Assembly (NCBI GenBank): GCA_964357615.1 | Contig: CAYHMC010000005.1 | Location: 24,064-88,063, forward strand | Length of the DNA stretch: 64,000 nucleotides | Direction: 5' to 3' | DNA from: an uncultured Candidatus Saccharibacteria bacterium | GTDB taxonomy: Bacteria; Patescibacteriota; Minisyncoccia; UBA6257; JACOXY01 | Part shown: positions 1 to 64,000 of the stretch, in pieces | Layout: each line of letters opens with the position of its first letter | Numbering within the stretch: position 1 is the first letter of the stretch | Translations under genes and position numbers: made by a program | The notes under the pieces: model-generated | Databases searched by the model: none | What the model was told of the DNA's origin: nothing | What the model saw: the letters and a program-made list of their open reading frames with translations, nothing else

Positions 1-887
1 GTAAAAATACCTTTATCAAAGGCATGTTGACGTTGTTTTAATCCACAATACCAAATCAAAGATATTTCACCGATTTCTCTTGCTATTTTATTTTTGATAT
101 CGTTCCATTGACCAGAATCAATTTTCATATTTGGATAAAGAAAAGAATTTGAAGGTGGATTTACAGACCAATTATTACCTTCTTTTCTAACTTTTCTAAT
201 CCAATTAATAGCTTGTGTTGTCATATGTTCGTATTTGTTGTCTTTGTTTTCAAAATTTATTATTCCAACCTTCTCAAAAGGTGAATCGTATTTAATATCT
301 TTAGAATCACAAGATGATCTTCGCCCTAGAATCAAACCTATTTTAGGCTCGTAATTCTGCATTTCGAAAAGACATTTGTTGTAAATATTGATTTGCCCTT
401 TATAAGCAGGTATATTTCCAGAATTAACAAGATGAGTCTGATCCGCTGTCAGTTTCAATGTTGACCATTTTATATCTAGAACAACATAGTGATAAGGTTG
501 ATTACAAGAATGTTTATATTCGTAGTTTACGAATTGGTTTAGATAATCATTTCTAATTAGAAGATCGGCGATGCCTTTTAATTTTAATTTTTCGTTTTTG
601 ATTGGCGCTGAATGAATGAGAGGAATACCTTCTTTCATTAATTTAAGAGTTTGAAGCACGTTTTCATCGCTAAAAATCGAAGATACCGAGACAACTTTAA
701 TCATGCTATTAATAGTATTGATAATTTTACTTTCAAAATCGTTTCCTTTCTGAAGAATATGTTTGACAAAGTCTGTTTCGGTTTCCTTATAATCTTTTTT
801 AAAATATAATTTAAGCCAATCAACAAGTGTGTCATTAAGCATAAAATTTCTTACATCTGTTCCGGATACATATTCATTTGAATTCAT
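1..887 (-). CDS. Hypothetical protein, N-terminal ~295 aa (gene runs off the window start); possible PD-(D/E)xK-like nuclease motifs (GIADLLI ... VVLDIKW)
   Basis: Open frame on minus strand from ATG at ~885-887 (MNSNEYVSGTDV...) to position 1 without stops, by manual reverse-complement. Upstream AT-rich spacer is shared with the divergent gene at 933. Not in the supplied ORF track, probably because it is truncated. Confidence 0.4.
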   Translation of the reverse strand, partial: MNSNEYVSGTDVRNFMLNDTLVDWLKLYFKKDYKETETDFVKHILQKGNDFESKIINTINSMIKVVSVSSIFSDENVLQTLKLMKEGIPLIHSAPIKNEKLKLKGIADLLIRNDYLNQFVNYEYKHSCNQPYHYVVLDIKWSTLKLTADQTHLVNSGNIPAYKGQINIYNKCLFEMQNYEPKIGLILGRRSSCDSKDIKYDSPFEKVGIINFENKDNKYEHMTTQAINWIRKVRKEGNNWSVNPPSNSFLYPNMKIDSGQWNDIKNKIAREIGEISLIWYCGLKQRQHAFDKGIF

Positions 888-932
888 TTAAATTATTTTT
901 CAAAACTATAAATATTTTATTTTTAAAATAAA

Positions 933-1520
933 ATGAATATCAATATTGTTATAATTGTTATTTGTCTTATAGTGATCCTACCTTTTCTGATCGCTATAGT
1001 TTCTAAAAAAAGAAAGGGAAAAACTGGGTTTTCATGCAAATCATCTTGTAAAGACCCTGCGATATGCTTTCAATCACAATGCTTAACCAACACATCGTGT
1101 CTTATCAAGAATGTCCAAACTGGATTGTATTTAGACATAGCACAAACTCAAAATGTCAACTTTTTGTGTAGTCAACTTGCTAATATGTCACCTACTGTTC
1201 CAGCTCAATCTCAATGTTTTATTAATGCTATAAATGATGATGGATCTGTGTTTTATATTTTTATTGCATATATGAGTTCTGATGGAAAAAATGAATTTGA
1301 TTTTACGTTAACAAACACAGGATTTTGGAATAATTTCGATCCTTACAATGATGGATTTTATTATAAAGATGGAAAGATCTATTCGGTTAACAACAACGGA
1401 AAATTAGTTGTAACTCAATATGGTTCTGATATGGTAGCAATTGTTCAGTCACCAACATATGTCGGTCAATCGAATGATCAATGGGAAATTCAATTTGTTC
1501 CAAATATTTTAAAAAAATAA
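933..1520 (+). CDS. Membrane-anchored Cys-rich protein, possibly ricin-B/beta-trefoil-like (QxW motif)
   Basis: N-terminal hydrophobic segment MNINIVIIVICLIVILPFLIAIV followed by KKRKGK. Multiple Cys. C-terminal NDQWEIQFV resembles a QxW lectin repeat. Start context aaaataaaATG. Confidence 0.4.
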   Translation: MNINIVIIVICLIVILPFLIAIVSKKRKGKTGFSCKSSCKDPAICFQSQCLTNTSCLIKNVQTGLYLDIAQTQNVNFLCSQLANMSPTVPAQSQCFINAINDDGSVFYIFIAYMSSDGKNEFDFTLTNTGFWNNFDPYNDGFYYKDGKIYSVNNNGKLVVTQYGSDMVAIVQSPTYVGQSNDQWEIQFVPNILKK

Positions 1521-1528
1521 ATTAATAA

Positions 1529-3100
1529 ATGTCTTCTCTTCAAAACATAAAAAATTTATTTATAGAAGGAATGGCTTATGCCAGAAAAAAATATAAAAGT
1601 ATATTATACGATCCTTGTCACGATCTTTGTGATTATCAAATTAAACTTGTCAATCAAGCAACCGATATTAATACTGTTATGAACGCTATTTGGTTAGGAA
1701 ACTTGAATTACGTTTGGTCTTCTTCTTTCAATGCGCCTCAACCCATTTGTTCAGGATGTGAACTTGCTCATACACAAATTCAATTTGGTGTTGGGCCAGT
1801 TGAATGGTATTTTTTATATGGAACTCATGGAAATCTTTGTTATAATCTCACTTTTTTCAAGCTCGAGATTGCACCACCAAAAGTGATTAAGAAACACATT
1901 AACGACGGTTCCCTTTCTCTAGAAAATAGTGTTATGTGGAATGTTCTTGGCGGATTTGGAACCATACCCAGTTCTGGTCAGGCTCCTGTTTGGAACAGTA
2001 TTCAATCGGAGTGGATCAGTATGATATATGAGACAAAAAGTTATTCCACATTTGTTCTTCAAGGTTCTGGTCAAAATATCAATGTCACTCTTCAAAGTAT
2101 AACACCAATGACTTTTGATGTTGTTTTAACTTTTAAGGATACTGCAGGTATTAATCATGAATTCAACACATCGATGTCTGCCTTAACACCGCCTTTACCA
2201 AATGTTGCAAACTCGTGTGAATGCGGTTATGGGCTAGGTTCATTTTATTATTCTTATCCAAGTATGTCTTGTGTCATTAAAGCGGATGGAAATACGTCAC
2301 CAAACTCAGGTTTTGGATGGATTGATCATCAACTTATTAAAAATGGAATTGCAAATTCTTTGTATGGGCAATCCCTTCAAACTCTTTCAAGTATTATAAA
2401 TAAAAATGTATCTGGCGGATGGCTTTGGACAACAATTCAAGACAATGAAACCAGTATTCAATACATGTTTACACATTTCTTTGCAAAAAAGTTTTATCAA
2501 GACGATATAATGCTTAATAATAACATTTCAGCATCAATGGTAAATGTATATAAAAAGGGTGTTGCTAATTTTAATTCGAACGATTCTGAAATAGATACCA
2601 GTGATTTCAGTATGACAATGACAAAAACCGTTTTATCACCATACACGAATATGAATATGCCCGCATCTTATAATATTATTCTTCCAGGTGGAAAGAAAGT
2701 TGTTCTTTCTATTTCAACTGCTCCAAATGTATATCCGACCGCTTTTGCACCTTATGAAACACCAGCTTTACTTTATGATGAAAATGGACATGTCATAGGT
2801 CAAGGTTTAATTGAAGCTAATTTCTACTTTGACAATAATACTATGGTTTCAAGATTGATCGATTTTGCTGGTGGAAACTCAAAAAATAGTTCTGAAGTCA
2901 ATACAGTCATGAATGCATTAAATAGAAGACAGAGTATGTTTCAGAAATTTCTTGGTCTTATAATTGTTTTAATGCCTTTAATTGTGCTTTTAGGTTGTCT
3001 TTTATTTATTTTCAAGTTTCGAAAAGAAAAGATAACAAAAACGACTAAAACTTTATTTGTAGTTGCGGTGTGTCTTCTTTTATACTTTTTGTTGTTTTGA
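1529..3100 (+). CDS. Putative type-I membrane glycoprotein (523 aa)
   Basis: Many N-x-S/T sequons. Single C-terminal TM helix (GLIIVLMPLIVLLGCLLFIF) then a basic tail. No recognisable enzymatic motif. Confidence 0.45.
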   Translation: MSSLQNIKNLFIEGMAYARKKYKSILYDPCHDLCDYQIKLVNQATDINTVMNAIWLGNLNYVWSSSFNAPQPICSGCELAHTQIQFGVGPVEWYFLYGTHGNLCYNLTFFKLEIAPPKVIKKHINDGSLSLENSVMWNVLGGFGTIPSSGQAPVWNSIQSEWISMIYETKSYSTFVLQGSGQNINVTLQSITPMTFDVVLTFKDTAGINHEFNTSMSALTPPLPNVANSCECGYGLGSFYYSYPSMSCVIKADGNTSPNSGFGWIDHQLIKNGIANSLYGQSLQTLSSIINKNVSGGWLWTTIQDNETSIQYMFTHFFAKKFYQDDIMLNNNISASMVNVYKKGVANFNSNDSEIDTSDFSMTMTKTVLSPYTNMNMPASYNIILPGGKKVVLSISTAPNVYPTAFAPYETPALLYDENGHVIGQGLIEANFYFDNNTMVSRLIDFAGGNSKNSSEVNTVMNALNRRQSMFQKFLGLIIVLMPLIVLLGCLLFIFKFRKEKITKTTKTLFVVAVCLLLYFLLF

Positions 3101-3150
3101 ATCTTTTTGTGGAATAAAATAAATTCCAAAGATAAAGATCACTTAGATTT

Positions 3151-3185
3151 AAAAAATGATTTTCAAAAAAATTTTTTGAAAAAAC
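3151..3185 (+). promoter_or_regulatory. Class-1 upstream motif AAAAATGATTTTCAAAAAAATTTTTTGAAAAA
   Basis: Instance of the window-wide oriented motif, ~5 nt upstream of the ATG at 3189. Confidence 0.5.
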
Positions 3186-3188
3186 AAA

Positions 3189-4541
3189 ATGAGTTATCTC
3201 GATAAATGCGTTGTCAAAACCGATATTATGTTAAGGAAATTGAGACCATCTAGAAACCTTATTATCTTTGTTTACAATCAGAATACTTACATCCCTGTTT
3301 CAAGGGAAGACATGAATACTATTATGAAATCACCCTTCATTAGAAGCAATGAAACCACAAATAAGAACGAAAATTTCTACAAAATTCCAAACGAAATTCA
3401 TGTTGACTCGTCGCTTGAAGAATGTTATCAAGACAGAAATAATACAATGAAGTTAGAACTCAAAGGCAAGTTTAAATACGATGGAAACTCATTCACTTTC
3501 TTTGGTGTTACTCCAATGAAAAGAAAGGAAATAAACGAGTTGAAAGAGAAAGATTTCTTTATCAATCATTTAGCAGACGAAGTAGAAAATGAAGAATCTG
3601 ATGACGATGAAAAGCAGTGGAATAAAATTTCGAAAAAGACAAGAAAAACGGGAGCATTTGTTGATTATTTCAATTTCAATGTAAAACGTATTCAGGTTTA
3701 TGATAATCATGTTTTGAAAGAAGAAAAATGGTTCGAAAATGATGTTTTACACAGGAATGATGACGAAGACGATCTTCCAGCTTATATTGAGTATTATGAT
3801 AATGGTAAAATTAGCGTTGAAAAATGGTATAAGAAAGGAAAACTTCACAGAATGAATAAACCGGCTTGGTTAGAATGGTATGAAAGTGGTGAAAAGAAAG
3901 CGGAAGGATGGTATCAAGAAGGTGTTCATCATACATTGGGTGATAATTGTGATGATCTTCCATGCGCAACTTACTATTATAAAAATGGAAATAAACAAAA
4001 AGATTTTTGGTTTCAAAATGGAAAATTGAATCGAGAAAATGATCTTCCTTCTTGTATTATATACTTTGAAAATGGAAAAAAGAAACAAGAAACATGGTAT
4101 CAGAATGATAAATTACATAGAGATCATGCTCTTCCAGCTGTAATTACTTGCCATGAAAATGGAAATAAGAAAGAAGAAAAATGGTTTAATAATGGTAGAT
4201 TACATAATGACAAAAAACCGGCTTGGATTACATACTTTGAAAATGGAAACAAGGAAGCAGAAGAATGGTGTCAAAATGATAAAATACATAATCATGAAAA
4301 CCCAGCTATTATTATATATTTTGCAAACGGAAATAAGAAAGAAGAAGCATGGTATCAAAATGGAATATTGGAAAGTCCGACGCATGTCACAGAAAATAAG
4401 CTGGTTTTTGAACCAGCTTATTTTCTGTATTTTGAAAATGGAAAAATTCATCTTGAGAAATACTTTGAAAATAATTGTGAAGTGAAAACTATTCATTATA
4501 ATAAACCAAATTGTGGATGTAGTATTCAATATATAAAATAA
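3189..4541 (+). CDS. MORN-repeat protein (450 aa)
   Basis: More than 10 tandem ~23-aa repeats of the form W(Y/F)xNGK(L/I)HRxxDLPAxIxYYENGNKKxE. N-terminal 95 aa is paralogous to the N-terminus of the gene at 39818..41119 (MSY..KC.V.TD...IPNEI..DSSLE.C...NNTMKLELKG). Confidence 0.8.
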   Translation: MSYLDKCVVKTDIMLRKLRPSRNLIIFVYNQNTYIPVSREDMNTIMKSPFIRSNETTNKNENFYKIPNEIHVDSSLEECYQDRNNTMKLELKGKFKYDGNSFTFFGVTPMKRKEINELKEKDFFINHLADEVENEESDDDEKQWNKISKKTRKTGAFVDYFNFNVKRIQVYDNHVLKEEKWFENDVLHRNDDEDDLPAYIEYYDNGKISVEKWYKKGKLHRMNKPAWLEWYESGEKKAEGWYQEGVHHTLGDNCDDLPCATYYYKNGNKQKDFWFQNGKLNRENDLPSCIIYFENGKKKQETWYQNDKLHRDHALPAVITCHENGNKKEEKWFNNGRLHNDKKPAWITYFENGNKEAEEWCQNDKIHNHENPAIIIYFANGNKKEEAWYQNGILESPTHVTENKLVFEPAYFLYFENGKIHLEKYFENNCEVKTIHYNKPNCGCSIQYIK

Positions 4542-4543
4542 TT

Positions 4544-4573
4544 TTTCAAAAAATGATTTTAAAAAAAAATCAT
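4544..4573 (+). promoter_or_regulatory. Class-1 upstream motif TTTCAAAAAATGATTTTAAAAAAAAATCAT
   Basis: Motif instance ~20 nt upstream of ATG 4592; explains the spurious N-terminal extension MILKKNHIKIKIK in the ORF track. Confidence 0.5.
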
Positions 4574-4591
4574 ATCAAAATCAAAATAAAG

Positions 4592-5362
4592 ATGGAAAAA
4601 CGTAGAATTGAATTTCTGAATGAAACACGTGTTAAAATGTCACAAATTAAAACATTTATTAAAAGAGAGACAGCCAACCTGCATAACGTCAAAAATTTTC
4701 TAACACATGCAGAAGACATTGAGAAGAGACGAGAAAGCATTCTCGAAAAACTAAATCAAAAACAGGAAGAACTGGAAGAACTCGAAGAAAAGGAAACAGG
4801 TATTTTGAATGGTGATTACGATGATGAAATTAAGAAAAATATTATTTCCAACCCAAGAAAACCGACTGAAACAGCAAAAAAAGAAGTTAAACCCAATTTG
4901 AAACCAACTTTAATTATCAAAAATAATTCATCATTTAGAGATGAAATTAAACCAGTTTTCTCTAAAACTGAATCGAAAACAGAAGTTAAAGTAGGAAACA
5001 AAAAAGAAAGAAGAAGAGACAAGAAGGAACAAGAAAAAATTGACAAAAAGGAATATGCGAAAAAGTTTGATCATGAGAACTATTATAGAAACTTTTGTCA
5101 TGCTATTGATTCGCTTCCAAAATATATTTCTAAAAATCTTGCAACAATGCCAAACAACAAGGGTTATATCTTCAAAGGTTGTTGGTTTTTTGGTAATAAA
5201 CCAACGGAACCAAATGAACCTATGGTTATGTTTGAAAAACTTTATAATCATGTTCTTAAAATCTACGTTATATCACATAACGAAATTAATATTTTTGAAA
5301 AGAAGGGTGATGAAGGCAAAAAATGGGTTCAAACAAAAAGAAGAAACGAATCTATTTACTAA
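4592..5362 (+). CDS. Hypothetical K/E-rich charged protein
   Basis: Track ORF 4553..5362 begins at the ATG inside the upstream motif (aaaaATGATTTTaaaa). The likely real start is ATG 4592 (MEKRRIEF). Coiled-coil-like charged composition. Confidence 0.45.
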   Translation: MEKRRIEFLNETRVKMSQIKTFIKRETANLHNVKNFLTHAEDIEKRRESILEKLNQKQEELEELEEKETGILNGDYDDEIKKNIISNPRKPTETAKKEVKPNLKPTLIIKNNSSFRDEIKPVFSKTESKTEVKVGNKKERRRDKKEQEKIDKKEYAKKFDHENYYRNFCHAIDSLPKYISKNLATMPNNKGYIFKGCWFFGNKPTEPNEPMVMFEKLYNHVLKIYVISHNEINIFEKKGDEGKKWVQTKRRNESIY

Positions 5363-5942
5363 TACCAGATATCATTCGAAAACGTTTTATTAAATCTTCT
5401 CTTTTTTGATCATCGAAAGCACCATGTTCTGTTAACCATACAATAGCAAGTTTTGAGTTGGGTTTCTCTTCGTATAAAGAATTATAAAATCTGAAAAGTG
5501 GATCTGTTATATTTAATGCTGGCTTCTTTTGATACGGTTTTGCAAAAACAGTTTTTTGAATAGGAGTCATCGGATCGATTCCCTTAACCCATCTTTGTGC
5601 AAAATCAAGATGTTCTTTTCTGATATCGAATCTATTTAAAATATTATGAACTTCTTGTTTCAGTTTTATTGCCGGATTTTTAAATAAAGTATAAAGCCGT
5701 TTTCCTGCTATGAAAGCAGAATCAGAAATTCTTGTGTCACCTTGCATCTTACCTTTGAGAATATAAGAACAGTAGTAAGCGAACAAACATTGAACATATA
5801 TCGGAAGGTTAAGAAAGGCTTCAACATATTCTTTAGGTTTGTTCGATCTAAATTTCGAACAAAACAATTGCATATCTCTGCTAAGTTTCTCTTTGTCGAT
5901 TCCATCTATATCAATTGGATATTGCATACATTGTTCAGACAT
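5352..5942 (-). CDS. Hypothetical protein (196 aa)
   Basis: Long ORF on minus strand, convergent with 4592..5362 with an 11-nt overlap. No recognisable motif. Confidence 0.4.
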   Translation of the reverse strand: MSEQCMQYPIDIDGIDKEKLSRDMQLFCSKFRSNKPKEYVEAFLNLPIYVQCLFAYYCSYILKGKMQGDTRISDSAFIAGKRLYTLFKNPAIKLKQEVHNILNRFDIRKEHLDFAQRWVKGIDPMTPIQKTVFAKPYQKKPALNITDPLFRFYNSLYEEKPNSKLAIVWLTEHGAFDDQKREDLIKRFRMISGISK

Positions 5943-5963
5943 TTTATTTTATAAAAAATAAAA

Positions 5964-7595
5964 TTAAAATTTCCATGACGATCTCGTTTCTACAGCCCAT
6001 CTAAATTTCAATAAATTAGAACTATTGTAAATTTTTTCAATAGGAACTTCAACTGTTTTTGCCCATGCAACAACTATTCTTGGGTCTATGTAATTAACTT
6101 TACTTGTAATGGTGCTTAGATTTTCATTTTTTTCTATTAATTTTATTTTGTAGTCTTCGATCTTCTTTAAAGAAGATTCTTTTTGTTTGTCGGTTTGAGC
6201 TTGGTTTAAATTTATTGTTTCTTTTTCGATTTTCAATTCGAGTTCTTTTATCGTTTGTTCATTGTCTTGATTTAATTTTTTATGATTCAAGGCTCTTGCA
6301 GTTTCTATATTGGCTTTTTTAAAAGCTTGTAATTTTACAGCATCACTATCGTTTACATCGATCTTTATTTCACTCAATTTATTTTGAAGAATCGAAGACG
6401 CTTTCCATGTTCTAAAAACTTTTGCTGTCAATCCTGGAACTATCGATTTTAAGTAATCGTTAAGAGAAACTGCATTGATGGTATCAAACACAAGATCATC
6501 TTCTTTTTTATTTTTAAGAAAAGAAGAAATTCGTTCGTAAAGAATAGGTGCAAAATTATATTGTTTATTGAATTCAATTGAACTTTTTCCGAAAAAGTTA
6601 ATTTGAATTTGATTATTTGGAAGCAATTTTATGTTTGAAACTTTTAAAGTTGTTAAACCAACTGTATCATTGTCTACAGTTTCATCTTTTTCTGTTCCAG
6701 GTCTTATAGCCATTTTATCGAGAAAGAACACAGCCATACCAAACTGTTGATTTCTGATATAAGGTGATTTTATATCAGCAGAATATCGGTTAATGATAAG
6801 GGGTAAATTCTCTTTTAGAGATCTTGCTTTATCAAATTTTACTGTATCGGATTCTTCAACATAAGGCGATGTGTTTCTATCAAGTGAGATGTAAACATAC
6901 GAGTTTGTGACATTATTTTTATATTTGGCGAGGTATGTTACGCTTGGTATAACTTCTTTTTTATACCAATCATTTCCGTGAACATTCGTTCCATTCACAG
7001 TAATTTCATTTGGTTTAAATCTTTTTTTGATTTTACCTCGAAGTTTGGAATCATGACCGATAAATAAACTTGGTGGTTGAACTCTGAAATTTCCAATTTT
7101 CATTGTCTGACCATCGATAATAGCCAACCCGAAATCTTCCTTTATTTGTTCTTTTTCTTCTTTTTCTTGTTTCTTTTCAGTGGGAAGCATCATACCTCTA
7201 ATTTCAGCTTTTTCTGTTTTGAAGGCGGAAACATAGTTCAACATATTCGAAAAATCTATTTTATTAAAATCAACTATTTCAGGGTGATGTTTCATTAGAA
7301 TAGGTTGCCAATCGTTCCAAAAATTTGCGTTGAATAAAGCATCAACCGTTTTTTTTCTTTTTGAAGATCTTGAACTTGATGACAGCCTTTCATCTTGCTC
7401 TTTAACAAGACAATATAAATAAGCACATTCTTCTGCAGATAGATTAAGATTGTTTTCTTTACTGTTCGCATTCAATTTGACTGGTTGACCATCATATGTT
7501 ATAAAAGCACCGTCAGGAAGGGGAACATACTCTTCTGGAAAAAGCGGACCACTATGTTCAAGTGTCTGCCAACGTATTTTTCCGCGTTTACTCAT
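5964..7595 (-). CDS. TOP1: DNA topoisomerase IB, eukaryotic (TOP1) type
   Basis: Blocks align with human TOP1 core and C-terminal domains: [35 protein letters not shown] vs [52 protein letters not shown] vs [17 protein letters not shown]; C-terminal [27 protein letters not shown] vs [27 protein letters not shown], including the catalytic Tyr. Confidence 0.85.
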   Translation of the reverse strand: [543 protein letters not shown]

Positions 7596-7634
7596 TTATT
7601 ACATATTTTTTTACTTTAATAAAAGAACAAAAAA

Positions 7635-8069
7635 ATGCAAATTATTAATTATATCGGATATATGTTACTTTGTGTGGTTCTTGTCATACTATCGTGTGTC
7701 GTCGTCAAACAAATAAGAGAATACCATCTTCAAAATGATCCGATTTTAACAACTTTAAAAGAAGTTTTAAAGCCAATTACATTTGGTGGTAGATCTATAA
7801 CAGATGGAATGAAACTGTATAAAGCCGATAAAAGTTACACAATAAATAAGAGTCAAACCTTCATGTGTTTGTATGATAAACAAGGCCAGTATTACCCATT
7901 AAATCAACTTATTTACGTTCTTCTTCATGAACGTGCACATTCATTAAATCAAGCAGATATAGGTCATACACCAGCTTTCTATCAGATTTTTGACAATCTT
8001 CTTGATCAAGCAACAAAATTGGGTATTTACAATCCAAACATTTCAATCATACAAGATTATTGTGAGTGA
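7635..8069 (+). CDS. Small membrane protein with HExxH motif (possible mini zinc-metallopeptidase)
   Basis: N-terminal TM (YMLLCVVLVILSCVVV). LLHERAHSL contains HExxH. Function call is weak. Confidence 0.3.
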   Translation: MQIINYIGYMLLCVVLVILSCVVVKQIREYHLQNDPILTTLKEVLKPITFGGRSITDGMKLYKADKSYTINKSQTFMCLYDKQGQYYPLNQLIYVLLHERAHSLNQADIGHTPAFYQIFDNLLDQATKLGIYNPNISIIQDYCE

Positions 8070-8083
8070 ATGAGTAAACAAAA

Positions 8084-8797
8084 TTAACTTTCAACAAAGT
8101 GAAGATACTTGAAAGCCTGACACATAAGAAAAGTATCTGCAAGATCATCTTTTTTAATTTTTTTATTTTTCTTGCCTTTTACTTCTGGTTCATTCAATTT
8201 GTTTTTTTCTTTTCTAAGTTCAAGTATCTCAATTGCTTTTGTAACAGCCCATTTTTTTCTAGCTGTCTTTGTCATCGCTTTATATCGGTTTGATTTGTTG
8301 CTTTCAACCTTGTAAGCACCTAGAACTTGTGTTTTGTGATAAGATGGAAAATCTATGATTGTCTTTGCCTTTCCAAATTTAAAAATAAAATATGAAAAGC
8401 AATGTTGAGCTAATTTAATTGCCATAAAATTAATTTTACTTCCAAAGTGCATTTGCTCTTCAATTAAAATAAAATCACAAAGAGACCATAGTTCAAGATT
8501 AGATTCTAAAAGTTCATACATATTAATAAGAATTTTAACATCAAGTTGTTTAATTGCTTCTTCTTTTGACAATGTTTTTGTCAAATCAACGTTTTCGTGA
8601 CTAATAACACGACCTACATTATAAATCTTTGTAAGAATATTTTCCATAGACACAGTTGTAGTTCCATTTTTATTATATCGCTTCTCTTTTTCTATATCTG
8701 AAATACAGCTTAATTGTTTCTTATCAAATTCTTCAATACACCAAGAAAAATTCTTTTTTCCTATATCAAATGATGCAACCCATATTCCGTTTTTCAT
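8084..8797 (-). CDS. Holliday-junction resolvase, poxvirus A22/RuvC-like
   Basis: N-terminal GIWVASFDIGKKNFSWCI matches the A22 motif (I)CAFDIGAKNPART. ILIEEQ matches A22 VLLERQ (catalytic Glu). KDDLADTFLMCQAFKYL matches LDDVADSFNLAMRYV (catalytic Asp). Size 237 aa is appropriate. Start context AAATAAATAAATG. Confidence 0.7.
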   Translation of the reverse strand: MKNGIWVASFDIGKKNFSWCIEEFDKKQLSCISDIEKEKRYNKNGTTTVSMENILTKIYNVGRVISHENVDLTKTLSKEEAIKQLDVKILINMYELLESNLELWSLCDFILIEEQMHFGSKINFMAIKLAQHCFSYFIFKFGKAKTIIDFPSYHKTQVLGAYKVESNKSNRYKAMTKTARKKWAVTKAIEILELRKEKNKLNEPEVKGKKNKKIKKDDLADTFLMCQAFKYLHFVES

Positions 8798-8836
8798 TTA
8801 TTTATTTTTAATTTTATTTTTAAAATTAAAAATTAT

Positions 8837-10570
8837 TCAATCGAAAAAAGGATGCTTCAAAGCTTCACTTGCGCTGATTCTAAGTTTCGGTTCTACCTCG
8901 AGCATTCGTTCAAGAAGATTGATAAAAAGATTTTTATCGGTTTCATTTTCGAACTTGGAATTCAAGACAATTTTATTTTTTGAAAATCTTGGAAACCAAA
9001 CATCTGTATTGGAAGAACACCAATCAACATCAAAAAAGTTATTTTTAATATACTCAAGACTGGGTGAACCATATTTTTGAAAAATTTCAAAAAGTATATG
9101 TATGTTACTTTTCTTTTCAAAAAGAGGAATCTTTTCAATCATTTCATAAAAAACACAACCAACACTCCAGATATCAATCTTATTATCGAAACGCGTGCAT
9201 TCAAGACACAGTTCTGGTGCTCTATACCATTTTGTGGTAAGTTCATTGTATCTTTCGATTGAATCGAAAGGATTATCAATGGAACTACCAAAATCTATGA
9301 TCTTAATCACATCATCGTTCGAAACAAGCATGTTAGACGGTTTCAGATCTGTATGAATTATATCTAAACTATGAAGATATTCTACACCCGATAATATCTG
9401 CTTAAAATATTTTTTAAGATCTGAAACAGAAAACTTTTTAGAAAGATAAAAGTCTCTCAAACATCTCTTATATAAAGGCATATAAAAACAAGTATTTATA
9501 TCGTTTACTTGAATATTTTTAATAGAAATAATATTTTCGTGGTTCATTCTGTTTAGAAAAGCAATTTCTCTTATAGCAGACGGGCAAACACCAGAATTAT
9601 TTTCAATGACTTTCACGGCTACATCATGGTTTGCTAATCGAAAAACATTAGAAAAAGCCCCGTTACCAATTTCTTTCTTTTTTGAATCAAAATCAAAAAC
9701 TAAAACGGATTCCATATTTTTAAGATTTGTTTCATACTTTACTTTACTTTTTTTAGAAACGATTTTAAAAGAACTAACAACATTGTTATTAATATTGTTT
9801 ATCAAAGATAAACATTTTGAAGACAGGATAGAGACATCTTTCTGATCTTTCAATTTCAGAAAAACCAGGCATGCATCAGCTTGTGTTTTTAGAGAAAAAA
9901 AATTAAACTCGCTTTGACTTAGAACAATACTTAAACAAGTTTCAAGGTTTGATGCTAGTTCTTTATCATAAAAATTATTTAATCGAAAAAAAGACATAAT
10001 CGAAGTGTATTCAAAGTCGACTTTAAGATTATCCAAAATAAACGTTTCAAAATGAAAAATAACATCCTTTTCTGTTTCCGAATATTTATTAAATAATTGT
10101 TTTCGAATATCAAAGTATATAAATTTACTTGCAATAACAAAACAAGCCATTAATTCTAGTTCATTTACATTCTTGCATTGTCTAACGTGAATGAACTTAT
10201 CAAAAATAGTTATTGTCAAACAAAGAATCAAAAAATTCATTTCATCATGGTTGAAAGTAGATTTATATTTTTCAATAAATTTTTTGACAACCGCGTTTCT
10301 GTTTGAACAAAAGCTGTTTTCAAAAGAAAAAACATCTTTTGCATTCGATTCTTTAAAACAACAATTCGGTTTCTTTTTTTCTTTATTTAAGATAACTTTT
10401 TGAGCTTTATATGTGTCTTTCTTTTTTCTTAAAACAAAACAAAAATCATCACTATTATAACTGCGAATTTCTTTTTTTTCATATGAATCTGATTCTGGTA
10501 TTTTGTCAAGTTCAGATTTATCAAAACACAAAATATAGTTGTAAAAATCATCTTCATATCTAACTTCCAT
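8837..10570 (-). CDS. Ser/Thr protein kinase, CDK-like, with N-terminal cyclin-box-like domain (577 aa)
   Basis: C-terminal kinase motifs: GNGAFSNVF (Gly loop), AVKVI (beta-3 Lys), HTDLKPSNMLV (catalytic loop), DFGSS, WYRAPE, DIWSVGCV. N-terminal ~250 aa shows cyclin-box-like blocks (LELMACFVIASKFIYFDI vs cyclin LQLVGTAAMLIASKFEEI; EKDVIFHFETFILDNLKVDF). Confidence 0.8.
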   Translation of the reverse strand: MEVRYEDDFYNYILCFDKSELDKIPESDSYEKKEIRSYNSDDFCFVLRKKKDTYKAQKVILNKEKKKPNCCFKESNAKDVFSFENSFCSNRNAVVKKFIEKYKSTFNHDEMNFLILCLTITIFDKFIHVRQCKNVNELELMACFVIASKFIYFDIRKQLFNKYSETEKDVIFHFETFILDNLKVDFEYTSIMSFFRLNNFYDKELASNLETCLSIVLSQSEFNFFSLKTQADACLVFLKLKDQKDVSILSSKCLSLINNINNNVVSSFKIVSKKSKVKYETNLKNMESVLVFDFDSKKKEIGNGAFSNVFRLANHDVAVKVIENNSGVCPSAIREIAFLNRMNHENIISIKNIQVNDINTCFYMPLYKRCLRDFYLSKKFSVSDLKKYFKQILSGVEYLHSLDIIHTDLKPSNMLVSNDDVIKIIDFGSSIDNPFDSIERYNELTTKWYRAPELCLECTRFDNKIDIWSVGCVFYEMIEKIPLFEKKSNIHILFEIFQKYGSPSLEYIKNNFFDVDWCSSNTDVWFPRFSKNKIVLNSKFENETDKNLFINLLERMLEVEPKLRISASEALKHPFFD

Positions 10571-10580
10571 CTTGCCTTTC

Positions 10581-10620
10581 TTTTAAAATTTTTCAAAAAA
10601 ATTTTAAAATCATTTTTTAA
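10581..10620 (-). promoter_or_regulatory. Class-1 upstream motif (minus-strand orientation) for kinase gene 8837..10570
   Basis: In gene orientation reads AAAAAATGATTTTAAAATTTTTTTGAAAAATTTTAAAAGAAAGGCAAG then ATG. Confidence 0.5.
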
Positions 10621-10645
10621 TAATGAAAAAATAAGAATTAATTAT

Positions 10646-12397
10646 TTACTCGAACAACGGATGTTTCAACGCTTCTGAAGCGCTGATTCGTTTTTCTGGG
10701 ATCACTTGAAGCAACTTTGAAAGAAGATCTAGAAAATTCGTTCTGTCGTTTTCAATCTCAAATTTATATCGGATTGTCAATGGTTTAACGATAGGATTTG
10801 GAAACCATGAAAAGGGAAGATCTCGTTCCATATAATATGTATTATCAGACAAGGCGTATTCTTCCTTTGTTGGTTTTCCAATTTTTGAGAAAATTTTTAA
10901 CAATGTTTCGAAGTTGCTTTTGGCTGAAAACAATGGAATTTTTTCAACCATATCATAAAAAACACAACCGATACTCCACATGTCAATTTTATTGTCGAAA
11001 GTAAGACATTCAAGACATAATTCAGGTGCACGATACCATAAAGTTGTAAATTCGTCACCGTAACGATGACTCATTCCATTCAAGTTACACACTGAATTTC
11101 CAAAATCAATTATCTTTACAATTCCATCTTTTGAAACCATGATGTTACTTGGTTTGAGATCGGTATGAATTATACCTAGTTTGTGAAAATATTCTACGCC
11201 TCTCAAAATCTGTTTGAAAAGATTTTTAATTGTTGAAAAGTTAAGCTTATTATCGTTAACAAAATCACGTAAATTACGAGGATGATAATCCATGAAAAAG
11301 CAAACATCACTTTCGTTTACACTTATATTTTTAATAAAAATAATATTTTCATGTTCTAGTTTAGGTAGAAAAGCCATTTCACGAATGGCAGACGGACATA
11401 CGCCATCATGGTCAGATTTAATAACTTTGACAGCCAATTCATTTTCGATTTTAAAAACACAACCGTAAGAACCAGCTTCTAAACGTGTTTTTTTGTTCAT
11501 ATCGAATGAAGAAGAACAATTTGTTTTGTTTTCAATCTTATTGTTGGTTTGTTTAGTTTTTTTGGAAATAATTTTGAAAGAAAACAATTTACCATCATGA
11601 ATTTGCTTCAATAAATCAGAACATTTTTTAACACTTTCTGTCTGCGTGATAGCAATTCTTTTGAAATTGATCAAAGAAAGGCATGCATCAGCTTGAGTTT
11701 TATATGAGAAAAAACTAAACTCTGTATTCGTCAGCAAAATTTTGAGATATGGTTCGATTTCATTGATTTCAGACACAGTCAAAATGTAATAATCGATAAA
11801 TGAAAAAACTGACATGTGATCAAAGTTGTATTTAATCGATTCCAAAATATAACTTTCATAATGAATGATAGTATCTCTATCGGCTTCAGAAAAAGTTTCA
11901 AATCTTTCAGATATCTCACGTTGATATGTGACAAAATAATTAAACTTGTGTGCAATGAGAATACAAGCCATGAATTGTAGTTCATTAATGTTTTTAATTT
12001 TTTTGATATAAATAAAATTATCAAAGATGCGAGAAGCTAGAAAAAGATTTTTTAGATTTCTACAACCAATAACTTCTGTTTTTGGTTGAAAAAACAATTT
12101 GATAAATTTCAACATTATGCTGTGCCTGTTTCTTTTATGATTAATTACATTAGGAATGACATCTTTGAGATCGGTTGTGTTAACGATTTTTTTACCATCC
12201 ATTAAAAATTTTTCGTTAGAAATAAAATCGTCTTTTTTAACTTTATCATCGCTTTCATTTTTTCTTTTTCTATAGAAAAACGATTCTCGATTATAACTGA
12301 TAACGTTTTTATATTCATAATTTTTTTTAAGTAGAGAATCGTTTAATTTAGAACAGACAACATAATCATAAACATCATCTTCATAATTCACTTCCAT
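10646..12397 (-). CDS. Ser/Thr protein kinase, CDK-like, with N-terminal cyclin-box-like domain (583 aa); tandem paralog of 8837..10570
   Basis: Same architecture and motifs: GSYGCVFK, AVKVI, HTDLKPSNIMV, DFGNS, WYRAPE; N-terminal LQFMACILIAHKFNYF block. Both paralogs start MEV.YEDD.Y.Y and end SASEALKHP.F. Confidence 0.8.
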   Translation of the reverse strand: MEVNYEDDVYDYVVCSKLNDSLLKKNYEYKNVISYNRESFFYRKRKNESDDKVKKDDFISNEKFLMDGKKIVNTTDLKDVIPNVINHKRNRHSIMLKFIKLFFQPKTEVIGCRNLKNLFLASRIFDNFIYIKKIKNINELQFMACILIAHKFNYFVTYQREISERFETFSEADRDTIIHYESYILESIKYNFDHMSVFSFIDYYILTVSEINEIEPYLKILLTNTEFSFFSYKTQADACLSLINFKRIAITQTESVKKCSDLLKQIHDGKLFSFKIISKKTKQTNNKIENKTNCSSSFDMNKKTRLEAGSYGCVFKIENELAVKVIKSDHDGVCPSAIREMAFLPKLEHENIIFIKNISVNESDVCFFMDYHPRNLRDFVNDNKLNFSTIKNLFKQILRGVEYFHKLGIIHTDLKPSNIMVSKDGIVKIIDFGNSVCNLNGMSHRYGDEFTTLWYRAPELCLECLTFDNKIDMWSIGCVFYDMVEKIPLFSAKSNFETLLKIFSKIGKPTKEEYALSDNTYYMERDLPFSWFPNPIVKPLTIRYKFEIENDRTNFLDLLSKLLQVIPEKRISASEALKHPLFE

Positions 12398-12406
12398 ATT
12401 GTCTTC

Positions 12407-12445
12407 TTTTTAAAATTTTTTAAAAATTTTAAAAATCATTTTTTA
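12407..12445 (-). promoter_or_regulatory. Class-1 upstream motif for kinase gene 10646..12397
   Basis: In gene orientation reads ATAAAAAATGATTTTTAAAATTTTTAAAAAATTTTAAAAGAAG then ATG. Confidence 0.5.
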
Positions 12446-12448
12446 TAA

Positions 12449-12787
12449 ATGAAAATAATTGATGCTGTGATTATCGTTATGGTTCTTATAACCATTATAA
12501 TATCAATCGTTTCTTTATCCAGATTAAACTCTTCAAAAGAAAAGTATATGTCAGCTTTGTTAACAGCTGATGGTCCTGTTCTAGAAAATTCAATTTCGAA
12601 ACAATGTAATTCAGCCATTCAATTCAGGCACACTCCAGAAGAACAAATTGACAATCAAGGAATGAAGGTTGGAAACATTCTTAAAAACTGTAATGAATCG
12701 TGCACATGTAATGGTGGAAAATCTTGTATAGGAAAAAACGATCCATCAAGTGTAGCTGGATCAACGTATGATAGTGGCTCGTGTTAA
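12449..12787 (+). CDS. Small secreted/membrane Cys-rich protein (112 aa)
   Basis: N-terminal hydrophobic segment IIVMVLITIIISIVSL. C-terminal Cys cluster NCNESCTCNGGKSCIGKND. Start context ttttataaATG. Confidence 0.3.
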   Translation: MKIIDAVIIVMVLITIIISIVSLSRLNSSKEKYMSALLTADGPVLENSISKQCNSAIQFRHTPEEQIDNQGMKVGNILKNCNESCTCNGGKSCIGKNDPSSVAGSTYDSGSC

Positions 12788-12812
12788 TCGTGCTAAATCG
12801 TGCTTCATTCAT

Positions 12813-13340
12813 TCAATGCACAATTCTATACGAGATATAATCGTTCTCTCTTTTCACTTCGATTATCCTTCCAACTTGAAAATTAAAAAACTTCGAAATA
12901 GGATCGTTTCGAAGAATAACAGGGATATTGTCACCCCATTTTTTCTTAAATTCATAAGATTCTTTTGCTGAAAGTTGTCTATGAGGGTAATACAACGAAT
13001 GTTTAGTTATGTTGAATTGAAGATTATCAATTGGAAAAGTTTCAATCTTAATACCGATGGTTTTATTTTGAGAAATTGTTTTACTAGCGCAATTTGTCGG
13101 TTCATTCTCGATAATGATCAATCCGTGATTGATCTTCTTGTCATTCAGAATTTTAATGATCTCTTTAACCTCGTTTGTATCTGGTTTGACAATAATCTTT
13201 TTGAAGACACAAATGAAACCTGTGTTTTTGCCTTCATCAGTCATATTTGAATAAAGAAAATCATCGTCTTCTGTTACGTTTGTATAGTTACGTTGGGAAA
13301 ACATTTCTTTTACGGTTTGCAAAGCTTTTGATAATTTCAT
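12813..13340 (-). CDS. RPB5: DNA-directed RNA polymerase subunit Rpb5 (RPABC1) homolog
   Basis: C-terminal block HSLYYPHRQLSAKE...NIPVILRNDPISKFFNFQVGRIIEVKRENDYISYRIV aligns with eukaryotic Rpb5 HELVPEHVVL...[40 protein letters not shown]. Size 175 aa. Class-1 motif upstream at 13341..13380. Confidence 0.75.
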   Translation of the reverse strand: MKLSKALQTVKEMFSQRNYTNVTEDDDFLYSNMTDEGKNTGFICVFKKIIVKPDTNEVKEIIKILNDKKINHGLIIIENEPTNCASKTISQNKTIGIKIETFPIDNLQFNITKHSLYYPHRQLSAKESYEFKKKWGDNIPVILRNDPISKFFNFQVGRIIEVKRENDYISYRIVH

Positions 13341-13383
13341 TTTAATTTGAAATGAAATTTTTTTTTGAAATCATTTTTTTGAT

Positions 13384-13998
13384 TTAATCGAAAGTAAGAA
13401 TCGCTGATTCTACTTTCGTTTTACAAAGTGGACAATCGTTATTACAAGCGATCTGCTGTGTTTGTTTTAGACAAGAGTTACAATAACAGACATGACCACA
13501 TGGAATAAGAACAATAACTTTTTTATTGTCGCAACAAAAAATACATTGTTCATCCTGTTTGTCTGTTTTGGTATCTTTGAAATTTTTAGTTTCATTAAGC
13601 ACTTTAATTGGCTTCTTTTTTTGTCTCTCTTTATTCTCTTTATTTTCACTGTTGATCATCATCATATATTCCTTGAAGCTGTTTTTGATGTATTCATTTT
13701 CCATCTGTTGCAACATCTCGTTTTTATCTTGTTTGTTTTCTGTTTCAGGATCAGGTTGAAAACCATATTGTTGACATAGATCTTGTGTAACCCAATCGTA
13801 AGGAACAAAAGTTTTTTTGGAAATTCTTCCAATCACTCTTTTATCCAGCTTAGACTTAAAAACAAGTTTGGAGCGAAAATCATAATACATTTTCAATGAT
13901 CGATTAAAAGAAACTTTTGAAAGGTCATTGAAAGCAGGAACAATCAAAATTTGATTGTTTACTTCGTTTACTTCATTTAACTTGTTTTCAACTTGCAT
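13384..13998 (-). CDS. RING-finger (C3HC4, IAP-type) protein, putative E3 ubiquitin ligase
   Basis: C-terminus CIFCCDNKKVIVLIPCGHVCYCNSCLKQTQQIACNNDCPLCKTKV matches the RING-HC spacing with the CGH signature. Class-1 motif upstream at 14007..14042. Confidence 0.7.
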   Translation of the reverse strand: MQVENKLNEVNEVNNQILIVPAFNDLSKVSFNRSLKMYYDFRSKLVFKSKLDKRVIGRISKKTFVPYDWVTQDLCQQYGFQPDPETENKQDKNEMLQQMENEYIKNSFKEYMMMINSENKENKERQKKKPIKVLNETKNFKDTKTDKQDEQCIFCCDNKKVIVLIPCGHVCYCNSCLKQTQQIACNNDCPLCKTKVESAILTFD

Positions 13999-14067
13999 TT
14001 TTGTTTTGCAAAAAAAATTTTTTTAAAATCATTTTTAAAAAATCAAACGACAATGATGCCTATAAAA

Positions 14068-14787
14068 TTAACGATACATTTGAGACCAAACAATCTTTTG
14101 AAAAGCTGGCGTATTAAAAAAGCTGTGAATTCTGGTTCCTTTCAAATTATCAAAAGTTCCTTCTGCTTTTGATGTATTATGAATGTTCACAAGAATATCC
14201 ATGGCAATCCAAGGTTCATCAAGAATTTTATGCATCACTGGATCTCTATCAATAGTTTTTGCATCGACACCATAAACAGGAATACATTTACCAGATGCAT
14301 TACAGTTTCCAGAGCTCATACACGATTGATCACCTCCTGGTCTCCATCTAGAAATTAGAGGCGAATCTGCGACAGTTGGATCAAAAGGTTCGTGATGACG
14401 AACACAATTTGAACTCATTGCTTTCAAATATTTTTCTTGTGCAGTGTTTCTAATTAACACTTGTCCTTTTGTTAAAGCATTTCCAAGACCAGAACTGAAA
14501 CAACTTCCATTGGGTCCATCACAAGCTTGAACTGTGTTTGGATAACCACCTCTCTTTGTATCTTGAGAAAGGTATTCACAAACACCATCCCAGCCGTTTG
14601 GATTAAAAGCACAATATTGAGCCATGAAAAGTTGGCATTGAGAACTATCTGGTCCAAGTAGATCTGAACCAGACCCAAGTGAATGCATAAAACCAGAATC
14701 TAAACCTGATAAAGCACAATAACTAATAGGATTCGATTGACCTAATGGTTTGTTAGGTCCAAAATTACCAATTGAAACGTAACTCAT
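14068..14787 (-). CDS. Hypothetical Cys/Gly-rich protein (239 aa)
   Basis: Long ORF with no recognisable motif; about 14 Cys. Confidence 0.4.
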   Translation of the reverse strand: MSYVSIGNFGPNKPLGQSNPISYCALSGLDSGFMHSLGSGSDLLGPDSSQCQLFMAQYCAFNPNGWDGVCEYLSQDTKRGGYPNTVQACDGPNGSCFSSGLGNALTKGQVLIRNTAQEKYLKAMSSNCVRHHEPFDPTVADSPLISRWRPGGDQSCMSSGNCNASGKCIPVYGVDAKTIDRDPVMHKILDEPWIAMDILVNIHNTSKAEGTFDNLKGTRIHSFFNTPAFQKIVWSQMYR

Positions 14788-14834
14788 TTTTATTTTTATA
14801 AGTTTTTTTTTTAAAAAAAAAATCTGACAAAAAG

Positions 14835-14862
14835 GAATGAAGATATGATAATATCTTCATTC
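14835..14862. terminator. Perfect hairpin GAATGAAGATAT-gata-ATATCTTCATTC (12-bp stem) just after the 3' end of gene 14880..15236
   Basis: Inverted repeat read directly from the sequence, located about 18 nt beyond the minus-strand gene's stop. Position is consistent with a 3'-end/termination hairpin. Confidence 0.5.
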
Positions 14863-14879
14863 TAAATTCAATCACTTTT

Positions 14880-15236
14880 TTAATTTCTCGTTTTCAAAGA
14901 AAAAGTGTTGTTCCAAAATAACATTTTATTATTCTTATCTAGTTTTCCAAGCGCGATTGAGATTGCAGTTCTTGAATCATAACAATTAAATGCGTTGTAA
15001 ATTTGATCGATTGTCAACCATCTATGAAGCAGTAATCCAGAAATTCTTTGACACAGATCTTCCATATAAACTCTTTCATTTGGAAATGAATCACCAGTGT
15101 GTTCATTTTCCGCATCAAAATCAACAACATGAATTCTATCGAAATGCTGACCGACATCGTTTTCATGATTGATTTCAACGTCGTATTCGTATTCATTAAC
15201 TTCTTCGGTTTTAGTAGCTTTAATAACTTTACTCAT
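14880..15236 (-). CDS. Hypothetical protein (118 aa)
   Basis: ORF with class-1 motif upstream (15251..15290) and a hairpin downstream. Confidence 0.4.
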   Translation of the reverse strand: MSKVIKATKTEEVNEYEYDVEINHENDVGQHFDRIHVVDFDAENEHTGDSFPNERVYMEDLCQRISGLLLHRWLTIDQIYNAFNCYDSRTAISIALGKLDKNNKMLFWNNTFSLKTRN

Positions 15237-15308
15237 TTTAATTTCGAATGAAAAATTTTTTAAAAATCATTTTTAAAAAATTTTTTTGAAAACATCTTTC
15301 AGTTTTAT

Positions 15309-15989
15309 TTATTTTCGAATATATTTCAATGCAGATGGATTCTTTTTAGCAACTTCTAATATTTTTTCAGTTTGATTTTCAACATATTTCAGAATATATC
15401 CATTTTCTTTTATTGCTTCTAAACAGATTTCTTCGGTTTGATTTTTAACAAATTGTAATGCATAACTATTACATTTTACAGCTTCGAAACAGATTTCTTC
15501 GGTTTGATTTTTAACAAACTTTAATGCCAATCCGCACGTTCTAACAGCTTCTAAACAGATTTTTTCCGTTTGTTTTTTAACATTAACTAACGAATAACCA
15601 TCTCGTTTTACTGCTTCTAAACAGATTTTTTCAGTTTGATTCTTGACAAATAATAAAGAACATCTATTCTTCTTTACAGCTTCAAGACAGAAGTTTTCAT
15701 TTTCCCACTCATTCCAATCCTTCAAATCGATAATTTTTTCGATGAAGATGGAATCCGCTTTACTTTTATTTTTATTTTGGAAATGACAAACTTTTGCTGT
15801 TTCGGGAATAGAAACAAAAGCCAGTTTTGTACCAAAACTTAACCATTCAGGAACATCTTCTTTCCTACAGAAATGAAGACCATTCTCACATTCTTCATCG
15901 TTGAAGACAGAAGTATCGATATTCAACCCTAATTTGTATTGAAACCTATGATGATTCATTTTATCATTCAAAACCTTATAATATTGCAT
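15309..15989 (-). CDS. DUF4116-like 22-aa tandem-repeat protein with conserved MQYYKVLN N-terminal domain (226 aa)
   Basis: N-terminal ~110 aa MQYYKVLNDKMNHHRFQYKLGLNIDTS...GLHFCRKEDV...KLAFVSIPETAKVCHF, then about 5 repeats of VKNQTEKICLEAVK.NGY.L.YV. The repeat resembles Pfam DUF4116, from memory. Class-1 motif upstream (15990..16026) overlaps the stop of the next gene. Confidence 0.65.
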   Translation of the reverse strand: MQYYKVLNDKMNHHRFQYKLGLNIDTSVFNDEECENGLHFCRKEDVPEWLSFGTKLAFVSIPETAKVCHFQNKNKSKADSIFIEKIIDLKDWNEWENENFCLEAVKKNRCSLLFVKNQTEKICLEAVKRDGYSLVNVKKQTEKICLEAVRTCGLALKFVKNQTEEICFEAVKCNSYALQFVKNQTEEICLEAIKENGYILKYVENQTEKILEVAKKNPSALKYIRK

Positions 15990-16025
15990 TTAAAAATTTT
16001 TTCAAAAAATTTTTAAATTCATTTT

Positions 16026-16847
16026 TCAGAAACTGATGTCGATATATTTTGATGCTAATGGGTTTTGTTTAACCGCTTCTAACAATATCTTTTCAGTTTT
16101 TTTTTTAACATATCGTAATGCATATCCATTTCGTTTTACAGCTTCTAAACAGATTTCTTCAGTTTGATTTTTGACGTATTCTAGAGCACTTTCATTCTGT
16201 TTTACTGCTTCAAAACAGATTTCTTTTGTTTGTTTTTTGACGTATTGTAATGCCGAACCATTCTGTTTTACAGCTTTTAAACAGATTTCTTCCGTTTGAT
16301 TTTTGACGTATTGTAATGATTCACCATGTCGTTTTACTGCTTCTAAACAGATTTCTTCAGTTTGATTTTTTACGTATTTTAAAGCATAACCAGACCGCTT
16401 TACTGCTTCTAAACAGATTTTTTCAGTTTGATTTTTAACAAAATACAAAGAATAAGCGTTCAGTTTTACAGCTTCTAAACAGATTTCTTCAGTTTGATTT
16501 TTGACGTATTGTAATGAATTACCATGTCGTTTAACAGCTTCAAGACAGAAGTTTTCATTTTCCCACTCATTCCAATCCTTCAAATCGATAATTTTTTCGA
16601 TGAAGATGGAATCCGCTTTACTTTTATTTTTATTTTGGAAATGACAAACTTTTGCTGTTTCGGGAATAGAAACAAAAGCCAGTTTTGTACCAAAACTTAA
16701 CCATGATAGAACATCTTCTTTTCTACAGAAATGAAGGCCGTTTTCACACGTTTCATCATTGAAAGCCGACGTATCGATATTCAACCCTAATTTGTATTGA
16801 AACCTATGGTGATTCATCTCCTCATTCAAAACCTTGTAGTATTGCAT
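16026..16847 (-). CDS. DUF4116-like repeat protein, paralog (273 aa)
   Basis: Same N-terminal domain; about 8 repeats of VKNQTEEICLEAVK(R/Q)(N/H)G.AL(Q/K)YV. Confidence 0.65.
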   Translation of the reverse strand: MQYYKVLNEEMNHHRFQYKLGLNIDTSAFNDETCENGLHFCRKEDVLSWLSFGTKLAFVSIPETAKVCHFQNKNKSKADSIFIEKIIDLKDWNEWENENFCLEAVKRHGNSLQYVKNQTEEICLEAVKLNAYSLYFVKNQTEKICLEAVKRSGYALKYVKNQTEEICLEAVKRHGESLQYVKNQTEEICLKAVKQNGSALQYVKKQTKEICFEAVKQNESALEYVKNQTEEICLEAVKRNGYALRYVKKKTEKILLEAVKQNPLASKYIDISF

Positions 16848-16882
16848 TTAAAAATTTTCAAATAAAATTTTTAAATTCATTT

Positions 16883-17824
16883 TTAGTTTCGAATATATCT
16901 AGAAGCATCTTTGTCCTCTTTTAAAGCTTCAAAACAGATTTCTTCGGTTTGATTTTTAACAAATTGCAACGCTAAACCGTTCTGTTTTACTGCCTCTAAA
17001 CAGATTTCTTCAGTTTGATTTTTAACATATTCTAATGCATAACCACGTTGTTTTACTGCTTCAAGACATATCTCATTTGTTTGATTTCCAATATACATCA
17101 ATGCTGAACCCTCCTTTTTAATAGCTTCTAAACAGATTTCTTCAGTTTGATTTTTAACATATGCTAATGCGTAACCATCCCGTTTTACAGCTTCAAAACA
17201 TATTTCTTCAGTTTGATTTTTAACAAACTTTAATGCCAATCCGCACGTTCTAACAGCTTCTAAACAGATTTTTTCAGTTTGGTTTTTGACATAATCTAAT
17301 GCAAAACCAAGATTCTTCACAGCTTCTAAACAGATTTTTTCAGTTTGGTTTTTGACAAATTTTAGGGAATAACCATCGTGTTTTACAGCTTCAAGACATA
17401 TTTCTTCGGTTTGGTTTTGAACATCTTGAAGAGCATATCCACGTTGTTTTACAGCCTCTAAACATATTTTTTCAGTCTGATTTTTAACATATACTAAAGA
17501 GTATTCATTCTTCTTTACAGCTTCTAAACAGAAGTTTTCATTTTCCCACTCACACCAATCCTTCAAATCGATAATTTTTTCGATGAAGATGGAATCAGCT
17601 TTGCTTTCATTAATTTCGTGACAAACTTTCGCTGTTTCGGGAATAGTAATAAAAGCCAGTTTGTTTCCATATTCTAACCATAAAGGAACATTTTCTTTTT
17701 TATAGAAAATGATACCAAAATAATAGTCTTTAATATCAGAAATTGAAGTTTTAACATTCAACCCTAATTTGTATCGAGATTCTGAATCTCTCATTTTATC
17801 ATTCAAAACCTTGTAGTATTGCAT
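16883..17824 (-). CDS. DUF4116-like repeat protein, paralog (313 aa)
   Basis: More divergent N-terminal domain (MQYYKVLNDKMRDSESRYKLGLNV); about 10 repeats. Confidence 0.65.
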   Translation of the reverse strand: MQYYKVLNDKMRDSESRYKLGLNVKTSISDIKDYYFGIIFYKKENVPLWLEYGNKLAFITIPETAKVCHEINESKADSIFIEKIIDLKDWCEWENENFCLEAVKKNEYSLVYVKNQTEKICLEAVKQRGYALQDVQNQTEEICLEAVKHDGYSLKFVKNQTEKICLEAVKNLGFALDYVKNQTEKICLEAVRTCGLALKFVKNQTEEICFEAVKRDGYALAYVKNQTEEICLEAIKKEGSALMYIGNQTNEICLEAVKQRGYALEYVKNQTEEICLEAVKQNGLALQFVKNQTEEICFEALKEDKDASRYIRN

Positions 17825-17859
17825 TTAAAAATTTTTAAAAAAATTTTTAAATTCATTTT

Positions 17860-20800
17860 TTATTTAATATTCAACTTCAAAAGAAGTGTGTTTAATTCTG
17901 TAAAAAGGAGTTTACTTGCATAAGGTATCGTTACCCATTTAATATCATTTTCTTTGCAACTTTGACAACTAGTCTCATTGGCAACCATAATTTCACATTT
18001 TTTACAAACTGGAATTTTAAAAGGATCAGAAACTTTAAATAATCTTTCATTAATAACAGAAGCGACACCATGGGCAACTAATGCATCTCTTTCCATTTCA
18101 CCAAGTTTTAGACCACCGTCTCTACTTCTGCCTTCGAGTGGTTGTCTTGTTAAATTAGTGAGACTTCCTCTTGCACGTGCATGCATTTTATCAGAAACCA
18201 TGTGTTTCAATCTCTGGTAATAAGTTGGTCCCATGAAGATTTTCGATTGAAATCTTTCTCCTGTGATACCACAATACATAGTTGTCCATCCGTATGGATC
18301 TATATACGATCCAGTCTTTGAATTGAATCCATTCTTTTTCAATCTTTCAACCAACTTATCAGCTACATTAACACTCGATTCTGTGAATGGTGTTGCATCT
18401 GCAAATGAACCTGTTTCTAAACATTCTTTTCCAAGAACACATTCAATAAGTTGATTGATTGTCATACGTCCTGGAATACAACATGGATTAATAATGATAT
18501 CTGGAACCATTCCATCTGCTGTTCTAGGCATATCGATCTCTGGAATAATAGCACCAACCGTAGCTTTCTGAGAAGATCTCGCTGCGAACTTATCTCCTAA
18601 AGTTGGTTGTCTCCATTCTCTAATTACAATTTTAATTACTTTGTAACCATTCGGATTGATTGAAACATGAACCCTATCAATGGTTCCTTCTTGATCTTGA
18701 TGAATGATGATACTTTCGTCTGTCTTTGTGTATTCACTATTTTTATTTCCAGAACAGATCACTTTTCCAATGATGACATCACCTTTTTTAACAAAGGTGC
18801 ATTCACCGTAGTATTCACCTTTTTCATTTCTGAATTTTCTAGGTCTAACAATTCCGTTTTCATCGAGCAGTGCATAGTTTGCATTTTTTCTTTTAAAAAA
18901 CTTTGTATCTGTATCTTTAATTCCAACTGTTGAAGCAGGTGGTAAACAAATTTCTTCGTAACTATAAGTATCTCTCTTTTTCTCACAGTATTCAATGGTG
19001 TAATAAGAAGTAATAGCGAATAACCCACGTTCAACAGAGGCTTTATTTAGCATACAAGAATCTTCTTGATTGTAACCCGAAAGCGCAGCGATCGCAACTA
19101 TCGCATTTAGACCAGAAGGCATTTCGTGTAGTTTTAGATACTTTGCGAGTTTGGTCGAGACAAGAGGTTTTTGTGGATAATGAAGAACATATAGATTTGT
19201 ATCTGTTCTAATGTTGTATGATTGAAGAGGAATTCCTAAAGCTTGCTTACCCATACTCGATTGGTAGCAGTTTCGTGGAGATTGGCTATGATCTGGAAAC
19301 GGAATACAACCAGCCATAATTCCAAGCATAACAAATGGATGAATCTCACAGTAATCATTCTGTTGAATCGCAAGATCTTTTTGAGTCATAGCAAGAACTT
19401 TGAATTCGATTTCAGATGGATCTAGAAATTCAACAAGTGAATTTTTAACAAGATCATTCCAATCATACTTTTCTTTGCGTTCAATAATCATTTTATTATT
19501 TTCAAGTCGCAATAAAGGTCTAATTAATCTTCCTTCATCACAGAAAATTCTTATTTCTTTGTCAACAGGATCGTAACTTATAGAAACTTCATAATTGATT
19601 ACCTGTGCACGTCTGAGTTTTAAAAATTTTGAAATTAATTTAACATGATCGTTTGTAAATCCAACAATACAACCATTCAAAAGAACGGGAATGAATACAA
19701 AATCGTATTTACAATCGTTTTCAACATCGAAGTTGTCGATTTGAATAATTTCTGGTAACTTATCAAGCACATTTCTAACTACAATTTTTTGTGTCTTTTT
19801 AGTGATATTTGCAGTCATTGATAGATTGAGAACTGTTCCAACTTTTTGACCTTCTGGAGTTTCACATGGACAAATGAAACCGTAACTAGACCCATGAATC
19901 TGTCTGATAGCAACGTTTTTTCCTTCTTTCTTACCAACAGGAATAATGATTCTTCTAAGATGTGAAAGAGACGATGCATATGTCATTCTATCAAGAACCT
20001 GTGAAACCCCCATTTTAACATACGAACCATTTTTCTGAACATTCCATGTTCCAGTGGCCATGCATTGATGAAGACCTTTTGTGATGATATTATTATTTTT
20101 GATGATGAGTGAAAGTATATCTGGTTTTTGTTTAAGTGTTGTAATACGGGATGAAATGGTGTTAATAAATTTTTTAAAAAGATTACAAAAAATTTCCGAA
20201 AAAAGCATTCCAGTGCTTTCAATTCTTTTGTTAATATAATTATCTTTACTATCTTCAGCTCTGTCTTTCTTCAAGGTTCTAAAAAGTTTATTGATCATCA
20301 TTCCAAAAAATAAAGATTGTTCCTTAATTGTGCCTGAAATTCCGAAATGAGGAAGAGATTCATTTTGAATTACTTGCCATGCATACTTGGTTTTTTCGTT
20401 ACTTGGAATTTCGTGAATGGCGTGATTAGCAATAAATTTCAAAGCTTCTTCTTGAGTTTCACAAATCAACGAATCTCTATAAATATAAAGAATTAGTTTT
20501 TCATACTTCGGATCTGGCTTGATTCTAATCAAATTACGAATATCTTTTTCTGATGGAAAACCAAACGCTTTAAAAAGAATTCCGGCTAAGATAGGTTTTC
20601 CGATATGAGGAAGAATAAATGAAATAGTTCTTTCATCGGTCTCAATAATTGCTTTAATCGAAACCGAATGATTGGTTTCATTTGACATTGAACGAACTTC
20701 AGCCGAATATTTGATCTTCTTTTCACCTTTTTGTTTGAAGACACAAATTTGATTATAAATTCCTCTCATCTGAGATACAACAGCTCTTTCTTTTCCTTTA

Positions 20801-21273
20801 ATAATAAAGTAACCACCAGAATCGTTTCTACATTCACCTTTTTCTATTCTTTGTTCTGGTGACAAAGAATAGAGATTGCAAATACACGATCGAAGCATAA
20901 TTGGCAATCTACCAATCATGATTTTATTGTGTTCTTTAACGGTTTCATTTTTATTTTCCGAATTTGAATTAGTTTCAATAATATTACAAAAGATAGGGCA
21001 ATCATAAGTCAGAATTCTTCTTCTTGCATCAAAGGGAAATAAAGGATGCAGTTCCCTGTTTGTCTCACAGATAAAAGATTGACCCAAACAAACGTTTTCA
21101 AATTTAATCGAATATCCTTGTGATGAAATCACAGAATTCTGTTCAATGATCTCTTGAAGACCGTATGTTACAAAATCATTAAAGGATGATATTTGACAAT
21201 CAACCAAAGAAACTGCACGAAAATACGAATCGAGTATATTCCAAATATATTTTTCTTCAAGATGAGTTTCCAT
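17860..21273 (-). CDS. RPB2: DNA-directed RNA polymerase second-largest subunit (RPB2)
   Basis: Conserved Rpb2 blocks: GDKFAARSSQKATVG, GMVPDIIINPCCIPGRMTINQLIE, GITGERFQSKIFMGPTYYQRLKHMVSDKMHARARG, PLEGRSRDGGLKLGEMERDALVAHG. Track ORF start 21309 is an artefact of the ATG inside the upstream motif; the likely start is ATG ~21273 (METHLEEK). About 1137 aa, no intein. Confidence 0.9.
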   Translation of the reverse strand: METHLEEKYIWNILDSYFRAVSLVDCQISSFNDFVTYGLQEIIEQNSVISSQGYSIKFENVCLGQSFICETNRELHPLFPFDARRRILTYDCPIFCNIIETNSNSENKNETVKEHNKIMIGRLPIMLRSCICNLYSLSPEQRIEKGECRNDSGGYFIIKGKERAVVSQMRGIYNQICVFKQKGEKKIKYSAEVRSMSNETNHSVSIKAIIETDERTISFILPHIGKPILAGILFKAFGFPSEKDIRNLIRIKPDPKYEKLILYIYRDSLICETQEEALKFIANHAIHEIPSNEKTKYAWQVIQNESLPHFGISGTIKEQSLFFGMMINKLFRTLKKDRAEDSKDNYINKRIESTGMLFSEIFCNLFKKFINTISSRITTLKQKPDILSLIIKNNNIITKGLHQCMATGTWNVQKNGSYVKMGVSQVLDRMTYASSLSHLRRIIIPVGKKEGKNVAIRQIHGSSYGFICPCETPEGQKVGTVLNLSMTANITKKTQKIVVRNVLDKLPEIIQIDNFDVENDCKYDFVFIPVLLNGCIVGFTNDHVKLISKFLKLRRAQVINYEVSISYDPVDKEIRIFCDEGRLIRPLLRLENNKMIIERKEKYDWNDLVKNSLVEFLDPSEIEFKVLAMTQKDLAIQQNDYCEIHPFVMLGIMAGCIPFPDHSQSPRNCYQSSMGKQALGIPLQSYNIRTDTNLYVLHYPQKPLVSTKLAKYLKLHEMPSGLNAIVAIAALSGYNQEDSCMLNKASVERGLFAITSYYTIEYCEKKRDTYSYEEICLPPASTVGIKDTDTKFFKRKNANYALLDENGIVRPRKFRNEKGEYYGECTFVKKGDVIIGKVICSGNKNSEYTKTDESIIIHQDQEGTIDRVHVSINPNGYKVIKIVIREWRQPTLGDKFAARSSQKATVGAIIPEIDMPRTADGMVPDIIINPCCIPGRMTINQLIECVLGKECLETGSFADATPFTESSVNVADKLVERLKKNGFNSKTGSYIDPYGWTTMYCGITGERFQSKIFMGPTYYQRLKHMVSDKMHARARGSLTNLTRQPLEGRSRDGGLKLGEMERDALVAHGVASVINERLFKVSDPFKIPVCKKCEIMVANETSCQSCKENDIKWVTIPYASKLLFTELNTLLLKLNIK

Positions 21274-21276
21274 TTT

Positions 21277-21322
21277 TAATTTTTTTTTCGAAAAAAAAAT
21301 TAAAATCATTTTTAAAAATTTT
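21277..21322 (-). promoter_or_regulatory. Class-1 upstream motif for RPB2
   Basis: In gene orientation reads TTTTTAAAAATGATTTTAATTTTTTTTTCGAAAAAAAAATTAAAA then ATG. Confidence 0.5.
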
Positions 21323-21330
21323 TATTGAGT

Positions 21331-22272
21331 TTACTTTTTAACATATTTCAAAGCATCTCTGTCCTGTTTTACAGCTTCTAAACAGATTCCTTCTGTTTGG
21401 TTTTTAACATAGCATAAAACACACCCATTCTTTTTTACAGCTTCTAAACACATCTCTTCAGTTTGGTTTTTAACATACTCTAAAGCCATTCCATCCTGTT
21501 TTACAGCTTCTAAACACACTTTTTCAGTTTGGTTTTTAACAAAATACAAAGCATGTCCATCCTGTTTTACAGCTTCTAAACACACTTTTTCAGTTTGGTT
21601 TTCGACATACTGTAAAGCCCATCCATAATTTCTAACAGCTTCTAAACAGATTTCTTCAGTTTGGTTTTTAACAGAAAACAAAGCATTTCCATCCTGTTTT
21701 ACAGCTTCTAAACATATTTTTTCAGTTTGGTTTTTAACAAAAGACAAAGCATTTACATCCTGTTTTACAGCTTCTAAACAAATTCCTTCAGTTTGATTTT
21801 TAACAAACAGTAAAGCATATCCATCCTGTTTTACAGCTTCTAAACAGATTTCTTCAGTTTGGTTTTTAACATACTGTAAAGCATATCCATTCTTTTTTAC
21901 AGCTTCTAAACAGATTTTTTCAGTTTGGTTTTTAACATACTTCAAAACCAATCCATCCCGTTTTACAGCTTCCAAACAGAATTCTTTATTTTCCCATTCA
22001 TTCCAATCTTGCAAATCGACAACTTTTTCAATAAAGATAGAACTAGCTTTGCTTTTATTTTCAAAATAACAAACTTTTGCCGTTTCAGGAATAGTAATAA
22101 AAGCTAATTTAGAACCGTAACTCAGCCATGATCCAATGTCTTCTTTTTTACAGAAATGAAGACCTTTTTCGCATTCTTTATCGTTGAATTCAGATGTATC
22201 AATATTCAACCCTAGTTGATATTGAAAACCATTGTGTTTCATTTCATTGTTTAAAACTTTGTAGTATTGCAT
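21331..22272 (-). CDS. DUF4116-like repeat protein, paralog (~314 aa)
   Basis: MQYYKVLNNEMKHNGFQYQLGLNIDTS N-terminal domain plus about 10 repeats. Track ORF (to 22353) is extended through the promoter ATG; the real start is ATG ~22272. Confidence 0.65.
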   Translation of the reverse strand: MQYYKVLNNEMKHNGFQYQLGLNIDTSEFNDKECEKGLHFCKKEDIGSWLSYGSKLAFITIPETAKVCYFENKSKASSIFIEKVVDLQDWNEWENKEFCLEAVKRDGLVLKYVKNQTEKICLEAVKKNGYALQYVKNQTEEICLEAVKQDGYALLFVKNQTEGICLEAVKQDVNALSFVKNQTEKICLEAVKQDGNALFSVKNQTEEICLEAVRNYGWALQYVENQTEKVCLEAVKQDGHALYFVKNQTEKVCLEAVKQDGMALEYVKNQTEEMCLEAVKKNGCVLCYVKNQTEGICLEAVKQDRDALKYVKK

Positions 22273-22325
22273 TTTAATTTTTTTTTGAAAAAAATTAAAA
22301 ATCATTTTTTTATTTTTAAAAATAA

Positions 22326-22664
22326 ATGAAACTGGGATGGATTTTGTTTTCAATTGTTATTTTAATACTTTTAATTGTTTTGATTCTGGTTTTGATCTAT
22401 AAAAAGAAAGAAAAGTTTCTTTCGACAACAGACCAAACCCAAAACGAAAGTGATCGAAGTGATCGAAGTGACGGAGACGATTGGAACGATTGGAGCGATG
22501 ATTCTAGTATTTACAATGGTTTCGTCTTGATCGATTCGAAAACAAATCGTGTCAGAAACGATTTGATACCATCACTTCCAAAATCATCTAAATGGAGTAA
22601 AAGACGATATTTAGAAAGTAATAGAAGAAAACTTCCAATTGGGTTGCAACAAAACAATCTTTAA
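22326..22664 (+). CDS. Small membrane protein with acidic SDRSD/DDW-rich tail (112 aa)
   Basis: N-terminal TM ILFSIVILILLIVLILVLI; short direct repeats (SDRSDRSDGDDWNDWSDD). Start context aaaaataaATG. Confidence 0.35.
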   Translation: MKLGWILFSIVILILLIVLILVLIYKKKEKFLSTTDQTQNESDRSDRSDGDDWNDWSDDSSIYNGFVLIDSKTNRVRNDLIPSLPKSSKWSKRRYLESNRRKLPIGLQQNNL

Positions 22665-22691
22665 TTTTTTTAATTTTTGAAATTAAAAAAA

Positions 22692-23477
22692 TTATTTCGG
22701 TTTAGGAAAATTATTATTTCCACTCATCATCATGCTTGACACCATACTCATCATACTACCTAAATTTGGCTGTTCACCGTTGTTCATACTACCGACCATT
22801 GTATCAATTAATGATACAGCTTGCTTAGCATCTGGGTCGTCACCCACTTGATCTTTCAATGAACCAACCATTTTTTGAACAGACCCAAGTAATTTACTCA
22901 TATCCAATTGACCATTTTTAAGACCGCTTTCCATGCTTCCAAGTATATCTGTCATTAAACCAGATTTCATAAGCGACGAAATGGCTTCTGTTGGAGATGC
23001 ATTTGGATCGATATTTTTTCCTACTTTGTCAATCATATCGCTAAGAAAGTCTGTTTCACCAACTTTTTCGTCTTCATTTTTGTTTTCTGAAATATTTTTA
23101 AGAATGTTTTTAGCGTTTCCTGCAGGATCGAGAATAGCACTTATAGTTAGAAGATGTCTCCAGATAATAGGCTTCGTATCCGGATCTGCAATATCAAAAA
23201 CATGCGAGAAATTAATATAGACTTTATTAGAATAAGTAACTGTGTTTGTCTTGATTTTTGAAGAATTGTTTTCGTAGATTGCATCACGGTTCTGAACACA
23301 AAAATCACGAAAAATTGAAACATGTTTATCAATTGCTTCTACATGACCAATCTGGGTTTGATTAATTAATCTGTGATACAATCTAAGTGGTTTGTATTTG
23401 GAACCATAAACAGATGTGAGATCATTGACAAAATTACAAATAGTTCTAAATGCTAGAAAAGTAACTTCGTTATTCAT
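22692..23477 (-). CDS. Hypothetical protein (261 aa)
   Basis: ORF with Met/Ser-rich C-terminus; no recognisable motif. Confidence 0.4.
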   Translation of the reverse strand: MNNEVTFLAFRTICNFVNDLTSVYGSKYKPLRLYHRLINQTQIGHVEAIDKHVSIFRDFCVQNRDAIYENNSSKIKTNTVTYSNKVYINFSHVFDIADPDTKPIIWRHLLTISAILDPAGNAKNILKNISENKNEDEKVGETDFLSDMIDKVGKNIDPNASPTEAISSLMKSGLMTDILGSMESGLKNGQLDMSKLLGSVQKMVGSLKDQVGDDPDAKQAVSLIDTMVGSMNNGEQPNLGSMMSMVSSMMMSGNNNFPKPK

Positions 23478-23497
23478 TTTAAAAACATTTTTTATCT

Positions 23498-24145
23498 TTA
23501 ATTATTTTTTGAATTCGCAACAAATAAAAAAAAGTCACCAAGAATGTTCAAATATTTTATAATTTCTTCTTCTGGAATTAAACCCAGATTTTGATTCTTT
23601 GAAGCGATAATCTGCCTTTCAGATCTTCTTATTAATGTTCTTATATATAAAAGGTGACTTTGAACTACGGATTGGCCTGGAAGAATCATTAAATAATCTT
23701 TCTTTTCAAGGCATTTGTTTTCTTCATTTGAGGAGTTTGTTGAACTTGACGCGTTCGTAATCTTATTAATTTCTTCCTGTATTTCAGCTACATTTTTTTC
23801 GTATATTCTAGAAAATCTTGTCTTTTCATATTGAGCAAGATTCTTTTTGCTAGTTGACAATGAACCTATTATATATAAAATAGTTTCTTGAATCTGAGTT
23901 AGTCTTGCAAATAAAAATATTTTATAAGATTGTTGAGAGTTATAAAATTGGGCTTTAACCAATCCTATATAAGCATTTAATTCTTCTAAAGTTCCAATTG
24001 AAGCGAAAATCTTGTCTGCTTTAGAAAGTTTTTCACCATTGGCTAAAATCCCTTCATTAACAGATTTTTTATTTTTCTTTAAATCATAATTTTCTTCCGA
24101 ATGCATGCTTTCAGAATATGAATCTTTTTTTTTGAATTTAGACAT
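23498..24145 (-). CDS. Hypothetical protein (215 aa)
   Basis: ORF; no motif recognised. Confidence 0.4.
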   Translation of the reverse strand: MSKFKKKDSYSESMHSEENYDLKKNKKSVNEGILANGEKLSKADKIFASIGTLEELNAYIGLVKAQFYNSQQSYKIFLFARLTQIQETILYIIGSLSTSKKNLAQYEKTRFSRIYEKNVAEIQEEINKITNASSSTNSSNEENKCLEKKDYLMILPGQSVVQSHLLYIRTLIRRSERQIIASKNQNLGLIPEEEIIKYLNILGDFFLFVANSKNN

Positions 24146-24192
24146 CTTTTATAATTTTGAAAATTATTTTAAAGATTAATTGAAAATTATAA

Positions 24193-24708
24193 ATGCCAAG
24201 AAGTGAATCAGAAAGTAGTTATTCTGAAAGTAGTTATTCTGAAAGTGAATCTGAAACTGAGTCAGAGTATGAGAGTGAATATGAAAGGGGGTATGAAAGC
24301 CACTCAGAGAGCGACGAATCATTTGAATCCGATGAATCAGACTATTCTGAATATTCATCTTCTGACGAAGAAGATCACGATGAAGACGACGATGATGAAG
24401 ACGATGAAGACGACGATGAAGATACTACTGAAACGGATGAAAGTAAACCTGCAACACCTGTTGTTCATTGTTGTCAAAAAGATCTCTTCGTTATTGAAGA
24501 GGACGACAATGAAGAAAAAAAACAAAGAAAAAAGAAAACTAAATCTGGTTACGATATCTTTTGTTCAATCGAAAGACAAAAAATTAAAGAGGAACACAGC
24601 GATTGGAGACTTCCACAAGTTTCGAAAGAACTTGGATTGCGATGGAGATCTCTTTCACAACCAGAAAGAGACAAATACAACACAGAAGCATCTCAACTAA
24701 AAAACTGA
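24193..24708 (+). CDS. Acidic HMG-box protein (171 aa)
   Basis: N-terminal ~90 aa poly-acidic Ser/Glu/Asp tract. C-terminal KSGYDIFCSIERQKIKEEHSDWRLPQVSKELGLRWRSLSQPERDKYNTEA fits the HMG-box consensus (compare SOX/HMGB box ...SQIERRKI...ISKRLGKRWK.LSE.EK.P...EA). Confidence 0.6.
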   Translation: MPRSESESSYSESSYSESESETESEYESEYERGYESHSESDESFESDESDYSEYSSSDEEDHDEDDDDEDDEDDDEDTTETDESKPATPVVHCCQKDLFVIEEDDNEEKKQRKKKTKSGYDIFCSIERQKIKEEHSDWRLPQVSKELGLRWRSLSQPERDKYNTEASQLKN

Positions 24709-24745
24709 TTTTTAAAAATGAATTTTAACATTTTTAAAAAATAAA
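24706..24745 (+). promoter_or_regulatory. Class-1-like upstream motif (CTGATTTTTAAAAATGAATTTTAACATTTTTAAAAAATAAAATAA) for gene 24750
   Basis: Motif instance immediately upstream of ATG 24750. Confidence 0.45.
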
Positions 24746-24749
24746 ATAA

Positions 24750-26270
24750 ATGCTTGGTGTTTCCCTTTCTAATCTTGTTTCAAAATTAGAATTGAAACAA
24801 AAAGAAAGTTTGTTTACAATTAAAACTCTTGAAAAAAATATAATAAACCTGAAAAACATGTATAGAAAAGAAATGTTAAAAAATAATATTTTAACATTTC
24901 TTCTCGAGAAGAATACTAACATTTCGGTTTCAAAATTATTTGATGAAACTGAAAGTAACAAAAAGATTCTTCTTAATATTCATGACGATATTGATCTATC
25001 TTTTCTGGTTCAAAATAAAAATCAACTTTTCGAAATAGATGTCAATGGTAATTTAACAGAAAAGATAGACGAAAAAGATGAAAAAGAAAAAGAAGAGGTA
25101 TCATCCGAAAGTAATGAATCGGAAAAAGAAATCAAAACAGAAAAAGAAGACAAGGATGAATCGAAAAAAATAACATTTAGATGTATTAAGAAAGCGGAAA
25201 ATGAAAAGACAGTAGAAGAAACCGAAGAAAAGATTAAGAAAATCGATGAAACTTTTAATACTATTAAAAGCGAACACACTGATGTTTCTTATAAGGAAAC
25301 TGTAAATATGATTGAAAATATATTCTCAACCATCTCAAAAGCAAGAGTTCATAAAAAAGATTTAGATTCTCTAAAGTTAACCAGATTTAAACTTTTAGGA
25401 AAACTAAATATCGATGCTTACATTAGTCTTCTCAATGATAATATTAGTAAACTCAAGGCTACTTTCGTTTCTAAAAAATACGATGAGAAAAGAATAACAG
25501 AACTTATTCAAAGATCTTTGAATGGTCTTGAAAGCCGTTTAATTTACTTTGATTCGTATTATAACACAGAAATAACACCAGATGAACAATTCAAACTGAA
25601 ATCCGTCTTAAAAATCCATATGGATTATTCTAAGCGATATATTCCTTTCAATATCGAAGATATTTGTAAAAAGTTTTACAATTACGGAATCGTTATATTT
25701 ACTCTCAAAGAAAATATGTTAAGAATCCTTAACAATCCTTACAAATTTTTCAATATTATTTATATAAAACCTGAGAAAACAAACACAGAAGATCCCTATA
25801 GTTTTTATTATTTGGAAAAGATAAATTCAGACGGAAAGCGATTCTGGAAAATGGATTGTAGATTGGAAGAAATAAGTAAAAACATATCTTTTGCTTTGAA
25901 GACATATTGTGTCAATCTTTTTCGAAAAATCTATTTCGATATTTTTCAAGATAACTTGTATAGAAGGGATTACACAGAAAAAGCCATTATTGCTAGAGAA
26001 GACCTTGAACAACTGCTTCAAAATATTCTAAAACTTGTAAGAAAAAAAGAGTTTTGTCTTGGCCTTCAAGATATGATTATTTCTAATTGCACCATATCTC
26101 CAACTATTTTAGACAAGTTTAATCTTATGAGCGATGACAAAGTTTCTAAAAAGAACTTTTCAACAGAGACTGATAAAAAAGAGGATTCGGAAGATGTCTT
26201 AAGACATCTTTTTGACAAACTTTCTAAAGACGATTTAGATTTTTTAATTGCAACCAAATGCGATTTTTAA
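24750..26270 (+). CDS. Hypothetical K/E-rich protein (506 aa)
   Basis: Long ORF; central acidic/Lys-rich tract; no enzymatic motif recognised. Confidence 0.45.
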   Translation: MLGVSLSNLVSKLELKQKESLFTIKTLEKNIINLKNMYRKEMLKNNILTFLLEKNTNISVSKLFDETESNKKILLNIHDDIDLSFLVQNKNQLFEIDVNGNLTEKIDEKDEKEKEEVSSESNESEKEIKTEKEDKDESKKITFRCIKKAENEKTVEETEEKIKKIDETFNTIKSEHTDVSYKETVNMIENIFSTISKARVHKKDLDSLKLTRFKLLGKLNIDAYISLLNDNISKLKATFVSKKYDEKRITELIQRSLNGLESRLIYFDSYYNTEITPDEQFKLKSVLKIHMDYSKRYIPFNIEDICKKFYNYGIVIFTLKENMLRILNNPYKFFNIIYIKPEKTNTEDPYSFYYLEKINSDGKRFWKMDCRLEEISKNISFALKTYCVNLFRKIYFDIFQDNLYRRDYTEKAIIAREDLEQLLQNILKLVRKKEFCLGLQDMIISNCTISPTILDKFNLMSDDKVSKKNFSTETDKKEDSEDVLRHLFDKLSKDDLDFLIATKCDF

Positions 26271-26295
26271 ATTTTTTTTAAAATTTAAAAATAAA

Positions 26296-27648
26296 ATGAA
26301 ATTGAGTGCTTCTTTACAATTTAAAATCGATTCTCATCCGACCCTTACGACATTGAGATCTTTTTCATATTCAACTAATAACCGATTTGAAAGTTTGTCA
26401 AAAAATCTGTCATCAAAAATAAAATTTGGTGGTTCTGCTTCTATTCCAATTCCGAGATTTTTTGATGGAAGCAAGGTTTGGAAAGATTACTTAAGCCCAA
26501 TAAGAAATCAACAAAGATGTGGTTCATGTTGGGCTTTCGCAAGCACAAGCACACTTGCAGATCGATTTAATATTCAATCGAAAGGAAAAATGAAAATAGA
26601 GCTATCACCAACCAAACTTATACTTTGTGATTTTCTTAAAGATGAAATATTAAATCAATCTTCTTTAGAAGAGAAAAACGATCTTAATATAAAAAGTATT
26701 AAAAATGGGGCTTGTCAAGGCAATAGTTTGATCGATGCTTGGAAATATTTATATATTATAGGAACCAATTCTGAAGCATGTGTTCCATATGATAAATCAC
26801 TTGGAAATAAACTCGATTTTACAAGCCTATCCAAGTTTGAAAAAGACGAACAACTTCCTCTATGTGATATCACAGGACCACTTGGTGATATGTGTGTCGA
26901 TGTCAGCATGGATAAATATTCTGGCTTTGAATATGGAACACCAGCTAGATTTTATAGATGTTTTCATTACTACAGTATACCTGGTGTTTCAAAAGATGGT
27001 GGAAGTGACATAAATATATGTTCAGATATATATCATTGGGGGCCTGTTTCAACTGGTATGATGATATATCCAGATTTCTATACTTTCGATGCTAAAAATG
27101 AAATATACGAATGGAATGGCAAAGATGGACCAATTGGCGGACACGCAATAGAAATAGTTGGATGGGGTGAGAAAGGCGATAAAAAATACTGGATAATAAA
27201 AAATTCTTGGGGTGATAATTGGGGTAGAAATGGTTATTTTTATATGATTCGAGGAAAGAACAATTGTCAGATCGAAGAGAATGTAATCAGTGGTCTTCCA
27301 GATTTCTTTTATTCAAAAACTTACACACTGGGCAATATCGGTTCGAATTGGTCTGAATCTGAAACCGATATTAAAAGTAGACAAAAGATAACAAATGATT
27401 ATTCTGTTTTTGCAGGTGGTATAGATCCAGAAACAGGGTTCACAAGAAGAACTATGATAACTAAACCGTGGTATAATTTCTCAACCCCAATATCTGTTTC
27501 AGAATTACCTAATTGGAAAACATTTATTGCAGGCAAAGATGTAGTTTCTAAAAAAAGAAAAAAAACTTATGTTTTACTGTTTACTTTTATAATTTTTTTG
27601 ATTATTGTAACGATGATTGTGAAAATCGTGTATTGTGTTAAAAAATAA
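26296..27648 (+). CDS. Papain-family (C1) cysteine protease, cathepsin-B-like, with C-terminal membrane anchor
   Basis: QQRCGSCWAFAST (Gln oxyanion plus catalytic Cys); GGHAIEIVGWG (catalytic His); IIKNSWGDNWGRNGYFYMIRG...NNCQIE (Asn/Trp block). C-terminal hydrophobic TYVLLFTFIIFLIIVTMIVKIVY. Real start probably ATG 26296 (MKLSASLQ); start context AAAAATAAAATG. Confidence 0.8.
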   Translation: MKLSASLQFKIDSHPTLTTLRSFSYSTNNRFESLSKNLSSKIKFGGSASIPIPRFFDGSKVWKDYLSPIRNQQRCGSCWAFASTSTLADRFNIQSKGKMKIELSPTKLILCDFLKDEILNQSSLEEKNDLNIKSIKNGACQGNSLIDAWKYLYIIGTNSEACVPYDKSLGNKLDFTSLSKFEKDEQLPLCDITGPLGDMCVDVSMDKYSGFEYGTPARFYRCFHYYSIPGVSKDGGSDINICSDIYHWGPVSTGMMIYPDFYTFDAKNEIYEWNGKDGPIGGHAIEIVGWGEKGDKKYWIIKNSWGDNWGRNGYFYMIRGKNNCQIEENVISGLPDFFYSKTYTLGNIGSNWSESETDIKSRQKITNDYSVFAGGIDPETGFTRRTMITKPWYNFSTPISVSELPNWKTFIAGKDVVSKKRKKTYVLLFTFIIFLIIVTMIVKIVYCVKK

Positions 27649-27670
27649 ATTTCAAAAAACTTTTTTGAAA

Positions 27671-28021
27671 TTAATAAGTGAAATAAGTTGGATTATAAGT
27701 TGAAATCAACGCGACAAAATCATCATCTGTAAGTTGATGTGTTAATTCAGCATTGTTGGTTGCTAAATTAATAATATTTTTCATAACCTGTATATTCTTA
27801 TCAAACATAACTTTATGTTTTTTAGCAAAAGAAGAAATTACTTCTGGATCATAAGTTAAAAGAGTTTCATTGCTTGGTTCTTCAATATTATAATTCCAAA
27901 AGGTAATGTGGTCTATCTCAAATGTAAAAGATGTTTCACGACAGCATGTTCTTGGTATGGTTTGATTATTTTGAGAAAGATAATAACAAACATAATAGAA
28001 AAAGTTTCCAGCAAATGACAT
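27671..28021 (-). CDS. Hypothetical protein (116 aa)
   Basis: ORF. A class-1-like motif lies upstream of a 32-codon ORF at 28031..28130 rather than directly at this start, so the start may be mis-set or the gene frameshifted. Confidence 0.3.
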   Translation of the reverse strand: MSFAGNFFYYVCYYLSQNNQTIPRTCCRETSFTFEIDHITFWNYNIEEPSNETLLTYDPEVISSFAKKHKVMFDKNIQVMKNIINLATNNAELTHQLTDDDFVALISTYNPTYFTY

Positions 28022-28158
28022 TTATTATTAATGAAATTTTTTTAAATCAACTCCATTTTGTAACTCAAAGGTGTATCGATTGTAACTGGTATTCAATTGA
28101 TCAAAAACTTTAAAATCATTATTGTTACTCATTTAACTTTATCTTTTCAAAATTATTT

Positions 28159-28743
28159 TTAAAGTTTTTTAGAAGAAGAATAGATTTTAGGGGTAACTAA
28201 ACCTGAACCAGGTGGGGTTATTTTAGATTTTGTTTGAGCAATTGGATTTGATTTTTTTAAAACAGCGGATGCAGATGCCTTTGGAATACTTTTTGTTTTA
28301 ATTTCCGGTATTACAATTTTACTCAAACTCGGTTGTTTATTTGTCTTGAACATGGGATTAGAAACTGGTTCATCAATAAGTTTGTCATCTTCAATATCTT
28401 TGAAAAGTTGACTTAGTGAAATATGTTTGATTTCAAGATTATTGGAATTGATTGAAGAATCTGAAAGAATGCTTTGATTTTTATCTATAGAAATAAATGT
28501 TTTGTAGATTTCACGTCTTTCTTTCAGCTTCTTAAGTTGAAGTTTTAATTCTCTCATTTTGTCGAGAACATTCTTGATACTTTCAAATTCTTTTATGATT
28601 TCTATTTTCAAATCTTTCATTACTGAATCACATTCATCCTTTAAAAATTCGAGTTCTTCAGTTGGAATTTCAAGCATTCTTTCGTAGTTCAAAGGTTCGT
28701 TTAAAAAAATGTTTATCATGTGTTTTGTAGACATTCTTTTCAT
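28159..28743 (-). CDS. Hypothetical coiled-coil protein (194 aa)
   Basis: ORF; heptad-like K/E/L-rich region (LKLQLKKLKERREIYK). Confidence 0.4.
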   Translation of the reverse strand: MKRMSTKHMINIFLNEPLNYERMLEIPTEELEFLKDECDSVMKDLKIEIIKEFESIKNVLDKMRELKLQLKKLKERREIYKTFISIDKNQSILSDSSINSNNLEIKHISLSQLFKDIEDDKLIDEPVSNPMFKTNKQPSLSKIVIPEIKTKSIPKASASAVLKKSNPIAQTKSKITPPGSGLVTPKIYSSSKKL

Positions 28744-28779
28744 ATTTATTTTAAGTTAATTTAACTTAAAATTTAATTT

Positions 28780-29790
28780 TTATGTTTGCTTTTGAACAAC
28801 ACGTCGAGCTTGTGGTTTGGACTTTGGTTTCTCTTTTTCTGGTTCAGGCTTGGTTTCAAGTTTTGTATTCAAAACTAAGGTTGGTTGATCTTCATCTTCA
28901 GAATTCTCGACACTTCCATTTCCTTCTTCACTTGAATTTTTGGTTTCACTTTCGTTTTCGTTTTCATCAACTGTATCAGTATCGTTAAGATTTTTTCCAT
29001 TAGAAGCCATAACCATCTTAGTTTTAATTGGTTTGATGAAAGCAGTTCTTGGGCCAGATTCTACAAGTTCTACATTTGCTACTTCTGTAACCTTAATTTG
29101 AAGAATAATTTTTCCAGAACCAATATAGAGAGATTCAATCTTCAAAACACATTGAACGTAACAATATCGTTTAAGTAGTGATAACGGTTCAATATCAGCA
29201 CCATAAACATCTCTGAAAACGGTTGAAATAGAATTCGTTTTCTTAGATTCTAATAACTTTGCATACAAAGTTGGACCCTTGCTTTTATCAATCACTTCAT
29301 TGGTAACATCATCTTTCTTTTGAAAGAGTGGATTATATTTTTCTTGAAGCGATTGACCTCTTGGAACCCCAAAATCTTGTGGCTTGGTATCAACACAAGA
29401 TTTGACATATTTACACAGGTCTTCGAAAGAACTAATCCAATTCTTTTCTTCTTCTGTTGGTCCATCTCTACTCCACAAACACAAAGGAAGAGTATATCCA
29501 CTGCGTTGAGTAGGATCATTAAAACTTTTATTTTCAGATACACCGAATGAGAATACACGAGGAGTTAAAATAAGAAGATCACCATAAGTATTATCACTAT
29601 TTTTAGTAGCAATATTAACACGTTTATAACTAATTGTGCTGTTTGGAACTTTGTTCACGCTTACATCTGAGAATAACATATTTTTAGTTTTAAATTTTTC
29701 GAATGTAGTTAATTGATTTACTTTCTTCATTCCATCTACGCCTTTGAAAACAATTTTAGCATAACCTGAAGTATTGACTGATTTTGACAT
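28780..29790 (-). CDS. Hypothetical protein with acidic then basic C-terminal tail (336 aa)
   Basis: ORF; class-1 motif upstream (29808..29843). C-terminus reads ENENESETKNSSEEGNGSVENSEDED then KPEPEKEKPKSKPQARR. Confidence 0.45.
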   Translation of the reverse strand: MSKSVNTSGYAKIVFKGVDGMKKVNQLTTFEKFKTKNMLFSDVSVNKVPNSTISYKRVNIATKNSDNTYGDLLILTPRVFSFGVSENKSFNDPTQRSGYTLPLCLWSRDGPTEEEKNWISSFEDLCKYVKSCVDTKPQDFGVPRGQSLQEKYNPLFQKKDDVTNEVIDKSKGPTLYAKLLESKKTNSISTVFRDVYGADIEPLSLLKRYCYVQCVLKIESLYIGSGKIILQIKVTEVANVELVESGPRTAFIKPIKTKMVMASNGKNLNDTDTVDENENESETKNSSEEGNGSVENSEDEDQPTLVLNTKLETKPEPEKEKPKSKPQARRVVQKQT

Positions 29791-29843
29791 TTTTTATAGT
29801 AAATGGCTATTTTTTAAAATCATTTTTAAAAAATTTTTTTGTC

Positions 29844-30872
29844 TTAATTTTTATTTTTAAAAAAGTTTTCTAATCTAGGGAAGAATTGAAGTTCATTTAA
29901 GATTTTTTGTTTCATTTGTCTAATGTAAGGCAATCTCTCCTCATAAAGATTATTGTTGATAGCGTGTATAATTATGTTAATGTCTTTTTCAAAGTTAGAC
30001 AATTCAAGGTAGATAAAAGCTTTGTCATCGATATAATTTTTAATATTTGGACAACCACAATAGAAAACCAAACATTCGCTTAGTATACCATCTATTAGTT
30101 TTTCAGTAAAGTAATTAGGTAGAAAATGGTTTTCGCAATTAAAAGTATATTTGTAGGGGATGAGTGCGTTATCTTTTTGATGATAAGGAAGTGAACCTTT
30201 ATAATTCTTGTAATTCCATTTATTGTCACCGTAAACATGAACAACTATATGCTTTTCGATGAATCTGACAAAATTGATTCTTTTAACGTGCCCTATATCT
30301 GAATACTTAGAACTCAAAACTGTTGACAGTTCCTTGTTATAAATTTTTCTAAAAGTAAAATTTGAAAGCTGATTATACGTTAAAGAAATATGCCATTCAC
30401 AATTGTTAAATTCATTCTTGTTTTCATGTTTGAAAACTTTTAAAAAATCTGAAGGGTTTGGATCAGCCCATTCTTTCCAGATATTGATATTGTCTTTCAT
30501 TTTCGGTTCCATTCTAAATACAATAGTTTTTTTTCTGTCATATTTTTCATTTGGGTCGAAAACACCATTGATGATAACCCAATAATCTGGTTCTTCATTG
30601 ACAACTAAAACGATATTATTCCAAGTATAGTTACCTTTACTCATCTTATTCCACAAAGAAGTTAGTTTATCGCTTGAACACCAGTTGCAGAGAAGTTTAA
30701 TTTTGATTTGTTTGAAATCTGGCTTAATTATCTCTTTGTTAACAACGTTCTTATTTGAGGATTCCTTGAGAAAATTATAAAGCGTTTCAAACTTGTTGTT
30801 CAAACAGATTTTGTATACTTCATCAAAATTTTTTTTTAGTATTTCATCATTCAATTTGTTTTCGATTGACAT
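29844..30872 (-). CDS. Glycosyltransferase family 10 (alpha-1,3-fucosyltransferase)-like protein
   Basis: C-terminal KYTFNCENHFLPNYFTEKLIDGILSECLVFYCGCPNIKNYIDDKAFIYLELSNF matches the FucT signature FxxENSxxxDYxTEKxxxxLxxGxVPVVxGP...P.AFI.VDDF. Confidence 0.55.
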   Translation of the reverse strand: MSIENKLNDEILKKNFDEVYKICLNNKFETLYNFLKESSNKNVVNKEIIKPDFKQIKIKLLCNWCSSDKLTSLWNKMSKGNYTWNNIVLVVNEEPDYWVIINGVFDPNEKYDRKKTIVFRMEPKMKDNINIWKEWADPNPSDFLKVFKHENKNEFNNCEWHISLTYNQLSNFTFRKIYNKELSTVLSSKYSDIGHVKRINFVRFIEKHIVVHVYGDNKWNYKNYKGSLPYHQKDNALIPYKYTFNCENHFLPNYFTEKLIDGILSECLVFYCGCPNIKNYIDDKAFIYLELSNFEKDINIIIHAINNNLYEERLPYIRQMKQKILNELQFFPRLENFFKNKN

Positions 30873-30916
30873 TTCTAATTTAATTTTTTTTTTTAATTCA
30901 TATTGTCATTAAAAAA

Positions 30917-31648
30917 ATGCCTGTATATGGTGGAGGTAAAGCTCGTCTTGGAAAAGAGATTCATAACGTAATTAAGCTTATTGAAGCAGAATTAAACTGG
31001 GGGACAAATCATGTTTATTTCGAACCATTTTGTGGTTTGCTAGGAGTTCAAATTCATTTTGCAAAAGAAAATAGAAAATGTGTTGCATGTGATGCAAACG
31101 CTAATATAATAAAATTATTTTCTGCTTTAAAAGAAGGTTGGATTCCACCTGAAAAATGCGATGAAAAAACATTTGATAAACTCAAGAAATCAGATGAAAG
31201 TTCGGCCTTAAAAGGTTTTGTCGGCGTTGCATGTAGTTATTCTGGAATATATTTTTCTGGATATAGAACAAAGGCTGGAACACGTGATTATATTCAAAAT
31301 TCGAAAAATGGATTTTTAAAGATGGTTCCGTATTTGCAATCCATCAAATTTATGAAAGCTAGAGATTACAGAAAATTTAAACCGGTTGGTATGACTATTT
31401 ATTGTGATCCACCTTATAAGGGTAATGGATTTCATTCTGAATATTTTGTCAACTTTGATTCTAAAAGTTTCTGGGATACGATGCGTGAATGGTCAAAAAA
31501 TAATCTCGTTATAATTTCTGAATACGAAGCACCGAAAGATTTCATTTGTGTTTGGAGAAAACAAATGAAATCGAATTATAATATTTCTGTGATACATAGA
31601 ACTGAAAAACTTTTTATTTATAGCGACAGTCTGTCAGAAACCGATTAA
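30917..31648 (+). CDS. N6-adenine DNA methyltransferase, Dam (D12 class) family
   Basis: Ordered motifs MPVYGGGKARLGKEI (Dam GGK), FEPFCGLLGV (FxGxG AdoMet motif I), TIYCDPPY (DPPY catalytic motif IV). Size 243 aa is similar to E. coli and T4 Dam. Confidence 0.75.
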   Translation: MPVYGGGKARLGKEIHNVIKLIEAELNWGTNHVYFEPFCGLLGVQIHFAKENRKCVACDANANIIKLFSALKEGWIPPEKCDEKTFDKLKKSDESSALKGFVGVACSYSGIYFSGYRTKAGTRDYIQNSKNGFLKMVPYLQSIKFMKARDYRKFKPVGMTIYCDPPYKGNGFHSEYFVNFDSKSFWDTMREWSKNNLVIISEYEAPKDFICVWRKQMKSNYNISVIHRTEKLFIYSDSLSETD

Positions 31649-33807
31649 GATAATCTAATGTAGAAGTGATCATTCTCTTTGGAAATTCCAATAGATCGTT
31701 CTTTGAGGGTGAATTCGCTTTTAGCTTTTTCATAAAAATGCCATAGATTTTGTCTATCTTTTTTGCCTTCACGATAGAATTTAGATGCAATAAACCAGTC
31801 ATCTTTGTCTTGGTTTTCAAGTTCATCATAAAGATATGAAAAGAGCTCTTTTCCAACTTCACCAAGATCTTTTTCATAAATAAATTTAGATTCTTTACTG
31901 TCAAGTTTGATTTGTAGTTTTTCTTTTGAAACTGGAATATCGTTTTGAATTCCTTTTCTGATTTGTTCAATTTCTTCTTTCGCCTTAGATTTTTTAAGAG
32001 AACTTTTTCTATTTTCGAAATCTGCTTCTTCCAATTCGATTTTTCTATCTTCAGCTTCCCAATCCCAACCACCGTAAATCGAATCATCATCAACTTTTGA
32101 AATTTTACAACTGACTTTTGGGTTAGTAAATCGTCTTTTACTACATTTCTCTCTTGAAATTGGAATTCGTATAATAACTTCTTTAATAGCAATGTCTTTC
32201 TGTTCATTTTCGAGACTTCTCTCAAGTAATTCTTCCTGTGCATGGTAAGCTTTGATAATATCTTCATTAACGTTACTGTAAACAGTTAGAGGAATTGTAT
32301 CATAGTAGATACCACACAAACGACCAACAACCTGCAGTATACTTGCTTGATTGGAAGATTGAGAAACCATCAAAAACATTTCTGTGAGATGCCATGGAAT
32401 CTGTTTTTTGGAAATCATTTTATCATATGTTGAAGTAAACGTGATACCACGATCTGCTTTCTTACCTGCAATAATCATGATATGTTTGTGATTTTCAATT
32501 CCTCTTTCTTGAAGAAAATCGAAAATTTTTGAAATGTGACAATCAAGAAAAGTATGAATTCCGTTTTTGAACTCGTATTTCTTAGCATCTTCAATTTTGA
32601 TTTTTTCATTTAGAGAAGAATGATAAAGACCTATTCCGTGGTTACCGCCATTATAAGTAATAACAGTGATATCTTTGTGTTTGGCCTTGATATAATTTCC
32701 AAGCCACAATATGGTTTCAACAATACCTGTTACTCTAACAAGAGAAATAACAGGGTGATACTGTGATCCATAACTGTATATTTTTGACTTTGAAAAGGTA
32801 TCAATGTAGTTTTGTAAACTTGGAATAAGAATAAATGGATCGTGATCCCTTAAAGAACAAAAATTTCCGATAACACTTTGAAAGTGAATCTCTGAGATAG
32901 ATTTGTAATGCTTCGGTTTGGGCATTAAATAAACATTAGCAACACCGATTTCTTCTTTCATAAGAGAAGAAATCGGTGTTGCTGTTACGTTCCAAATTAC
33001 GCTTGTTGCTAATTTCAACTTGATCAAACTTTCCTGAGAAATGTTTTTAGCTCCAGAATCAACAAAATCAGATTCGTCAAAAATAGATACGATACGCTTT
33101 GATTGTGTTTTTTCAATAGCGATAATTAATGGTTCAATATCGCTTTCACTTCTCAATGAAACAAAAATATAAGATCTGTTTGTTGTTACAGCGTTCGAAA
33201 TCTCTTTTTCAATAGTGTTTCGTCCTCTATCGAAATTGATCAACGCAACGCGTGTTTCTAACGTCTTCAATTTTTTCTCATATTTTTTTCTAGTATTTTC
33301 AAGTCTATCAAAAAACTGTTTCATTGCATCGATAGAATTTTGAATGAGAATGATGCTTGAAATTCTATAAACAAGATAGTAATACAAACAAATAGAAATG
33401 ATTAACCATGTTTTTCCAGACTGCATATGCCCTTTAATCAATTTATTTGCGTTTGCAGATTCTAGAAAGCCGAAAAGAAACATTCCATTTATCCTTGTGA
33501 AAACGATATCGTTATCAATATCGTTTACAAGTGTTGAAAAGAATGGACAAGACTTACAAATAAGCTCTAAAACATTTTTTCTGAAATTTAGAGTTTCGAT
33601 GTATTCAACAAGTTCAAATCTGGAAACTTGAAACAGTTTTTTGCTTTGTTTTTGCCTAATATAAAATGAAGATTTGACGTTGTCATCGTCTTCTTTATCA
33701 CGTGTTCTAATCACAAAAAAATTAAACATATCATCATTCTTTAGTTTATATGAACATTTATACGTCTTGTTATCAACTGGTATTTTAGACACATCGATTT
33801 TAATCAT
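31645..33807 (-). CDS. SF2 helicase, poxvirus D6 / early-transcription-factor small-subunit (VETF-S)-like
   Basis: Walker A KGHMQSGKTWLII (compare vaccinia D6 FHIMGSGKTII); Walker B IVSIFDESDF (D6 IFIVDEAHN); motif III NVTATP; motif VI LQVVGRLCG (D6 QILGRSIRK). 720 aa. Class-1 motif upstream (33820..33860). Confidence 0.55.
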   Translation of the reverse strand: MIKIDVSKIPVDNKTYKCSYKLKNDDMFNFFVIRTRDKEDDDNVKSSFYIRQKQSKKLFQVSRFELVEYIETLNFRKNVLELICKSCPFFSTLVNDIDNDIVFTRINGMFLFGFLESANANKLIKGHMQSGKTWLIISICLYYYLVYRISSIILIQNSIDAMKQFFDRLENTRKKYEKKLKTLETRVALINFDRGRNTIEKEISNAVTTNRSYIFVSLRSESDIEPLIIAIEKTQSKRIVSIFDESDFVDSGAKNISQESLIKLKLATSVIWNVTATPISSLMKEEIGVANVYLMPKPKHYKSISEIHFQSVIGNFCSLRDHDPFILIPSLQNYIDTFSKSKIYSYGSQYHPVISLVRVTGIVETILWLGNYIKAKHKDITVITYNGGNHGIGLYHSSLNEKIKIEDAKKYEFKNGIHTFLDCHISKIFDFLQERGIENHKHIMIIAGKKADRGITFTSTYDKMISKKQIPWHLTEMFLMVSQSSNQASILQVVGRLCGIYYDTIPLTVYSNVNEDIIKAYHAQEELLERSLENEQKDIAIKEVIIRIPISREKCSKRRFTNPKVSCKISKVDDDSIYGGWDWEAEDRKIELEEADFENRKSSLKKSKAKEEIEQIRKGIQNDIPVSKEKLQIKLDSKESKFIYEKDLGEVGKELFSYLYDELENQDKDDWFIASKFYREGKKDRQNLWHFYEKAKSEFTLKERSIGISKENDHFYIRLS

Positions 33808-33884
33808 TTGTGATTTCAGAAAAAAAAAAATTTAAAATCATTTTTAAAATTTAAAAACAAGCTGATTTTGATAAGAGAAACTGA

Positions 33885-34154
33885 ATGAAAACATGCTTCG
33901 AAATCGCTAAAAACATAACGAGTGAAAGCGTTGAAAATATACTTTTTCTAAAACAAAAAATTAAAGAGGTATTAAAACTAGAAACATTAAATTTCAAAGT
34001 ATCAAGTTTCAACTTTGGTTGGGCATCCAAAACCATCGATTTAATAATTGAAAACGAAAGCAGATTGTATCATATAAACATTTTGAGTAACGATCTATTC
34101 GTCCTTCCTCCAGATTGCAAAACTCCAATGAATTGCAAGTGTTATCAAGCCTAA
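33885..34154 (+). CDS. Small hypothetical protein (89 aa)
   Basis: ORF only. Confidence 0.25.
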   Translation: MKTCFEIAKNITSESVENILFLKQKIKEVLKLETLNFKVSSFNFGWASKTIDLIIENESRLYHINILSNDLFVLPPDCKTPMNCKCYQA

Positions 34155-34466
34155 TTATTTTTTAGGCCAACCAGATTTGAAGGTTACATTAAACCGAGAA
34201 GAAATGTTTCTTTTCGAACCTGCTAAAGTTGGTTTATTCCAGAGTAACCATTTACTCCAAAAACCAGCCGTTTTAATACCGCTTTTATTCCAGTTTTCAT
34301 TTTTTTTGTGTCGTGTTGTATATCGTTTCATTCTTTCTTTATCCTTATGTTTAGTGTAATCACTCATACCTTTAGCACCGAAATGAATAGTTTTTCCATT
34401 TACACGAACCATAAACTTTTTTCCAGGCTTATTGGATTTTTTAAGATAAACGATTGTTCGAGTCAT
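34155..34466 (-). CDS. Small highly basic protein (103 aa, K/R-rich), possible nucleic-acid-binding
   Basis: ORF; roughly 30% Lys/Arg, no Cys. No homology recognised. Confidence 0.35.
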   Translation of the reverse strand: MTRTIVYLKKSNKPGKKFMVRVNGKTIHFGAKGMSDYTKHKDKERMKRYTTRHKKNENWNKSGIKTAGFWSKWLLWNKPTLAGSKRNISSRFNVTFKSGWPKK

Positions 34467-34505
34467 TTTCTTTTATTTAAAAAAATCTAAATAAAAAAGA
34501 AAAGA

Positions 34506-34823
34506 ATGTCAACGAATGTATTTAAACTTGGATTTTTTGATTACGAAAATAATATTTTGTGCTCAGAAAAATTTGAAAAGAAAGTGAAAAGTATCATTAA
34601 AAAGAATATAACAATTATTCCAAGTGAGAAACTCAAAGAAATTTATTACAAGCTTGACAAGTATACTGAAAAATGTATCAACGAAATTGAGAGATCAAAA
34701 ACGGAAGATACAATTGGAAATTTAAGAGATGAAATAACGAATTTAAAAGACGAAATGAACCTGGCTTTTATGATTTCAACAATAATGATTAACATCAGCC
34801 TTTTTATGCATTTATTACATTGA
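34506..34823 (+). CDS. Hypothetical protein (105 aa)
   Basis: ORF followed immediately by a perfect hairpin. Confidence 0.35.
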   Translation: MSTNVFKLGFFDYENNILCSEKFEKKVKSIIKKNITIIPSEKLKEIYYKLDKYTEKCINEIERSKTEDTIGNLRDEITNLKDEMNLAFMISTIMINISLFMHLLH

Positions 34824-34850
34824 CAACTTTAACTTTTGGTTAAAGTTGTC
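34822..34850. terminator. Perfect hairpin GACAACTTTAAC-ttttg-GTTAAAGTTGTC (12-bp stem) overlapping the stop codon of 34506..34823
   Basis: Inverted repeat read from the sequence; its first bases are the GA of the TGA stop. Confidence 0.5.
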
Positions 34851-35084
34851 TATACCTGGTGTCAACAGCAAAGAAACACTACATCGAAGTTTGTAGCACC
34901 TAGAGACAACCGAATTATGATATTTCATAATATCGTAATATAGAAAAAAGTATTCAAAACAAGTCGTAATTTCATAATTACATTTCGAACTATTTTACAA
35001 CCCTAATTAATTTTTTTATATCAATACCATTAAAACGAATTTACTTTTCGTTTGAATTAAAAAAGAAATATTATAAACAAAAGA

Positions 35085-35786
35085 ATGCCTGTCAAACGCG
35101 AAATCATATATCCTTTTTTTCTCGAATGCTGTGAATATGCAAATGATACCTTCTGGGAAGCTGTGTTTGAAAAACTAGCTTATGGAAGATCACCTCAAGG
35201 CACATACATATGTAAAGATTATTTGTGCTGTGGATACAAGGGCAAAGAATTTACTTATAAAATAGAACGAAAGAATATAGAAGAATTATATTCTGAAATT
35301 TATACTTTATTAACAGACAAACTCGGTTTATTTTCTCGTAAAGAAAAAGATAAAAAGAAGACGCTTTTCTACGAGGTGGAAAAAAATAACAATTATTCTA
35401 AACAAAACTGGAAAGACATAAGAAAGAAAAATATTAAAGATTCTTTATACGAACATTATGTTTTAAGAATGAAAACTATACACGATTTAGACTATAAACA
35501 ATGTAGATATTTACTAGCTTTAGTTCTGCTTGCTGTTTCATTTAAAATTTTAACATCAAAAGAAATTGTTTATGAAAATGGAAAAATCAAAGACATAATC
35601 ATATTTGATTTTGTTAAGAACGAAAAAAAGAATAATCAAACCGAAATTATTGTTAATAAAAACTTTTACGATTTTGAAATCAGAAACAAGGCTGATGAAA
35701 TTGAAGAAGACGAAAAGAAATATTTTGAAGACAATTGGAACCGATATTTAATGCACATCGAAAATTTAATTAAATTTTGTGATTAA
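35085..35786 (+). CDS. Hypothetical protein (233 aa)
   Basis: ORF; N-terminal Cys pairs (ECCEY...CKDYLCCGY); no confident motif. Confidence 0.4.
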   Translation: MPVKREIIYPFFLECCEYANDTFWEAVFEKLAYGRSPQGTYICKDYLCCGYKGKEFTYKIERKNIEELYSEIYTLLTDKLGLFSRKEKDKKKTLFYEVEKNNNYSKQNWKDIRKKNIKDSLYEHYVLRMKTIHDLDYKQCRYLLALVLLAVSFKILTSKEIVYENGKIKDIIIFDFVKNEKKNNQTEIIVNKNFYDFEIRNKADEIEEDEKKYFEDNWNRYLMHIENLIKFCD

Positions 35787-36232
35787 TCAACGATTTCCAT
35801 AGTTGATAGATTACCGTTTAATGTCATCCAAAAACGCATGTATCTAACAACATCGGGTCTCGTAATTTCTGAAGTTTTGAATTTGTCAAGCATACCAAAA
35901 ACACGTTCAACATTTCTTTTTGAAATTAGATTTGAACCACCATTAGTAGCTATAAATCCTAAAACAAACACTGCAGGGTTTCGATAAGCTATGTGATTTA
36001 TTCTATGTTCTTCGACAACACTCAACATTTTTCTGATATCTCTCTGATCTAATTTAAGATCAGCAGAAATAGCATTGACAAACACCATAAATCGATCTTC
36101 TGGTGAAGCTGATCTAGTCAGCTTTTCATCCATTTTCACATCTGTTAAAAATTCATGAAGTGGGCCACCCTGATTGGCTCTTTCAAAAGCAGAAAATTCT
36201 TGACTATATTCATATTCTCCATACTCTTCCAT
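35783..36232 (-). CDS. Hypothetical protein (149 aa)
   Basis: ORF divergent from the patatin gene; shares a 32-bp palindromic spacer with it. Confidence 0.4.
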   Translation of the reverse strand: MEEYGEYEYSQEFSAFERANQGGPLHEFLTDVKMDEKLTRSASPEDRFMVFVNAISADLKLDQRDIRKMLSVVEEHRINHIAYRNPAVFVLGFIATNGGSNLISKRNVERVFGMLDKFKTSEITRPDVVRYMRFWMTLNGNLSTMEIVD

Positions 36233-36264
36233 TTTCTTTTAAAAGAAAAATTTTTTAAAAGAAA

Positions 36265-37122
36265 ATGGAAGAGAAGAAAAAAGAAGAATACGATACATTG
36301 GTTTTGAGTGGTGGCGGAATAAAAGGATTTTATTTGTTAGGTGCAATTCAAGCTTTACTTGATTCTGAAAAAATAAATCAAATTAAAACATACATCGGCA
36401 CGTCTATCGGTTCCATTATTTGTTATCTTTTGATTATAGGTTACACACCTATCGAAATTGTCATTTCTTTATTCAAAAATAAATGGCTAGAAAATGCAAG
36501 TGGAATCAATGTTATAAATATAGTAAATGGATTTGGAGCCACGTCTTTCACTCATATTAATGAGGCTTTAGAAAAAATGACAATTTCAAAAATCGGTAAA
36601 TTCATAACCTTGCAACAGCTTTACGATATGTTTAAAAAAAAACTTGTTTGTGTTACCTACAATATGACTACTTGTATGACAGAATATTTGAATATAGAAA
36701 ACTACCCGGATATGCCCTGTTTAGTTGCTCTTAGAATGTCAGCAAACATACCTATTGTCTTCGATAGATTTCAATATATGGATTGCTTTTATATCGATGG
36801 TGGAATAGCAGATAATTTCCCCATATTAAAAGGTGAAGAATTGGGAACCAAAGTTATCGGTTTATTTCTCGATGTTAATGAAAAGAATCTTCAAGACGAG
36901 CCAACTGAAGGTATATTAAATTATTTTACAAAACTACTTCAGATTCCTATGACACAGGCTGTCAAACATAAAATATCACAAGCAACTGGCAAATCGTCTA
37001 TAATTAAGATTAAAACTGTTTTGTCAAGAAATGTTATTGATTTCAACGTCAAATCGAGAATGAAATTGGAAATGTTTTCAGAAGGTTATATAAGTGTAAA
37101 AAATTTTTTTAATATTTTATAA
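36265..37122 (+). CDS. Patatin-like phospholipase
   Basis: LVLSGGGIKGFYLLGAIQAL (GGGxK/RG oxyanion motif), GTSIGSI (GxSxG nucleophile), YIDGGIADNFP (catalytic Asp DGG). Confidence 0.85.
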   Translation: MEEKKKEEYDTLVLSGGGIKGFYLLGAIQALLDSEKINQIKTYIGTSIGSIICYLLIIGYTPIEIVISLFKNKWLENASGINVINIVNGFGATSFTHINEALEKMTISKIGKFITLQQLYDMFKKKLVCVTYNMTTCMTEYLNIENYPDMPCLVALRMSANIPIVFDRFQYMDCFYIDGGIADNFPILKGEELGTKVIGLFLDVNEKNLQDEPTEGILNYFTKLLQIPMTQAVKHKISQATGKSSIIKIKTVLSRNVIDFNVKSRMKLEMFSEGYISVKNFFNIL

Positions 37123-37138
37123 ATTTTCTAAAATAAAA

Positions 37139-37627
37139 ATGAGTTATGGAAATGTTACACCATTAAATGAGTTACCCGATCTTGAAGATTTAGAAAGAGG
37201 AGGTCATAACCCAAATCATAATCCTAATATGAATTTCAGAAATCAAGGTGACAGACCTAGCGATGAAGAAAAGTTTCAAAAATATTTAAGAAATCCGCAT
37301 AAACCACAAATTGAGGCGGGAATGAGTAATAATGGTTCGATTGGTATGATGACAGATATGATACCTTCTAATATGAATCAAGCAGAATATTATGCTAGAC
37401 AAGGCGGTAATCAGGTTCAGCAGATGCAATCACAGATGCAGATGCCAACTCATCAAGTAGAAAGGTTCACTCAGCCTTTCGGTAACTGTATTGATATTGC
37501 AAGGCATATTCAAGACTGCCCAATCTGTTCAAAGTTTTATAGTAGTGACAAAACAATTTATATTATTGTAATCGTAATTCTAGCCATAGTTACTTTACTT
37601 TTATTGAAAAGGGTTTTGAATGTTTAA
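37139..37627 (+). CDS. Q/N/M-rich protein with C-terminal TM anchor (162 aa)
   Basis: Low-complexity Gln/Met-rich centre (QVQQMQSQMQMP); C-terminal IYIIVIVILAIVTLLLL. Confidence 0.35.
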   Translation: MSYGNVTPLNELPDLEDLERGGHNPNHNPNMNFRNQGDRPSDEEKFQKYLRNPHKPQIEAGMSNNGSIGMMTDMIPSNMNQAEYYARQGGNQVQQMQSQMQMPTHQVERFTQPFGNCIDIARHIQDCPICSKFYSSDKTIYIIVIVILAIVTLLLLKRVLNV

Positions 37628-37665
37628 AAATAATTTTTTTAATAAAATTATTTTAAAAAAAGATA

Positions 37666-38937
37666 TTAATTTTCTTTTTCAATCTCAGAATAATTTCTAA
37701 TCAACCCACCGTGCTGAACATACACATACTGTCTCGATTTATAATGTTTTTGAAGTAATCCAAAGTTATCAACAAGATCGAATATGATCGGTTCTGTATC
37801 CTCTCTTCTGAAAACTCTTCCAAGAAATTGAACGAAATATTGTTCTACATCGGAAGCAAGAATCATTGCGTTTAATCTTGGATGATCAAAGCCTGTTCCA
37901 GCTTTCTGAACGGTTCCAATAAGTATTCTACTTTTTTGTTCGTAAGTTTGATTTTTACCTATCAAAGAAGTTACATCTTCCTTTTCTTCTTTCAATCTAG
38001 AAAGAAGAAAATTAGCTTGTTCAACCCGTTTACAAAGAACTAAAAAAACTTTGTCAGAAAACTTTTTAATTATATTAATAATCATCTCATTTCGTTCTGG
38101 ATTATTACATTGAGAATCAAGAACCGAACCCCAATCTATCTTTCCCATTTTATTCAATTTAAATTCTGGAACGAAACCAGTGTTCACCTTGTATACAGTG
38201 TGTTTTTTAAAAAGTTTAATTTCGATCTTCTTTTTGCCAAAATAAAAATCGAAAAGATCATTCAATCCATCATGCCTATATGGTGTTGCTGAAAGACCAA
38301 TAAGATAACGCGGAAAGATGGATCTCATACATTCGGAAAGTTTTTCAGCCATAATGAGGTGACATTCATCCACAATGAGAACTCCAATATCCTTGTAGAA
38401 AGAATTTGAATGTTTAGGGACATTGGATGCATTGATGATATAAAAATCTGCATCTTTAAGTTTAATAGTAGAATCTAGAACTTGTATTCTAGCTGTTGGA
38501 GCAAATTTTCTTATCGACTCTTCCCACTGCTTGATAAGAACAATTCTATTACAAATGATAAGTGAAGGCATTTTAAGCTTACAAGCAATATAAATAGAAA
38601 GACAAGTTTTTCCAAATCCAGGAAAACAAGCTATGATAACAGAACCGTGATTGTTAAGACTTGTTATAGCTTCAGATTTAACTTTTTTTTGTTGTTCTCT
38701 AAGTTCACCTACAAAATCGATTTTTGTTTCTGGAAAATCGCCTCGTGATGGTCTATCAAGTTTTTCATCGTAAGAAAAAGGAACTTTTAATGTATCATTA
38801 TCTAGTTCGAAAAGTTTAATATATTTTGGAGGTTGAAAGAAAGCGTATTTAGACGGTTCTTGTTTAATCATAAGATCTTGAGAAATTGTTTGTAATTCTT
38901 TTTCAGATAACGAATTGATGTTAACTTTTCTAGACAT
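37666..38937 (-). CDS. SF2 DExH-box helicase, poxvirus A18 / XPB-ERCC3-like (423 aa)
   Basis: Q-motif-like LREQQ; Walker A CFPGFGKTCLSI; Walker B LIVDECH; motif III GLSATP; motif V/VI GTVQKAGTGFDHPRLNAMILASDV and QFLGRVFRR. Class-1 motif upstream (38951..38990). Confidence 0.6.
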   Translation of the reverse strand: MSRKVNINSLSEKELQTISQDLMIKQEPSKYAFFQPPKYIKLFELDNDTLKVPFSYDEKLDRPSRGDFPETKIDFVGELREQQKKVKSEAITSLNNHGSVIIACFPGFGKTCLSIYIACKLKMPSLIICNRIVLIKQWEESIRKFAPTARIQVLDSTIKLKDADFYIINASNVPKHSNSFYKDIGVLIVDECHLIMAEKLSECMRSIFPRYLIGLSATPYRHDGLNDLFDFYFGKKKIEIKLFKKHTVYKVNTGFVPEFKLNKMGKIDWGSVLDSQCNNPERNEMIINIIKKFSDKVFLVLCKRVEQANFLLSRLKEEKEDVTSLIGKNQTYEQKSRILIGTVQKAGTGFDHPRLNAMILASDVEQYFVQFLGRVFRREDTEPIIFDLVDNFGLLQKHYKSRQYVYVQHGGLIRNYSEIEKEN

Positions 38938-38996
38938 TTTTTTATAATACTTTTCAAAATTTAAAAATCATTTTGAAAAATTATTTTGAAAAATAA

Positions 38997-39284
38997 ATGA
39001 AAACAGAGACAGTGATTCTATTAGTTTTGTTACTTGTTGTTATATGTATTTTTGTTGTATATGTATTACTTCATAAAAAAGATAACCAAACAAAAGCTCT
39101 ACATGACAAGGTTGATAAACAACAAAATGAAATAAATAATCTTAGCAATAAAAACCAAGAGAAAGTTGTGGTTGAACAAGATCCAGTTTATGTTCCTGTT
39201 ATTTACGGTGGATATGGATGGGGTAATGGTAGAAATTGGACTCACGGACCTTATTGGAGAGGAGGACGACGATGGAGACGGTAA
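38997..39284 (+). CDS. Small membrane protein with Gly/Arg/Trp-rich tail (95 aa)
   Basis: TM VILLVLLLVVICIFVVYVLL; tail YGGYGWGNGRNWTHGPYWRGGRRWRR. Start context AAAAATAAATG. Confidence 0.35.
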   Translation: MKTETVILLVLLLVVICIFVVYVLLHKKDNQTKALHDKVDKQQNEINNLSNKNQEKVVVEQDPVYVPVIYGGYGWGNGRNWTHGPYWRGGRRWRR

Positions 39285-39764
39285 TTATTTGAAAAAAAGA
39301 CAACAAATAGACAAGTTAAGGCAGAGATCAGAAGTATTTTTTAAAGATTCGTTTTGCGGTGATTCAATCCCTTTTGTATGATAACCATGAATATACCATG
39401 CTTCAGCTTTCACTTTACCATTTTTAAAATATTCGATTAAAGCCGGTTTATTTGACGATTCGTTATGCTCTCTATGCCTTACATCATCAATGAACCATTC
39501 TTCTCGTTTCACTTGTCTTTTATTATTTTCGTATTCATAATATTCGACTATAGCTGGACCATTTTCTCTACTCACTTTTCCGTTTCTAAACCAAATAACT
39601 TTTTTTAGATTTTGAATCTGAGTATTATTTTTGTTATCGAAAAAATGAATTTCAGCTGGAAGATCGTTTTCTCGATGAAGTCTGTGATTTGTTTCAGAAA
39701 CCATCCATCGTATTGTCTTGATTCTTGATTTATCATAATCAAAAAATTCTTTCTCACAATACAT
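39285..39764 (-). CDS. MORN-repeat protein (short, ~159 aa)
   Basis: WF.NGK.HR..D.PA.I.Y repeats. The track start (39821) is a TTG codon; the likely real start is ATG ~39764 (MYCEKEFF), preceded by the motif variant AAAATTGATTTCAAAAAAAAATTTTTTGAAAAA. Confidence 0.7.
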   Translation of the reverse strand: MYCEKEFFDYDKSRIKTIRWMVSETNHRLHRENDLPAEIHFFDNKNNTQIQNLKKVIWFRNGKVSRENGPAIVEYYEYENNKRQVKREEWFIDDVRHREHNESSNKPALIEYFKNGKVKAEAWYIHGYHTKGIESPQNESLKNTSDLCLNLSICCLFFK

Positions 39765-39767
39765 TTT

Positions 39768-39810
39768 GTTTTTCAAAAAATTTTTTTTTGAAATCAATTT
39801 TGAATTTAAG
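39768..39810 (-). promoter_or_regulatory. Class-1 motif variant containing AAAATTGA (identical to the mimivirus early-promoter octamer)
   Basis: In gene orientation reads CTTAAATTCAAAATTGATTTCAAAAAAAAATTTTTTGAAAAACAAA then ATG. Confidence 0.45.
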
Positions 39811-39817
39811 TATTCAT

Positions 39818-41119
39818 TCAATTATGACTAAGAATATCTTGATTTTGGTACCATCCACGATGTACAATTCCATTTTCATAATATTTTATCCAAGGTGCTA
39901 ATCCGTTTTCACGATAAAATTTATGAAATCTGCACCATCTTTCAATAAGAATTTTTCCATTTTCATAATATTGAATAATCCCAGGTAGATCACTTTCACG
40001 ATGGAATTCTCCATTTTTACACCATCTTTGATCTTTCATATTTCCATTTTCATAATAAGAAATTACAGCTGGTAAATCATAATTTCTATTAGTTTTGCCG
40101 TTCTGAAACCACATTTCCATTTTCTTATTTCCATTTTCATAATAAATAATATCGGCTTGAAGATCATCATCTCTATGTAATTTATCATTTTGAAACCATT
40201 TCTCTTCCTTTTTATTTCCGTTTTGAAAATAGGAAATCAAGCACGGATATCTATTATCATAATTTTTCACTTCATCAATCATATTAAATCGATTTTTTTT
40301 ATTGTTTTGCCACCATTCTTCTTGTTTTACAACACCGTTTTCATAATATTCGATATAAGCTGGAAGATTTTTAATCTCACTAGTCTTGTTGACCTTGTTT
40401 ACGTTACGATGTTGTTTACCATTGTTATACCACGCATCACTCTTTTTATTTCCATTTTCATAACAAGTAATTACAGCTGGAAGATCATGATCTCTATGTA
40501 ATTTATCATTTTGAAACCATTTTTCATCTATCAAAATACAATTTTTATATTCTTTCATACATTTGGTATTGTTTTCAAAAAATTTCTCTTCGATATAATC
40601 TCTAAATATTTTTTCCTCGGCTGTTGAACTTACAGGATTTTGCATTTTAATTTCTTCATTTGAAAGCATTTTAATGTCTTGTTTCTCAACACTACTTTTT
40701 TCGTCTTCAGAATCACTTGAAATTTCATATTCATAATCGAAAACAGATTTCTCGTCAGAATTAATATCTTTTCTTTTAAGCGGTGTTACAGTGTAATAAC
40801 AAAATGTTCTTTCGCTAGGTTTTGAAACAACTTTAAACCTACCTTTGAGTTCCAATTTCATTGTATTATTTTTATTTTTGAAACAATTTTCAAGGGAAGA
40901 ATCAATATAAATTTCATTTGGAATTCTATAGAATGATTGATTAATGTTTGTGCTTTCTTCAGTATGAGTTTGTTTCAATTCCATAATTTTTTTGAAATCT
41001 TTTCTTGAAACCGGAATGTAAACATCATCTGATAAAACAAAAATAATCAAATCAGAACAAGGTTTCAATTCCGAAAGATAAAAATCCGTCATGACAGCGC
41101 ATTTGACCATATAACTCAT
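39818..41119 (-). CDS. MORN-repeat protein (433 aa); N-terminus paralogous to 3189..4541
   Basis: About 9 MORN-like repeats (WFQNDKLHRDHDLPAVITCYENGNKK...); conserved N-terminal 95-aa domain. Class-1 motif upstream (41122..41160). Confidence 0.8.
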   Translation of the reverse strand: MSYMVKCAVMTDFYLSELKPCSDLIIFVLSDDVYIPVSRKDFKKIMELKQTHTEESTNINQSFYRIPNEIYIDSSLENCFKNKNNTMKLELKGRFKVVSKPSERTFCYYTVTPLKRKDINSDEKSVFDYEYEISSDSEDEKSSVEKQDIKMLSNEEIKMQNPVSSTAEEKIFRDYIEEKFFENNTKCMKEYKNCILIDEKWFQNDKLHRDHDLPAVITCYENGNKKSDAWYNNGKQHRNVNKVNKTSEIKNLPAYIEYYENGVVKQEEWWQNNKKNRFNMIDEVKNYDNRYPCLISYFQNGNKKEEKWFQNDKLHRDDDLQADIIYYENGNKKMEMWFQNGKTNRNYDLPAVISYYENGNMKDQRWCKNGEFHRESDLPGIIQYYENGKILIERWCRFHKFYRENGLAPWIKYYENGIVHRGWYQNQDILSHN

Positions 41120-41161
41120 TTCTGTTGTTTTTAAAAAATTTTTTTAAAAATCATTTTTTGG

Positions 41162-41878
41162 TTAACTTCGGTATTCAGATTTTTCAATAAACGATTTGAA
41201 ACTTGTGTTTCCTTTCTTATCATAAGAAATTTCAAAAATAGGTTTAGCTTTCTGATACCACCTTTCGTATTTCTTACCTGTAATATCATCATATTTATAA
41301 TTGAAAAGCCTTGTTACACCGCCAAATTTCGTATTTTTATAATAACCAATAACACTAGGTAAACCATTCTCTCTATCCAATTTATTGTTAATAAACCATC
41401 TTTCTTCCTTTATATCTCCATTTTTATAGTATATTATGCACCCAGGATTAATTGGAAAATCATCTTCTGAATTGGTGACAATGTTTCCATTTTCAAACCA
41501 GCATTCACTTCGAATCTCACCGCTATCATAAAAACCGATAACAGCAGGATAAAAGATTCTGTGACGTTTTCCGTTTCTGAACCAGATTTTCGTTTGTGGA
41601 TTGCCATTTTCATAGTAATGAATCACAGTTGGTAACATATTTTCCGCAATTTCAATTTGATATTCATCGTCATCCTTATTATCATCTTCACCTTGTGGTC
41701 TACTTAAAACACCATTGAGATACCATTTTTCGATTCTTTTATTTCCATTTGCATAATATTGAATCCAAGCTGGAAGAGCATCTCCTTTCTCATCCTTTGT
41801 TTCTCTATGCAATTTATAATCTTTAAAATATTTCTTTGTCACAAAACCATTTTCAACTTCGTTAATATTATTTTCCAT
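41162..41878 (-). CDS. MORN-repeat protein (238 aa)
   Basis: Repeats W(Y/F).NG...R...LP.VI.YY.NG; class-1 motif upstream (41895..41930). Confidence 0.75.
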   Translation of the reverse strand: MENNINEVENGFVTKKYFKDYKLHRETKDEKGDALPAWIQYYANGNKRIEKWYLNGVLSRPQGEDDNKDDDEYQIEIAENMLPTVIHYYENGNPQTKIWFRNGKRHRIFYPAVIGFYDSGEIRSECWFENGNIVTNSEDDFPINPGCIIYYKNGDIKEERWFINNKLDRENGLPSVIGYYKNTKFGGVTRLFNYKYDDITGKKYERWYQKAKPIFEISYDKKGNTSFKSFIEKSEYRS

Positions 41879-41915
41879 TTTTACTTTTATTTTTCGAAAA
41901 AATATTTTTTAAAAA

Positions 41916-42149
41916 TCATTTTTCTTTCAACTTGTCAACAACTTCTTTTTGCAATTCAAACAATCTATTTCTAAAAATGTTTTTCATAATCTTAATAGTT
42001 TCATCACGCTTTTCAATAGGAATTATGTTAATATAATTAAAAAATTCTGTTCGACATGAACACAAACATCTAGTTCTCTTTTCATTTTCATTCGAATTAT
42101 TTCTATTAACCACATCAATAGCTATATCAATCAATTCTTTGTCATCCAT
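41916..42149 (-). CDS. Small hypothetical protein (77 aa)
   Basis: ORF only; CxC...C pattern (RCLCSCR). Confidence 0.25.
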   Translation of the reverse strand: MDDKELIDIAIDVVNRNNSNENEKRTRCLCSCRTEFFNYINIIPIEKRDETIKIMKNIFRNRLFELQKEVVDKLKEK

Positions 42150-42243
42150 TTTCTCAACCTGTCTTTTCCATTCTTTTATAATCGAAAAAGATTCAACTAT
42201 AAAAGATAGTTCTTCATTTATTTTAAAATTTTTAATTTTAAAA

Positions 42244-42429
42244 TTATTTATTCGTTACGCAACCGAAAGAACAGTCTGAATTACAAGGTGATTGATATCC
42301 GCCTGTAATATCGGCGCAATATTTCTCTTTCTTATTGTCTCTATTGATTTTAATCAGAATCAATGCATTCAATATCAATAGGATTAAACAGAGAACGCAT
42401 ACCAAAATCTTTATGTTAAACTCATTCAT
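42244..42429 (-). CDS. Small membrane Cys-rich protein (61 aa)
   Basis: TM ILVCVLCLILLILNALILI, then 6 Cys. Confidence 0.3.
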   Translation of the reverse strand: MNEFNIKILVCVLCLILLILNALILIKINRDNKKEKYCADITGGYQSPCNSDCSFGCVTNK

Positions 42430-42987
42430 TTATTGAGATAAACATTTTTGAATTTTTTCGTAAAGAATAACATTGAACCACACTGAACAACTGATAATCC
42501 AACCAAGTAGAACATCAACTGTATAATGATTTTTAGAAATAATAATGAAAAACTGTGAAAAAAAGTTATAAAAAATTAGAAAAGGCAAAGAATAGTTCAT
42601 TCTTAAGAGCATCATAAAGCAAATCGCTGAATAAGATGCATGACCGCTAAAAATATATTCTGTTCCTGACCCATTAATTCCCCATAATCTTATTTTATCA
42701 GAATATCTTTTTAAAGGCGGTAATACAGTTGATGATGAACAGATCATTTTTAGAAATTGAATTATTGACATTACATAACAGAACTCATAAAGCTCTTCGA
42801 TACTTTCAAGAAAGACTAATGTATAAACAAGCTGAAACAAAACCATAATATCACCTAAATAATCTAATTCAAAAGTTTGAAATCGAATATGAAGACAGTC
42901 TCTAATTTCGTATACAGAATTTTTAATATTTCTACCTACAGCCATACATAGAAATGATGAAATTAAATACATTAATACCGAAAGCAT
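42430..42987 (-). CDS. PAP2/LPP-superfamily membrane protein, sphingomyelin-synthase-like
   Basis: Multi-TM. FSGHASYS (SMS D3 / PAP2 SGH motif) and KNHYTVDVLLGWI (SMS D4 signature HYT.DV; PAP2 SRxxxxxHxxxD equivalent). Confidence 0.5.
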   Translation of the reverse strand: MLSVLMYLISSFLCMAVGRNIKNSVYEIRDCLHIRFQTFELDYLGDIMVLFQLVYTLVFLESIEELYEFCYVMSIIQFLKMICSSSTVLPPLKRYSDKIRLWGINGSGTEYIFSGHASYSAICFMMLLRMNYSLPFLIFYNFFSQFFIIISKNHYTVDVLLGWIISCSVWFNVILYEKIQKCLSQ

Positions 42988-43025
42988 TTTTTGTATTTAA
43001 TTTTATTTTTTTAAGTTTAAAAAAT

Positions 43026-43991
43026 TTAGATATCGTTATCTAGCTTGTAAACTGTGCAATTTCGATTAGAGACACCACATGGAATGATTTTAATATTTCC
43101 ATTTTTAACGTTTTCCATTCTGACTTGAAGGTTCTGACCCCATGGATGATCTCTTGAAACAACCAACCATCTTTTGCCTTCCGAATTTTTAACTATGTCA
43201 AATTCAAACTTGTCGTTATAAACACTGTTCCAAGGTGAAATTTTATAAACATCATAATCACATCTAACAATTCTTTCATAGAATGGGTAAGTATATAGAT
43301 ACAGTTCTTGATTATGGAGAGTATTTTTCATATCGTAACTTGTAGGAAATTCCTCATTACTAAATTCTATTTTATTGAAACATCTCTTATTGAGTAGAGT
43401 GATCTCAAATACATTAAAAAAATGACAACCATCCGGTTCAGGTGTGCTAAACCAACAACAGTTATTACCATGAATATGAATCGCATAAAAATATTCGAAC
43501 AATAACTTTAAAAGGCTTTTTGCCAGTTCATTTTTAACATTTAAACTATGAATTTCGAGAACTATTTGAGTGACATTGTCAAGTAGATTTCTTGTTGATT
43601 CATCTTGATCTAAGAATCTAAACCAATCGTATTCACCGCCTTCAATATCCATTTTTAAAAAAATACTTCTATATTCTTTCATGTAATCACCAAGATTGGT
43701 CGTAAAATCGGTTTCTTTTTCACCAATATTCTTTTTAATAAAAGTAAACTCTTCCCTTTTTACAGGGATATTTTCAATAGTTCCATCGAATAAATAACAA
43801 GGCACTTTTCCAATTCGATTTAGAAGATCGTTTTCAAAAGAAACATCATCACTGATACCACATCCTAAAACACAATCGTATTTAAAATCTGGACAAATAA
43901 CATATCCACCATCAAATTCCTTTCCAATTCTAATTTTCGAAAAAGGACTTTTAACAAGATTATTTTTAATCAAGCACGCTGTAGTTAACAT
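43026..43991 (-). CDS. Hypothetical protein (321 aa); weak SAM-methyltransferase/glycosyltransferase-like motif
   Basis: DGGYVICPDFKYDCVLGCGISDDVSFE could be a Rossmann motif-I-like element; not confident. Confidence 0.35.
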   Translation of the reverse strand: MLTTACLIKNNLVKSPFSKIRIGKEFDGGYVICPDFKYDCVLGCGISDDVSFENDLLNRIGKVPCYLFDGTIENIPVKREEFTFIKKNIGEKETDFTTNLGDYMKEYRSIFLKMDIEGGEYDWFRFLDQDESTRNLLDNVTQIVLEIHSLNVKNELAKSLLKLLFEYFYAIHIHGNNCCWFSTPEPDGCHFFNVFEITLLNKRCFNKIEFSNEEFPTSYDMKNTLHNQELYLYTYPFYERIVRCDYDVYKISPWNSVYNDKFEFDIVKNSEGKRWLVVSRDHPWGQNLQVRMENVKNGNIKIIPCGVSNRNCTVYKLDNDI

Positions 43992-44023
43992 TTATATTTA
44001 AAGTGAAATATTTAAATTAAAAA

Positions 44024-45838
44024 ATGTTTCAATCTAATAATCTCAATCCAGAAAACAACATCACAATCATAGGTATAGGTAAGCTTGGTTTATGCACTGC
44101 TTTATGTTTCGAAGCAAGAGGTTACAATGTTCTTGGAGTCGACGTCTCAGAAAATTATGTGAACAATTTAAACGATAAGACATTTACGTCTTCAGAACCA
44201 TTTGTTAATGCGTATTTAAAACAATCGACAAACTTTCAAGCTACAACAGACCTTGAAAGAGGTTTACGACATTCATCAAATCTTATTTTTATTGTTGTTC
44301 CAACACCCACACAAAAAGGTTCTAATACATACGATCATAATATTCTTATTAATCTTTTATCAAGTATAAATGAGCACAAAGTTAAGAATAAACACATTGT
44401 TATTTGTTGCACCGTAATGCCTGGTTTCATTACAAAGATCGCAAAATTTCTGATTAAAGACTGTGAAAATACCTTTCTCGCTTATAATCCAGAATTCATA
44501 GCACAAGGAAGTATCATTCATGATTTTGTCAACGCAAGTATGGTTCTAATTGGTGCAGAAAAAAAAGAAACTAGTGACGTGCTTCGAAAAATATATGAGA
44601 AAGTAGCCGATAATGCACGAATCTGTGTAATGAGTATCGAATCTGCAGAAATCGCAAAAATAGCTTTGAACTGTTTCATCACGACCAAAATTGCTTTTGC
44701 AAATATGATTGGTGATATTGCAGATAACACAGAAAATGCAAACAAAAATGATATTCTATTTGCAATAGGTTCTGATCCCAGAATTGGAAATAAATGTTTG
44801 AAGGCTGGATTTGGGTTTGGTGGCCCTTGTTTTCCAAGAGACAATCGAGCTTTAGCACACTATGCTCATTCTGTCAAAGTTTTTCCTTTTATTCCACTTG
44901 CAACAGACGAATCTAATAAGTTTCATACAGAAATCCAGTTTGAAGAATATGACAGAAAAAAAGATCCGATAGTTCTTGAAAATGTTGGATATAAGAACCC
45001 ATGTCCAGTTCCGATTATTGAAGAATCGCAAAAGTTAATTATAGCAGACAAACTAGCTTCAAACAATCACAAAGTTATTATCGTAGATCATGATCATATT
45101 CTAAACGAGGTTAAAAAGGTTTACAATGACAAGTTTACTTATGTTTCAAAAGACAAACTTCTTCATAAAATATATATTTCTCACTATTCAAAACTCAAAG
45201 ATAGAAGGGAATTTATGGATCAGCAATTGAAAAATCATAAAATAATAGATCTTGCACCTATTGATTGGATCGATTTTTACGATAGAGAAGACATAACAGA
45301 AGATCAGATTCGAAAAAATTTTAAATACAATCCACAGATTTGTCCAAGACATCTTACGATGGCTGAAATAGCTAATTTTATGGGTCATGCCCACGCCATA
45401 GAAGAAATTGCAAATAATGAAAGTGTATTGACAGGAATGATCATCGAAGATGATATGATTTTTAAACAAAACTACGTTAAGCACCTTGAATATGCTTTCA
45501 AAATAGTTCCTTCAAACTGGGATATCATTGTTGTTGGTGGTGCTTTTCATGGTGGTAAAGATTGCACTTTGAAAGACCAATACGACGATCCGAAAAAATT
45601 TCATATTTACAGACCATCTTCACCGTTTGTTTGCACAGGAAATTATATTATGCATAAAGAATCTGCTAAAAAAATAGTTTCATCGCCTTTTTTCAAACCA
45701 TTTTCAGCGCCTATCGACGACACTCTTTGTAAAATTGCTTCATCCCTTCATTTTAATGTTTATTGGTGTCGACCTTGGTTTTCTCTTGAAGGAAGTAAAA
45801 CTGGTAAATATGAAAGTGTAGCTGGAAGAGGTTTTTAA
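44024..45838 (+). CDS. Bifunctional UDP-glucose/GDP-mannose 6-dehydrogenase (N-terminal) fused to a glycosyltransferase family 25-like domain (C-terminal)
   Basis: N-terminal IIGIGKLGLCTALCF (NAD Rossmann GxGxxG) and GFGFGGPCFPRD (UGDH catalytic Cys motif GFGGSCFxKD). C-terminal ~200 aa KIYISHYSKLKDRREFMDQQLKNH...LTMAEIANFMGHAHAIEEIAN resembles GT25 (LPS glycosyltransferase) N-terminal motifs. Confidence 0.65.
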   Translation: MFQSNNLNPENNITIIGIGKLGLCTALCFEARGYNVLGVDVSENYVNNLNDKTFTSSEPFVNAYLKQSTNFQATTDLERGLRHSSNLIFIVVPTPTQKGSNTYDHNILINLLSSINEHKVKNKHIVICCTVMPGFITKIAKFLIKDCENTFLAYNPEFIAQGSIIHDFVNASMVLIGAEKKETSDVLRKIYEKVADNARICVMSIESAEIAKIALNCFITTKIAFANMIGDIADNTENANKNDILFAIGSDPRIGNKCLKAGFGFGGPCFPRDNRALAHYAHSVKVFPFIPLATDESNKFHTEIQFEEYDRKKDPIVLENVGYKNPCPVPIIEESQKLIIADKLASNNHKVIIVDHDHILNEVKKVYNDKFTYVSKDKLLHKIYISHYSKLKDRREFMDQQLKNHKIIDLAPIDWIDFYDREDITEDQIRKNFKYNPQICPRHLTMAEIANFMGHAHAIEEIANNESVLTGMIIEDDMIFKQNYVKHLEYAFKIVPSNWDIIVVGGAFHGGKDCTLKDQYDDPKKFHIYRPSSPFVCTGNYIMHKESAKKIVSSPFFKPFSAPIDDTLCKIASSLHFNVYWCRPWFSLEGSKTGKYESVAGRGF

Positions 45839-45875
45839 AAAATGATTTTAAAAATTTTTTTTAAAAAAAATAAAA

Positions 45876-46620
45876 ATGCAATACTACAAGATTTTAAACG
45901 ATGAAATGAAACATCATGAGTTTCAATACAAATTAGGGTTGAACATCGATACGTCTGATTTCGATGATAAAGAATGTGGAAAGGGTCTTCATTTTTGTAA
46001 GAAAGAAGATGTTGGATTGTGGCTGAGTTACGGTTCTAAATTAGCTTTTATTACTATTCCTGAAACAGCAAAAGTTTGTCATTTTAAGAATAAAAGTAAA
46101 GCAAATTCTATCTTTATCGAAAAAGTTATTAATTTGAAAGATTGGAATGAATGGGAAAATGAAAATTTCTGTTTAGAAGCTGTGAAACAAAATGGAAAAG
46201 CTTTATATTACGTCGAAAACCAAACTGAAGAAATCTGTTTAGAAGCTGTAAAACAGAATGGAAATGCTTTACAGTTTGTTAAAAATCAAACTGAAGAGAT
46301 GTGTTTGAAAGCTGTAAAACAGTATGGAAACGCTTTAGAGTATGTCAAAAACCAAACTGAAGAAATCTGTTTGAAAGCTGTAAAACAGAATGGAAATGCT
46401 TTACAGTTTGTTAAAAATCAAACTGAAGAAATCTGTTTAGAAGCTGTAAAACAGAATGGAAATGCTTTTTACAGTTTGTCAAAATTCAAACCGAAGAAAT
46501 ATGTTTAGAAGCTGTAAAACAGAATGGATGTGCTTTACAGTTTGTTAAAAATCAAACTGAAGAAATGTGTTTAGAAGCTGTAAAAAGGAATGGATACGCA
46601 TCAAAGTTTGTTAAAAACTA
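45876..46620 (+). pseudogene. DUF4116-like repeat gene with an apparent +2 frameshift (~46467); probable pseudogene or homopolymer sequencing error
   Basis: MQYYKILNDEMKHHEFQYKLGLNIDTS N-terminal domain and repeats are in frame to 46508 (stop after ...KPKKYV). Repeat-coding sequence continues in another frame to TAA ~46620. Indel at gcTTTTTa versus consensus gcTTTa. Confidence 0.55.
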
Positions 46621-46681
46621 AATTGAAAAGAAGCCATAAAATAATTTAATACACGCGAAAAATACATTTCAATCTTTATCG

Positions 46682-46713
46682 ATTTACGATACCAGAATTC
46701 TGGTATCGTAAAT
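46682..46713. terminator. Perfect 32-nt palindrome ATTTACGATACCAGAATTCTGGTATCGTAAAT (16-bp stem, EcoRI site at centre)
   Basis: Located ~60 nt downstream of the stop of the 45876 gene and immediately before the promoter motif of the next gene. Identical copy at 47761..47792. Confidence 0.55.
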
Positions 46714-46757
46714 TACTTTTTAAAAATGATTTTTAAAATTTTTTTTAAAAAATTAAA

Positions 46758-47699
46758 ATGCAATACTACAAGGTTTTAAACGATGAAATGAAATACAATG
46801 AGTTTCAATACAAATTAGGGTTGAATATTGATACTTCTGAATTCAACGATAAAGAAATGTGGAAATGCCCTTCATTTCTGTAAAAAAGAGGATGTTCCAA
46901 TATGGCTGAGTTACGGTTCTAAATTAGCTTTTATTACTATTCCTGAAACAGCGAAAGTTTGTCATTTTGGAAATAAAAGTAAAGCAAATTCTATCTTCAT
47001 TGAAAAAGTTATCGATTTAAAAGATTGGACTGAGTGGGAAAATAAAGAGTTTTGTTTAGAAGCTGTAAAGCAGGATGGATTGGCTTTAGAGTTTGTTAAA
47101 AGCCAAACTGAAGAAATGTGTTTAGAAGCCGTAAAACAGAATGGAAACGCTTTGTATTTTGTTAAAAATCAAACTGAAGAAATCTGTTTAGAAGCCGTAA
47201 AGCGGGATGGATGTGCTTTGTATTATGTTAAAAACAAAACTGAAGAAATATGTTTAGAAGCTGTAAAAAAGAATGTGTGTGCTTTGTATTTTGTCAAAAA
47301 CCAAACTGAAGAGATGTGTTTGGAAGCTGTAAAACAGTATGGAATAGCATTAGAGTTTGTCGAAAACCAAACTGAAGAGATGTGTTTGAAAGCTGTAAAA
47401 CTGGATGGATTGGCATTAGAGTTTGTTAAAAGCCAAACTGAAGAAATCTGTTTAGAAGCTGTAAAAAATAATGGATGTGCTTTGGAATTTGTTAAAAATC
47501 AAACCGAAGAAATGTGTTTAGAAGCTGTAAAAAGGAATGGATATGCTTTACAGTATGTTAAAAATCAAACTGAAAAGATCTGTTTAGAAGCTGTAAAACA
47601 GAATGGAAATGCTTTAGAGTTTGTTTTTTAACAAACTGAAGGAATTTGTTTAGAAGCCGTAAAACAGGACAGAAATGCTTCAAAGTTTGTTAAAAACTA
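46758..47699 (+). pseudogene. DUF4116-like repeat gene, tandem copy, disrupted by a +1 frameshift (~46855) and a premature TAA (47629-47631)
   Basis: ATG 46758 encodes MQYYKVLNDEMKYNEFQYKLGLNIDTSEFNDKE, then an extra A (gataaagaAAtgtgg versus gataaagaatgtgg in the 45876 copy) shifts frame, giving TAA at 46881. Repeats resume in the track ORF 46828..47631. AAAAAT changes to TTTTAA creating a stop, and coding-like sequence continues to ~47699. Confidence 0.55.
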
Positions 47700-47760
47700 A
47701 ATTGAAAAGAAGCCATAAAATAATTTAATACACGCGAAAAATACATTTCAATCTTTATCG

Positions 47761-47792
47761 ATTTACGATACCAGAATTCTGGTATCGTAAAT
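47761..47792. terminator. Second copy of the perfect 32-nt palindrome ATTTACGATACCAGAATTCTGGTATCGTAAAT
   Basis: Part of a ~200-bp direct repeat (about 46560..46757 and 47640..47837) comprising the gene 3' end, hairpin and following promoter motif. Confidence 0.55.
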
Positions 47793-47794
47793 TA

Positions 47795-47837
47795 CTTTTT
47801 AAAAATGATTTTTAAATTTTTTTTTAAAAAATTAAAA
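47795..47837 (+). promoter_or_regulatory. Class-1 upstream motif TTTTTAAAAATGATTTTTAAATTTTTTTTTAAAAAATTAAAA
   Basis: Immediately upstream of ATG 47838. Nearly identical copies upstream of 45876 (45841..45875) and 46758 (46722..46757). Confidence 0.55.
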
Positions 47838-48389
47838 ATGGAAAGTCAAAATAAGCTTAGCTCGAATCAAATTAATAAACTCAAACAAACGAAAATGCTT
47901 CTTCTCAAGCAAGAAGAAGACAGAAAAGAAATTGTAAGAAAAGAGAAAGAAAAACTTAGAGTTCTTTTTACGGATGATTTACTTGAAAAATTTAATGAAA
48001 CTCTTTTATCGTCTCAAGATAATTTTTTCTATATCGATTTGAATAAATTCAATAAATGCGATAAAAAGGAAACACCGTCTTCAATTTTCGAAAGACACTT
48101 TACCCGTAATTTGTCATACGACACGAACTCAATGGGAATTAAAGTTTCAAATTCAAATGTATCAATTCTGGTTTCTTATGAAGACGCATTTAAACTTTTT
48201 GCAAAGTTTTGCTACCATCTTAACTTCACTTTTCATGTTGTCATCAGTGAACAACAGCAAAGATTTTTAATCGATACAGAAAGACCTTTCAAATCAAGTT
48301 CTTGGAATTACGTCTCAATCGGAATTGAAAACGAAAAAGTAATTGTAAAATGTTTCAATCAAGATCAGGTTCTGTTCAGTTTGAATTAA
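47838..48389 (+). CDS. Hypothetical protein (~183 aa)
   Basis: Track ORF from 47805 starts at the motif ATG (MIFKFFFKKLK); the likely real start is ATG 47838 (MESQNKLS). Confidence 0.45.
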   Translation: MESQNKLSSNQINKLKQTKMLLLKQEEDRKEIVRKEKEKLRVLFTDDLLEKFNETLLSSQDNFFYIDLNKFNKCDKKETPSSIFERHFTRNLSYDTNSMGIKVSNSNVSILVSYEDAFKLFAKFCYHLNFTFHVVISEQQQRFLIDTERPFKSSSWNYVSIGIENEKVIVKCFNQDQVLFSLN

Positions 48390-48432
48390 TTATTTAAGAT
48401 TTTTTTAATTTTTTAAAAAATTAAAAATTAGA

Positions 48433-48792
48433 TTAAGGTGGTTGAATGAATTCGTAGCATGGACAATCCTTTTTCGCTTTCCAGTTGGCGTTTGGATCTA
48501 ACTCGTTAACTGGATAAAGAACCTTGTCATTGCATTGGTTCGCCGATTTATATACTGGCATCGGAATTCTGCCTATATTAAATATTTCCGGTTCAATGTA
48601 ATTATAAGGTTGAATATCATTTGCCTTTTCATTTACTTTTTCTTTTATTTTTTCTTTCATCGAATTTACAACTTTCTTAACCTTGTCTTCGTCCTTCTTT
48701 CCCTTTTTTAAAAGAAGGATAACAACAAGTAGAATAGCCAATATCAGAATTGAAACAATGATAATTATCATTTTATTTAAAGAAGCAAACAA
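48433..48792 (-). CDS. Small type-II-like membrane protein (119 aa)
   Basis: N-terminal TM IIIIVSILILAILLVVILLL; K/E-rich linker; C-terminal Cys pair (CNDK...CPCYEF). Confidence 0.35.
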   Translation of the reverse strand: MFASLNKMIIIIVSILILAILLVVILLLKKGKKDEDKVKKVVNSMKEKIKEKVNEKANDIQPYNYIEPEIFNIGRIPMPVYKSANQCNDKVLYPVNELDPNANWKAKKDCPCYEFIQPP

Positions 48793-48807
48793 AAAAACAA
48801 AACAAAA

Positions 48808-49311
48808 ATGACAAAGTATATCGGTGAAGTTTTTTTCGATCCTGTTAAAGAAAATTTATATCAGATTTTTTCACAATATTTCGGCAATCCACCTATGACG
48901 AAGATCAAAAACATTGATGATACTTATAGTATGTATGTTGTCAAGATAAACGCGTCATTGGCCATAGAATATCGGTATATTATTGCTTTTGTAAATAAAA
49001 ATAAAGATGAAATTGGAAGCAAAAAATTGCTTCACGAATTGAATTGGATTTCATTACAAACAAGAACTTTACAAGACGAACATAAGGTAGACGTTCATTC
49101 TTATATTTCAAGAATGTTTCAACCTTTGAACAAACCAATATTTTTAATTAAAAAAGACAGTAATCAGTATGTATATTCTGTAAACGATTATCCGGTTTCA
49201 GTTGTCATTCTTCCAAAAAAGAATATTGAAAATGAATATAGTGATAAAGGAAGCTTGATTAATGCTTTAGAAACATATCAAACAATTGTTACAATGAAAC
49301 GCGTTAACTAA
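48808..49311 (+). CDS. Hypothetical protein (167 aa)
   Basis: ORF only. Confidence 0.4.
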   Translation: MTKYIGEVFFDPVKENLYQIFSQYFGNPPMTKIKNIDDTYSMYVVKINASLAIEYRYIIAFVNKNKDEIGSKKLLHELNWISLQTRTLQDEHKVDVHSYISRMFQPLNKPIFLIKKDSNQYVYSVNDYPVSVVILPKKNIENEYSDKGSLINALETYQTIVTMKRVN

Positions 49312-50720
49312 ATAGGTTTTTTATTATGATTTTCCCACATTATATTTGCCCTTTCAAATAAATTTTTATGATTTGTTCTCGGAAATTTAGTTGTGAGTTC
49401 ATTCATGGCGCCATTAATGAATATATTTTTTTTCTTTTCCATTTCTTCCTTTATTTTGTTTTCAATTTCTATCTTTTTTTCTTCTATTTTCTTTTCTACT
49501 TCTAAGTATCTATCTATGTTATTTTTGTCAATAGGAGATTTCAAATTTTCATAAGCTTTCATACAGCCTTCTTTTCCTCTTTTAAGTTCTCCAGAATAAA
49601 ATCCTATGATTCCAAGTAGATGCCACCTTTGATAATCATAAACATGTTTGTCAACAAAAAGAATTGAAGAATGAGGATACTCTAATTTACAAGCCATATC
49701 TATATACATAAAAGCTATTTTCCAGTTGTGAGTGCAAGACCCTTTTTTCGCCTTCATTTCCGCATCTGCAACATTTTTGTAGTATTCTGCTATTTTGACA
49801 AATGGTTCAGCTCTTTGACTGTGTTGAAACGCCTTCATATACCAAGGCATGACATCATCCCATGAATGAGCCAAAGCACCAGCACTAAGACCGCATCTAT
49901 AATATGCATGATAAACTTCTTCTTCGAAATTACCCATGGTTGTTCTTTCTCTGTTGTAGAAAAGGGCTTCATCGTGTAAACCTAAGCATTGACATGTTTG
50001 ACCCAAATAAAAAACTGTTCTTGGATCTTGAGGATTTTTTATATAATCTTTTAGAAGGCATTCTCTGTCTCTAACAAACCGTTTATAAGATTTATCATCA
50101 TCCTTAGTTCTGTCTTGATAGATTATGATTTCTTCATCTGCTATTCTACCAAAAATATCATTTTCATTTTTTTCGTCTTTGTTCGGATTCACTAAATATT
50201 CATGAACCGAGCCTTTATAACGCCATCCAATTTTATTTTTAATAAATCTCGTGTTGTAGTATTTATCTAGTTTTTCTATGTTTCTATCCATAGATTTCCA
50301 TTGTTGACAAACTAAAAAGACAATATTACTTTTGGTTTCAAAATTTTTAGCGATTTTAATAAGGTTGCTGTCGCCTTTCAATTCGTCATTTGAATCCAAG
50401 AGTAAAAGATACTTAACATCTATTGTTTCCGCGAAATCTAATGAGACATTTCTCGATGTAGAAAAATCTTCGAAAACACCTTGAATGAGATATAAGTTTA
50501 TTTTATATTTTTTAGCAAATTCAACGCATATATTCACTGTGTTATCTGTGCTTCCAGTGTCATATATGACGATAGCACTTGCAACGTTCTTAACACTTTC
50601 AAGAGACACATGAAGCCTTTTTTCTTCATTTTTAACCATCATTAACAAACCTATTGTCGGGGATTTTTTATTAAGCTCATTAAGATTATTGAATTCAATC
50701 TTATGAAGTAGGTTAAACAT
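49308..50720 (-). CDS. Glycosyltransferase family 2 protein with C-terminal TPR-like region (470 aa)
   Basis: N-terminal IGLLMMVKNEEKRLHVSLESVKNVASAIVIYDTGSTDNTVNI matches the GT2 signature (hhhh.NEe..l...L.S......EiivvDdgStD.T). C-terminal helical repeats (YYRCGLSAGALAHSWDDVMPWYMKAF...). Confidence 0.65.
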   Translation of the reverse strand: MFNLLHKIEFNNLNELNKKSPTIGLLMMVKNEEKRLHVSLESVKNVASAIVIYDTGSTDNTVNICVEFAKKYKINLYLIQGVFEDFSTSRNVSLDFAETIDVKYLLLLDSNDELKGDSNLIKIAKNFETKSNIVFLVCQQWKSMDRNIEKLDKYYNTRFIKNKIGWRYKGSVHEYLVNPNKDEKNENDIFGRIADEEIIIYQDRTKDDDKSYKRFVRDRECLLKDYIKNPQDPRTVFYLGQTCQCLGLHDEALFYNRERTTMGNFEEEVYHAYYRCGLSAGALAHSWDDVMPWYMKAFQHSQRAEPFVKIAEYYKNVADAEMKAKKGSCTHNWKIAFMYIDMACKLEYPHSSILFVDKHVYDYQRWHLLGIIGFYSGELKRGKEGCMKAYENLKSPIDKNNIDRYLEVEKKIEEKKIEIENKIKEEMEKKKNIFINGAMNELTTKFPRTNHKNLFERANIMWENHNKKPI

Positions 50721-50754
50721 TTTTAAAAAAATATTTTGATTTTAAATAGAAAGG

Positions 50755-51789
50755 ATGAACAATTTTCTAAAAATTAGAAACGAGGAAAGTATGATTCAAG
50801 GTATAAATATGCTTCGATTTCCTGAAGATTACAAAAATAAAATCTATCTGTTTCCTGTCGCTTTGAATTATATTTTTTCTTATAGAAAGCAGACAAAGAA
50901 CACAATCAAAAATACAGAAATTTTCTTTCTTTCAAAAAATTTTTTAAATATAATCAAAAGAGAAGAAAGGTATTATCGTGATTGTATAGATATTCTAGAC
51001 AGAAACATCCCAGAATTTGACTTTTTAGACATTGTGAGAAAGTATGATGAAAGGAAAGAAGAAAGGAAGCAAAGGGTTGAAAGGGTTGAAAGAAAAGATG
51101 AAACAAAGAGTAAAGAAAAAATAAAATTAGTCTATGATGACAGTCAGAATTCACACAATTCTTCAATAAATAAAAGTGTCGTTCGAATCGCTTGTTTCCT
51201 TTGTGATAAATATAAACATATAAATCAGAGTGATGATGTGTTTGAAAACATTATCAATATACTTTTAGTTAAGTTTCCTAATGAAACCGAAACTATAGTT
51301 GAAAACATAGATTTTATAAAGACAAACACTTCATACTTTGACGAAAGCAAAAAAGTAACTCTTAAAAAAGTTTTTATTTCGGTTTGGTTGTGGATGACAG
51401 AGAATATTCATTTTTTAGAACTTCAAAATAGGTTGATAGAAGAGATGAAAGAAATGAATGGATATTGCACCACTGGTCATCTTGCGCGTTTAATAAATGT
51501 AATTCAGGGATATGAACAAGACGAAAATCTTAAAATTAAAATTTCACTTCAGAATCAATGTGATGCTGTCGTCAGTCAATATATCACATCTGAATTATCA
51601 AGACAATGTGATAACGAAGAAATTCAAGACGGAATGATTAGAGGAAATGAAGTTTTTATAAAGTTTATTAAAAAGATAATTAAAGCGAAAATACAAGAAT
51701 GGATTAAATTTTACGGAAAAGAAGCATTTCCATATCTAACAAAGAGCATTAACACTTTTTGTAATGTCGAAGTTTTTAAAGTAACTTAA
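50755..51789 (+). CDS. Hypothetical protein (344 aa)
   Basis: ORF; no recognisable motif. Confidence 0.4.
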   Translation: MNNFLKIRNEESMIQGINMLRFPEDYKNKIYLFPVALNYIFSYRKQTKNTIKNTEIFFLSKNFLNIIKREERYYRDCIDILDRNIPEFDFLDIVRKYDERKEERKQRVERVERKDETKSKEKIKLVYDDSQNSHNSSINKSVVRIACFLCDKYKHINQSDDVFENIINILLVKFPNETETIVENIDFIKTNTSYFDESKKVTLKKVFISVWLWMTENIHFLELQNRLIEEMKEMNGYCTTGHLARLINVIQGYEQDENLKIKISLQNQCDAVVSQYITSELSRQCDNEEIQDGMIRGNEVFIKFIKKIIKAKIQEWIKFYGKEAFPYLTKSINTFCNVEVFKVT

Positions 51790-51809
51790 AAAAAAATTAA
51801 AATATATAA

Positions 51810-52163
51810 ATGCCACGTGAATCAAGAAAGAAAAAAGAAGAAATTAAATCAAATCAAGTAGAAGAAACAGAAGAAGAGAAGGAAATTCGTATTCAAAAAG
51901 AAAAGAAACAGGTTCAAGATAAGCTTAAGTTATTTCTTAGAGAAAAGAAGTTTGAAAGAAACTCAAAACAAGCTAGAAATCATATTATAGATAAAATTGA
52001 AACCAAGCTTGAAACATCGACTAATTCAAAAGAAAGAAAAGTTTTAAAGAAAGACCTTAAGATGCTTGAAAAGATAGCTGAAAAGGACGACAGACAAGCA
52101 TCCGAGTTTCCGGATTACACAGACAACGCAAGTTATGGAGGTGGATTGGAACACCCAGAATAA
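51810..52163 (+). CDS. K/E-rich hypothetical protein (117 aa)
   Basis: ORF; start context TATATAAATG. Confidence 0.35.
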   Translation: MPRESRKKKEEIKSNQVEETEEEKEIRIQKEKKQVQDKLKLFLREKKFERNSKQARNHIIDKIETKLETSTNSKERKVLKKDLKMLEKIAEKDDRQASEFPDYTDNASYGGGLEHPE

Positions 52164-52193
52164 TTTTAATTTTTAAAATTAAATTAAAATAAA

Positions 52194-54533
52194 ATGAACA
52201 ACTGTAATGAAAGAGATGTGCTAATATCGCTCGGTAATTCTTCACACTGCTTTAACCCTGAAGAAGTTAAGGAGTGGTTCAAAGTATCTTACGCGGATCA
52301 AAAAGAATTTGTTATTTTTACTCAAAACAGAAAGATTGTCTTTGAAAAATGGAAGAAAGATATTCCACATTTTCTTATTCCTCAACTAAATGGTATGGTT
52401 GATTTTAGTTTCAAAGACGCAATTAAGCATGAAAATAAAAAGTTTGAATTTAAAGCTTCAAAAGATAACCGTGTTTACTATTTATCGGAAAGTGAACACT
52501 CTTTACCTTATCGTTTTTTTTCCTTTACTATTATTCAAGGTGATGAAATAAAAGAGGTAATTCCCTCTAATCCTATTCTTGCAAAATGTGTTGATAAACA
52601 AGATTTTTTAAAAAACGATCTCGTCTTCAATAAAGATATTATTATTTTTTTCGTTACAAGTGTAAATCGAAAAGCTTTAGATGCTATTGAAAAGTTATTT
52701 AACGATGAATTCAAAAATACAGACCGTGCAATCCCTATACAAAAATTAAATTTAAATGTTAAGTTTATAAATGGTGTCACTCAGATCGTTAAAAAATATT
52801 TTAAAGATTACCCTGAAAGGGTATCAACTATAATTAAAAACATAAAATTTTTTATGGAAGATAAATCAACCCAACAAAGCGGAGTAACTTTTGGAAAATT
52901 TTTAGATATGAAACATATCGTTTCATTGTCTTCAAATGGGCTTCAAACAGTAAATACAGAATCGTATATGTGTGCAACAAAATCGAATATTAAAGAGCTG
53001 ATGAAAAGTAATTATTCATACGCCGTGAGAAAAGGGTCATTTAGATTGAATAGATACAAAAACTTACGACAAAACCCAGAAATACAAAACATGATTCTAC
53101 ATCCAGAACAGCAGGATCCTAACAATCCATTATTCGCAGAATATCAAGCTTTGGAAAATCAATACCAAGTCTTACTTAATAATCTTGACAACGCTGATCA
53201 TTGTCTTTATAAAGTTATTTATCACTACTGGATAGATGGGTTTGCAAAACTTATTGACGATTTCAATGTAATCAACCTGATCGAAATGCCATTACCAACT
53301 TTATTGATAAACAAGCACGATGTGTCTGTTATAACAACATATTATAAAGCTTTACCAAGTTCATTCATGGTCATCAGTGACACATACGAAGAAAGTAATG
53401 AAAACGGAATACAAGTTTTCTTAGAGACGAAAGAAAGGGAGCAGAAAGAAGAAGAAAAATTTGTTATGGTTGAAGATGAAAAAGAACGGAAGGAAAACGA
53501 AAGAACTTTTATATTGATAAATCCATTAACATATGCTCGAGCTAATATGAGTGATATTGGACCCGGAACGGTGTTTCAGATTAACGTAAAGAATTACAAT
53601 GGTGTTGAAAAGCAAGACGAGTTTATTAAAACTATTTTTGGTATAGGAATGAAAACGAAAATAAACAATACACTTATATATGAGAACGACAACAGTGTTA
53701 TACACTTCGAAAGTTTTGGTCAGGAATATAATCAAGACACATTCAACCCAGCTATATATTTGTATAAATTCAACCCTAATAATACGTTTGAATTTAATTT
53801 ATATAAAATTGCAAATTTTTATGAAGATGTTCGTGATATTGACGAAAAAGAAAATTATTACAAGTATCGTAATAAATTGGCATCTACCGATTTTATGATA
53901 GATTTTTTACAATCTGTAAGTGATGAAAGAGCAGAAAAAGATATTTTTATAAGACATTATTTGAAACAATCCACTGGTATCAAACTTAAAGATACACCAT
54001 CGAAAATTATTGTTATTGAAGATTATAAAAATAAGATCAACCTAGCAAGAGGAATTTACATATACACAACAGATGAAAAGGAAGTTAATGGTTACTTATC
54101 TAACGGGAACATAGAAGAGAAGGCGGAAACAGATGGGTATGATGATGATAAAATGATACTTTACAGAAACATGGATTTCAAGACTGATGATGGGGTTACA
54201 AGCATTCCATTTAAAATAGGAAATCATTGTTTATTGCCTGGGTTAACATTAATCATTTGTGATGATTTAATTCAAGGCAGAATTATACTTAATAAAAACA
54301 AAATTATTCCTTTATTTATTTTTTATGAAATAGAAGATGTTCAAGACGGAATTAACGATGGTGATGTTGAAAATGAAGATGCAGATGTTGATATAGAAGA
54401 GGATGAAAATGAAAGTAATGAAGGCAATGAAGGCGATGAAAGTAATGAAGGAGACGAAGGTGATGAAAGCGGAAATGAGTATGAAGGCGATGAAGGAGAC
54501 GGAAATGATGATCAGTTAATGTCAGATTTATAA
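52194..54533 (+). CDS. Paralog family A member 1 (779 aa), unknown function, poly-acidic C-terminal tail
   Basis: Conserved with the next two genes: N-terminus M..CNDKDV.IS..N.S.CF.PEEVK.WF...YADQ; ...QLNGMVDF.FKDAIKH.N.KFEFKAS; internal HYLKQSTGIKLKDTPSKIIV; C-terminal DE/GNE repeats. Start context AAAATAAAATG. Confidence 0.6.
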   Translation: MNNCNERDVLISLGNSSHCFNPEEVKEWFKVSYADQKEFVIFTQNRKIVFEKWKKDIPHFLIPQLNGMVDFSFKDAIKHENKKFEFKASKDNRVYYLSESEHSLPYRFFSFTIIQGDEIKEVIPSNPILAKCVDKQDFLKNDLVFNKDIIIFFVTSVNRKALDAIEKLFNDEFKNTDRAIPIQKLNLNVKFINGVTQIVKKYFKDYPERVSTIIKNIKFFMEDKSTQQSGVTFGKFLDMKHIVSLSSNGLQTVNTESYMCATKSNIKELMKSNYSYAVRKGSFRLNRYKNLRQNPEIQNMILHPEQQDPNNPLFAEYQALENQYQVLLNNLDNADHCLYKVIYHYWIDGFAKLIDDFNVINLIEMPLPTLLINKHDVSVITTYYKALPSSFMVISDTYEESNENGIQVFLETKEREQKEEEKFVMVEDEKERKENERTFILINPLTYARANMSDIGPGTVFQINVKNYNGVEKQDEFIKTIFGIGMKTKINNTLIYENDNSVIHFESFGQEYNQDTFNPAIYLYKFNPNNTFEFNLYKIANFYEDVRDIDEKENYYKYRNKLASTDFMIDFLQSVSDERAEKDIFIRHYLKQSTGIKLKDTPSKIIVIEDYKNKINLARGIYIYTTDEKEVNGYLSNGNIEEKAETDGYDDDKMILYRNMDFKTDDGVTSIPFKIGNHCLLPGLTLIICDDLIQGRIILNKNKIIPLFIFYEIEDVQDGINDGDVENEDADVDIEEDENESNEGNEGDESNEGDEGDESGNEYEGDEGDGNDDQLMSDL

Positions 54534-54559
54534 ATTTTTTAAAAAAATTTATAAATAAA

Positions 54560-56848
54560 ATGAGTTGCAACGACAAAGATATCTATGTTCTATACAATAA
54601 TTCTTCATACTGTTTTTCACCTGAAGAAGTGAAAATGTGGTTTGAGATACCTTATGCCAAACAAGAGAGTGGTGCTATTACTGAAAATATTAAAAAAGCT
54701 TACGAAATGTGGAAGAAAACACAACCGAGATTTCTTATTTCCCAGCTTAATGGTATGGTTGATTTTAATTTCAAAGACGCTATTAAACATGGAAATAATA
54801 AGTTTGAATTTAAAGCTTCTAACCAAGTCGAAAATTATTATTTATCTAAAGAGAAATATAACTTACCTTACCATTCCCTTTCTTTTAAAATTCTCGAAGA
54901 ACAACTTGGTCTTGAAATTAAAGAAGTTGTTCCGTCTTCTTCAATGCTTCAAAGATGCTACAGTAAAAAAGATTTATCGGGAACAACCGATATAGTATTT
55001 GACAATAACACGATTGTTTTTTATACAACGACAATCAATAAACCTGCTTGGAACGAGATTCTTGGATTTTGTGAAAATTGGTTCCAGAATCCTGGTTTAT
55101 TACTAAATATGGCTATAGAACCAGAATTTATGGGTCAACTTACAAAAATCGTTAAAAAATATTATAGCAATTATGCAAATATAGTTTGTAACATACTGAA
55201 AAATCTCAAAGTAAATATGGGCAAATACCCGAAAGATTTTACGTTTGTAAAATTTATGAGAGGAACGGATTTTAGATTTTCTTTTGTAAATGAATTACAA
55301 ACTGCTAATACGGATTCTTACAATTGTTTTTCGAAAACAGATCTTGTTAACATGATAATCAATAAATATGCGGTTAATCAAGAGTCGTTTAAATATAACA
55401 GATATATTGAACTTGAAAATAAACTACAACATCAAATCGGACTTTATCAAGCCAATCCAAACCAGGGTCATGCTTTTATTAATCATCCTTTGTTTCAAGA
55501 GTATCTCAAACTAGCTAACGAATACAGAATTTTAATTGATAAGTTGAAAGAGCATGACAAATGCTTTCACAACATTCTTTATCTTTGGATCGATGAAAGC
55601 CTAATTGAAGTTCTTAAAAATAATTTCAACACGATCAATTTAGTTGAAATGCCTTATGATGTCACGCTTTTAACAAAAGACAATTCCAATGTGAAAACTT
55701 CATTTTACAAGGCATGTCCAAGTTCACGTTATATACTTGAAAAAAATGATAACGATGTTGATAATTTAAATTTTGAAACTAATATGGTAGGTGAATATAT
55801 TTTCTTTCAAATGATGGAAGATGAAAAAGAAAGAAAACCAAACGAAAGAAAGTTTAGATTGATTAATGTTTTAACGAATAAATTTGTGGATATAAACGAT
55901 ATTGAAAACAAAACTATTTTGGAAAGTATTGTAAAAACCTTTGATTTCGGTATTGAAAAGAAAATTGAATATTATGTGCAAAGTGGAGAGATAATTGAAA
56001 CTAAAGTATTTGTCAATAACAACATGATTTGTCAGCAAGAATATGAAGATAACGAATGTGTTTTTTTTGTTTTTGGTCAAGAGTATACCATCGGGTGTTC
56101 GATTGGTATGTTTGTATACTCGTTTGACTTCAATAATATAATCAGTATGAAAAGTTTTAAGAATGGTGGAGAAGAACGTTATCGTAATATACTTGCAAAA
56201 GAAGGATTTTTTGCGGAATATGTAGACGCTGAAGAAGGCGAAGCGAGGTTGAATAAAGATATCTTTATAAAACATTATTTGACGCATTCTACTGGTATCA
56301 AACTTAAAGATACACCATCAAGAATTATAGTGTTCGATAACATGGAAAACAAAAAAAGAATTCAAAGGGGTGCGTATGTTCTTATCAGCACTTTTCTTGG
56401 AGATGATCAAGATAATTTGGAAGAATTTAAAAATCAAGATTTCGAAGATGAAATTACAAGAATTTTTTGTTCTGGGGATGAAGATATGCTTATACTCTAT
56501 AAAAATATGAATTTCAAGGGTGATGGTGGAAGCTTAGATATTCCAGTTAAAATAGGTCAACACACCATGGCAGAAGGCTTAACTTTTATAATTTGCGATG
56601 ACTTAGTTGAAGCCAAAATTCTATTTGCAACATATAAAACGCAACCAAAGTTTTTATTTTTTGAAATTGAAGAAATTCAAGACAGTATTAGGGATGAAGA
56701 TGTCGAAAATGAAGGAGAATTTATAGATGAGCACATTAATATTGGAGGCGGAGAAAATGAGAATGTAGTATTCGTTGATGACAACGAAGAACAGATTGAG
56801 GGCAACGATGAAGACGAAGAAGACGAAGACGAAGATGAAAACAATTAA
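54560..56848 (+). CDS. Paralog family A member 2 (762 aa)
   Basis: Same conserved blocks (HYLTHSTGIKLKDTPSRIIV; acidic tail DEDEEDEDEDEN). Preceded by palindrome TAAATTTTTTAAAAAAATTTA and ATAAATAAAATG. Confidence 0.6.
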   Translation: MSCNDKDIYVLYNNSSYCFSPEEVKMWFEIPYAKQESGAITENIKKAYEMWKKTQPRFLISQLNGMVDFNFKDAIKHGNNKFEFKASNQVENYYLSKEKYNLPYHSLSFKILEEQLGLEIKEVVPSSSMLQRCYSKKDLSGTTDIVFDNNTIVFYTTTINKPAWNEILGFCENWFQNPGLLLNMAIEPEFMGQLTKIVKKYYSNYANIVCNILKNLKVNMGKYPKDFTFVKFMRGTDFRFSFVNELQTANTDSYNCFSKTDLVNMIINKYAVNQESFKYNRYIELENKLQHQIGLYQANPNQGHAFINHPLFQEYLKLANEYRILIDKLKEHDKCFHNILYLWIDESLIEVLKNNFNTINLVEMPYDVTLLTKDNSNVKTSFYKACPSSRYILEKNDNDVDNLNFETNMVGEYIFFQMMEDEKERKPNERKFRLINVLTNKFVDINDIENKTILESIVKTFDFGIEKKIEYYVQSGEIIETKVFVNNNMICQQEYEDNECVFFVFGQEYTIGCSIGMFVYSFDFNNIISMKSFKNGGEERYRNILAKEGFFAEYVDAEEGEARLNKDIFIKHYLTHSTGIKLKDTPSRIIVFDNMENKKRIQRGAYVLISTFLGDDQDNLEEFKNQDFEDEITRIFCSGDEDMLILYKNMNFKGDGGSLDIPVKIGQHTMAEGLTFIICDDLVEAKILFATYKTQPKFLFFEIEEIQDSIRDEDVENEGEFIDEHINIGGGENENVVFVDDNEEQIEGNDEDEEDEDEDENN

Positions 56849-56883
56849 TTTTTCAAATTATTCTAAAAAATTTTTTAGAATAA

Positions 56884-59118
56884 ATGAGCAAGTGTAACGA
56901 TAAAGATGTTATGATATCTTACGAAAATAAGACTTATTGTTTTTCACCAGAAGACGTGAAAGAGTGGTTTGAGATACCTTATGCCGATCAGAAAGGTGAA
57001 ATAAGTTCACTTTCGGAAAATAAAAAAAATGTTTTTGAGACATGGAAGAAAACACAACCAAAATTTCTTATTTCCCAGCTTGATGGTATGGTTGATTTTA
57101 ATTTCAAAGATATGATCAAAAATGGTGTGAACAAATTTGTTATTAACCGGTCTTCAAAGTCATATTTCTACTTGAACGAAAGTCAATATAACATACCGTA
57201 TCTCATGTTTGATTTTGATGAGATTAAAAATAACGAAGAAAAAGAAAAAGAAATAAAAGAAAGAATTCCGTCTTTCTCAATGCTTGAGAAATGTTATAAC
57301 AAAAAAGATTTATTAGAAAACGATATTGTGTTTGACAATAACACGATTGTTTTCTTTATTACGAAAATCCATCGTCAAGCTTTACGTGAGGTTGAAAATT
57401 TATTGGAAGAATGGATTAATAAAAATATGTTTTTTTATTTATATTTAGAAGAACTTGAATTTAAACCTATGATTACGAGTGAACTTTCTCTTATTGTTAA
57501 AAAATATTTCAAAGATTACGTTACAAGAGCATCAGCTATAATCAGAAATTTTAAGATGTTAACGAGTAACTCCAACTTTGTAAAGAAGACACTAACTGTC
57601 TCAAATTTTTTAAAATCTGGTGATATGAAATCTTTAATCGCAACTGAGCTTCAGATTGTAGATATCGATTCCTACAACTGTATTACAATATCAGATATCA
57701 ATAGAATAATGAAAGAAGAATATAGGGTAAATCAAGGTTCGTTTAATTATTATAGATATTTGCATCTTGAAAATACGTTGCAAGATGAAATTAAAAATTA
57801 CAATGATGGTGTAAATATTTTTCAATTTGATGATAATCCTTTATTCAAGGAGTATGTGGAATTACTGGAAGAATATAGAAGACTTGAAAGTATGTTAACT
57901 GATAAAAAAAGTGTTCGTTTCTGTAAACTTTTATATTATTGGATTGAAGACTTGGACAGTGTCATTAGAAATAAATTTAATACAATCAACCTTGTTGAGA
58001 TGCCTAATAACGTGATTTTATTTGGTAAGCAAAAAACCGATTTCAAAACGATATATTACAAAGCATGTCCAAGTTCACGTCTTATGATTTCAAACGAAAA
58101 TGATAATTTTCAAATGAAAGATACGTTTAATATCTTTGTTTTGATTGAAGATGAAAAACAAAGAAACGAAGATGAAAAGATGTTTAGATTATTTAACACA
58201 TCTACAAATCAGTTTGTAAAATATAGAGAAGAGGAAGATAATATTGAAGGTGGTATGATGGTAGAAATGAAAATAAAATATTTTAATTTCGGTATTGAAA
58301 AGAAAGATGAATTCTTTAAAATTCCAGATCCTAAAAATGATCGCCTAGGATTTGGAATGAAAACATTAGTAAATAATAAAATGATATATGAAAACAGTCG
58401 TAAACCCGTATTTTCTGTTTTTGGAAAGGAATATATTATTGACACTTACAAGGCCATATATGTGTATTCGTTCGATGCAAATAATATCATTGATCTGAAA
58501 GTTTTCAAAACCGAAAACGACTATTACGATCGTGAAAATTATGATAGAGATCACAATGAGTTGGCTGGCGAAGATGAATTTATGGCTGAATATTTAGAAT
58601 CTGAAGGCAAAGAAAGAGTTGAAAAAGATCTTTATATAAGAAATTATCTAAACGATATCACTGGTGTAAAACTCAAAGATACACCAACCAAATTGTTGAC
58701 TGGGCTTTTTGAAGATGGAATGACTGTACCAAAAGGTGTTTATATATACGTGAATGGCAACGATATGGAAGATGAAAGTCACATAACATCTGATATTGAA
58801 CGTGATGTAGAAACAAATGGATCTGACAATGATATACTATTACTTTATAGAAATATGGATTTTCAAGGTGATGGTGGGATTGTGAGTATTCCTGTTAAAA
58901 TAGGAAATCACAACCTCGAAAGCGGGGTAACTTTAATTATTTGTGATGACTTAGTTGAATTCAAATTTGCATTCAGTGCTGGAGGTAATTTAATGCCAAA
59001 ATTTGTCTATTATGAAATAGAAGATGTTCAAGACAGTCTTAAAGACGAAAGCGAGGACGAAGACAGAAGTGAAAATGAAGACGAAGACAGAAGTGAAAAT
59101 GAAGACAATGATATTTAA
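56884..59118 (+). CDS. Paralog family A member 3 (744 aa)
   Basis: Same conserved blocks (NYLNDITGVKLKDTPTKLL; acidic tail with 24-bp direct repeats). Preceded by perfect palindrome ATTCTAAAAAATTTTTTAGAAT and TAAATG. Confidence 0.6.
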   Translation: MSKCNDKDVMISYENKTYCFSPEDVKEWFEIPYADQKGEISSLSENKKNVFETWKKTQPKFLISQLDGMVDFNFKDMIKNGVNKFVINRSSKSYFYLNESQYNIPYLMFDFDEIKNNEEKEKEIKERIPSFSMLEKCYNKKDLLENDIVFDNNTIVFFITKIHRQALREVENLLEEWINKNMFFYLYLEELEFKPMITSELSLIVKKYFKDYVTRASAIIRNFKMLTSNSNFVKKTLTVSNFLKSGDMKSLIATELQIVDIDSYNCITISDINRIMKEEYRVNQGSFNYYRYLHLENTLQDEIKNYNDGVNIFQFDDNPLFKEYVELLEEYRRLESMLTDKKSVRFCKLLYYWIEDLDSVIRNKFNTINLVEMPNNVILFGKQKTDFKTIYYKACPSSRLMISNENDNFQMKDTFNIFVLIEDEKQRNEDEKMFRLFNTSTNQFVKYREEEDNIEGGMMVEMKIKYFNFGIEKKDEFFKIPDPKNDRLGFGMKTLVNNKMIYENSRKPVFSVFGKEYIIDTYKAIYVYSFDANNIIDLKVFKTENDYYDRENYDRDHNELAGEDEFMAEYLESEGKERVEKDLYIRNYLNDITGVKLKDTPTKLLTGLFEDGMTVPKGVYIYVNGNDMEDESHITSDIERDVETNGSDNDILLLYRNMDFQGDGGIVSIPVKIGNHNLESGVTLIICDDLVEFKFAFSAGGNLMPKFVYYEIEDVQDSLKDESEDEDRSENEDEDRSENEDNDI

Positions 59119-59143
59119 ATTTAAATCGGGTAGATTTAAATTT
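59117..59143. terminator. Hairpin AAATTTAAATC-gggta-GATTTAAATTT (11-bp stem) starting at the stop codon of 56884..59118
   Basis: Inverted repeat read from the sequence; first of two consecutive hairpins between convergent genes. Confidence 0.5.
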
Positions 59144-59147
59144 TAAA

Positions 59148-59185
59148 AAATGTAAAGCACGTTCAATTGAACGTGCTTTACATTT
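59148..59185. terminator. Perfect 38-nt palindrome AAATGTAAAGCACGTTCAATTGAACGTGCTTTACATTT (19-bp stem)
   Basis: Sits between convergent genes 56884..59118 (+) and 59199..60044 (-), 13 nt from the latter's stop. Candidate bidirectional terminator. Confidence 0.55.
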
Positions 59186-59198
59186 TTAATTAGTTTTT

Positions 59199-60044
59199 TT
59201 ATTCAAAAATCATATCCACTTCAACACCATTCAAAAAAATCTCTTTATTGAAGATAGTTCCATCCGCGTTATAATTAATACAAGCTGGATTTGTATCACC
59301 ATTTTCATTCCTTGTTTCTCTGTGACATTTGTCGTTTTGCCACCATTCTTCACGCTTCTTATTGCCGTTTTTAAAATAATACTCCATTGTAGGTAAATCA
59401 TCGTTTCTATACAATTTTCCATTCAAATACCACATTTTTAATACTTCACCATCATCGCTACGATGTATCATGGCCGGCCCATTCCGTGGGTCTCTGTGAT
59501 TTTTATTGTTTTTACACCATTTTTCCTGTTTCACATCTCCGTTTTCTTCGAAATACACAAACACTGGAAGATCGGCATCTCTGTGGCATTCACCGTTTTG
59601 ATACCAACTTTCATATTGTTTGTTACCGTTCTTGTAATATGCTTTACAAGCCGGCGAAGCATCCCTGTGCATTTTTCCATTTTGATACCATACTTCACGT
59701 TCGATTCTTCCGTTTTTATAAAACTCAGTTACAGCTGGAAGATCGCCGTCTCTATGCATTTTTTTATTTTTGTAGAAAACTTCACGTTCCTTATTTCCAT
59801 TTTTATAATACACGATCAAATCAGGAAGCTTTTCATCATCGTGCTTTTCGTGCTTCGCTTTGTATTTGGTCCAATTTTCATACTTTTTTCCGTTTTTGTA
59901 AAAGACGATAACGTCTTTTTTCTCATTCTTAATTTCTTTCGGTTCTTCTCGTTTTCGTTTACGATTACAACGGTTCACTTCAGTAATCTCATTATTAGGC
60001 ATAACACCTCGTTTAACTTCAGTCATTCCATTCAAATTCATCAT
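59199..60044 (-). CDS. MORN-repeat protein (~281 aa)
   Basis: Repeats (V/F)(Y/F)YKNG..ERE.WYQNGK.HRD.DLPA. Track start 60059 is a TTG; the likely ATG is ~60044 (MMNLNGMTEV). Class-1 motif upstream (60050..60090). Confidence 0.75.
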   Translation of the reverse strand: MMNLNGMTEVKRGVMPNNEITEVNRCNRKRKREEPKEIKNEKKDVIVFYKNGKKYENWTKYKAKHEKHDDEKLPDLIVYYKNGNKEREVFYKNKKMHRDGDLPAVTEFYKNGRIEREVWYQNGKMHRDASPACKAYYKNGNKQYESWYQNGECHRDADLPVFVYFEENGDVKQEKWCKNNKNHRDPRNGPAMIHRSDDGEVLKMWYLNGKLYRNDDLPTMEYYFKNGNKKREEWWQNDKCHRETRNENGDTNPACINYNADGTIFNKEIFLNGVEVDMIFE

Positions 60045-60083
60045 TTTGATTTTTTTCAAAAAAATTTTTTAAAATCATTTTTT

Positions 60084-61472
60084 TTACAAGTAAATTTTAA
60101 TGACGTTTTTGTTTTCTTTTCTACATTTTGGACAAGTAAGATTGTTTATACTTGTATAACATTCATTGCAATAAACGAGATGACCACAATTTATAAGGGC
60201 AATTGATGGTTGATTAATAAGACAAATAACACATGTTGGTATACTTTTAGCTTCTTGAATAATTGGTTGTTCATACTCAAAACCATGTTGTTTACAAAGA
60301 TTAATACAGTCTTTATCGATAGGTTGAACAAAACCGTTTTTTAAAAATCCTTTTACAGTCAAATTATCCCTTGATTTAAATACCATAAATGTTGGATTGT
60401 GATAGTATACATTGTTCTTTTTCGAATACATAATTCCTTCGAAGAATGGACAATTCGAAATTGACTTTTCGATGTTGATAGGCAGATCATTTTCTGAAAA
60501 TTTAAGCACCAAACAGCCATCGCATTCAATTGCCATTAAGTTTCCGGGAATCTTAGGAAACCTACTTAACATACAATCACGGACGACCAGCGATTCAAGA
60601 CTCAAAGGAAGTTTTGGAATTTCAAGTAGTTTATCGTTTAAATTCATGATCAAATTGACAAGATTTTTTGGAAAGCTTTCAATGTGTTCAAGATCGCAAC
60701 AATTAGCCAAGTCTAAAGTTATCAAATCTCCCAAATGACTTAGTTTTCCTAGTTTTTTGATTGGTGTTTGGACGATGGTTAATTCTTGTAAAATTACAGG
60801 AAGATTTGGTAAATAAGTAATTTGAGTTCCACTACAGTTCAATACCAATAAACTTTTTGGAAGTTGTGGTAACGTTTTAATTGCTGTTTGTTCACAATGT
60901 AAATACAATAAATGTTCTGGTAGCTTTGGTAACTCTTTTATTTCGGTTGAAGAGCAATCCAATTCTGTCAACCCATTCGGAAGTTCAGGTAACCTTTCGA
61001 CTGGAGTGATTGAACATTTTAGACATTCAAGGGTTTTTGGAAGGTGCTTTATTTCTTTTACGTTTGTGTAACAAAAATTTAGATAAACCAGGTTTTCAGG
61101 AAGAATTGGAAGTTCTTCAATTTGTTCACAGTGATGTATGTCTAAACGAGTTAGACTTTTCGGTAATTTTGGAAGTTTTTTAAGAGATTGTGACTCGGTA
61201 AAACTTAAAAAAATTAATTGGTCTGGTAACTCTGGGATACGTTCAACTTCTGTTTTGTTGCATTCAAGATACACCAACGATTTTGGAATGGTTGGAAAAT
61301 TTCCAAGAGTTACTTTGTTGAACAACAATCGTTCAAGTGTATCTGGTAATTTTGGAAGATTTTTCAGTTCACAGTTTTCGAGATGTAAAGTTTTAAGTGT
61401 TTTCGGAAATACGAAAGGAATCTCGTTTCTGAACAAGTATAATTCAACGATTTCTTTGCTTTCAGTTGTCAT
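60084..61472 (-). CDS. LPX-type leucine-rich-repeat protein with C-terminal RING finger (462 aa), putative E3 ubiquitin ligase
   Basis: About 13 repeats of ~20-22 aa of the form LP(K/E)LP..L..L.C..T.I.., as in bacterial IpaH/SspH LPX-LRRs. C-terminal CVICLINQPSIALINCGHLVYCNECYTSINNLTCPKCRK is RING-HC. Class-1 motif upstream (61480..61520). Confidence 0.7.
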   Translation of the reverse strand: MTTESKEIVELYLFRNEIPFVFPKTLKTLHLENCELKNLPKLPDTLERLLFNKVTLGNFPTIPKSLVYLECNKTEVERIPELPDQLIFLSFTESQSLKKLPKLPKSLTRLDIHHCEQIEELPILPENLVYLNFCYTNVKEIKHLPKTLECLKCSITPVERLPELPNGLTELDCSSTEIKELPKLPEHLLYLHCEQTAIKTLPQLPKSLLVLNCSGTQITYLPNLPVILQELTIVQTPIKKLGKLSHLGDLITLDLANCCDLEHIESFPKNLVNLIMNLNDKLLEIPKLPLSLESLVVRDCMLSRFPKIPGNLMAIECDGCLVLKFSENDLPINIEKSISNCPFFEGIMYSKKNNVYYHNPTFMVFKSRDNLTVKGFLKNGFVQPIDKDCINLCKQHGFEYEQPIIQEAKSIPTCVICLINQPSIALINCGHLVYCNECYTSINNLTCPKCRKENKNVIKIYL

Positions 61473-61531
61473 TTTAAATTTTAAAAATTTAAAAAATTTT
61501 TAAAATCATTTTTATTTTTTTGTTAACACAA

Positions 61532-64000: not shown

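What the first reader, a model, noticed from the sequence alone, without database searches (positions are those of the whole stretch)
52194..59118. Three tandem ~750-aa paralogs of unknown function with poly-acidic C-terminal tails and palindromic upstream elements
Genes 52194-54533, 54560-56848 and 56884-59118 are collinear paralogs at roughly 30-40% identity. Shared blocks include the N-terminus M..CN(D/E)KDV.I...N.S.CF.PEEVK.WF...YA.Q, QLNGMVDF.FKDAIKH, HYL..STGIKLKDTPSKI(I/L) and PFKIGNH.L..G.T.IICDDL, ending in D/E/G/N-rich tails. No catalytic motif is recognisable. The family uses the TAAATG-type start context and each copy is preceded by a perfect A/T palindrome. The array ends with a double terminator hairpin. 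The size, acidic tails and probable late expression suggest virion or viral-factory proteins, or decoys for basic host proteins. I could find no known domain.
Basis: seen in the sequence. Interest (0 to 1): 0.55.

Follow-up and report, generated by a model that had tools for sequence, protein, structure and literature searches.

The report
Three tandem orphan giant-virus paralogs
An uncultured groundwater giant virus carries three adjacent, related genes for ~90-kDa acidic proteins of unknown function; the genes are real and under selection, but the family occurs only in a few related viruses, and the "upstream palindromes" are this virus's ordinary transcript-end hairpins.

Summary
Three collinear + strand ORFs sit at exactly the stated coordinates (779, 762 and 744 aa). 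They are 42-47% identical along their whole length. They are the only genes in the window with poly-acidic C-termini.

The genes are under purifying selection (dN/dS 0.20-0.35).

The family is a true orphan. An exhaustive profile search of 1.84 billion proteins found only the paralogs, one 72%-identical ortholog, one strain variant and one ~32%-identical fragment. Pfam, PHROGs, NCBIfam, PADLOC and PDB gave nothing.

The window is from an uncultured, AT-rich giant virus (Hainich groundwater metagenome).

The "upstream palindromes" and the A-rich start context are not specific to this family. 56% of genes in the window have a palindrome just after the stop codon, which matches the Mimiviridae "hairpin rule" for mRNA 3' ends. 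A viral RNase III gene lies 3 kb away.

The paralogs lack the window's early-type promoter motif.

The N-terminal ~115 residues fold confidently into an α/β domain. It has no PDB match but weakly resembles a domain in three pithovirus-like proteins. A BTB assignment was tested and rejected.

Function remains unknown. The best guess is an accessory, non-enzymatic binding protein family.

The parts
52194..54533 (+). Paralog 1 (779 aa, 90.9 kDa, pI 4.77)
   Evidence: ORF. 42% identical to paralogs 2 and 3. The exact protein is present in NCBI, ENA and Logan assemblies. A strain ortholog in L006 gives dN/dS 0.28.
54560..56848 (+). Paralog 2 (762 aa, 89.4 kDa, pI 4.72)
   Evidence: ORF; alignments A1 and A2. 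It appears to be deleted, apart from its first ~25 codons, in the sister strain L006.
56884..59118 (+). Paralog 3 (744 aa, 88.3 kDa, pI 4.70)
   Evidence: ORF. Its 72%-identical ortholog P0002 lies in a second virus, with dN/dS 0.35.
52194..52538 (+). N-terminal ~115-residue α/β domain of paralog 1. The equivalent regions are 54560-54904 and 56884-57228.
   Evidence: AlphaFold2 on alignment A3 gives pLDDT 70-94 per 10-residue block (mostly 77-94) over residues 1-110. There is no significant PDB match. Foldseek probability is 1.00 to three Pithovirus LCPAC 'RCC1' proteins. This is the only part also conserved in the distant homolog P0006.
54327..54530 (+). Poly-acidic tail of paralog 1 (68 aa, 49% D/E, 0 K/R)
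   Evidence: Encoded by 9- and 27-nt tandem repeats.
56663..56845 (+). Poly-acidic tail of paralog 2 (61 aa, 49% D/E)
   Evidence: 6- and 9-nt repeats at 56805-56839.
59014..59115 (+). Poly-acidic tail of paralog 3 (34 aa, 56% D/E)
   Evidence: A perfect 24-nt x 2.1 repeat at 59056-59106.
52163..52190 (.). A/T palindrome after the stop of the upstream 117-aa gene (51810-52163) and before paralog 1
   Evidence: 10-bp stem, -4.8 kcal/mol, z = -2.0.
54526..54556 (.). Palindrome overlapping the stop codon of paralog 1; probable 3'-end hairpin of paralog 1
   Evidence: 14-15 bp stem, -7.8 kcal/mol, z = -3.8. It is retained in L006.
56858..56883 (.). Perfect palindrome after the stop of paralog 2; probable 3'-end hairpin of paralog 2
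   Evidence: 11-13 bp stem, -7.9 kcal/mol, z = -3.2.
59117..59143 (.). First terminal hairpin, directly after the stop of paralog 3
   Evidence: 11-bp stem. In L003 and L004 the stem is conserved and the loop differs.
59146..59187 (.). Second terminal hairpin, a 42-nt perfect palindrome with a G/C core. It lies 11 nt beyond the stop of the convergent gene 59199-60044 (-) and probably serves that gene.
   Evidence: Its core AAAGCACGTTCAATTGAACGTGCTTT is identical in L003 and L004.
62440..63741 (-). Context, not a member of the family: a viral RNase III gene, the candidate enzyme for cutting the hairpins
   Evidence: Pfam Ribonuclease_3 is recorded for this product. Mimivirus R343 RNase III cleaves such hairpins in vitro (PMC4402537).

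Best explanation
Shown:
- These are three real protein-coding genes produced by an old tandem triplication in an uncultured, AT-rich giant virus.
- They encode soluble, acidic ~90-kDa proteins with a common layout. It starts with a conserved N-terminal ~115-residue α/β domain. Then come a helical region, a charged EDEKERK linker and a β-rich C-terminal half that ends in the IICDD / EIEDVQD blocks. Last is a poly-acidic tail generated by repeat slippage.

Inferred from sequence signals:
- Each gene is its own transcription unit. Its mRNA ends at the palindromic hairpin just after its stop codon. This is the Mimiviridae-type 'hairpin rule', with cutting by the RNase III encoded 3 kb downstream.
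- Expression is not driven by the early-type promoter.

Inferred, low confidence:
- The proteins are accessory, non-enzymatic binding or scaffold proteins rather than core virion components.
- The conserved N-terminal module would dock or oligomerise.
- The variable acidic tails would bind basic partners electrostatically or keep the proteins soluble.
- The array evolves by birth and death: duplication, divergence, then recombinational loss.
For: Real genes under purifying selection: dN/dS is 0.35 against the 72% ortholog and 0.20-0.28 against a near-identical strain.

Old triplication: identity is 42-47% and dS between paralogs is saturated. P0002 groups with paralog 3, so the duplication predates that virus split.

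Soluble and acidic: pI is about 4.7, and no hydrophobic window exceeds 1.4 on the Kyte-Doolittle scale.

Tails made by slippage.

Orphan status: only 4 hits in 1.84e9 representatives and 3 in the 5.8e9-cluster database. IMG/VR and JGI scans found none. No library domain matched.

Hairpin signals: 35 of 62 genes have a perfect stem of 9 bp or more just after the stop, against 0% of coding controls. The structures are stable. The downstream hairpins are conserved in L003 while the upstream palindrome is absent there. An RNase III gene is present. Literature: PMC4402537.

Non-early promoter: AAA[AT]TGA sits 35-46 nt before 20 of 62 ATGs and is absent before all three paralogs. In Mimiviridae, AAAATTGA marks early genes and is absent from late ones (PMC5294985).

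Accessory character:
- Strain L006 joins the paralog-1 3' end to a paralog-2/3 hybrid gene, which also carries a 5-nt duplication that shifts the frame.
- The L003 virus has the paralog-3 ortholog without paralog 2 upstream.
- Family dN/dS is at the upper end of this lineage's range; Rpb2 is at 0.09.

Modular N-terminal domain: confident model, structural matches to three pithovirus-like proteins with a different architecture, and the only region kept in the distant homolog P0006.
Against: - There is no direct functional evidence of any kind.
- The full-length model is unusable (pLDDT 40). An enzymatic domain in the C-terminal 600 residues therefore cannot be excluded.
- Lack of the early motif does not distinguish intermediate from late genes. 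Late expression would fit a virion role equally well.
- The L006 hybrid and frameshift rest on one 2.9-kb Logan contig and could be assembly errors.
- The BFVD matches are modest (E 6e-3 to 3e-2). I could not see which part of those proteins aligns.
- No transcript data were examined, so hairpin cleavage and monocistronic expression are inferred by analogy.
Confidence: 0.4

Rival explanations
1. Structural virion or viral-factory components. The three paralogs would be late-expressed building blocks, possibly a hetero-oligomer. Their acidic tails would bind basic core or DNA-condensing proteins.
For: - The early-type promoter motif is absent.
- The proteins are large, soluble and acidic.
- Three co-oriented, similar-sized copies have been retained under purifying selection.
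- Glycosylation genes lie nearby: GT2 at 49308-50720 and a UDP-glucose dehydrogenase/GT25 fusion at 44024-45838. The L003 ortholog has an epimerase close by.
Against: - The family is absent from relatives whose Rpb2 is 80-81% identical, and from all other giant viruses searched.
- A near-identical strain appears to lack paralog 2 and to have a frameshifted hybrid gene.
- dN/dS of 0.2-0.35 is high for a core structural protein in this genome.
- No match to viral structural proteins turned up in BFVD.
Confidence: 0.25
2. Host-targeting adaptors that work like the BTB, F-box or ankyrin multigene families of giant viruses and poxviruses. The N-terminal module would recruit a host machine such as a cullin ligase, and the variable C-terminal part would select targets.
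For: - It is a tandem array whose copy number differs between strains.
- The N-terminal domain is conserved while the rest is more variable.
- The same N-terminal fold seems to be fused to a different architecture in pithovirus-like proteins annotated as RCC1.
- The secondary-structure order β-β-α-β-α-β-α loosely resembles a BTB/T1 core. A few tiny T1-domain hits appeared in the PDB search.
Against: - BTB membership was tested and failed. Pfam found nothing on the trimmed domain and the profile search of PDB found nothing.
- hhalign probability was 0.15% against T1/KCTD and 0.28% against BTB, while the T1-versus-BTB control reached 49.8%.
- The PDB T1 hits have probability of about 0.1 over 24-31 columns.
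- The C-terminal parts of the three paralogs are collinear and conserved. They are not a variable repeat scaffold.
Confidence: 0.12
3. An enzyme with an unrecognised catalytic domain, for example one that uses the invariant IICDD, EDEK or YKACPSS blocks. It would have been triplicated for dosage or for different substrates.
For: Long, strictly conserved blocks hold invariant Cys, Asp and Glu residues in all four full-length members. The proteins are large and multi-domain.
Against: - No profile, sequence or fold match to any enzyme family was found.
- With four sequences at 42% identity or more, about 170 columns are invariant, so invariance says little.
- The only region shared with the distant homolog is the N-terminal domain. 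The rest of that gene runs off its contig.
Confidence: 0.1
4. Decaying or functionless duplicated ORFs that drift neutrally in an AT-rich genome.
For: The family is an orphan. One strain apparently shows a deletion and a frameshift.
Against: - Three intact ORFs of 2.2-2.3 kb are not expected by chance in ~30% GC DNA.
- dN/dS is well below 1 in every comparison.
- The same proteins were recovered intact from independent assemblies, and the ortholog in another virus is intact.
Confidence: 0.03

Closest known systems
Lineage-specific tandem multigene families of giant viruses and poxviruses (Mimiviridae ankyrin, BTB/POZ and FNIP families, ASFV MGFs, poxvirus 'genomic accordions'; named from my own knowledge)
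   Same: Co-oriented tandem paralogs, an old duplication followed by divergence, copy-number change by recombination between copies in a close strain, and a restricted phylogenetic range. The same window holds a second tandem triplet (DUF7666/DUF4116) and tandem kinases.
   Different: There is no recognisable repeat or adaptor domain. The copies are collinear over ~750 residues rather than built from variable repeats. No function or host target is known.
Mimiviridae 'hairpin rule' polyadenylation signals with R343-type RNase III processing (PMC4402537; Byrne et al. 2009 as cited there)
   Same: AT-rich palindromes that are not conserved in sequence sit directly after stop codons across the window. 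They form stable hairpins. In the relative the stem is conserved and the loop has changed. A viral RNase III gene is present.
   Different: No transcript 3' ends were mapped here. The virus is a deep uncultured lineage with Rpb2 at most 57% identical to anything outside its own small clade, not a characterised mimivirus. Intergenic spacers are very short (median 36 nt), so the hairpins must overlap the next gene's promoter.
Mimiviridae early promoter AAAATTGA (PMC5294985; PMC4402537)
   Same: The window has a variant, AAAATGATTT, at a fixed 35-46 nt before 20 of 62 ATGs. The L003 relative has the canonical AAAATTGATTT.
   Different: The three paralogs do not have it. That is the point of interest for when they are expressed.
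Pithovirus LCPAC401/403 proteins annotated 'Regulator of chromosome condensation' (A0A481ZB87, A0A481ZBM0, A0A3... A0A481ZAF3; BFVD models)
   Same: They are the only structural neighbours of the N-terminal domain. Foldseek probability is 1.00, E is 6e-3 to 3e-2, and the best superposition covers 122 columns at 4.9 Å.
   Different: Sequence identity is 11-18% and no sequence-level relationship was detected. The paralogs have no RCC1 repeats. I could not see which part of the target proteins aligns.
BTB/POZ and T1 tetramerisation domains
   Same: The order of strands and helices in the model, and the start of the sequence (DV.I....N..YCF.PEEVK.WF), resemble the β1-β2-α1 start of BTB/T1 domains. 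A few short T1 hits appeared in PDB Foldseek.
   Different: The profile-profile test failed against a working positive control. Pfam and PDB profile searches gave no hit. The domain ends in a long β-hairpin instead of helices α4-α5.

Membership tests
Mimiviridae-type hairpin-rule 3'-end signal | A palindrome able to form a hairpin lies shortly downstream of the stop codon of the gene it terminates | tested here: met
   The palindromes start 8 nt before to 9 nt after the stops of paralogs 1-3 and 1 nt before the stop of the upstream 117-aa gene. They are more stable than shuffles.
Mimiviridae-type hairpin-rule 3'-end signal | The signal is genome-wide, and what is conserved is the structure rather than the sequence | tested here: met
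   35 of 62 window genes have a perfect stem of 9 bp or more after the stop, against 0% of coding controls, and the sequences differ. In L003 the stem is kept and the loop has changed.
Mimiviridae-type hairpin-rule 3'-end signal | Transcripts are cleaved and polyadenylated within the hairpin | not testable with these tools
   No transcript data were available. This needs RNA-seq or 3' RACE.
Mimiviridae-type hairpin-rule 3'-end signal | The virus encodes an RNase III-like processing enzyme | tested here: met
   The product of 62440-63741 (-) hits PF00636 Ribonuclease_3. Whether it has the tandem-domain R343 architecture was not examined.
Early-class genes with the AAAATTGA-type promoter | The octamer or its local variant lies upstream of the ATG at the characteristic distance | tested here: not met
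   AAA[AT]TGA is present 35-46 nt upstream of 20 of 62 genes and absent within 70 nt upstream of all three paralogs.
Poxvirus-type late promoter with TAAAT(G/A) initiator | TAAATG overlaps the start codon, specifically in late genes | tested here: inconclusive
   Exact TAAATG occurs at paralog 3 only; paralogs 1 and 2 have TAAAATG. TAA(A)ATG occurs at 26 of 62 genes, equally with or without the early motif. It cannot be told apart from the general A-rich context.
BTB/POZ - T1 domain | A sequence-profile match to BTB or BTB_2 | tested here: not met
   Pfam found nothing at E up to 10 on the trimmed domains. hhalign gave 0.15% and 0.28% against 49.8% for the control.
BTB/POZ - T1 domain | A fold match to solved BTB or T1 structures | tested here: not met
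RCC1 repeat proteins | RCC1 repeats forming a β-propeller | tested here: not met
   No Pfam RCC1 hit at E up to 1. No internal repeats were found by hhalign between segments. No solved RCC1 structure appeared among the PDB fold hits.
Any curated protein family or solved structure | A significant sequence, profile or fold match | tested here: not met

The most novel reading that the evidence does not exclude
The N-terminal ~115-residue domain would be a previously undescribed fold. It would serve as a portable docking or oligomerisation module in distantly related giant viruses: this Imitervirales-like lineage and pithovirus-like viruses. It would be fused to different effector parts in each. 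In this virus the three diverged paralogs would assemble through it into a hetero-oligomer. Their slippage-tuned poly-acidic tails would act as nucleic-acid mimics or chaperone-like sinks for basic (histone-like or DNA-condensing) proteins of the virus or the host.
Probability: 0.12. Interest if true: 0.55.

Novelty: new member of a known kind. Interest (0 to 1): 0.3.

Why it matters
This is one more orphan multigene family in a giant virus, and most giant-virus genes have no known relatives. Its practical value is modest but real in three ways.

1. It is a clean, selection-supported example of an orphan family. The family has a confidently foldable N-terminal domain with no counterpart among solved structures. 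That makes it a reasonable target for structure determination.

2. Comparing the three-copy array with the apparent two-copy hybrid in a near-identical strain shows recombination actively reshaping the array.

3. The window shows that Mimiviridae-style transcription signals extend to a deep, uncultured groundwater lineage. These are hairpin 3' ends, an RNase III gene and an AAAATGA-type early promoter at a fixed distance from the ATG. That helps annotate such metagenomic genomes, and it warns against reading every intergenic palindrome as a gene-specific regulator.

Tried and rejected
Rejected ideas:
- BTB/T1 identity of the N-terminal domain. It was suggested by the secondary-structure order and tiny PDB hits. 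It was rejected by Pfam, a PDB profile search and hhalign with a positive control.
- Family-specific upstream palindromes. The palindromes are window-wide post-stop elements and are absent upstream of the L003 ortholog.
- A family-specific TAAATG start. This context is window-wide.
- P0006 as a stand-alone 204-aa N-terminal-domain protein. The frame continues after a +1 shift with sequence matching paralog 1 (FING..Q.), and it runs off the 1,087-bp contig.
- Assembly chimera as the easy explanation for L006. It is not excluded. However, the longest exact run shared by paralogs 2 and 3 is 28 nt and lies elsewhere. The junction sits in a 6-nt identical stretch at the edge of a block that is 29/31 identical.

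Searches and models that led nowhere:
- The full-length AlphaFold2 model reached only pLDDT 40. Its BFVD search was meaningless, as expected.
- No internal repeats or domain duplication within the protein (hhalign between four segments, all probabilities 2.1% or lower).
- No more distant paralogs among the 62 ORFs of the window (hmmsearch --max, nothing below E = 0.29).
- No relatives in the phage database, IMG/VR or JGI metagenomes.
- PHROGs, NCBIfam and PADLOC gave no hits.
- Synteny with the L003 and L005 neighbours: they have no orthologs in the window.
- Naming the virus from Rpb2: no named relative appeared among the 120 best hits.

Full report
OBSERVATION

They are separated by spacers of only 26 and 35 nt. 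A MAFFT alignment shows them collinear from the first residue to the start of the tails.

The C-terminal 34-68 residues are 49-56% Asp/Glu with 0-3 Lys/Arg. No other ORF among the 62 in the window has an acidic C-terminus. The tails are encoded by short tandem DNA repeats. These include a perfect 24-nt x 2.1 repeat in paralog 3 and 9- and 27-nt repeats in paralog 1. Their differing lengths therefore look like products of replication slippage.

The proteins are acidic overall (pI about 4.7) and weigh about 88-91 kDa. None has a hydrophobic segment strong enough to span a membrane.

ARE THEY REAL GENES?

Yes. The identical proteins occur in independent NCBI, ENA and Logan assemblies. A 72%-identical ortholog of paralog 3 (P0002) is encoded in another sequencing project. 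Nei-Gojobori estimates give dN/dS = 0.35 for paralog 3 against that ortholog. Against a near-identical strain (L006) the values are 0.20-0.28. Between paralogs they are 0.26-0.31, with saturated dS.

For comparison, I measured genes shared with relatives whose Rpb2 is about 80% identical. Their values range from 0.08 to 0.46, with Rpb2 near 0.09. The family is constrained but lies at the faster end of that range.

WHERE IT COMES FROM

The window is part of a contig from a Hainich aquifer metagenome assembly (ENA ERZ1292619, 'Hain_H41_01um'). It encodes RNA polymerase Rpb2, topoisomerase IB, two Ser/Thr kinases, a papain-like protease, a UDP-glucose dehydrogenase/GT25 fusion, a GT2 glycosyltransferase, an LRR-RING protein and an RNase III. 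GC content is about 30%. This is a giant virus (Nucleocytoviricota).

Rpb2 has 99% matches, which are strain variants, and two relatives at 80-81%. Nothing else exceeds 57%, and none of the 120 best hits carries a virus name. The lineage is deep and uncultured.

HOW WIDE IS THE FAMILY?

Very narrow.
- The word-indexed search of 5.8 billion clusters returned only the query, paralog 1 and P0002.
- The exhaustive hmmsearch of a four-sequence profile against 1.84 billion representatives returned four proteins. Two are paralogs. One is P0005, the cluster representative of paralog 3. One is P0006.
- P0006 is a 204-aa gene call that is 31-34% identical to the N-terminal domain.
- Reading its 1,087-bp contig shows that the 'stop' is followed, in the +1 frame, by ...TFINGLKQVFEG.... 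This aligns with KFINGVTQIVKKY of paralog 1, and the ORF then runs off the contig. P0006 is therefore a truncated call of a longer, more distant homolog.
- Four pattern-plus-tblastn scans of IMG/VR and JGI metagenome contigs found nothing.
- A profile search with the N-terminal alignment found no new members.
- No other ORF in the window is related.

KNOWN DOMAINS

None were found. Pfam, PHROGs, NCBIfam, PADLOC, PDB by sequence (5) and PDB by profile (29, 54) were all negative. The only entries were far below threshold.

STRUCTURE

The full-length AlphaFold2 model, built on four sequences, was unusable (mean pLDDT 40). A search with it gave noise.

The N-terminal 200 residues, modelled with the five-sequence alignment that includes P0006, gave a confident domain over residues 1-110 (pLDDT 70-94 per 10-residue block). 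The order of elements is β-β-α-β-α-β-β-α followed by a long β-hairpin.

Foldseek against PDB found nothing significant (best E = 0.26, TM = 0.16). Against BFVD, the top three hits were proteins of the metagenomic Pithovirus LCPAC401 and LCPAC403, annotated 'Regulator of chromosome condensation'. Their probability is 1.00 and E is 6e-3 to 3e-2. The best superposition covers 122 columns at 4.9 Å with 18% identity. The paralogs have no RCC1 repeats, and no solved RCC1 structure was hit. The similarity is therefore presumably to an accessory domain of those proteins, but I could not inspect the aligned region.

I tested one idea explicitly: that the domain is a divergent BTB/T1 domain. The idea came from the element order, the β1-β2-α1-like start and a few tiny T1 hits. 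It would also fit an RCC1+BTB architecture. It failed. hhalign gave 0.15% probability against a T1/KCTD alignment and 0.28% against classical BTB, while the T1-versus-BTB control reached 49.8% (E = 1.7e-4). The comparison sequences came from my memory. KCTD5 was verified as identical to PDB 3drx.

THE PALINDROMES AND THE START CONTEXT

The palindromes are real. They fold better than shuffled sequence: -4.8, -7.8 and -7.9 kcal/mol for the three spacers, and -34.1 kcal/mol for the terminal pair. They are not a property of this family.

- Across 62 non-overlapping ORFs, 35 (56%) have a perfect stem of 9 bp or more. I looked from 10 nt before to 70 nt after the stop codon. The figure for coding-sequence controls is 0%.
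- Each 'upstream' palindrome of the array lies on or just after the stop codon of the preceding co-oriented gene.
- In L003 the paralog-3 ortholog has a divergently transcribed upstream neighbour. There is no upstream perfect palindrome there.
- Both downstream hairpins are conserved in L003. The first keeps its stem and has a different loop. The second keeps an identical 26-nt core.

This is the pattern described for Mimiviridae (and Pithovirus) as the 'hairpin rule'. Transcripts end and are polyadenylated at palindromic hairpins that are not conserved in sequence, and the viral RNase III R343 cuts them (PMC4402537). The window encodes an RNase III at 62440-63741. The second terminal hairpin lies 11 nt beyond the stop of the convergent gene 59199-60044 and probably belongs to that gene.

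The start context is A-rich throughout the window. TAA(A)ATG occurs at 26 of 62 genes, irrespective of promoter class. Only paralog 3 has exact TAAATG.

PROMOTER CLASS

A motif AAA[AT]TGA, usually AAAATGATTT, occurs 21 times in the window. It sits 35-46 nt, mostly 35-38, before the ATG of 20 of 62 genes. It is a one-base variant of the Mimiviridae early promoter AAAATTGA. The L003 relative has the canonical AAAATTGATTT in front of the divergent neighbour.

In Mimiviridae this element marks early genes and is absent from late ones (PMC5294985). All three paralogs lack it, as do P0002 and the L005 homolog in the forward orientation. 'Not early' is therefore a fair inference. 'Late' is not shown.

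ARRAY DYNAMICS

L006 is a 2.9-kb Logan contig from SRR25018356 with dS of about 0.05 to the window. It runs as follows:
- the 3' end of a paralog-1 ortholog;
- the 1-2 spacer with its palindrome;
- the first ~25 codons of paralog 2, at identical amino-acid sequence;
- a paralog-3 sequence that is 92-98% identical at the protein level.

The switch lies in a 6-nt identical stretch (GTGAAA) at the edge of a 31-nt block that is 29/31 identical between paralogs 2 and 3. The longest exact run the two copies share is 28 nt and lies elsewhere. An in-frame recombinational deletion of paralog 2 is therefore more likely than a k-mer assembly chimera, although the chimera is not excluded.

The hybrid gene also carries a TTTAA duplication that shifts the frame. 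In the L003 virus, the paralog-3 ortholog is not preceded by paralog 2. Its neighbours (an epimerase and an RNase T-like exonuclease) have no orthologs in the window.

Tandem duplication is a habit of this genome. The window holds a second triplet (DUF7666/DUF4116 proteins, 15309-17824) and a tandem kinase pair.

INTERPRETATION

Shown:
- three real, diverged, selected paralogs of an orphan family;
- their domain layout and slippage-made acidic tails;
- window-wide post-stop hairpins;
- absence of the early-type promoter motif.

Inferred by analogy with Mimiviridae: each gene is a separate transcription unit that ends at its own hairpin.

Inferred with low confidence: the proteins are accessory, non-enzymatic binding or scaffold proteins. 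The conserved N-terminal module would dock or oligomerise, and the acidic tails would engage basic partners. I prefer this to a core virion role for three reasons: the tiny phylogenetic range, the relatively high dN/dS, and the apparent loss and frameshift in a sister strain. Nothing here excludes the structural reading or an unrecognised enzyme in the poorly modelled C-terminal 600 residues.

VERDICT

The functional part remains open.

This is a new member of a known kind, a lineage-specific tandem multigene family in a giant virus. Its one mildly interesting feature is a confidently folding N-terminal domain. That domain has no counterpart among solved structures but possible counterparts in pithovirus-like proteins.

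Noticed in passing
window-wide, e.g. 3153, 45839, 60081, 61512, 63779; L003:2541-2551: A promoter-like motif, AAAATGATTT, occurs 21 times in the window. It sits 35-46 nt (mostly 35-38) before the ATG of 20 of 62 genes. It is a one-base variant of the Mimiviridae early promoter AAAATTGA, and the L003 relative uses the canonical AAAATTGATTT. The motif is often embedded inside the post-stop palindromes, so terminator and promoter overlap in spacers with a median length of 36 nt.
   Followed up: partly
L006:1-2939 (Logan SRR25018356): A near-identical strain joins the paralog-1 3' end directly to a hybrid gene made of the first ~25 codons of paralog 2 followed by paralog 3. This implies in-frame recombinational deletion of paralog 2. 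The hybrid also has a TTTAA duplication near L006:1600 that shifts the frame. Read-level verification was not possible.
   Followed up: partly
L005:334-1087 (Logan SRR12762291): The 204-aa gene call P0006 is truncated by a +1 frameshift or an assembly error. The homology to paralog 1 continues in another frame to the end of the contig. A third, more distant virus therefore encodes a longer family member.
   Followed up: yes
window 15309-17824 (-); also just beyond 63873: There is a second tandem triplet of paralogs (DUF7666 plus DUF4116 repeats, 226, 273 and 313 aa) with near-identical upstream regions and hairpins. A further DUF7666/DUF4116 gene lies just past the RNase III gene on the parent contig (L001:16112-16756).
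   Followed up: partly
window 8837-12397 (-): Two tandem ~580-aa Ser/Thr protein kinase paralogs have unassigned ~290-residue N-terminal halves.
   Followed up: no
window 59199-62431 (-): Two proteins with degenerate MORN-like repeats (YKNGNK..E.WY.NGK.HRD; only a sub-threshold Pfam MORN_2 hit) flank an LRR plus C-terminal RING protein at 60084-61472.
   Followed up: no
window 59146-59187; L003:4819-4880; L004 3' end: The G/C-containing 42-nt perfect palindrome downstream of the array has an identical 26-nt core in the relative whose protein is 72% identical. This is unusually strong conservation for a hairpin-rule element. Both Logan contigs, L003 and L004, break exactly inside it.
   Followed up: partly
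window 17860-21309 (-): Rpb2 is intein-free here, whereas many of its closest database relatives (41-59% query coverage, 1,200-1,900 aa) carry Hint, intein or homing-endonuclease Pfam domains.
   Followed up: no
window 46509-47115: This is the longest gap in the window without an ORF of at least 80 aa (607 nt). It contains an AAAATGATTT motif at 46723, so a short unannotated gene may start near 46760.
   Followed up: no
window 44024-45838 (+), 49308-50720 (-); L003:1099-2157: Sugar-nucleotide and glycosyltransferase genes lie near the array: a UDP-glucose dehydrogenase fused to GT25, and a GT2. An NAD-dependent epimerase lies next to the ortholog in L003. This may be coincidence, or a hint of a link to glycosylation.
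   Followed up: no

Follow-up and report, generated by a model that had tools for sequence, protein, structure and literature searches.

Results

On the minus strand of the window, the stretch of 64,000 nt analysed here, lies a complete gene (60084..61472; ATG start, stop codon at 60084-60086) for a protein of 462 aa, exactly where the initial annotation had placed an open reading frame. The protein consists of a region of leucine-rich repeats (LRR), a short domain that we call SD, and a C-terminal RING finger. The window itself comes from Hainich groundwater metagenomes and is Nucleocytoviricota-like, a giant-virus origin that had been overlooked. It encodes Rpb2, a eukaryotic-type topoisomerase IB, Ser/Thr kinases, RNase III and a cathepsin-like protease, its genes are densely packed on both strands at about 30% GC (28-34%), and tandem paralogue arrays and a class-specific promoter-like motif accompany this giant-virus-style genome. 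The virus is probably related to Mimiviridae/Klosneuvirinae. A major capsid protein was not identified within the window, a simple motif scan of the window found neither an E2 (HPN...C) nor a ubiquitin gene, and nothing relevant was found in the literature on Hainich giant viruses. The exact 462-aa protein recurs with the same neighbours on at least three independent assemblies from Hainich groundwater samples, and the GC content of its gene is that of the surroundings. Comparison with a 95%-identical orthologue gave a dN/dS of 0.23; the gene is under purifying selection.

The LRR region falls into two blocks. The first (residues 19-240; 60753..61418, minus strand), supported by segmentation, phmmer, AlphaFold and Foldseek, is regular and comprises 11 repeats of 20-21 aa with the consensus LPxLPxxLxxLxCxxTxIxx. 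The second (residues 241-346; 60435..60752, minus strand) is irregular and comprises Cys-rich repeats of 20-25 aa and a partial capping repeat. When repeats were segmented by anchoring on xPxLPxxLxxL, which is found in most of them, 13 segments were obtained between residues 39 and 329, 12 of which were spaced at 20-21 aa; the remaining segment (43 aa, residues 221-263) contains two repeats. Adding the repeat that precedes these (19-38) and the partial one that follows (330-346) brings the total to 15-16 over residues ~19-346. The two examples of repeats quoted in the initial annotation correspond to residues 100-120 and 161-180. The repeats had also been said to fill the N-terminal 380 aa, and this does not hold since they end at about residue 346 and a distinct globular domain occupies residues 347-402.

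Profile, sequence and fold comparisons agree that the repeats are of the LPX subtype of YopM, IpaH, SspH and SlrP, as had been proposed; the profile analysis, which might have shown a different LRR class, came out in favour of this. Matching the protein against the PDB with phmmer returned YopM (1.7e-48 and 1.4e-46), SspH2 (1e-17) and the LRR domains of IpaH/SspH1 (1e-11 to 1e-13), a similarity well above that expected by chance; none of the 64 PDB matches with E<=1 was a structure of another LRR class, the LRR structures among them all being YopM, SspH2, IpaH or SspH1. NCBIfam models for SspH2 (1.9e-21), SlrP (1.8e-10) and GogB/EspK were also matched, those for SspH2 and SlrP in the LRR part of the models only and far under their cut-offs, and a PHROGs search returned unnamed LRR families only. 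AlphaFold modelled the regular block as an all-beta solenoid (pLDDT about 98) that lacks helices, those of the convex side included. The best four Foldseek matches to the LRR model were YopM (E 2.5e-12), SspH2 (9.7e-11), YopM again and CroV588. Judged by their sequence, the repeats are a variant of the LPX consensus: the position of the conserved Asn in the LRR core (LxxLxxxxN) is mostly Thr, Cys or Ser (e.g., NKTEV, SSTEI, EQTAI), and the solenoid may therefore differ in detail from those of YopM/IpaH. An N-terminal alpha-helical capping hairpin is a feature of YopM/IpaH; it is absent from the AlphaFold model here, which has coil at residues 1-9, a strand at 10-14 and no helix. In the irregular block, pLDDT was <50 at residues 239-267 and about 80-90 at 280-320, and C258, C300, C317, D318 and C320 are conserved in the family alignment. 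Among database proteins, the LRR is more similar to bacterial than to any viral protein; of the proteins that carry LRRs alone, those nearest to it are surface or secreted proteins of bacteria.

A third conserved domain that had been overlooked, SD (residues 347-402; 60267..60434, minus strand), of ~55 aa, separates the LRR from the RING. The motif of SD is YYxxxSxLVFKSxxxxxVIGxxxNxxxxPLDKxxIxLCKxxGFxY, and the domain is conserved in every member of the family alignment. An SD alignment of fifteen sequences (A4) was assembled, and a local HMM matched the SD of the 462-aa protein at 4.5e-26. The AlphaFold model of SD, built from a 46-sequence alignment, has five short strands and one helix (pLDDT about 90). 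Profile comparison of SD with PDB sequences gave only noise (E above 0.7), and Pfam nothing but a faint DUF7899 match for one SD protein, P0274 (16 bits vs. a cut-off of 70). SD is fused to an IAP-type RING in three proteins (P0121, P0125, and P0127) and to a RING of a different type in P0256; on contig L012 it is encoded alone, by a gene located 24 nt upstream of one for a RING-H2. Elsewhere it is combined with a coiled coil (P0153, P0187, and P0198) or stands between a zinc finger and an acidic tail (L007 and L008).

The C-terminal region (residues 413-462; 60087..60236, minus strand) is an IAP/MUL1-type RING-HC with a C-terminal tail, as indicated by Pfam, alignment to cIAPs and Foldseek. 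Pfam zf-C3HC4_3 (PF13920) matched residues 413-455 and, at 41.6 bits, exceeded its cut-off of 27 (E 1.1e-10). All eight zinc ligands are present on alignment, with the spacing C414-x2-C417-x11-C429-x-H431-x3-C435-x2-C438-x8-C447-x2-C450, and all are invariant in the family alignment (A1). The initial annotation, which had read the pattern as C.IC...CGH..C..C...CP.C, was thus right about a C-terminal IAP-type RING-HC and wrong about the His-to-Cys gap, which is x3 (H431-C435) instead of x2. The RING aligns end to end with those of cIAP2 and cIAP1, CPxCR and tail included, and the residues that support catalysis are intact: I416, P448, R451 and Y461 match their counterparts in cIAP2/cIAP1 and are invariant in A1. 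The roles of the E2-contact Ile/Pro, the linchpin Arg and the aromatic tail are known from published structures of RINGs with E2~Ub (4auq, 3eb6, 6hpr). In Foldseek, the RING superposed on that of cIAP2 (3eb5) with an rmsd of 1.6 A over 52 columns at 38% identity, and on the RINGs of cIAP1/2, XIAP, BIRC7 and MUL1 with 1.5-1.6 A at 38-40% identity. Between the orthologues, the RING shows 0 non-synonymous and 6 synonymous differences (dN/dS 0). Pfam gave no match in the 462-aa protein to a BIR domain, to the NEL domain (PF14496), or to a SAM or coiled-coil family. Since the C-terminal part of the full-length AlphaFold model had a pLDDT <50, the placement of LRR, SD and RING relative to one another is not confidently predicted.

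A second gene at 13384..13998 (minus strand) encodes an SD-RING protein of 204 aa without LRR. Its SD (about residues 28-87; 13738-13917, minus strand) matched the SD HMM at 3.3e-28, and its RING (residues 149-198; 13405-13554, minus strand) matched PF13920 at 5.6e-11. The RING reported at this position therefore exists and is of the zf-C3HC4_3 type, but its description as unrelated was wrong: BLASTP aligned the two RINGs (38% over 39 aa) and likewise SD, the 55-aa domain that precedes the RING in both proteins (28% over 53 aa, E 6e-5). On these alignments, the 204-aa protein and the C-terminal module of the LRR protein are paralogues.

The LRR-SD-RING architecture is rare. When 1.84 billion representative proteins were scanned with an HMM, only five clusters with this architecture, all metagenomic, appeared in the best 150 matches, and an LRR was absent from all 106 other closest RING proteins, seven of which carry a BIR domain; the combination had indeed been called uncommon. 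One contig (L006) bears a tandem pair of LRR-SD-RING genes. Pattern scans for family members in IMG/VR, JGI metagenomes and 185,579 prokaryotic genomes were negative or returned pieces of SD or RING only. A search with the SD alignment found a single protein, and an exhaustive HMM search was used instead. The SD alignment is too variable for pattern scanning.

About 40 nt upstream of the LRR-SD-RING ATG is a promoter-like motif, AAAAATGATTTTAAAAATTTTTT (61491..61513, minus strand). In the form AAAAATGA(T/A)TTT, this motif is enriched (54 found vs. 8.8 expected) and lies upstream of 18 of 60 genes, at -34..-45 (once at -21). The same motif is found at the 204-aa SD-RING gene (14014-14031) and is kept upstream of homologues on contigs L004, L006 (both copies) and L011. 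The exact early octamer of Mimivirus, AAAATTGA, shows no enrichment (14 found vs. 35 expected). Since the AAAAATGA-type motif resembles the Mimiviridae early promoter, it suggests that the LRR-SD-RING gene may be expressed early in infection.

Discussion

Three known kinds of protein resemble the LRR-SD-RING protein in part, and membership in each was rejected. It is not a NEL effector (IpaH/SspH/SlrP), as PF14496 is absent and the NCBIfam matches concern the LRR part only; without a BIR domain in Pfam it is not an IAP; and it is not LRSAM1-like in its architecture, as Pfam gave no SAM or coiled-coil family and a beta-rich SD stands between LRR and RING. With IpaH, SspH1, SspH2, SlrP and YopM it shares the LRR subclass, i.e., LPxLP repeats of 20-21 aa in an all-beta solenoid, and the first four likewise join an LRR target arm to a ubiquitin-ligase domain in a single chain, whereas YopM is an LPX LRR alone. 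However, the ligase of IpaH/SspH/SlrP is a NEL with a catalytic cysteine, while that of the viral protein is a zinc RING of a kind that activates an E2; the viral protein also has no secretion-signal context, possesses the extra SD, and has mostly Thr, Cys or Ser in place of the repeat Asn. With cIAP1, cIAP2, XIAP, BIRC7, MUL1 and IDOL it has in common the RING subtype, the ligand spacing, CPxCR and a short aromatic C-terminal tail, but it lacks their BIR, GIDE or FERM domains and has LRR and SD as N-terminal partners. LRSAM1, an animal E3 of LRR-coiled coil-SAM-RING architecture that acts on intracellular bacteria, has the same order of N-terminal LRR and C-terminal RING and the same single-chain ligase logic (PMC8567218, PMC11863841); set apart by description, it has a coiled coil and SAM where the viral protein has SD, and the LRR of the latter is of the LPX class.

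We consider it fairly probable that this giant-virus protein is a RING-type E3 ubiquitin ligase in a single chain, one that tags the target bound by its LRR; both the E3 activity and a host target we infer from the families involved. The LPX solenoid of 15-16 repeats would bind a target protein, probably from the host, on its concave sheet, a step modelled on the LRRs of IpaH, SspH1 and SlrP, which bind host proteins. LRRs can bind non-protein ligands too. The RING would recruit a UbcH5/UBE2D-like E2~ubiquitin of the host via I416 and P448, with R451 keeping the conjugate in the closed state; it is the similarity of the tail (IKIYL, with Y461) to those of IAPs that suggests that the RING works as a dimer. 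Ubiquitin would then be passed to the LRR-bound target, which would be degraded or relocalised. SD would be an accessory module that recurs with RINGs in these viruses, with a probable role in partner binding or in positioning the ligase, and the early-promoter-like motif would bring expression early in infection. Giant viruses often couple repeat domains to domains of the ubiquitin pathway (PMC10583209, PMC9525666). Megavirus proteins with F-box and FGxxFN LRRs, CroV588, which was the fourth-best fold match to the LRR, and ankyrin/F-box proteins are such viral proteins (PMC9525666, PMC10583209); the F-box proteins, however, serve host cullin ligases as substrate receptors and have FGxxFN repeats of 22-23 aa, whereas the protein described here has its own RING and LPX repeats of 20 aa.

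An active RING E3 might also be directed at targets outside the host proteome, either the virus's own proteins, for temporal turnover or the maturation of factory or virion, or competitors in the same cell (a virophage or intracellular bacteria), a case that would parallel LRSAM1, whose LRR recognises bacteria. The recurrence of SD in proteins that resemble internal viral factors (P0153, P0187, and P0198; L007 and L008) suggests a network of interactions inside the virus, LRSAM1 has been documented as an LRR and RING ligase directed against bacteria (PMC8567218), and the bacterial surface and secreted proteins closest to the LRR point the same way. We nevertheless think such targets unlikely, given that the solved LPX-LRR complexes that were matched all have host partners (PKN1, thioredoxin, GSDMB, HOIP/HOIL-1L, and RNF213) and that the protein has no SAM or coiled-coil region such as LRSAM1 has. 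Somewhat more improbable is a role as an IAP-like regulator and not a degrader, in which the RING would mainly heterodimerise or compete with host RING ligases of the IAP/MUL1 type, or sequester E2, and the LRR would be a decoy or scaffold. Its closeness to the dimeric RINGs of IAPs, MUL1 and IDOL, with the C-terminal tail kept, and the wide occurrence of viral IAP-type RINGs in baculo-, asco- and iridoviruses and Klosneuvirinae would fit such a role; the absence of BIR and the cost of conserving a 330-aa LRR as a mere decoy do not, and the full retention of E2-contact and linchpin residues under strict purifying selection is the pattern expected of a catalytic RING.

It is very improbable that the protein is a non-enzymatic structural or virion component, with the LRR as a scaffold and the Cys/His cluster as a generic zinc knuckle. 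Many repeat proteins of giant viruses do lack an assigned role, among them the FGxxFN LRRs of CroV (PMC9525666), but several observations favour a true RING: how the Cys/His residues are spaced, a Pfam score that exceeds its cut-off, a fit of 1.5 A to RINGs that are catalytic, and the conservation of I416, P448 and R451. Given that the LRR is closer to bacterial proteins than to any viral one in the databases, the gene might also be suspected of being an artefact, either a chimera of the assembly or a contaminant from a bacterium or eukaryote. This explanation is barely credible: the gene stands among the same neighbours on independent assemblies and matches its surroundings in GC, the genome's own promoter-like motif is found at the gene and is kept at divergent homologues on other virus-like contigs, and its C-terminal module recurs in the viral gene at 13384-13998.

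If the single-chain ligase is active, a giant virus has reached the design of IpaH/SspH, an LPX LRR target arm wired to a ubiquitin ligase, with a eukaryotic-type RING in place of the bacterial NEL, which would be a clean example of convergence in how pathogens engineer proteins, and probably also of gene mixing among bacteria, protists and viruses. A broader scenario, which we put forward tentatively and hold to be possible rather than probable, is that the protein is a three-part chimera made in a giant virus from an effector-type bacterial LRR, acquired horizontally in a protist that feeds on bacteria, a giant-virus-specific SD that was previously undescribed, and an IAP-type RING. The family would then comprise early-expressed, fast-duplicating degraders of host proteins that achieve the IpaH design via other chemistry, and SD would be an E3 accessory or targeting module, perhaps tethering ligases and other SD-bearing proteins to a shared hub or factory of the virus. 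The practical value of this very rare family is limited for now. The analysis also brings to light a conserved domain of ~55 aa without a match in Pfam or the PDB; associated with two RING types and other partners on virus-like metagenomic contigs, SD is a candidate for a new accessory or localisation domain of ubiquitin ligases.

Two further proteins bear on the place of SD. Poxvirus p28, cited in PMC10583209, is likewise a viral single-chain RING ligase with a non-catalytic targeting domain (KilA-N), directed to virus factories; it differs in its partner domain and RING subtype and has no LRR, and the idea that SD is a targeting module like the KilA-N of p28 is speculation. Chlamydial NEX1b, of amoeba symbionts, also combines a RING/U-box with an LRR in an intracellular parasite of protists (PMC4209131). 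Compared by description, it belongs to a bacterial family and has the reversed order, with the RING/U-box N-terminal, and it likewise carries an uncharacterised conserved region of ~50 aa between its RING-like domain and its LRR (PMC4209131).

Domain architecture of the LRR-SD-RING protein

The ORF at 60084..61472 (minus strand) begins with ATG and encodes 462 aa, in which tandem leucine-rich repeats (LRRs; residues 19-346) are followed by a conserved domain, here termed SD, and a C-terminal RING. Delimiting repeat units via the xPxLPxxLxxL anchor gave 15-16 repeats of 20-21 aa, i.e., a regular block of eleven (residues 19-240; consensus LPxLPxxLxxLxCxxTxIxx) and an irregular, cysteine-rich block (residues 241-346). 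Both repeat strings quoted in the initial annotation were found in the protein, and its assignment of the repeats to the LPX class was borne out, since sequence, NCBIfam, and Foldseek comparisons all led to the YopM/SspH2/IpaH/SlrP group. A phmmer search of all PDB chains matched YopM (1.7e-48, 1.4e-46), SspH2 (1e-17), and IpaH1.4/2.5/3/7.8/9.8 and SspH1 (1e-11 to 1e-13), with no LRR class other than LPX among its 64 matches. NCBIfam matches to SspH2 (1.9e-21), SlrP (1.8e-10), and GogB/EspK covered LRR parts only and fell far under the family cut-offs. AlphaFold2 modelled residues 1-235 (pLDDT ~98) as an all-beta solenoid whose convex side bears no helices, for which Foldseek ranked YopM, SspH2, and YopM first, then CroV588 (a giant-virus LRR), then SspH1, IpaH, and SlrP. 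The repeats depart from the LPX consensus at the ladder asparagine, where Thr, Cys, or Ser mostly stands instead. The closest LRR-only relatives are bacterial (31-38% identity), among them NEL effectors of Salmonella and Providencia and T9SS-, SLH-, or SdrD-domain proteins.

The last 50 residues carry the zinc-ligand pattern C414-x2-C417-x11-C429-x-H431-x3-C435-x2-C438-x8-C447-x2-C450 and scored 41.6 bits with Pfam zf-C3HC4_3 (cut-off, 27). The domain aligned over its full length with the RINGs of cIAP2 and cIAP1. The Ile that follows the first Cys, the CPxC Pro, and the next Arg all correspond, and the C-terminal tail IKIYL aligned to their VRTFL; catalytic-support residues are intact. An AlphaFold model (46-sequence alignment; pLDDT ~96 over the RING) superposed on cIAP2, cIAP1, XIAP, BIRC7, and MUL1 (rmsd, 1.5-1.6 A; identity, 31-40%). 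With all eight ligands present, a Pfam score above cut-off, and cIAP-like alignment and superposition, the domain is a classical IAP-type RING-HC, as annotated.

An alignment of four full-length relatives revealed SD as a conserved block separating LRR and RING (residues 347-402; 60267-60434, minus strand), with the motif YYxxxSxLVFKSxxxxxVIGxxxNxxxxPLDKxxIxLCKxxGFxY. SD had no Pfam match and no PDB sequence match, and was predicted as five short strands then a helix (pLDDT ~90; AlphaFold, 46-sequence alignment). A second RING protein in the window (204 aa; 13384-13998, minus strand) had been deemed unrelated; however, it also carries SD (13738-13917, minus strand), and because SD and RING are both shared, the two proteins are paralogous in their C-terminal module.

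Distribution of SD and rarity of the combination

SD recurs in other protein clusters from metagenomic, virus-like contigs. P0121, P0125, and P0127 join it to an IAP-type RING and lack an LRR, whereas P0256 joins it to a RING of another type. Several coiled-coil proteins begin with it (P0153, P0187, P0198, P0199). It stands alone in P0211 (69 aa) and lies between a CCCH-like zinc motif and a long acidic tail in P0218 and on contigs L007 (5605-6438) and L008 (5551-6528). The P0187 gene (contig L012, 4001-4555), from the same groundwater samples as the window protein, is followed 24 nt downstream by a RING-H2 gene. Considering both such adjacency and the fusions, SD is repeatedly coupled to RINGs.

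The initial description of the LRR-RING combination as uncommon held in a search of 1.84 billion representative proteins with an SD + RING profile. Within the 150 top-scoring matches, only five clusters join an LPX-like LRR to SD and RING (P0001, the window protein's; P0002; P0003; P0122; P0126), all metagenomic, with P0003 and P0122 being tandem neighbours on one contig. The two contigs examined, L004 and L006, are AT-rich, as is the window. LRRs occurred in none of the 106 other closest RING proteins, whose partner domains included ankyrin (8), BIR (7), GIDE (4), and MORN (3), and no further members emerged when IMG/VR, JGI metagenomes, and 185,579 prokaryotic genomes were scanned by pattern.

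Proposed activity and relation to known systems

On this architecture, the protein is rather likely to be a target-directed RING E3. By analogy with known families, the concave LRR face would bind the target, which may belong to the host, the virus, or a competitor (partners in matched LPX complexes are PKN1, thioredoxin, GSDMB, HOIP/HOIL-1L, and RNF213). The RING, probably as an IAP-RING-like dimer, would bind a UbcH5-type E2~Ub and, through R451 and the aromatic Y461 in the tail, activate transfer; SD may serve as an accessory module.

Such working would resemble that of IpaH/SspH/SlrP effectors, but since the NEL domain is absent, the protein falls outside that family. Its domain order is like that of LRSAM1 (compared by description), although it lacks the SAM and coiled-coil regions. 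Parallels are the F-box-FGxxFN LRR proteins of giant viruses (PMC9525666) and NEX1b, a chlamydial RING/U-box-LRR family (PMC4209131; compared by description). Repeat class, the order of domains, and catalytic logic set the window protein apart from these. Since many E3s and repeat proteins are already known from giant viruses (PMC10583209), the kind is not new; the novelty lies in joining an LPX-LRR to a RING and in the SD domain.

Selection, promoter-like motif, and genomic context

The gene is under purifying selection, with dN/dS = 0.23 over its whole length against a 95%-identical orthologue on contig L011; within the RING, differences were 0 non-synonymous and 6 synonymous. Differences cluster in repeats 9-12 (residues 191-270; 60663-60902, minus strand), where dS is 0.30 and dN/dS is unchanged (~0.28); dS is 0.08 over residues 1-190 and 0 over residues 271-346. 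This pattern hints either at a patch of recombination or at locally fast evolution within the putative binding arm.

Approximately 40 nt upstream of the gene lies AAAAATGATTTTAAAAATTTTTT (61491-61513, minus strand). The core of this motif, AAAAATGA(T/A)TTT (longer form, AAAAATGA(T/A)TTTTAAAAA(T)n), occurs at -34 to -45 (once -21) upstream of 18 of the 60 window genes, among which are the two SD-RING genes, the two kinases, RNase III, and two helicases. Further examples of the motif lie at 60060-60077, 14014-14031, 10595-10612, 12421-12438, and 63758-63775 (minus strand) and at 45843-45860 (plus strand). It was not found upstream of Rpb2, topoisomerase IB, or three large tandem ORFs. The motif is enriched (54 matches vs. 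8.8 expected, <=3 mismatches) and precedes the divergent homologues on L004 and L006 (both L006 copies). The motif is similar to AAAATTGA, the early element of Mimiviridae; the exact Mimivirus octamer AAAATTGA was not enriched in the window. From this resemblance we infer that motif-bearing genes may be expressed early.

The window has 28-34% GC, short intergenic spacers, and genes on both strands. It encodes the RNA polymerase subunit Rpb2, RNase III, helicases, and a topoisomerase IB of eukaryotic type, together with a cathepsin-like protease, sugar enzymes, and a pair of paralogous Ser/Thr kinases, and on this gene content is a Nucleocytoviricota-like genome. An identical protein with the same neighbours is present on Hainich H41 groundwater metagenome contigs (ENA ERZ1292619 and related runs), and an identical protein also in one 89-kb NCBI record. 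The gene is flanked by a paralogous pair (59199-60059 and 61532-62431, both minus strand; 36% identity) with MORN/YwqK-like YxNGxKxxExWYxxGxxHRD repeats and no Pfam match at 1e-3, and may have inserted into this duplicated pair.

Several other ORFs were observed in the window. Three tandem paralogues (52194-54533, 54560-56848, and 56884-59118, plus strand; 744-779 aa, ~40% pairwise identity) all end in acidic tails and have no Pfam match. The tandem kinases (8837-10570 and 10646-12397, minus strand; 43% identity) each have an uncharacterised ~290-aa N-terminal region. The RNase III domain protein (62440-63741, minus strand; 433 aa) has a C-terminal extension that is ankyrin-like by eye and undetected by Pfam at 1e-3, and a 604-aa ORF (44024-45838, plus strand) fuses a UDP-glucose/GDP-mannose dehydrogenase to a family-25 glycosyltransferase domain.
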